A stretch of DNA of 18,646 bases. Source: Ignisphaera sp. (lineage in GTDB: Archaea > Thermoproteota > Thermoprotei_A > Sulfolobales > Ignisphaeraceae). Below are positions 1 to 18,646 of this stretch, in pieces. The notes beneath the pieces were generated by a model that did not search any database, was not told where the DNA came from, and saw only the letters and a program-made list of their open reading frames with translations. Every line of letters begins with the position of its first letter. Position 1 is the stretch's first letter. The DNA lies in contig JAWBDT010000023.1 of assembly GCA_038821645.1 (NCBI GenBank), positions 1-18,646 on the forward strand. Direction: 5' to 3'. The translations under genes and the position numbers were made by a program.

Positions 1-453
1 CTCTTCAAAATATATATTCATCCAGTTTCCACTAGATTTCCTGAAAAACGATATACCAGACTCTCTACAAATATTATCTCTACAAACCATCAATGTAACA
101 ACATCTGCTTCACACTTTATTGCCTTAGCTAGGAACTCCTCAACAATACCTATTGATAGGAAAGGCATATCTGATGGTAGAATAAGTACAGGGAAAGATA
201 CTTTATTCAGAATAAAGTCTAGATCGTAAACATAACCTGCTCCAGGACATATAACAACCTCAACATCATCACTATCCTCAACATTATGAACATCTTCTGC
301 TCTTAAACAAATATACACCTTCCTCCTCTCTTTGACACCTTTAGCCACTTTTACAGCAATATCTATTAACCTCTTACCACATACCTTTAGAAAAGGCTTC
401 TTTAAACCACCTAATCTCGAACCTCTACCACCAGCCATAATAACTACATCCAA
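1..453 (-). CDS. cobY: CobY-like GTP:adenosylcobinamide-phosphate guanylyltransferase (MobA/NTP_transf_3 family), 3' end outside window
   Basis: Not in the ORF track; translated by hand from TTG at 453: LDVVIMAGGRGSRLGGLKKPFLKVCGKRLIDIAV...CPGAGYVYDLDFILNKVSFPVLILPSDMPFL..., open to position 1. The MAGGxGSRL..KP, GxGYVxDL and SDxPF motifs fit archaeal CobY. GTGGTGG SD-like sequence lies upstream and there is an in-frame stop at 469-471. Confidence 0.8.
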   Translation of the reverse strand, partial: MDVVIMAGGRGSRLGGLKKPFLKVCGKRLIDIAVKVAKGVKERRKVYICLRAEDVHNVEDSDDVEVVICPGAGYVYDLDFILNKVSFPVLILPSDMPFLSIGIVEEFLAKAIKCEADVVTLMVCRDNICRESGISFFRKSSGNWMNIYFEE

Positions 454-524
454 CTCTATTCCACCACTTCAGAAACTTATCTAACACAAAGAAGAAGATA
501 TTACTGTAGACCAAATTACATAGC

Positions 525-538
525 CTATATATCTTTAA
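525..538 (-). promoter_or_regulatory. Putative BRE/TATA promoter for the cobY-like gene
   Basis: Minus strand reads TTAAAGATATATAG in the 454-560 intergenic gap, about 70 nt upstream of the TTG. Confidence 0.35.
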
Positions 539-560
539 TGTATTCGAGTTTCATACCTAT

Positions 561-1043
561 CTATCTTTTACTACTTTCACTAATCACAAGTTCTCTAACC
601 TTACTCACAAGCTCTTCTACACTCATCACTATGAGGCCATATCTTCTATAGATTTCATAATCAGCTGGATCTACTGTAACTAGTATATATCCTTTTTCTA
701 GAGCTATAGCTACATTTATCAAATCAGTATTATCGGGATTTATTGCATGATGAAGTAAATCGCTCTTCATTAATGCTACTTTACTGACTATTTTATCATC
801 TACATTCACTATATCGTATATCTGTTTCAAAATATCTACAACTTGTATTTGTGAGTTAATTCTCTTAATGTAGTAGAGATAGGCTAAAAAATCTATGAGC
901 GACAATATTGAGACATGTATTTTTGTTTTAGCTAATATAACTGGAACCAGATTCTTATACTCTCTACTGTGTAGTAGTGCTAAAGCTGATGCATCAACTA
1001 AGAGCTCGAATTTCTCAAGAATATCCTCTATACTGAGATTCAA
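561..1043 (-). CDS. vapC: PIN-domain protein (VapC-like; resembles the Pyrococcus PH0500/PF0355 type)
   Basis: 160 aa with PIN motifs LLVDASAL, SILSLIDFL, NTDLINVAIA and LVTVD. The TTG start overlaps the upstream stop (TTGA, 1040-1043). Confidence 0.85.
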   Translation of the reverse strand: MNLSIEDILEKFELLVDASALALLHSREYKNLVPVILAKTKIHVSILSLIDFLAYLYYIKRINSQIQVVDILKQIYDIVNVDDKIVSKVALMKSDLLHHAINPDNTDLINVAIALEKGYILVTVDPADYEIYRRYGLIVMSVEELVSKVRELVISESSKR

Positions 1044-1261
1044 CGATTGCTACCTTGCTTACGCTTTATCTGTCTAAAGAATGCTGTAGCTTCTTCAGGA
1101 TCTACGTCTATACTTATCCTCTCTATGTTTTCTCTAGCTACATTCATATGCCATCTCTTGATGAGCTCATTTATTAATTCATTGAATGATTGATACCCCA
1201 TTCTATCCTTAAGCTCTCTAAGCTTTCTCCAAGTCTCTTCATCTACAGCTATCGTCTTCAT
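1040..1261 (-). CDS. vapB: Small ribbon-helix-helix DNA-binding protein / VapB-like antitoxin
   Basis: 73 aa. MKTIAVDEETWRKLRELK...SFNELINELI is a beta-strand plus two helices (RHH pattern). Directly upstream of the PIN gene; ATGA overlap with the GH1 stop (1258-1261). Confidence 0.75.
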   Translation of the reverse strand: MKTIAVDEETWRKLRELKDRMGYQSFNELINELIKRWHMNVARENIERISIDVDPEEATAFFRQIKRKQGSNR

Positions 1262-2799
1262 CTTATATCACCCATATTGATTAGATACCTTAGATAGTCT
1301 CTAGGTATCGAATTACTTGTCACTATCTGTTTGTAAATATTGGCAGAATGTCTGGCTCTTCTCTCTTTAGTGATCAGATCTACTTCATATAAACCGAATT
1401 TCTGTTTAAAGCCGTGAGTCCATTCGTAGTTGTCTGTAAGTGCCCAATGAAGATAACCTTTAACATCTATTCCTCTCTCTATAGCCAATAGAATGACATA
1501 TAAATGGTTTACCAGATACGATGGTCTGAGAATATCTTTAGAGTCAGATACACCATTTTCAGTTACATATATTACGCTACTGTATCTACGCCCTACATCA
1601 AGAGCTTCTAAAAGTCCTTCTGGATACATCTCCCATCCCATTCCGTCACACTTCCTACCCGCTTTTGAAAGCCCATAAGGTATACATGCATATCCATATC
1701 CACTTACAGCCTCGAAATCTAGAATAGGGTAACCTTCAAATCTATCCGGTTGTCTCCTTACAATAATTCTTGTATAGTAGTTTATACCGAGCCAGTCAAG
1801 AGAATGTCCAAGCACCTTAGGATTTAATATCGTTTTACCGTCTAACGCTTCATCAAATTTTCCATGAACTATAGCTTCCAGTAGCAAATGGTTATGAAAA
1901 TACGAGTAATGTTCACTAGCTCTACTAGATTCTTCATCGTCTATGGGGTGTGAAGGAATTATGTTGTGAACAATACCTACTTCTGCAGGAGAACTAGAGT
2001 CTTCATCAGCCTTAACCGTATCAAATCTCTTGATAACCCTGTACGCTAGAGCATGAGCTACAGCGATATTTAGTAAAGCTTTAGGCACAATATCTGGTCT
2101 ATTAACACCAGGTGGAAAACCGCTATACGTCCCCATATACCCAAGTTCTACTGGAACCATAGGCTCATTAAATGTAACCCACATATCAACAATATCTCCG
2201 AATTTCCATGCAACATAAGCAGCAAATTTTGTAAACTCTATTGGAAAACTATCTTCTACAACTCCACGAGGACCCTTGTTTAAACAACTAGCTCTGGCTC
2301 TAATGGGGTTATGTATCCAGTAGGGGAGAGTGAAATGCGAGAGATTCAGTATTACTTTGAATCCCCTGCTCCTAAGGTCTAGTATAATGTTTCTATAAAT
2401 GTCTATTGCATTATGATCTGCCAACTCATCCAATTGCTTAAGCACTTCATTAGTTATCTTAACATCTCTAACTATACCATATCCATCAAGCTCTACATCA
2501 ACTTCTACAAACTTTGTAGAAAAAGGAAATATCCTGCTCCACTCAATACCTAACCTATATAGATTTAGCCCCATATGTTCAGCAATTTCATGATCTACTT
2601 TATAGAGCTCTAGATAATTTACACCATCTTCAGGAAGATCCCCACTTACAAGCTTCATAGATATGTTTACAGGATCTCTAACCCAATGCCACCAATCAGT
2701 ATTTACATCTAGATACCTTCTATACTCATCACCCATTTCGAATTGGAATCCAGATTCAGATACACCCCATCTGAATCTCTCTGGAAACTCTAAACCCAT
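1258..2799 (-). CDS. bgaS: Glycoside hydrolase family 1, archaeal beta-glycosidase (beta-galactosidase/glucosidase/mannosidase; LacS/CelB/BgaS-like)
   Basis: 513 aa with FRWGVSESGFQFEMG, RLGIEWSRIFP, catalytic TFNEP (acid/base) and VTENG (nucleophile), GINYY and WALTDNYEW..GF...FGL. SD-like AGGGGAGAGG immediately upstream. Confidence 0.95.
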   Translation of the reverse strand: MGLEFPERFRWGVSESGFQFEMGDEYRRYLDVNTDWWHWVRDPVNISMKLVSGDLPEDGVNYLELYKVDHEIAEHMGLNLYRLGIEWSRIFPFSTKFVEVDVELDGYGIVRDVKITNEVLKQLDELADHNAIDIYRNIILDLRSRGFKVILNLSHFTLPYWIHNPIRARASCLNKGPRGVVEDSFPIEFTKFAAYVAWKFGDIVDMWVTFNEPMVPVELGYMGTYSGFPPGVNRPDIVPKALLNIAVAHALAYRVIKRFDTVKADEDSSSPAEVGIVHNIIPSHPIDDEESSRASEHYSYFHNHLLLEAIVHGKFDEALDGKTILNPKVLGHSLDWLGINYYTRIIVRRQPDRFEGYPILDFEAVSGYGYACIPYGLSKAGRKCDGMGWEMYPEGLLEALDVGRRYSSVIYVTENGVSDSKDILRPSYLVNHLYVILLAIERGIDVKGYLHWALTDNYEWTHGFKQKFGLYEVDLITKERRARHSANIYKQIVTSNSIPRDYLRYLINMGDIR

Positions 2800-2864
2800 A
2801 CCTCTCCCCTAAAATTAGAGCTTCTATATCCTCTAGATATGTTCTTGTTGCTACGTTATGAAGA

Positions 2865-2901
2865 CTTATAACTCTATAACTTATACATGTAGCTTATAAC
2901 T
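2865..2901. promoter_or_regulatory. Clustered TATAAC direct repeats, candidate operator in the divergent promoter
   Basis: CTTATAACT at 2865-2873 and 2893-2901, CTATAACTT at 2874-2882, and a partial CTTATA at 2880-2885. Confidence 0.4.
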
Positions 2902-2905
2902 TTTA

Positions 2906-2919
2906 TTAAAATTTATAAA
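2906..2919 (+). promoter_or_regulatory. Putative BRE/TATA box for the ABC transporter operon
   Basis: TTAAAA followed by TTTATAAA (2912-2919), about 30-40 nt upstream of the GTG (2951) and ATG (2960) candidates. Confidence 0.55.
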
Positions 2920-2950
2920 CCCATTCAAATGCTATATAATTGCAGAGCCG

Positions 2951-5023
2951 GTGTTGTATATGGATGTTAAAATTGAGAGTAGAATTACCGCATTAATGTT
3001 AATGCTAGCTGTAGTTATAGCAATACTATCACCATGTATATCCATTCTAAATGCGCAAGTACTACCAAGAGAGCAGATGCTCGTTATAGGTGGAGCTTAT
3101 TGGGAACCTCCTAAAAAGTTCAATCCATTCAATTATGGAGGTTCTGTATCAGGTATAGTTGGATTGATATATGAGCCTCTCTATCTATGGATACCCATTA
3201 AGCCTGAAGCTGAGAGATGGTTCCCATGGCTAGCCTCAGAACTACCTAGATGGCTTTCAGCTACAGAAGTTGAGATAAAGATTAGGGCAGAAGCAAAATG
3301 GTGGGACGGTAGAGATGTTACAGCAGAAGATGTTAGATTCACATTCTATGATGTTCCAAGAAAAGTTACAACAGCTGCATGGGCTGGTGTGAGAAACTAT
3401 ATAGATGATGTTGTAGTAGTGGATTCTAAAACAGTTAGATTCAAGCTCAATCCAGATACAGCTAACTATGCAGACTTCCTCTTCCAGCTATACTCTGCAC
3501 CCATACTACCCAAACACTTCTATGAAAGCTATGTGAATCAATATGGAGATGAACTTACAGATCTTGCTAAATGGCCTGCAGTTGCTCCAGATAAAGATCC
3601 TAGAAAACTTGTTGGAAGCGGAATGTATAAAGTCTACTCTACAGCTGATGATCATTTCATTCTAGAGAGAGTTGATGACTGGTGGGGTAAAGCAGTATTT
3701 GGGCTACCTCAACCTAAGTACATAAAGGGTGTTGTTGTCTATAGCAATCAAGTAGCAGCCAATATGCTTGGAGCTGGAGAACTAGACTGGAGCTGTTTCT
3801 ATATACCTGGAGGACCTGACATGGTTAAGAGAGGTTTAGCAGTAGCATACTATAGCAAAGAACCTTACTACCTATCTGCTAACGTAGCATTCCTCTTCGT
3901 CAATACACAGAAGAAGCCATTCGATGATGCAAGATTCAGAAGAGCTATGTACTATGCAATAAATGTTGATAAAATAATATCTGCTGCATTTGAAGGTGTT
4001 GTTCTACCATCTAATCCTGTTGGACTTCTACCATATTGGGAGAAATATCTTGCAAAAGATCTTCTAGCAAGATACGACTATAGATACAACCCAGAGAAAG
4101 CTAAACAGATCTTAGATGAAGCTGGATACAAGGATATAGATGGAGATGGATGGAGAGATATGCCTGATGGTACACCAATAAGGATAAGAATCATAGTCCC
4201 ATATGGATGGACAGACTGGATGTTCGCCATAATCAATATAGCAGAAGATCTAAGAGCTGTAGGTATATATGCTGAAGCTATATTCCCAGATTTCGGTAAA
4301 TACATAGAGGAAATAGATAAAGCTACATTTGATGCAGCTATAAACAACTTTGGATCATTCGCAACACCACTACCATACAGTCTATACTACTGGGCATACA
4401 ATGCAACACCAGGTATCTGGACTGGTAGCCACGGAAGATACTACAATCCGAAGCTAAACGACTTGATATATCAGTTAGGAAGAACACCACCAGATCAAGA
4501 AGCCCAAATCGCTAACATACTTAGACAAATCCAAGAGATACTGCTCGAAGAAATGCCCGCGCTACCACTATGGTACAATGGATACTGGTTCCTAGCATCA
4601 ACAAAATACTGGACAGGATGGCCAAGTGAAGAAGATCCATATGGTGTTCCAACTATTTGGAATGGTCAATGGCAACACGGTGGTATGCTAACACTACTTA
4701 GACTAAGGTCAACAGTACTACCAACACCTACACCAACACCTACACCAACACCTACACCAACACCTACACCAACACCTACACCAACACCTACACCAACACC
4801 TACACCAACACCTACACCAACACCTACACCAACTGCTGAAACTGTAACTGTTACTGTTAAAGAAACTGTAACTGCAGTTGCTGCAACTGTTACTGTTAAA
4901 GAAACTGTTAAAGAAACTGTAGCTGAAGTTCCATGGGGTACTGTAGTAGGTATTGCAGCTGTAGTTGCTATTATATGTATTGCTGGAACATATTTTGGTG
5001 TAACTAGATTAGGTAAACGTTAG
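2951..5023 (+). CDS. ABC transporter substrate-binding protein, family 5, probably oligosaccharide-binding (Thermotoga cellobiose-binding-protein-like), with Pro/Thr stalk and C-terminal membrane anchor
   Basis: N-terminal signal peptide (…ILNA|Q), LPRE..L..GG..W.PP..FNP, YEPLY, KWWDGRDVTAEDVRFTF, PFDDARFRRAM, YNPEKAKQILDEAG, GWTDW; aromatic-rich. Ends with (PT)19, a Thr/Val-rich segment, a TM helix and TRLGKR. The true start may be ATG 2960. Confidence 0.93.
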   Translation: MLYMDVKIESRITALMLMLAVVIAILSPCISILNAQVLPREQMLVIGGAYWEPPKKFNPFNYGGSVSGIVGLIYEPLYLWIPIKPEAERWFPWLASELPRWLSATEVEIKIRAEAKWWDGRDVTAEDVRFTFYDVPRKVTTAAWAGVRNYIDDVVVVDSKTVRFKLNPDTANYADFLFQLYSAPILPKHFYESYVNQYGDELTDLAKWPAVAPDKDPRKLVGSGMYKVYSTADDHFILERVDDWWGKAVFGLPQPKYIKGVVVYSNQVAANMLGAGELDWSCFYIPGGPDMVKRGLAVAYYSKEPYYLSANVAFLFVNTQKKPFDDARFRRAMYYAINVDKIISAAFEGVVLPSNPVGLLPYWEKYLAKDLLARYDYRYNPEKAKQILDEAGYKDIDGDGWRDMPDGTPIRIRIIVPYGWTDWMFAIINIAEDLRAVGIYAEAIFPDFGKYIEEIDKATFDAAINNFGSFATPLPYSLYYWAYNATPGIWTGSHGRYYNPKLNDLIYQLGRTPPDQEAQIANILRQIQEILLEEMPALPLWYNGYWFLASTKYWTGWPSEEDPYGVPTIWNGQWQHGGMLTLLRLRSTVLPTPTPTPTPTPTPTPTPTPTPTPTPTPTPTPTPTPTPTAETVTVTVKETVTAVAATVTVKETVKETVAEVPWGTVVGIAAVVAIICIAGTYFGVTRLGKR
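4721..4833 (+). repeat. Perfect 12-bp tandem repeat (CCAACACCTACA) x9 plus partial, encoding the Pro-Thr linker
   Basis: Nine identical units at 4721-4828, then CCAAC. Confidence 0.97.
4846..4908 (+). repeat. 24-bp direct repeat AACTGTTACTGTTAAAGAAACTGT (TVTVKETV motif)
   Basis: Identical copies at 4846-4869 and 4885-4908, followed by a further partial TAAAGAAACTGT. Confidence 0.85.
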
Positions 5024-5028
5024 CACAA

Positions 5029-5055
5029 TATTATTTTTTAAATCATTTTGTTTTG
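5029..5055 (+). terminator. T-rich putative archaeal terminator/attenuator after the binding-protein gene
   Basis: TATTATTTTTTAAATCATTTTGTTTTG just after the stop at 5023, in a 94-bp gap before the permease. Confidence 0.4.
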
Positions 5056-5117
5056 GTGAATCACATGTTCATTAACTATTATAATCTCTTTAAGTATAGT
5101 TACTAAGTGATGTATGT

Positions 5118-6131
5118 ATGTCTCTCAAAAGATATCTGATAAAGAGAGGAATTACATATATCGTTGTTTTTGTTGTAGCTATAACTATTGTGTGGGCTCT
5201 CGTTAGATTTGCTCCAGGAGATCCTGGACTCACAGCAGTAATGAGGTCTTTTATGGCCCCAGGTGTTAGATATACAGAAGAACAGATAGAGGAATTTAAA
5301 CAGAGAGCTAGAGCTATGCTGGGTCTAGATCTACCGCTACATGAACAGTATATACTTTTTTGGATTAAGTTGTTTCAGGGAGATCTCGGATGGAGTATGT
5401 ATTATAGTGCACCAGTTGCACCTAAGCTTGTAGAAGTTCTGACATATGATCTGATCCTTATAACTCCTGCAGTAATAGTGAGCTGGTTTTTAGGTAACTG
5501 GATAGGGGCTTTAGCAGCAAGATATAGAAAGCTTGATAAAGTGTTTATACCAATAATATATGTATTAACCTCTATACCCTACTTCCTACTAGGATTAGCA
5601 TTTGCCTATATACTTGGTGTTGTATATCCTGTCTTCAAGCCAACGATAATGAGGACAGATATAGATCCATTCCTTAGTTCACCAAGTATTGAAACATTCT
5701 CGATGTTCATGAAGGCATATACATTGCCATTTCTATCAATGGTCTTGGTATCTCTTGGTGGATGGGCTTCAGGTATGAGGACTCTCATGATCTATGAGCT
5801 TGAATCTAATTATGCACGATTTATGGAGTCTCTAGGTTTTTCAGAGGGAAAAGTAGCTAGTTATGCATTTAGATATGCCATAAATCCACAGATAACTGGG
5901 CTGGGGGTACAGATAGGGACTATTATTGTTGCAGGAATAGTAGTGTCATCAGTATTCAATTACCCAGGTGCTGGTATAGCCCTCATCTATGCTATAAACT
6001 TTAGAGATATATTCTTGATACAGGGTATAACGATATTCTATACCCTTATGGTTATAGTAGCTAACTTCATAATAGATATTCTGTATGCTGTGATAGATCC
6101 AAGGATAAGGCTTGGTGTTGTAGGTGCATAG
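5118..6131 (+). CDS. dppB: ABC transporter permease, DppB/OppB family
   Basis: RFAPGDP, LGLDLPLHEQY, LFQGDLGWS, EAA-like loop YARFMESLGFSE, VFNYPG, IDILYAVIDPRIR; multiple TM helices. Confidence 0.93.
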   Translation: MSLKRYLIKRGITYIVVFVVAITIVWALVRFAPGDPGLTAVMRSFMAPGVRYTEEQIEEFKQRARAMLGLDLPLHEQYILFWIKLFQGDLGWSMYYSAPVAPKLVEVLTYDLILITPAVIVSWFLGNWIGALAARYRKLDKVFIPIIYVLTSIPYFLLGLAFAYILGVVYPVFKPTIMRTDIDPFLSSPSIETFSMFMKAYTLPFLSMVLVSLGGWASGMRTLMIYELESNYARFMESLGFSEGKVASYAFRYAINPQITGLGVQIGTIIVAGIVVSSVFNYPGAGIALIYAINFRDIFLIQGITIFYTLMVIVANFIIDILYAVIDPRIRLGVVGA

Positions 6132-6133
6132 AT

Positions 6134-7027
6134 ATGAGTGAGAGAAAAATTATATTGAGATTGCTTAAAAAGAATACAAGATTTTGGATATGTCTATCAC
6201 TAGTATTAACCGTAGTAATGTTGGCTTTAATAGGGCCTCTTATAACTCCATATAAACCCAATCAACCTGTAGTAAGAGACGGTAGATACATACGGTCTCT
6301 ACCACCGACTATAGAGCACCTGCATCTATTTGGTGTAGATAATCTTGGATACGATGTGTTTGCAGCAACTGTCTATGGTTTGAGGGTTTCGCTTAGTGTT
6401 GGCGCTATAGCTGCTATAGTGGCAACAGTTGTTGGTGTGATACTGGGTTTGATAGCTGGATATGTTGGTGGATGGGCAGATCTAGTGATAGATGGTGCTA
6501 CAAATGTGCTTCTAGCGATGCCGCCGGTATTCATAATGATTATGGTTGGAACCTTCTATATAGCTGGTCTAGGGATGCCTGGAAAAGAGCTTCAGAACAT
6601 AGCATTCCTGGGATGCTTGATAGGGCTTCTCTCGTGGCATTGGACGGCAAGAGCTGTTAGATCACAAGTTGCTGCACTAAAGGTTAGCGACTTTATAGCT
6701 ATCTCTAGACTTAGTGGGAATCACCCTATAAAGATTATAGTGAAAGATGTATTACCCAATATAGCTTCCTACATACTTCTGGTATTCGTTATCCAGTTAG
6801 CCAATGCACTATCTACTGTTGTAACTCTTGAGTTTCTAGGGATTAAGGCAGCAGAATGGTCTCTATTCGCAAGAGTACAGCAATGGCTTCAGATGGGTGC
6901 ACTAATAACTGGTGTTTGGTGGGCTTTATTTCTACCTGGAGTAGTTATAGTTATGTTGATAGCTTCTCTATACATTATTGTTCTAGCTCTTGAAGAAGTA
7001 TTCAATCCGAGGTTAAGAAAGGTATAG
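6134..7027 (+). CDS. dppC: ABC transporter permease, DppC/OppC family
   Basis: HLFGVDNLGYDVFA, GLRVSLSVG, ARAVRSQV, KDVLPN, LEFLG, WWALFLPG, FNPRLR. Confidence 0.93.
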   Translation: MSERKIILRLLKKNTRFWICLSLVLTVVMLALIGPLITPYKPNQPVVRDGRYIRSLPPTIEHLHLFGVDNLGYDVFAATVYGLRVSLSVGAIAAIVATVVGVILGLIAGYVGGWADLVIDGATNVLLAMPPVFIMIMVGTFYIAGLGMPGKELQNIAFLGCLIGLLSWHWTARAVRSQVAALKVSDFIAISRLSGNHPIKIIVKDVLPNIASYILLVFVIQLANALSTVVTLEFLGIKAAEWSLFARVQQWLQMGALITGVWWALFLPGVVIVMLIASLYIIVLALEEVFNPRLRKV

Positions 7028-7035
7028 GAAAGGGT

Positions 7036-8010
7036 ATGTATATGAGTTCGGTACTAAAGCTAGAGAAATACAAAGTATATTACAGAACTTTTGTAGGTAC
7101 TGTTAAAGCTGTTGATGGTGTAGATCTCGATGTTAGAAGAGGCGAGATACTTGGAATAATAGGTGAAAGTGGATGTGGAAAATCAACACTTGTACAGTCT
7201 CTAGTTCTACCTAAATCCCCTATGTTTATAGCGGGGGGTTCAGCTAAACTACTAGACTCTATAGAGCTCACTAAACTCAGTAGTAAAGAAAGAAGAAAAA
7301 TACTGCTTACAAAAATAGCACTCATACCTCAATACGTATTAGACGCTATTCCTGTGATCAAAAAGATTAATGTGTTTCTAAGAGATTTAGCAAAAGATAA
7401 GAAGATGAAATACGAAGATGTATTCAATACGTTTATCGATAGACTTAAGCTAGTTAATCTACCTCAGAAAGTCCTCGATATGTATCCACTTGAGCTCTCT
7501 GGAGGAATGAGACAGAGAGTAGTTATAGCATTATCAACACTCTTTAAACCAGATCTACTCATAGCCGATGAACCTACTTCTGCTCTAGATGTTGTAACTC
7601 AGAGATATGTGTTAGAACTACTTAGAGACCTAGTTACCCAAAAGCTTGTAGGATCAATAGTATTCATAACACATGATATCTCATCTATAAGGCAGATAGG
7701 TGACAGAATTGCAACAATGTATGCAGGAAAAATAGTTGAGGTAGGGAAGCTAGAAGAAGTAATAAGTTCGCCTCTTCACCCATATACAGCTATGTTGATA
7801 AAATCAGTTCCAAAACTAGAAAACTCGTATAGAGTCTCTAGATTAGTGGGATTAGCTGGTGCACCACCAAGTCTAGTGAATCCACCACCAGGCTGTAGAT
7901 TTCATTCAAGATGTCCATTCGCTATGGATATATGTAGAAGAGAAGAACCACCTCTAACAAATATAGATAGAGATAGATATGTATCTTGCTGGCTTTATTC
8001 AAAGAGGTGA
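7036..8010 (+). CDS. dppD: ABC transporter ATP-binding protein, DppD/OppD family
   Basis: Walker A GESGCGKS, signature LSGGMRQR, Walker B LLIADEPT, ITHD, and C-terminal HPYT...GCRFHSRC...C...CW. The start may be ATG 7042. Confidence 0.95.
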   Translation: MYMSSVLKLEKYKVYYRTFVGTVKAVDGVDLDVRRGEILGIIGESGCGKSTLVQSLVLPKSPMFIAGGSAKLLDSIELTKLSSKERRKILLTKIALIPQYVLDAIPVIKKINVFLRDLAKDKKMKYEDVFNTFIDRLKLVNLPQKVLDMYPLELSGGMRQRVVIALSTLFKPDLLIADEPTSALDVVTQRYVLELLRDLVTQKLVGSIVFITHDISSIRQIGDRIATMYAGKIVEVGKLEEVISSPLHPYTAMLIKSVPKLENSYRVSRLVGLAGAPPSLVNPPPGCRFHSRCPFAMDICRREEPPLTNIDRDRYVSCWLYSKR

Positions 8011-8016
8011 TAAGAT

Positions 8017-8979
8017 ATGTCTGAAGCTATATTGAAGCTCGAGAATGTTACAAAAATATTTAGGTTAGGTCTTCTAGGTAAAACAACGATAAAGGCAGTT
8101 GATAGAGTTAATCTAGATATTATTAAAGGAGAGATCCTCGGTATACTAGGGGAATCAGGAAGCGGAAAATCAACAATAGCTAAGCTCCTTCTCAAAATAT
8201 ATGAACCTACATATGGTAGAATACTATTTAAAGGAAAAGATATAAGAATCTTCAAAGGGTCTAAAAAGCTTAAGGACTACTATATGCATGTGCAAGGTGT
8301 TTTTCAGGACCCATATGCAAGTTTTAATCCTAGGAGAAGAGTCCTCAGCACATTGATGGATACTGTGAAAAACTATTATCCAAAGTTGCTTAAAGAGGAT
8401 ATAGAGAAGGTAATAATGTCATCACTTGAGAAAGTAGGGCTCAATATCAGGGATGTTGTGGGTAGGTATCCTCACGAGTTTAGTGGAGGACAGTTACAGA
8501 GGTTATCGATTGCTAGAGCTCTTCTAGTAAATCCAGAGGTTATTATAGCTGATGAACCTGTATCAATGGTTGATGCCTCAACAAGAATAGATATATTGAA
8601 CATATTTATAGATCTAAAGGAGAGAGAGGGATTGACACTAGCTATAATAGGTCATGATCTTGGCTTAACTCGATATGTTAGTGATAGAGTTGTTGTACTC
8701 TATAGAGGTCAAGTAGTTGAGGAAGGTGTTGCAGAAATTCTTTCAGAACCTGCACATCCGTATACCAAAATGCTTGCTGAATCTATACCTAGAATAGATA
8801 AGAGATGGGAAAGCAAGATACAATATGGTGTAGGATCTATAGAACTAGGTGCTAAAGGTGTTGGATGTGTATTTGCTGATAGATGTCCATATAGACTCGA
8901 TATCTGTACCAAAAAAGAACCAGAGTATGTTGATATGGGTAAGAGTCGTGTGAAATGTTGGCTATACACATCAAAATGA
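8017..8979 (+). CDS. dppF: ABC transporter ATP-binding protein, DppF/OppF family
   Basis: GESGSGKS, FQDPYASFNP, FSGGQLQR, IIADEPVSMVD, HPYT...GCVFADRC...C...CW; SD GAGGTGA upstream. Confidence 0.95.
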   Translation: MSEAILKLENVTKIFRLGLLGKTTIKAVDRVNLDIIKGEILGILGESGSGKSTIAKLLLKIYEPTYGRILFKGKDIRIFKGSKKLKDYYMHVQGVFQDPYASFNPRRRVLSTLMDTVKNYYPKLLKEDIEKVIMSSLEKVGLNIRDVVGRYPHEFSGGQLQRLSIARALLVNPEVIIADEPVSMVDASTRIDILNIFIDLKEREGLTLAIIGHDLGLTRYVSDRVVVLYRGQVVEEGVAEILSEPAHPYTKMLAESIPRIDKRWESKIQYGVGSIELGAKGVGCVFADRCPYRLDICTKKEPEYVDMGKSRVKCWLYTSK

Positions 8980-9025
8980 TTATGCTTTATCATCTAACCA
9001 AATTATTTAAATCTTTTTAGAGATG

Positions 9026-10342
9026 CTACCCATTTACATCATGATGAACTGGTTTAACTTCGTAATTCTCCATATGGACTCCTAGCGGTATTCTTTCGTG
9101 TGGCCATACCTTTACATTAACTAGTTTACTGAAGGCACCTATGTGTGCATTATCTCCTATGTAGCTATTTATTAGTGTTACCCCTTTCTCTATATGGACA
9201 TGTCTCCCAATGATAGAGTTCATTATCTTTACATCGTCTTCTATAAAACTTCTATCCATTATAGCTGAACCAAGTATATGGCAACCAGACTTGATTATGC
9301 TATAGTTATCTATAACGGAATCCTCTATATAGACGTTATCACCTATATCGGTATGTCTACCTATTAGCGAAACACCTGAGAACTTTACAAGTCCTCTCCT
9401 ATATCTCTCAACTATATCTTTGTGAAGAACTTTAGAAGCTTGAGATTTACCTTGCATATATACTCCAGGAAGCTTTTCTTCGGCTTCCAATATTCTGTGA
9501 TCAGAATGATACAGCAGAAACTTCATTGCCTCGAGATATCTTTCGGGTGTACCTATGTCGAACCAATACCCATTCTTCATTACATATCCATAAACTCTGT
9601 AGCCAAGCTCTATAAGTTTCGGGATAATGTCTTTTCCGAAATCCATTCTACCTGTTTTAAGCATATCCATACCATGGACACTGTTAAAGAAATCTATTAC
9701 TGTGGGCTGGATCAAGTATATACCTGTATTAACGAGTTTACTAGGAGCTTCTTGAGGCTTTGGTTTCTCAACAAACTTTATGACTCTGTTATCGTTATCG
9801 AGTACAGCTACACCAAATTCACTAACATCTTCAACTTCTTTGAAGACTATAGTCATATCTGCTTCAACACTTTTATGAAATCTATACACATCACCTATAT
9901 TTAGCTTGAATAGATTATCACATTGAACAACTATGAAAGATTCCCTCAAATCGTAGTAATCTACGAGAATTCTTACAGCATCAGCATTACCGAGAGTTTC
10001 GTACCTAGGCATATACCTAATCCTAACATCATGATCTATGAAGGGATATCTAGTTCTTATCCAGTAACCTTCTTTAAAGTAGTCATAAACAGATTTATAG
10101 TTATAGTAGCCTCTAACACCTAGATAAATTTCTTCTATACCGTTCATGGCAAGCTCGAGAATAATCAATTCTAGAATTGGTTTATTAAGTATCCGTATCA
10201 AAGCTTTAGAAGTTCCTATAGATAGAGGCCTAAGTCTAACAGCTTCACCTCCTATAGGTATTACAGCTATCCGAAGACCATCATTAGCCAAAAAGGGATC
10301 CCCAGATATAATTAAGAACAACAGTTTATTAAATCTTTCCAA
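9026..10342 (-). CDS. NDP-sugar pyrophosphorylase, GlgC-like glucose-1-phosphate nucleotidyltransferase with C-terminal left-handed beta-helix
   Basis: IPIGGEAVRLRPLS..SKAL, LGNADAVR, FGV, FVEKP, NTGIY, MDFGKDIIP, YWFDIGT and hexapeptide repeats. The likely true start is TTG at 10291 (GGGGA SD and a TATA-like box upstream). Confidence 0.88.
   Translation of the reverse strand: MERFNKLLFLIISGDPFLANDGLRIAVIPIGGEAVRLRPLSIGTSKALIRILNKPILELIILELAMNGIEEIYLGVRGYYNYKSVYDYFKEGYWIRTRYPFIDHDVRIRYMPRYETLGNADAVRILVDYYDLRESFIVVQCDNLFKLNIGDVYRFHKSVEADMTIVFKEVEDVSEFGVAVLDNDNRVIKFVEKPKPQEAPSKLVNTGIYLIQPTVIDFFNSVHGMDMLKTGRMDFGKDIIPKLIELGYRVYGYVMKNGYWFDIGTPERYLEAMKFLLYHSDHRILEAEEKLPGVYMQGKSQASKVLHKDIVERYRRGLVKFSGVSLIGRHTDIGDNVYIEDSVIDNYSIIKSGCHILGSAIMDRSFIEDDVKIMNSIIGRHVHIEKGVTLINSYIGDNAHIGAFSKLVNVKVWPHERIPLGVHMENYEVKPVHHDVNG
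10326..10340 (-). promoter_or_regulatory. Putative BRE/TATA for the NDP-sugar pyrophosphorylase
   Basis: Minus strand GGAAAGA-TTTAATAA, about 35 nt upstream of TTG 10291. Confidence 0.45.
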
Positions 10343-10425
10343 TATCTAGACACTCAGCATTATTCTCCACTTTATTATACAGTTTATTATCCCTAGTCCA
10401 TTAATATTTTTCTGGGTCTAGAGAA

Positions 10426-12003
10426 GTGTATGCACCTATATCGATAAAAAAAGTATGGATGCTAAGCTTTGAGTATAGTGGTATAACAAAACTCGGTGGT
10501 TTAGGAGAAGCAGTAGCTCTAATGAGCACAGAGCTCGCTAATAGAGGATTTGAAGTAACTGTTGTAATGCCATCGCATGGCGTTTCTCCAAAGAACTTCA
10601 AGGAATTAGATATTGTGTGTAGAGGTGATAGATATGGTGTTGATGGCAATATTTATCCATATGATCTAGGTTTTCTAGAAGGTTATGTAGATAAGGTTAA
10701 GGTTATCCTAATCAGAGGAAGAGATAACCGTACATCTAGTGTTATAGATGTTTGGCCTCCCTATAGCTATGCTGATGAAAAAGCATGTCTTTTAGCTAGA
10801 GGTGCACTATGTTTAGCTCAGGCATTGGGTTATCCAGATATTGTTCATGTAAATGATTGGCATTCAGCTTTAGCAGGTGCTCTCCTAAAGAGTGTAGCTG
10901 AAGTCAATGGATATGCTCTACCCACACTTTATCAAATCCATCTCAGAGGGTCACCTTCATATCCATGGCATTACGCTTCTGAAGCATGGCTAGGTATACC
11001 GGATATTCTTCAACGTATATGGAGTGTACATAGACATGAGTTTCTCTCAACTAGATATTTGTGGGATAGTTGTTGGGGTAATATAGAGTGCTTCATGGTG
11101 AAGATAGCTGATGCCATAGCTACAGTAAGTAGATCTGAAGTAGATAGTCTTGCTCACGACTATGGTGAATGGATTAGAGGAAAGTGTTGCTATATATATA
11201 ACTCAACTTCATGGAGCATTAGAGAAGTGGAAGAGATAGCTAAAAGAGTGTACAGATCTATAGATAGGGTTGAGATTAGATGGAAAGTTGTTGAAGATGT
11301 GATTAACAAGACTCATCTATGGGGCTATATAGATCTAAAGGATGGCGATATACTTGTTGTATCATCTGGTAGATTGACATCTCAAAAAGGATTCGATACA
11401 CTTATCCATTCAGCTAGACATTTACCCCATTCTATAAAGATACTTATCCTCGGAAAAAGCGTAGGAGACTATGGATATGAAAACTATCTAAGAAGCCTAT
11501 TAGGCGATGTTTTAGGTAAAGTCGCAATAGTTTATGATGGACTGGATCTAGATATGTATAAGGTGCTTATTTATGTATCCCATCTATATGTTTTACCATC
11601 TAGATATGAGCCTTTCGGTATATCAGGTATAGAAGCTCTATCTATAGGAACACCTCTAGTTGTGTCTAATACTGGAGGACTTTCAGAATATGTTGGTGAT
11701 CTAAGGGCTACACCACTAGGTGTAGGTATCAAGGTCCCTTCTGGAGATGTCTATGAACTTGCTAAAGCTATTCAGAGTCTCGGCTACCTCATGTTTTATA
11801 GTGAAACAGGTCGAGGTCTCGAGAGTATAGTTTATAGAGAACTTAGAGATATAGTGTTGAGGGAACCTAGATATGGAGAGAAGATTAGGGAATTTTCGAT
11901 AAGCTATATAGATTCTTACTTCAGACCTAAACATACTGTAAATAGCTTGATATCATGTTACGAACTTGCACGTCGAATGGCTTACTATAGAGCTTGTACA
12001 TAG
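10426..12003 (+). CDS. glgA: Glycogen/starch synthase (GT5)
   Basis: TKLGGLGEA (KxGGL), VTVVMPSHG, PDIVHVNDWH, GRLTSQKG, LPSRYEPFGISGIEA, TGGL. Confidence 0.93.
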   Translation: MYAPISIKKVWMLSFEYSGITKLGGLGEAVALMSTELANRGFEVTVVMPSHGVSPKNFKELDIVCRGDRYGVDGNIYPYDLGFLEGYVDKVKVILIRGRDNRTSSVIDVWPPYSYADEKACLLARGALCLAQALGYPDIVHVNDWHSALAGALLKSVAEVNGYALPTLYQIHLRGSPSYPWHYASEAWLGIPDILQRIWSVHRHEFLSTRYLWDSCWGNIECFMVKIADAIATVSRSEVDSLAHDYGEWIRGKCCYIYNSTSWSIREVEEIAKRVYRSIDRVEIRWKVVEDVINKTHLWGYIDLKDGDILVVSSGRLTSQKGFDTLIHSARHLPHSIKILILGKSVGDYGYENYLRSLLGDVLGKVAIVYDGLDLDMYKVLIYVSHLYVLPSRYEPFGISGIEALSIGTPLVVSNTGGLSEYVGDLRATPLGVGIKVPSGDVYELAKAIQSLGYLMFYSETGRGLESIVYRELRDIVLREPRYGEKIREFSISYIDSYFRPKHTVNSLISCYELARRMAYYRACT

Positions 12004-12028
12004 AGTTTAAAATCGATATGGGTAAAGC

Positions 12029-12039
12029 TTTTTATTTTT
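12029..12039 (+). terminator. T-tract between glgA and glgP (possible terminator or promoter element)
   Basis: Part of GCTTTTTTATTTTTAG in the 87-bp gap after the glgA stop. Confidence 0.3.
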
Positions 12040-12090
12040 AGCCATAGCTAAGCATTTTCTCTAGGACATTAGCTCTAAAGGTAGCTTCCA

Positions 12091-13653
12091 TTGGTAGTGG
12101 TATCTGTAACACCTGAAATAGCTCTAGAGGAAATTAATTGTTATGCTGGTGGTCTAGGGGTACTTGAGGGAGATAAATTTATTGAGGCTTCTAAGAATGG
12201 ATTTAAATACTTTGTGCTAACGTTACTCTATAAAAAAGGTTATGTGGATTACTATATAACTGATGATGGAAACATCATAGCTAAACCACAGAAACATCCT
12301 ATAGATTTGACAAAGTTTATGAAAGCTGAAGAAGAATTCGTAATCAAGATTAGAGGAGAGAACGTCTATACACGTCCATGGATATACACAAAGGGTAGAG
12401 CTAAGGTAGTATTTTTTGAAGCAACATGTCCTTTGTGGTTGAGGCAAGCTACTGAGAGAGTATATATCGAGAAAGATGAGGAGAGTAGGATATATAAATG
12501 GATCTTCTTAGCTAAAGCTTCAGCAAAATACATCAAGGAATTCATAGGCCTAGATAGTGTAGATGTCATAGATCTTAATGAAGCATATGCATCACTTCTA
12601 GTATATGCATTACCAGAATACAAGAACTTTAGGCTTATAGTACATACACCAGGACCCTGGGGACATCCATACATATCTTCTCAAGTTCTTGAAGAAGAAT
12701 TTGGGGTAAAGATTAAACATGATAGTGAAATGATAACTAGACTAGCTCTTGAAAGAGTTTCAAAAGCTTATGCAGTATCGAGAAAACATTATGAAGTAAC
12801 AAAGATTCTTTTCCCTGAATTTGTACACAAGTTTAGTTATGTAACTAACGGTGTTAGTATAGATAGATGGAGACATCATGTAATCAGAGATCTTGTGGCA
12901 AGTAAAGGTCTAGAGAATATCTCTTCTGAAGATCTGTGGCGTACACATCTAAAGATCAAGAAAGAGCTGATCGAGGATCTTCTAAAGATCTATAAACCGG
13001 GGCTAGAAATTGATGAAACAATTCCTATAGCTGTTTGGTGTAGAAGGATCGTTAGATATAAGAGGCCTTACTTCATTACATGGTTTATAGAGGATATAGG
13101 TAGAGATCTAGATGTAGTCTTCGTTATAGGTGGAAAACCGCATCCAGATGATAGAGATGGTCTTCACTATACTAAAAAGTTTCTAGAGTTAAGTAAAAAA
13201 TACGATAATGTTGTATTTATACATGACTACGACATATCTAAAGCTAAGCTTTTGCTAAGTGGATGCGATATACATCTCTTCACCCCGTTCCCTGGATGGG
13301 AAGCCTGTGGCACAAGCTACATGAAGGCAGCTCTAAATGGTGTTCCAACACTTAGTTCAAGAGATGGTGGAGCCCTAGAATTTATTGTTGATGGAGTAAA
13401 TGGTTGGTTCTTTGGCTCAGAAATCAATGAATTCATAAACATTTACAGCGATACAAGAGTAAACGATATCGATAAAGTTGAGTATGAGGAGTTTAGTGAA
13501 AAATTGGTAGATATTTTAAAGAGCTATGGTTCTATTAAATACAAAGAGATAGCTCTTAACGTATTGAAAACTTCTGAGAGATTTAGTATCAAGAGAGTTC
13601 TCTCTGAACTCTATAAACCTATTAATGAAAACAATGGCTCTGTATCTGGGTAA
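12091..13653 (+). CDS. glgP: Alpha-glucan (glycogen/maltodextrin) phosphorylase, GT35, short crenarchaeal type
   Basis: YAGGLGVLEGD, LNE, HTPGPWGH, VTNGV, RRIVRYKRP, GKPHP, PLP-site EACGTSYMKAALNG, SRDGG; 520 aa. Confidence 0.92.
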   Translation: MVVVSVTPEIALEEINCYAGGLGVLEGDKFIEASKNGFKYFVLTLLYKKGYVDYYITDDGNIIAKPQKHPIDLTKFMKAEEEFVIKIRGENVYTRPWIYTKGRAKVVFFEATCPLWLRQATERVYIEKDEESRIYKWIFLAKASAKYIKEFIGLDSVDVIDLNEAYASLLVYALPEYKNFRLIVHTPGPWGHPYISSQVLEEEFGVKIKHDSEMITRLALERVSKAYAVSRKHYEVTKILFPEFVHKFSYVTNGVSIDRWRHHVIRDLVASKGLENISSEDLWRTHLKIKKELIEDLLKIYKPGLEIDETIPIAVWCRRIVRYKRPYFITWFIEDIGRDLDVVFVIGGKPHPDDRDGLHYTKKFLELSKKYDNVVFIHDYDISKAKLLLSGCDIHLFTPFPGWEACGTSYMKAALNGVPTLSSRDGGALEFIVDGVNGWFFGSEINEFINIYSDTRVNDIDKVEYEEFSEKLVDILKSYGSIKYKEIALNVLKTSERFSIKRVLSELYKPINENNGSVSG

Positions 13654-15070
13654 GCATGTGGAGATAGATCTAAATGAACTAGGTAAGTGGTTAAAGAGAG
13701 CAAGATGGTGGCCTAAGGATAGAGAGGTAGTCTCTATCCTGGATCACGAATTCTATAGAGATGGAGAGTACCTCATTCTACTAATTGTTGATGATAATGG
13801 GTATAGGTATTTTGTTCCACTAAAGAAGGTGAATAAAGATATCTATGTCTCTGTATCTCTGGAGATCAATGGAGATATCTATGTTGAAGCAGATCTTGTA
13901 GAACCTTTTCTATTGAGAGCTAGAAACATTATCGATTGCGAACATCTCTATATTTTACCGAAGTGTTTATTCGATAAAGTAGAGCTAGTGACAGATTCAT
14001 CAAATGTTGTTACAATAGCTTTATCAGATAAAGAAGAATGCAGAATTGTTGTGAAGAGCTATAGATTAGTTTCTACAGATAGAATCGAGTTGAAGATAGC
14101 TAGATACTTGATGGCTAAAGGTTTTAGATATATACCCAAGATATATTCTGTATGCAGGTATAGAGGCTACACCATAGGGTTATCTCTAGAGTATGTTGAG
14201 GGAGTTAATGGAGGACTACCATTCTATGAATCTCTTCTAAATCTCTTAAGAAGAGGTATAGAGAGCAACATACATGATCTAGACTATTCTGTAGGGAGAA
14301 CTGTTGCAGAACTACATAAAGTGTTTGCATTAAGTGATGATGCCTTCTTCTCTTCAGAACTTTTTACTATTGAAGATACTGAATTATGGGGGAAAAGACT
14401 TGAAGAGATAGCGAATAGGCTTCTACATAATCTAGATACACTACATACTGAAGATCGTATAGATGGTTTTTGGATTGAGGCTATAGATAAAAGAGTCCCT
14501 GTATGGATAGAAAGAGCGTTTAATGCTTTTGTAATATTTAGTGAAACTAAGAAGATATTATGTCATAGTGATCTACATCTAGGTCAAATGGTTTACTCAA
14601 GTGATAGAGGATTCACTATAGTTGACTTCGAAGGCGAGCCTTTATTTCTGTCTAGAGATAGGTATCTAAAGTCTCACGGTTTTAGGGATATAGCTTCACT
14701 TATTCGGAGCCTAGACTACATACTTTTTGCAGGAGTAAAGGAGGTCTATGGAATGGATATAGATTCTATTGCAAAAAAGTTTGCTAAATATGGATGGGGT
14801 GAAGCAAGGAAATGGAGAGATGCTCATGCTTCATCTATAGTGATGAGCTATATCCATAATCTTGCTAGAGAATCTCTTCTAGAAATTGTGTTAGGCTTTA
14901 GATCTATACCTAGAGATCTATATAGATACATCACTCCATGGTATATCTATAGAGTTTTTTATGAAGCACTATACGAATCTATATATAGACCCCATAATCT
15001 GCCGATACCGCTTCACGTACTTATATGGGATCCTGAGGATATAGTTATGGGTATAGGTGGTGGGATTTGA
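13625..15070 (+). CDS. Maltokinase-like (Mak/Pep2) aminoglycoside-phosphotransferase-fold sugar kinase
   Basis: N-terminal WL..ARWW, DSSN (cf. EQSN), VVKSYR, AELH, CHSDLHLGQM, VDFEGEP, RDIASLIRSLDY, YEALYE..YRP. Overlaps the glgP 3' end; the start may be ATG 13634. Confidence 0.8.
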   Translation: MKTMALYLGKHVEIDLNELGKWLKRARWWPKDREVVSILDHEFYRDGEYLILLIVDDNGYRYFVPLKKVNKDIYVSVSLEINGDIYVEADLVEPFLLRARNIIDCEHLYILPKCLFDKVELVTDSSNVVTIALSDKEECRIVVKSYRLVSTDRIELKIARYLMAKGFRYIPKIYSVCRYRGYTIGLSLEYVEGVNGGLPFYESLLNLLRRGIESNIHDLDYSVGRTVAELHKVFALSDDAFFSSELFTIEDTELWGKRLEEIANRLLHNLDTLHTEDRIDGFWIEAIDKRVPVWIERAFNAFVIFSETKKILCHSDLHLGQMVYSSDRGFTIVDFEGEPLFLSRDRYLKSHGFRDIASLIRSLDYILFAGVKEVYGMDIDSIAKKFAKYGWGEARKWRDAHASSIVMSYIHNLARESLLEIVLGFRSIPRDLYRYITPWYIYRVFYEALYESIYRPHNLPIPLHVLIWDPEDIVMGIGGGI

Positions 15071-16617
15071 AGGATATAGTCATGTTTTTTGAGGTTCATC
15101 AACCATATAGACTTGATAGAAGGATGCACGAAAAATTGATTAAGAAGGCGATCAAAGGATCATTAGATCCTAGAGATATAGAAGATGCTCTATTTGATCA
15201 AGATCTCAATAGACTTGTTATAGAGAGAGCTGCTAGAAAGTGCTACATACCTGCAACATCTATTATAGCTGAGAACATTAGGAGGTTTATGGGTAGCGAT
15301 AGAAAGTTTATGGTGTCTTTCGGTATATCTGGTGTATTCATTGAGCAAGCTCTTCGTTGGGTACCTAAAGTTGTAGATCTTTTTGTAGATCTTGTTGCAA
15401 CAGGATTAGTGGAGCTTGTTGCTCAAACTTATTACCATAGCCTAGCATTCTTGATACCTCCACACTACAAAGAGCTAGAGGATCAGATAAAGAGTCATCT
15501 AAAGATTCTTGAAGATATTTTTGGTGTTAAACCTGTTTCTGTTGAGAATACAGAGTTTATATACAATAACGATCTCGCTTGTAAGCTCTACTCAATGGGT
15601 TTTAAGGTGATTCTTACTGAAGGTGTTGAGTGGATTCTTGGCTGGAGAAGCCCTAATTTTGTTTATAGAGGATATCTATGCGATATAAGGGTTCTAACGA
15701 GAAACTATAGACTTAGCGACGATATTGGGTTTAGATTCAGTAACAATAAGTGGGATCAATATCCATTGACAGCTGATAAATATGCCTTATGGCTAGCCGT
15801 TACACCTGGTGATGTAGTAGTTTTGGCAATGGACTACGAAACCTTTGGTGAACACCACTGGCCTGAATCAGGTATACATGAATTCCTAAGGTATCTTCCC
15901 CAAGAGGTTTTGAAGCATAGTCATCTACGTTTCTCTACACCATCTAGAGCAGCATTTGCACATGATACAGTTGATGTATATGATGTACCTCCGTGGGTAA
16001 CTATTAGCTGGGCTGATGAAAGGGATCTGAGTGCATGGCTTGGAAACTATATACAGAAAAATTCATTCTCTATGCTTCTAGAGCTCAAGAGATACATCGA
16101 CGCTATTGATGATCCCTATCTAACACGTATATGGAGGCTTTTAACAATAAGCGACCACTTCTATTATATGGCTACAAAATTTGGCTCTATGGAAGAAGTT
16201 CATCAATACTTCAGTCCCTACAAGAATGCTGTTGATGCATATGTTCTTTATGCACAAGCTATATCAATACTATTCTACATTATTGCTGAAAAAGCTAGAG
16301 AAAATCCATCGAAGATGCTTAAGAACCTTGTGCTACCACCTGAAAAAGCATTCTATTTCAAATGTTTCGATCTCGAATCTCTAAACATTTCTGCAGCATC
16401 TGTTAAAGAATTCCTATGGATCTCTAGATCTCTGCCTAGTGAATGTATTGTATATCACCTTAATAGAGGCGATATACAGAAATGGTTTAGAGAGATCTAT
16501 ATGGTAGATGATATAGCTAATGCTCTAGACGAGATAGCTAGATCTGATGCTTCTGCTGATGAAAAGAAAAACCTTATGATAAAGGTTATCGAGAATTTTT
16601 TGGGGGAGAGGCGATGA
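15067..16617 (+). CDS. GH57 alpha-amylase (MJ1611-like) with C-terminal DUF5752-like domain
   Basis: FEVHQPYRL, QTYYHSL, nucleophile ENTEFIY, LSDDIGFRFS, acid/base MDYETFGEH, SWAD, SDHFYYM. TTGA overlap with the kinase gene; SD GGTGGTGG. Confidence 0.9.
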   Translation: MKDIVMFFEVHQPYRLDRRMHEKLIKKAIKGSLDPRDIEDALFDQDLNRLVIERAARKCYIPATSIIAENIRRFMGSDRKFMVSFGISGVFIEQALRWVPKVVDLFVDLVATGLVELVAQTYYHSLAFLIPPHYKELEDQIKSHLKILEDIFGVKPVSVENTEFIYNNDLACKLYSMGFKVILTEGVEWILGWRSPNFVYRGYLCDIRVLTRNYRLSDDIGFRFSNNKWDQYPLTADKYALWLAVTPGDVVVLAMDYETFGEHHWPESGIHEFLRYLPQEVLKHSHLRFSTPSRAAFAHDTVDVYDVPPWVTISWADERDLSAWLGNYIQKNSFSMLLELKRYIDAIDDPYLTRIWRLLTISDHFYYMATKFGSMEEVHQYFSPYKNAVDAYVLYAQAISILFYIIAEKARENPSKMLKNLVLPPEKAFYFKCFDLESLNISAASVKEFLWISRSLPSECIVYHLNRGDIQKWFREIYMVDDIANALDEIARSDASADEKKNLMIKVIENFLGERR

Positions 16618-18542
16618 GTAGAGTGAACTTCATATTCGTGTTACATTTCCATCAACCTGTTGGTCAACTTGAGTGGGTCTATGAAAGAATATATAACAAC
16701 TGCTACAAGATTCTACTCGATATATTGTTGGATCATCCAAAAATTAAGATAGCGGCACATATAAGTGGTCCATTGCTTCTCTATATGCTTGAGAAACATA
16801 GTGAATGGATAGATGGTGTTAAAGAACTAGTTAAGAGAGGTTCTCTAGAGCTTCTAGGGGGAGCTTTTGGTGAGGCTATTCTTCCTGTAATACCTCGTGA
16901 AGATATGTATATGCAAATCAGACTATATATAGAGTTATTTAGAGAGATTTTTGGGTACAAGCCTAGAGGATTCTGGTTAGCTGAAAGAGTTTGGGAACCT
17001 TCTGTTGTAGAACCTCTAGCTATTAACGATATAGAGTATACAATTATAGATGACTATATTCTACCGAAAATCGTTAATCGAGATGAAGCTGGATATTCAT
17101 GGCTAACTGAGAACGATGGGCATAGGTTGAAGATACTATTTGTAGATGAGAGAATAAGGTATATACTTCCATGGGAAAGCATTGAATCTGTGATAAAGTA
17201 TATAGTGAGTAGAGGTAGCGATAAAGGTGATAGATATGTTCTCTGGGGTAGTGATGCAGAGAAATTCGGTGAATGGAGTCAAAGGGAATGGGCAAGCAAA
17301 TGGTTGAGAGAGTTTATAGAGAAACTTGAAGAGAATTCTAGTATAATCAACACCATTACACCTAGCGAATATCTAGATAGATACGGTGTTAAGGGATTGA
17401 TATATCCTGTGTACGGTAGTTACGATAAGATGATGTACTGGAGCTCAAGCTATTTCAGAAACTTTTTTGTGAAGTATAGAGAGAGTAACTATATGCATAA
17501 GAGGCTTCTATGGCTTAGAAGAAAGCTGAAGAAGCTTAATGCACCCGAAGATGCTTGGAGGTATTACTACTTTGCTCAATGCAATGATGCTTATTGGCAC
17601 GGTCTCTTCGGAGGTATATATCTACCGCACCTTAGACAAACAGTTTATGAAAACATGATCAAAGCTGAGGTGATAGCTGAAAACAATTCAAACTATTTCG
17701 CTTCAAGAGATATGTATAGCAGTATAGAGGATATAGATTTCGATGGAGATAACGAGATAGTTATTGAAACAAAACATCTAGATGTTGTTGTAAAGCCTAG
17801 CGATGGAGGTACAGTAACAGAGTTAAGCTTTAAGCATCAGGGATATGAACACAACATTGCATCAACCATGAACCGTTATCTAGAGCCATATCTATCCACA
17901 AGCCCTACCTTTAGACCTGATTGGTATCAAAGGAATATTGCTCGAGACCATTTATGGAACCCAACAATAAGTTTATGGGACTGGGTAAATAATACACCAT
18001 TTGTTGATCAAAGCGATTTAGCTTTAGGTAGATATCAACTGCTGTCGATAGACAATAACAGTCTAGTTCTAATGTATCGAGGATACTTCTATGGGAAAGG
18101 TATACCCATACCTGTAGAAGTAGCTAAACACATATATGTAGACTCTAGAGCACCTTATTTAAAGATAATTCATAGGGTTAAAAACATAGGTAATGAACCT
18201 TTTACATCTAGGATAGGGTTCGACTATCATCTAAGTCCAAAAGTTCCTAGAAAAAGAGGCGAGGAATACCCTATCTATAGACTTGAGCCAGACACTATTA
18301 AGCATCTTGAGGAAGTGTGGATTGGTAGTGGAAAGAGGATAGAGCTTAAGGGGATTATAGATCTAGAGTTATCGCTAGATAGAGATGTAGATATATGGGT
18401 AGCACCTATAGTAATGCCTACAAGAACTGAGAGAGGGATCATGGATATTATCCAGAGCATGGGTATAATGTTCTCTAGAGTTGTGGTTCTTGATCCCGAG
18501 AAGAGCTTTGAACTAGGTATAGAGCTTATGTTCAAGGTGTAG
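16614..18542 (+). CDS. GH57 4-alpha-glucanotransferase (Thermococcus litoralis TLGT-like; DUF1925/DUF1926 domains)
   Basis: LHFHQPVG, HISGPLL, FWLAERVWEP (nucleophile), SDAEKFGEW (acid/base), FRNFFVKYRESNYMHKR, AQCNDAYWHGLFGGIYLPHLR, DIDFDG. ATGA overlap with the amylase. Confidence 0.92.
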   Translation: MSRVNFIFVLHFHQPVGQLEWVYERIYNNCYKILLDILLDHPKIKIAAHISGPLLLYMLEKHSEWIDGVKELVKRGSLELLGGAFGEAILPVIPREDMYMQIRLYIELFREIFGYKPRGFWLAERVWEPSVVEPLAINDIEYTIIDDYILPKIVNRDEAGYSWLTENDGHRLKILFVDERIRYILPWESIESVIKYIVSRGSDKGDRYVLWGSDAEKFGEWSQREWASKWLREFIEKLEENSSIINTITPSEYLDRYGVKGLIYPVYGSYDKMMYWSSSYFRNFFVKYRESNYMHKRLLWLRRKLKKLNAPEDAWRYYYFAQCNDAYWHGLFGGIYLPHLRQTVYENMIKAEVIAENNSNYFASRDMYSSIEDIDFDGDNEIVIETKHLDVVVKPSDGGTVTELSFKHQGYEHNIASTMNRYLEPYLSTSPTFRPDWYQRNIARDHLWNPTISLWDWVNNTPFVDQSDLALGRYQLLSIDNNSLVLMYRGYFYGKGIPIPVEVAKHIYVDSRAPYLKIIHRVKNIGNEPFTSRIGFDYHLSPKVPRKRGEEYPIYRLEPDTIKHLEEVWIGSGKRIELKGIIDLELSLDRDVDIWVAPIVMPTRTERGIMDIIQSMGIMFSRVVVLDPEKSFELGIELMFKV

Positions 18543-18546
18543 CTAT

Positions 18547-18646
18547 TTGGATGTAAGTATATGTGGAAAAGCACTTGTAGAACCTAGATTCTATGGCTCA
18601 GTAGAAGGCTACGTAATTGTAGAACCATTCTCTAGAGATTCTCGAG
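18547..18646 (+). CDS. Possible 5' end of the next gene in the operon (truncated by window edge)
   Basis: TTG 4 nt after the previous stop with AGGTG upstream; frame open to the end: LDVSICGKALVEPRFYGSVEGYVIVEPFSRDSR. Too short to assign a function. Confidence 0.4.
   Translation, partial: MDVSICGKALVEPRFYGSVEGYVIVEPFSRDSR

Follow-up and report, generated by a model that had tools for sequence, protein, structure and literature searches.

A VapBC-type gene pair, encoding a ribbon–helix–helix (RHH) protein and a PIN-domain protein, is built into the 3′ end of a β-glycosidase (GH1) operon and has been kept there through the whole history of this GH1 subfamily, in two archaeal phyla. We describe it in an 18,646-nt stretch of Ignisphaera sp. 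DNA (hereafter, the window) and in its relatives. To our knowledge, VapBC genes are the most numerous toxin–antitoxin genes in archaea; here one small VapBC-like family has left the mobile, multicopy way of life and strictly follows one enzyme gene in inheritance, duplication and divergence. Its inheritance with GH1 throughout, in heat-loving archaea of two phyla, suggests that the pair is now part of sugar-gene control, and we tentatively propose, with slightly less than even confidence, that a VapBC-derived, FitAB-like RHH–PIN complex feeds back on both promoters of the locus. New here are the conservation of the RHH domain, the loss of the acidic site in the PIN proteins, the phased TTATAA arrays and the absence of these arrays at five of six pair-less GH1 loci.

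The unit consists of three minus-strand open reading frames, divergent from a plus-strand Opp-type sugar ABC operon. The features of the window are as follows:

561–1043, minus strand: PIN-domain protein of 160 amino acids, TTG start, PH0500/1y82 family, VapC-like fold (phmmer against the PDB)
1040–1261, minus strand: ribbon–helix–helix protein of 73 amino acids, ATG start, VapB-like (RHH_1, E = 6.1e-6, 26.4 bits against a cut-off of 20.5)
1258–2799, minus strand: GH1 β-glycosidase of 513 amino acids, ATG start, first gene of the tricistron (PF00232, E = 1.9e-61)
1267–1273, minus strand: Shine–Dalgarno-like GGGTGAT, 5 nt ahead of the RHH ATG and still within the 3′ end of GH1 (read from the sequence)
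2800–2950, no strand: promoter region shared by the divergent GH1 and binding-protein genes, containing TTATAA-type palindromes in a phased array (motif scan)
2866–2871, no strand: TTATAA closest to GH1, 67 nt before its ATG and on that ground a candidate operator and/or TATA box for GH1
2894–2899, no strand: middle TTATAA (exact match)
2913–2918, no strand: TTATAA in TTTATAAA, candidate TATA box and/or operator from its position 33–38 nt upstream of the binding-protein start
2951–5023, plus strand: family-5 solute-binding protein gene of the divergent ABC operon (SBP_bac_5, E = 6.4e-56)
5118–8979, plus strand: permease and ATPase block of the ABC operon (domain matches)
5118–6131 and 6134–7027, plus strand: two permeases of the Opp/Dpp-type ABC transporter (BPD_transp_1, OppC_N)
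7036–8010 and 8017–8979, plus strand: two ATPases of the Opp/Dpp-type ABC transporter (ABC_tran, oligo_HPY)

The GH1 stop codon TGA (1260–1258) overlaps the RHH start codon ATG (1261–1259) as ATGA at 1258–1261, and the RHH stop codon TGA overlaps the PIN start codon TTG as TTGA at 1040–1043; the chaining by 4-bp overlaps that the original prediction had read at both junctions is therefore borne out by the coordinates. This tight chaining is no chance feature of the contig, because 28 of 51 homologous modules have a 4-bp overlap where GH1 meets RHH and the gap never exceeds 43 bp. A Shine–Dalgarno-like motif lies 3–16 nt upstream of the RHH start in all 53 homologous modules, and one precedes PIN in 42 of the 53. 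The divergent operon has the make-up of an Opp/Dpp-type (family 5) ABC transporter, with an SBP_bac_5 protein, two BPD_transp_1 permeases and two oligo_HPY ATPases; in Pyrococcus, family-5 transporters carry β-glucosides. Its binding-protein gene is divergent from GH1 in 45 of 50 full modules. The window's GH1 passes the cut-off of the BgaS/LacS-type family (NCBIfam BgaS NF041004, 507.7 bits against 475) and belongs to the pair-carrying GH1 subfamily, with identities of at least 55% in Thermoprotei and at least 47% in Thermococcales. No second DNA-binding family was matched among the 15 large open reading frames scanned in the window (small ones lay outside the scan), in agreement with the claim that the divergon has no other transcription factor.

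The RHH protein also scores above the DUF7557 cut-off, and its VAPB_antitox match falls just under the cut-off of that family. Residues 1–38 make up the DNA-binding domain and residues 55–71 the C-terminal helix: the AF2 model (pLDDT 86.8) has an extended segment (residues 1–7) followed by helices at 8–21, 26–48 and 55–71, and its best structural matches, all weak, are the RHH domains of NikR, CopG and ParD. The PIN protein scores under the Pfam PF01850 threshold (E = 0.053, 14.6 bits against 23.6), and phmmer places it in the same family as a Pyrococcus furiosus protein (PDB 1y82, E = 8e-19) and Pyrococcus horikoshii PH0500 (PDB 1v96, 1ye5, 5h4g and 5h4h, named ‘Ribonuclease VapC4’; E = 2.4e-17 for 1v96/5h4g), at about 32% identity. 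Foldseek with its AF2 model (pLDDT 94.6) returns 1y82 and 1v96 at a TM score of 0.8–0.9, then VapC chains of VapBC complexes (0.6–0.76) and FitAB, including VapBC–promoter DNA and FitAB–DNA complexes; the fold is VapC-like. The likeness to PH0500/PF0355, named in the original prediction, is real, and one module (L095) arranged as GH1–RHH–PIN encodes a PIN identical to 1v96 over 149 of 149 residues. The solved PH0500 and 1y82 entries contain PIN alone, and our literature search, which did not extend to the structure paper (PMC1952296), found no account of the PH0500 gene context. The family is small, with 28 representatives at E ≤ 1e-3 among 1.84 billion proteins.

Toxin–antitoxin families are usually multicopy and occur in many contexts. 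This one shows neither kind of variability: its members lie directly behind a GH1 of one subfamily at 62 of 65 places in Thermoprotei and Thermococcales, a count that, like the motif counts given below, overstates independence because the loci of one clade are kin. Among 351 Thermoprotei genomes, 14 PIN places were found at E < 1e-10, comprising 12 intact units of ABC genes divergent from GH1–RHH–PIN, one with a decayed GH1 and one out of context. Among 99 Thermococcales genomes, GH1 stands directly upstream at 50 of 51 PIN places found at E ≤ 1.7e-23 (39 of 40 loci retrieved and 11 by coordinates). The PIN/GH1/ABC synteny that had been suspected between Thermococcales and a crenarchaeon is therefore much wider than guessed, and the neighbourhoods in Thermoprotei and Thermococcales are not the random contexts that would have spoken against it. 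Within modules, the RHH gene lies directly upstream of PIN in 53 of 54 unique cases, the order of a small antitoxin before its toxin in VapBC.

The pair also co-diverges with its GH1 gene, including through duplications into paralogues. GH1 and PIN tree distances correlate at r = 0.87, a value matched by none of 999 permutations, and all five GH1 clades recur in the PIN tree, which needs 7 label changes against a minimum of 5 (shuffled mean 29; 0 of 200 shuffles as low). The trees are congruent with paralogues included, and each GH1 paralogue has one copy of the pair. Two loci keep an intact pair after loss of the enzyme, one beside a decayed GH1 (L039) and one after GH1 deletion (L113), and six loci have a GH1 of the pair-carrying subfamily and no RHH–PIN pair; the two parts can therefore live apart. 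Behind GH1 in one locus without RHH–PIN lies a HEPN/MNT-like pair.

These exceptions bear on an alternative that we consider unlikely: that the pair is an ordinary VapBC module for addiction or stress, riding on an accessory, horizontally mobile sugar-utilisation island, with PIN as a neutralisable RNase toxin and RHH as its labile antitoxin. Such a module would aid persistence of the island or arrest growth when the operon is shut off, and any effect on sugar genes would be a by-product of autoregulation from the sole available promoter. The VapC-like fold, the RHH partner and the overlapping genes are what this account expects, and survival of the pair through GH1 decay or deletion is the behaviour of addictive modules. 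The locus is also patchy, given the 14 Thermoprotei places and a close pair in only 2 of 17 genomes of the window's genus (the window's own included); the HEPN/MNT-like pair occupies the corresponding place in one locus; and public databases label the family's proteins VapC toxin and antitoxin. Against it stand the placement of nearly all members behind one GH1 subfamily, the single copy per paralogue and the congruent trees. Comparison with canonical VapBC (Rickettsia felis VapBC2 on promoter DNA, PDB 3zvk, and the Shigella and Mycobacterium tuberculosis systems) gives the same divided picture: the fold (TM 0.60–0.76), the antitoxin-then-toxin order, the overlapping genes and the small DNA-binding antitoxin are shared, whereas the window-type pair lacks a promoter region of its own, is fixed behind one enzyme gene, occurs once per GH1 paralogue and has a degenerate catalytic set in 40 of 53 cases.

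The active site of PIN and the DNA-binding domain of RHH have had different fates. In an alignment with 52 relatives, the window's PIN has all four acidic positions, D17, D51, D107 and D125, with D at position 51 where relatives have E, and it may therefore still act as a toxin. VapC-like conservation of the acidic set is absent from the family at large, in which all four positions are acidic in only 13 of 53 PINs. D occupies position 17 in 52 of 53, either D or E is found at position 107 in 50 of 53, and an acidic residue occurs at 124 or 125 in 45 of 53; position 51 is acidic in only 16 of 53, the others having R (16), S (8), A (7), K (4), N (1) or P (1). At this second position, PH0500 has R, and TcA and TcB, the largest two of the Thermococcales clades, have R, K, A or S. 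The RHH N terminus, MKTIAVDE.TW, is almost invariant across 53 homologues; in RHH proteins, the N-terminal segment is the DNA-reading strand. Between phyla, identity is 50.8% for GH1, 56.2% for RHH residues 1–38, 20.3% for the RHH tail and 23.9% for PIN, and dN/dS in clade TcA is 0.09 for GH1, 0.12 for RHH and 0.23 for PIN. The RHH DNA-binding domain is thus conserved across phyla like the enzyme, whereas PIN and the RHH tail, though under purifying selection, change quickly. An ordinary VapBC module would account for the complete acidic set in the window, and the fast-evolving PIN and RHH tail resemble a co-evolving toxin–antitoxin interface; it does not readily account for PIN genes that stay intact under purifying selection where the acidic set is lost, as in the clade with R or K at the second site, or for an RHH domain conserved like an enzyme. 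The original prediction had placed the pair as a sugar-locus regulator rather than a toxin–antitoxin, an exclusion that is not established given the four acidic residues in the window and the two loci that keep the pair without an intact GH1.

Nor is the pair the free-standing bicistron with its own autoregulated promoter that is typical of VapBC, a further point against that alternative: the RHH start overlaps the GH1 stop, and in all 51 modules the gap leaves no intergenic promoter space. A TATA-like hexamer occurs within 70 nt upstream of RHH in 9 of 53 modules. The operon TK1761–TK1762–TK1763 of Thermococcus kodakarensis qualifies this picture. Proteins of one of our loci (L080) are identical to T. 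kodakarensis BAD85950/51/52, annotated as GH1 β-glycosidase, conserved hypothetical protein and PIN-domain protein, and PMC3691661 terms these genes a well-established operon, divergent from TK1760, citing Santangelo et al. 2008. Gene order, 4-bp overlaps (PMC4247193 supplement coordinates) and divergence from the binding-protein gene TK1760 are as in the window. The original prediction held that the pair has no promoter of its own and counted a start site inside the GH1 3′ end as evidence against itself; the lack of intergenic space stands, and the second point is partly borne out, in T. kodakarensis, where TK1762 has a secondary transcription start site (TSS) 185 nt upstream, in the 3′ part of TK1761 (PMC4247193 supplements). 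At the place matching this internal TSS, a TATA-like hexamer is present in 8 of 20 TcA modules, 1 of 12 Thermoprotei modules (one other than the window's), 0 of 14 in TcB and 0 of 4 in TcC.

A second T. kodakarensis RNA end raises the possibility that PIN acts as a site-specific RNase, cleaving the mRNA of its own operon (such as at the boundary of the GH1 and RHH cistrons) or the divergent transporter mRNA, and so sets the ratio of enzyme, transporter and regulator, with RHH as its inhibitor. VapC-type PIN domains are RNases, and the window's PIN has the complete acidic set. Inside the overlap of the TK1761 stop and the TK1762 start, the primary transcriptome map has a 5′ end at 1563761 that its authors marked ‘no promoter, processing site?’, a mark given three times in supplement file 8 of PMC4247193. 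The T. kodakarensis clade, however, has K or R at the second acidic position, which makes PIN activity doubtful exactly where this end was seen; nothing ties the end to PIN, and it may stem from any housekeeping RNase or from an artefact, and the strong conservation of the RHH DNA-binding domain is left unexplained. We regard this reading as highly improbable.

If instead the pair acts on promoters, its candidate operator lies in the region shared by GH1 and the binding-protein gene. The three exact TTATAA sites of the window are completed by one-mismatch sites at 2874 and 2856 to the series 2913/2894/2874/2856, with spacings of 19, 20 and 18 bp. Among the 111 divergent intergenic regions of the window's genome, this is the only one with at least three TTATAA (84 have none and 24 have one), and it ranks first of 347 intergenic regions with the longest phased chain (5); a phased chain of at least 2 is also present in ordinary intergenic regions, 91 of the 347. 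Only one other TTATAA cluster occurs in this genome, a coding duplication. Across 60 sources, 21 of 23 TTATAA clusters fall between GH1 and the binding-protein gene. Counts in three clade sets exceed dinucleotide shuffles (26 against 5.5, 39 against 4.3 and 57 against 5.0), and exact pairs fall in windows of 18–22, 37–42 or 57–62 bp in 67 of 70 cases in TcB, 10 of 18 in Thermoprotei and 5 of 7 in TcA, figures reached by 0 of 200 shuffles. Arrays comprise 4–6 sites at 19–21-bp phasing, although 23 of 45 loci with the pair have phased chains of only 1–2. The six same-subfamily GH1 loci without the pair have 0–1 exact TTATAA upstream; five lack phased arrays, and the sixth (L119) keeps a degenerate phased chain of four.

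TTATAA resembles the archaeal TATA-box consensus, and the arrays might accordingly be unrelated to the pair. They would then be TATA boxes stacked in strong bidirectional promoters, or would bind some other regulator, with RHH–PIN acting elsewhere or only on itself. Positions −12 to −7 are typical of archaeal repressor sites. In T. kodakarensis, the centre of one TTATAA falls 27 nt before the mapped TK1761 TSS, and a second, at −12 to −7, is suitably placed for an operator. This second site is also 26 nt upstream of a mapped secondary minus-strand TSS, so that each of the two sites precedes a TSS by 26–27 nt, one on each strand, and the arrays could be stacked promoters rather than operators (TSS map, PMC4247193 supplements). 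A TrmB-family regulator gene lies 8 kb away in the T. kodakarensis locus, and the chain at the pair-less L119 also fits this account. On the other side, the two promoters would not need as many as 4–6 sites phased at 19–21 bp, TTATAA is missing altogether from most divergent regions of the window's genome, and pair-less GH1 loci have single sites. TATCAC-N5-GTGATA, which we take to be the TrmB-type consensus, is absent at up to 2 mismatches from all 45 regions. The locus has no conserved DNA-binding protein other than RHH, whose N-terminal segment is almost invariant. Independence of the arrays from the pair therefore seems to us improbable, and the phased palindromes give the idea of an RHH repressor with a PIN co-regulator a concrete candidate operator.

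The feedback model that we favour takes its geometry from FitAB of Neisseria gonorrhoeae. In the FitAB complex, RHH dimers joined by PIN dimers occupy two half-sites that are separated by about two turns of the helix. FitAB resembles the window's pair in having an RHH partner gene upstream of a VapC-like PIN (PDB 2bsq_B, Foldseek E = 1.7e-4) and differs in being a free-standing bicistron with its own promoter and in sequence (12% identity). The 18–22-bp TTATAA phasing would fit this operator geometry. RHH dimers would read the TTATAA palindromes, which include or flank both TATA boxes, and PIN dimers would bridge adjacent RHH dimers as FitB does for FitA. In this way, the proteins of the two terminal cistrons would exert negative feedback on both operons, that of the glycosidase and that of the transporter. 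Such a repressor seems not to need the PIN nuclease site, which is complete in the window's protein but which most relatives have lost; PINs that retain it may still cleave the mRNA of their own operon or be toxic. A more far-reaching version, possible but on the unlikely side, would make PH0500-type pairs ancient and stable VapBC domestications: former toxin–antitoxins serving as dedicated repressor complexes of divergons for β-glycoside (chitobiose, cellobiose, laminarin-type) uptake and hydrolysis in hyperthermophilic archaea of two phyla. RHH dimers on phased, TATA-box-like palindromes would compete with TBP at both promoters, PIN dimers would bridge them and sense a signal, and residual PIN RNase activity would trim the operon mRNA at the GH1/RHH junction.

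With a conserved DNA-binding domain, a decaying nuclease site and a candidate operator, the family offers a clean case for how a toxin–antitoxin module becomes a metabolic regulator, and for most of its members the labels ‘VapC family toxin’ and ‘antitoxin’ given by annotation pipelines may be misleading. Crystal structures are available for two family members. The TK1761 β-glycosidase has already been used as a reporter, and TK1762/TK1763 lie behind this easily assayed enzyme in a genetically tractable host, which makes the case directly testable. Identity between T. kodakarensis and the window is about 26% for PIN and 48% for GH1, and at the GH1 promoter T. kodakarensis has two TTATAA sites 18 bp apart where the window has its four-site series. 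The loci differ in setting as well: that of T. kodakarensis lies in the chitin cluster, with genes for a PIG-L deacetylase and a GH18 chitinase adjoining GH1–RHH–PIN, whereas glycogen genes adjoin the locus of the window.

In the window, three minus-strand genes encoding GH1, an RHH protein and a PIN protein are linked through 4-bp stop/start overlaps and diverge from an Opp/Dpp-type ABC operon on the plus strand, which encodes a binding protein, two permeases and two ATPases.

2951-5023, plus strand: binding-protein gene, first of the ABC operon, beginning 151 bp from GH1
1258-2799, minus strand: GH1, 513 amino acids
5 nt ahead of the RHH ATG, within the GH1 3′ end, minus strand: Shine–Dalgarno-like GGGTGAT
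1040-1261, minus strand: RHH protein, 73 amino acids
561-1043, minus strand: PIN protein, 160 amino acids, TTG start

These coordinates and overlaps, together with the family scores, bear out the GH1–RHH–PIN arrangement of the original prediction. GH1 scores 507.7 bits against an NCBIfam BgaS cut-off of 475, and the RHH protein exceeds the cut-offs of RHH_1 and DUF7557. The PIN protein falls under the Pfam threshold (E 0.053) and matches the solved structures 1y82 (E 8e-19) and 1v96/5h4g, which represent PH0500, ‘VapC4’ (E 2.4e-17). Its AF2 model (pLDDT 94.6) superimposes on 1y82 and 1v96/5h4g with TM values of 0.8–0.9; the next matches of this predicted fold are VapC chains of VapBC complexes and FitAB. 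The pair has a VapBC origin and fold, and public pipelines label it VapC toxin plus antitoxin. On the other side of the promoter region, the translated C terminus of the binding protein (about 4720-4900) contains a long Thr-Pro repeat (TPTPTP...) and then a hydrophobic anchor, a predicted linker-plus-membrane-anchor arrangement; the repeat attracts spurious weak NCBIfam matches to repeat proteins.

Among public proteins, the nearest are from Ignisphaera metagenome-assembled genomes, and a homologous-protein search returned 2 close relatives only. An exhaustive search of 1.84 billion representatives found just 28 relatives of the PIN protein at E ≤ 1e-3; the family is small, unlike a sprawling toxin–antitoxin family. 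Pattern searching of genome contigs with the window PIN gave 196 pattern matches, 0 of them confirmed; the same search with the representative P0021 gave 4 Thermococcus loci. The PIN protein at locus L095 is identical to PDB 1v96 over 149/149 residues, and the three proteins of the T. kodakarensis locus (L080) are identical to BAD85950/51/52. Because L080 runs on into a PIG-L deacetylase and a GH18 chitinase, the Thermococcales chitin cluster named in the original prediction was the right one. TK1761–TK1762–TK1763 is termed a well-established operon, divergent from TK1760, in PMC3691661, which names Santangelo et al. 2008 as its source.

The synteny with GH1 put forward in the original prediction is likewise conserved. 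Across 351 Thermoprotei genomes, the window PIN matches 14 places at E < 1e-10, one of them in the window; the 13 others were fetched with flanks, and 11 of them comprise the ABC operon, divergent GH1, RHH and PIN as in the window, bringing intact units to 12 of 14. Another fetched locus, L042, holds a PIN that is truncated and set in unrelated surroundings. Among 99 genomes of the Thermococcales, an order reached via P0021, the family occurs at 51 places (E ≤ 1.7e-23), plus one fragment. Forty of the 51 were fetched, with RHH present in 40/40 and GH1 directly upstream in 39/40; at the 11 unfetched places, coordinates put a same-strand GH1 match 200–230 bp upstream. Where a genome has two or three GH1 paralogues, each is followed by one pair; G434, for instance, has two tandem units.

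Some loci depart from this layout. At L039 (genome G083) an intact pair stands beside mere fragments of the GH1, binding-protein and ATPase genes. The sole GH1-less locus of the 40 fetched, L113 (G362), retains an intact pair and a 3′ remnant of an otherwise deleted GH1; it is set among housekeeping genes and adjoins genes for a PIN_6-type ribonuclease and seryl-tRNA synthetase. GH1 is preceded by co-directional ORFs without Pfam matches at L099, L100, L102, L106 and L116, which represent one Thermococcales clade plus a single additional locus, and a GH16 gene follows PIN where scanned (L099, L116); this looks like a longer beta-glucan operon still ending in GH1–RHH–PIN.

Judged by sequence identity, the pair is carried by one GH1 subfamily only. 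Thermoprotei GH1 matches fall into two bands, at ≥55% and ≤49% identity, and every PIN neighbour lies in the ≥55% band. Of the 54 full-length Thermococcales GH1 genes at ≥47% identity, 51 have the pair, which is absent from the bands at 43–45% and 35–41%. GH1 genes of the right subfamily stand without it at six loci (L119, L120, L121, L126, L127 and L128). At L119 (4856-5571, G079), a convergent nucleotidyltransferase gene (MNT-like, GSVVRKKF..DIDVLIV) lies directly behind GH1 and is accompanied by a HEPN-like, possibly frameshifted ORF; with families assigned by eye, this putative HEPN/MNT-like pair is a different toxin–antitoxin-type pair at the same spot.

In trees of the 50 full modules, distances for PIN track those for GH1 with a correlation of r 0.87 (0/999 permutations as high), and all five GH1 clades (two in Thermoprotei, and TcA, TcB and TcC in Thermococcales) are recovered in the PIN tree, which requires 7 label changes against a minimum of 5 and a shuffled mean of 29 (0/200 shuffles as low). 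As kin share both genes, this congruence shows linkage through duplications and is no evidence of functional co-evolution. The GH1–RHH junction is a 4-bp overlap in 28/51 modules, a 20-bp overlap in 5/51, a 1-bp overlap in 1/51 and abutting in 1/51; gaps of +2 to +14 bp occur in 13/51 and of +43 bp in 3/51. A Shine–Dalgarno-like motif precedes RHH in 53/53 modules and PIN in 42/53, and 9/53 have a TATA-like hexamer in the 70 nt ahead of RHH, among them all three 43-bp-gap modules. In a sediment metatranscriptome, X20, contigs matching window positions 1-9000 are mostly 90–99% alike and so probably come from a relative. They give weak coverage of the bins at 901-1500, which span RHH and its boundaries with GH1 and PIN, and cover the binding-protein gene much more deeply than other parts of the locus; depth of contigs is no basis for ranking genes, and because such contigs cannot show a single transcript, strand or level, we draw no inference from X20.

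Conservation is distributed unevenly over the module. Mean identities between Thermoprotei and Thermococcales are as follows.

Mean cross-phylum identity of module proteins
GH1: 50.8%
RHH residues 1-38: 56.2%
RHH tail: 20.3%
PIN: 23.9%

The RHH N terminus, MKTIAVDE.TW, is close to invariant across 53 sequences. Purifying selection acts on each of the three genes, with TcA dN/dS values of 0.09 for GH1, 0.12 for RHH and 0.23 for PIN, and a PIN value of 0.17 between the window and G199. The first Asp of the PIN active site, retained in 52/53 sequences, is the sole near-invariant acidic position. At the second position, 16/53 sequences have E or D; TcA has R or K there, and TcB has A or S. D or E occupies the third position in 50/53, and position 124 or 125 is acidic in 45/53. 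All four are acidic in 13/53, the window's PIN among them. Four features set the pair apart from toxin–antitoxin families: its context is fixed, each GH1 paralogue has a single copy, the pair lacks its own promoter region, and its nuclease site is decaying under continued purifying selection. We regard an ordinary addiction or stress module as an unlikely reading.

The candidate operator region between GH1 and the ABC operon (window 2800-2950) contains exact TTATAA sites at 2866, 2894 and 2913; with one-mismatch sites, these form a series at 2913, 2894, 2874 and 2856, spaced 19, 20 and 18 bp apart. It is alone in having three sites among the 111 divergent intergenic regions (90–300 bp) of the window genome (84 have none, 24 have one and two have 2), and its phased chain of 5 is the longest of 347 intergenic regions, the runner-up reaching 3. 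Exact sites are spaced by 19 bp in Thermoprotei regions and 18 bp in TcA regions, and TcB regions hold 3–6, almost all 19–22 bp apart or double that. Exact pairs fall within the phase windows in 67/70 cases in TcB, 10/18 in Thermoprotei and 5/7 in TcA, matched by 0/200 dinucleotide shuffles. Over 60 sources, 21 of 23 clusters of at least three sites lie in GH1/binding-protein intergenic regions. The six pair-less GH1 loci have 0–1 exact sites upstream; L122, whose RHH lies at the end of its contig, carries a 19/26/19 array. The only other TTATAA cluster in the 1.57-Mb genome (contig C22, 18621-18698; L125, 6622-6699) was rejected as a second operator: it arises from a tandem duplication, about 27 bp long, within a coding region, an ORF of 405–466 amino acids at the contig end.

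Co-occurrence of arrays and pair is not clean, however: pair-less L119 still has a degenerate chain of 4, 23 of 45 pair-bearing regions have chains of 1–2 only, and chains of at least 2 occur in 91/347 ordinary intergenic regions of the window genome. That the arrays are unrelated to the pair is distinctly unlikely in our estimation. The case is built on TTATAA count and phasing tests, not on 8-mer enrichment, which was borderline in 11 Thermoprotei regions (8-mers such as AACTTATA in 5/11, with the 95th percentile of mononucleotide shuffles likewise 5). A TrmB/Tgr-type motif was found in 0/45 regions at ≤2 mismatches and in 5/45 at 3.

The RHH domain, conserved to an enzyme-like degree, and the phased palindromes together point to a conserved DNA target within the shared GH1/ABC promoter region. 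In FitAB, RHH dimers are bridged by PIN dimers, a geometry that would be compatible with the two-turn spacing seen here. By analogy, RHH dimers joined by PIN dimers could occupy the phased palindromes, and the complex might act as a feedback repressor at the shared promoter region, a reading we hold tentatively and at slightly less than even confidence. The proteins were already known, as were two structures and the T. kodakarensis operon; literature outside subscription journals yielded nothing on the strict linkage of the pair to one GH1 subfamily in two phyla, the RHH-versus-PIN conservation contrast, or phased TTATAA arrays or an operator.

Transcript ends from T. kodakarensis, as listed in the supplements of PMC4247193, can be placed on this region. 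The primary TSS of TK1761 lies 10 nt ahead of the start codon, with one TTATAA centred 27 nt upstream of it and a second at -12 to -7. A secondary minus-strand TSS assigned to TK1760 lies 26 nt downstream of this second site, which may therefore be a TATA box in its own right. A ‘secondary’ TSS of TK1762, 185 nt upstream and within TK1761, is preceded by the TATA-like ATATATAAAG; a TATA-like hexamer at the equivalent place occurs in 8/20 TcA, 1/12 Thermoprotei (not the window), 0/14 TcB and 0/4 TcC loci. Supplement file 8 flags three 5′ ends as ‘no promoter, processing site?’, one of them at 1563761 (L080 8797) in the overlap of the TK1761 stop and TK1762 start; an mRNA-processing role for the PIN protein is, in our judgement, very improbable. 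The supplements also list an antisense TSS inside TK1763 at 1564093.

At L099 (9039-9093, G432), the 3′ half of the PIN gene contains three exact TTATAA sites, about 100–150 bp upstream of the co-directional GH16 gene (laminarinase-type), an arrangement not seen in the other three loci of the clade; the PIN ORF may thus harbour the promoter of GH16. In the window, the remainder of the contig (9026-18542) is a glycogen or alpha-glucan cluster with several stop/start codon overlaps.

9026-10342, minus strand: sugar-1-phosphate nucleotidyltransferase with hexapeptide domain
10426-12003: GlgA-type synthase
12091-13653: phosphorylase-like GT protein
13625-15070: APH-like kinase
15067-16617 and 16614-18542: two GH57 enzymes
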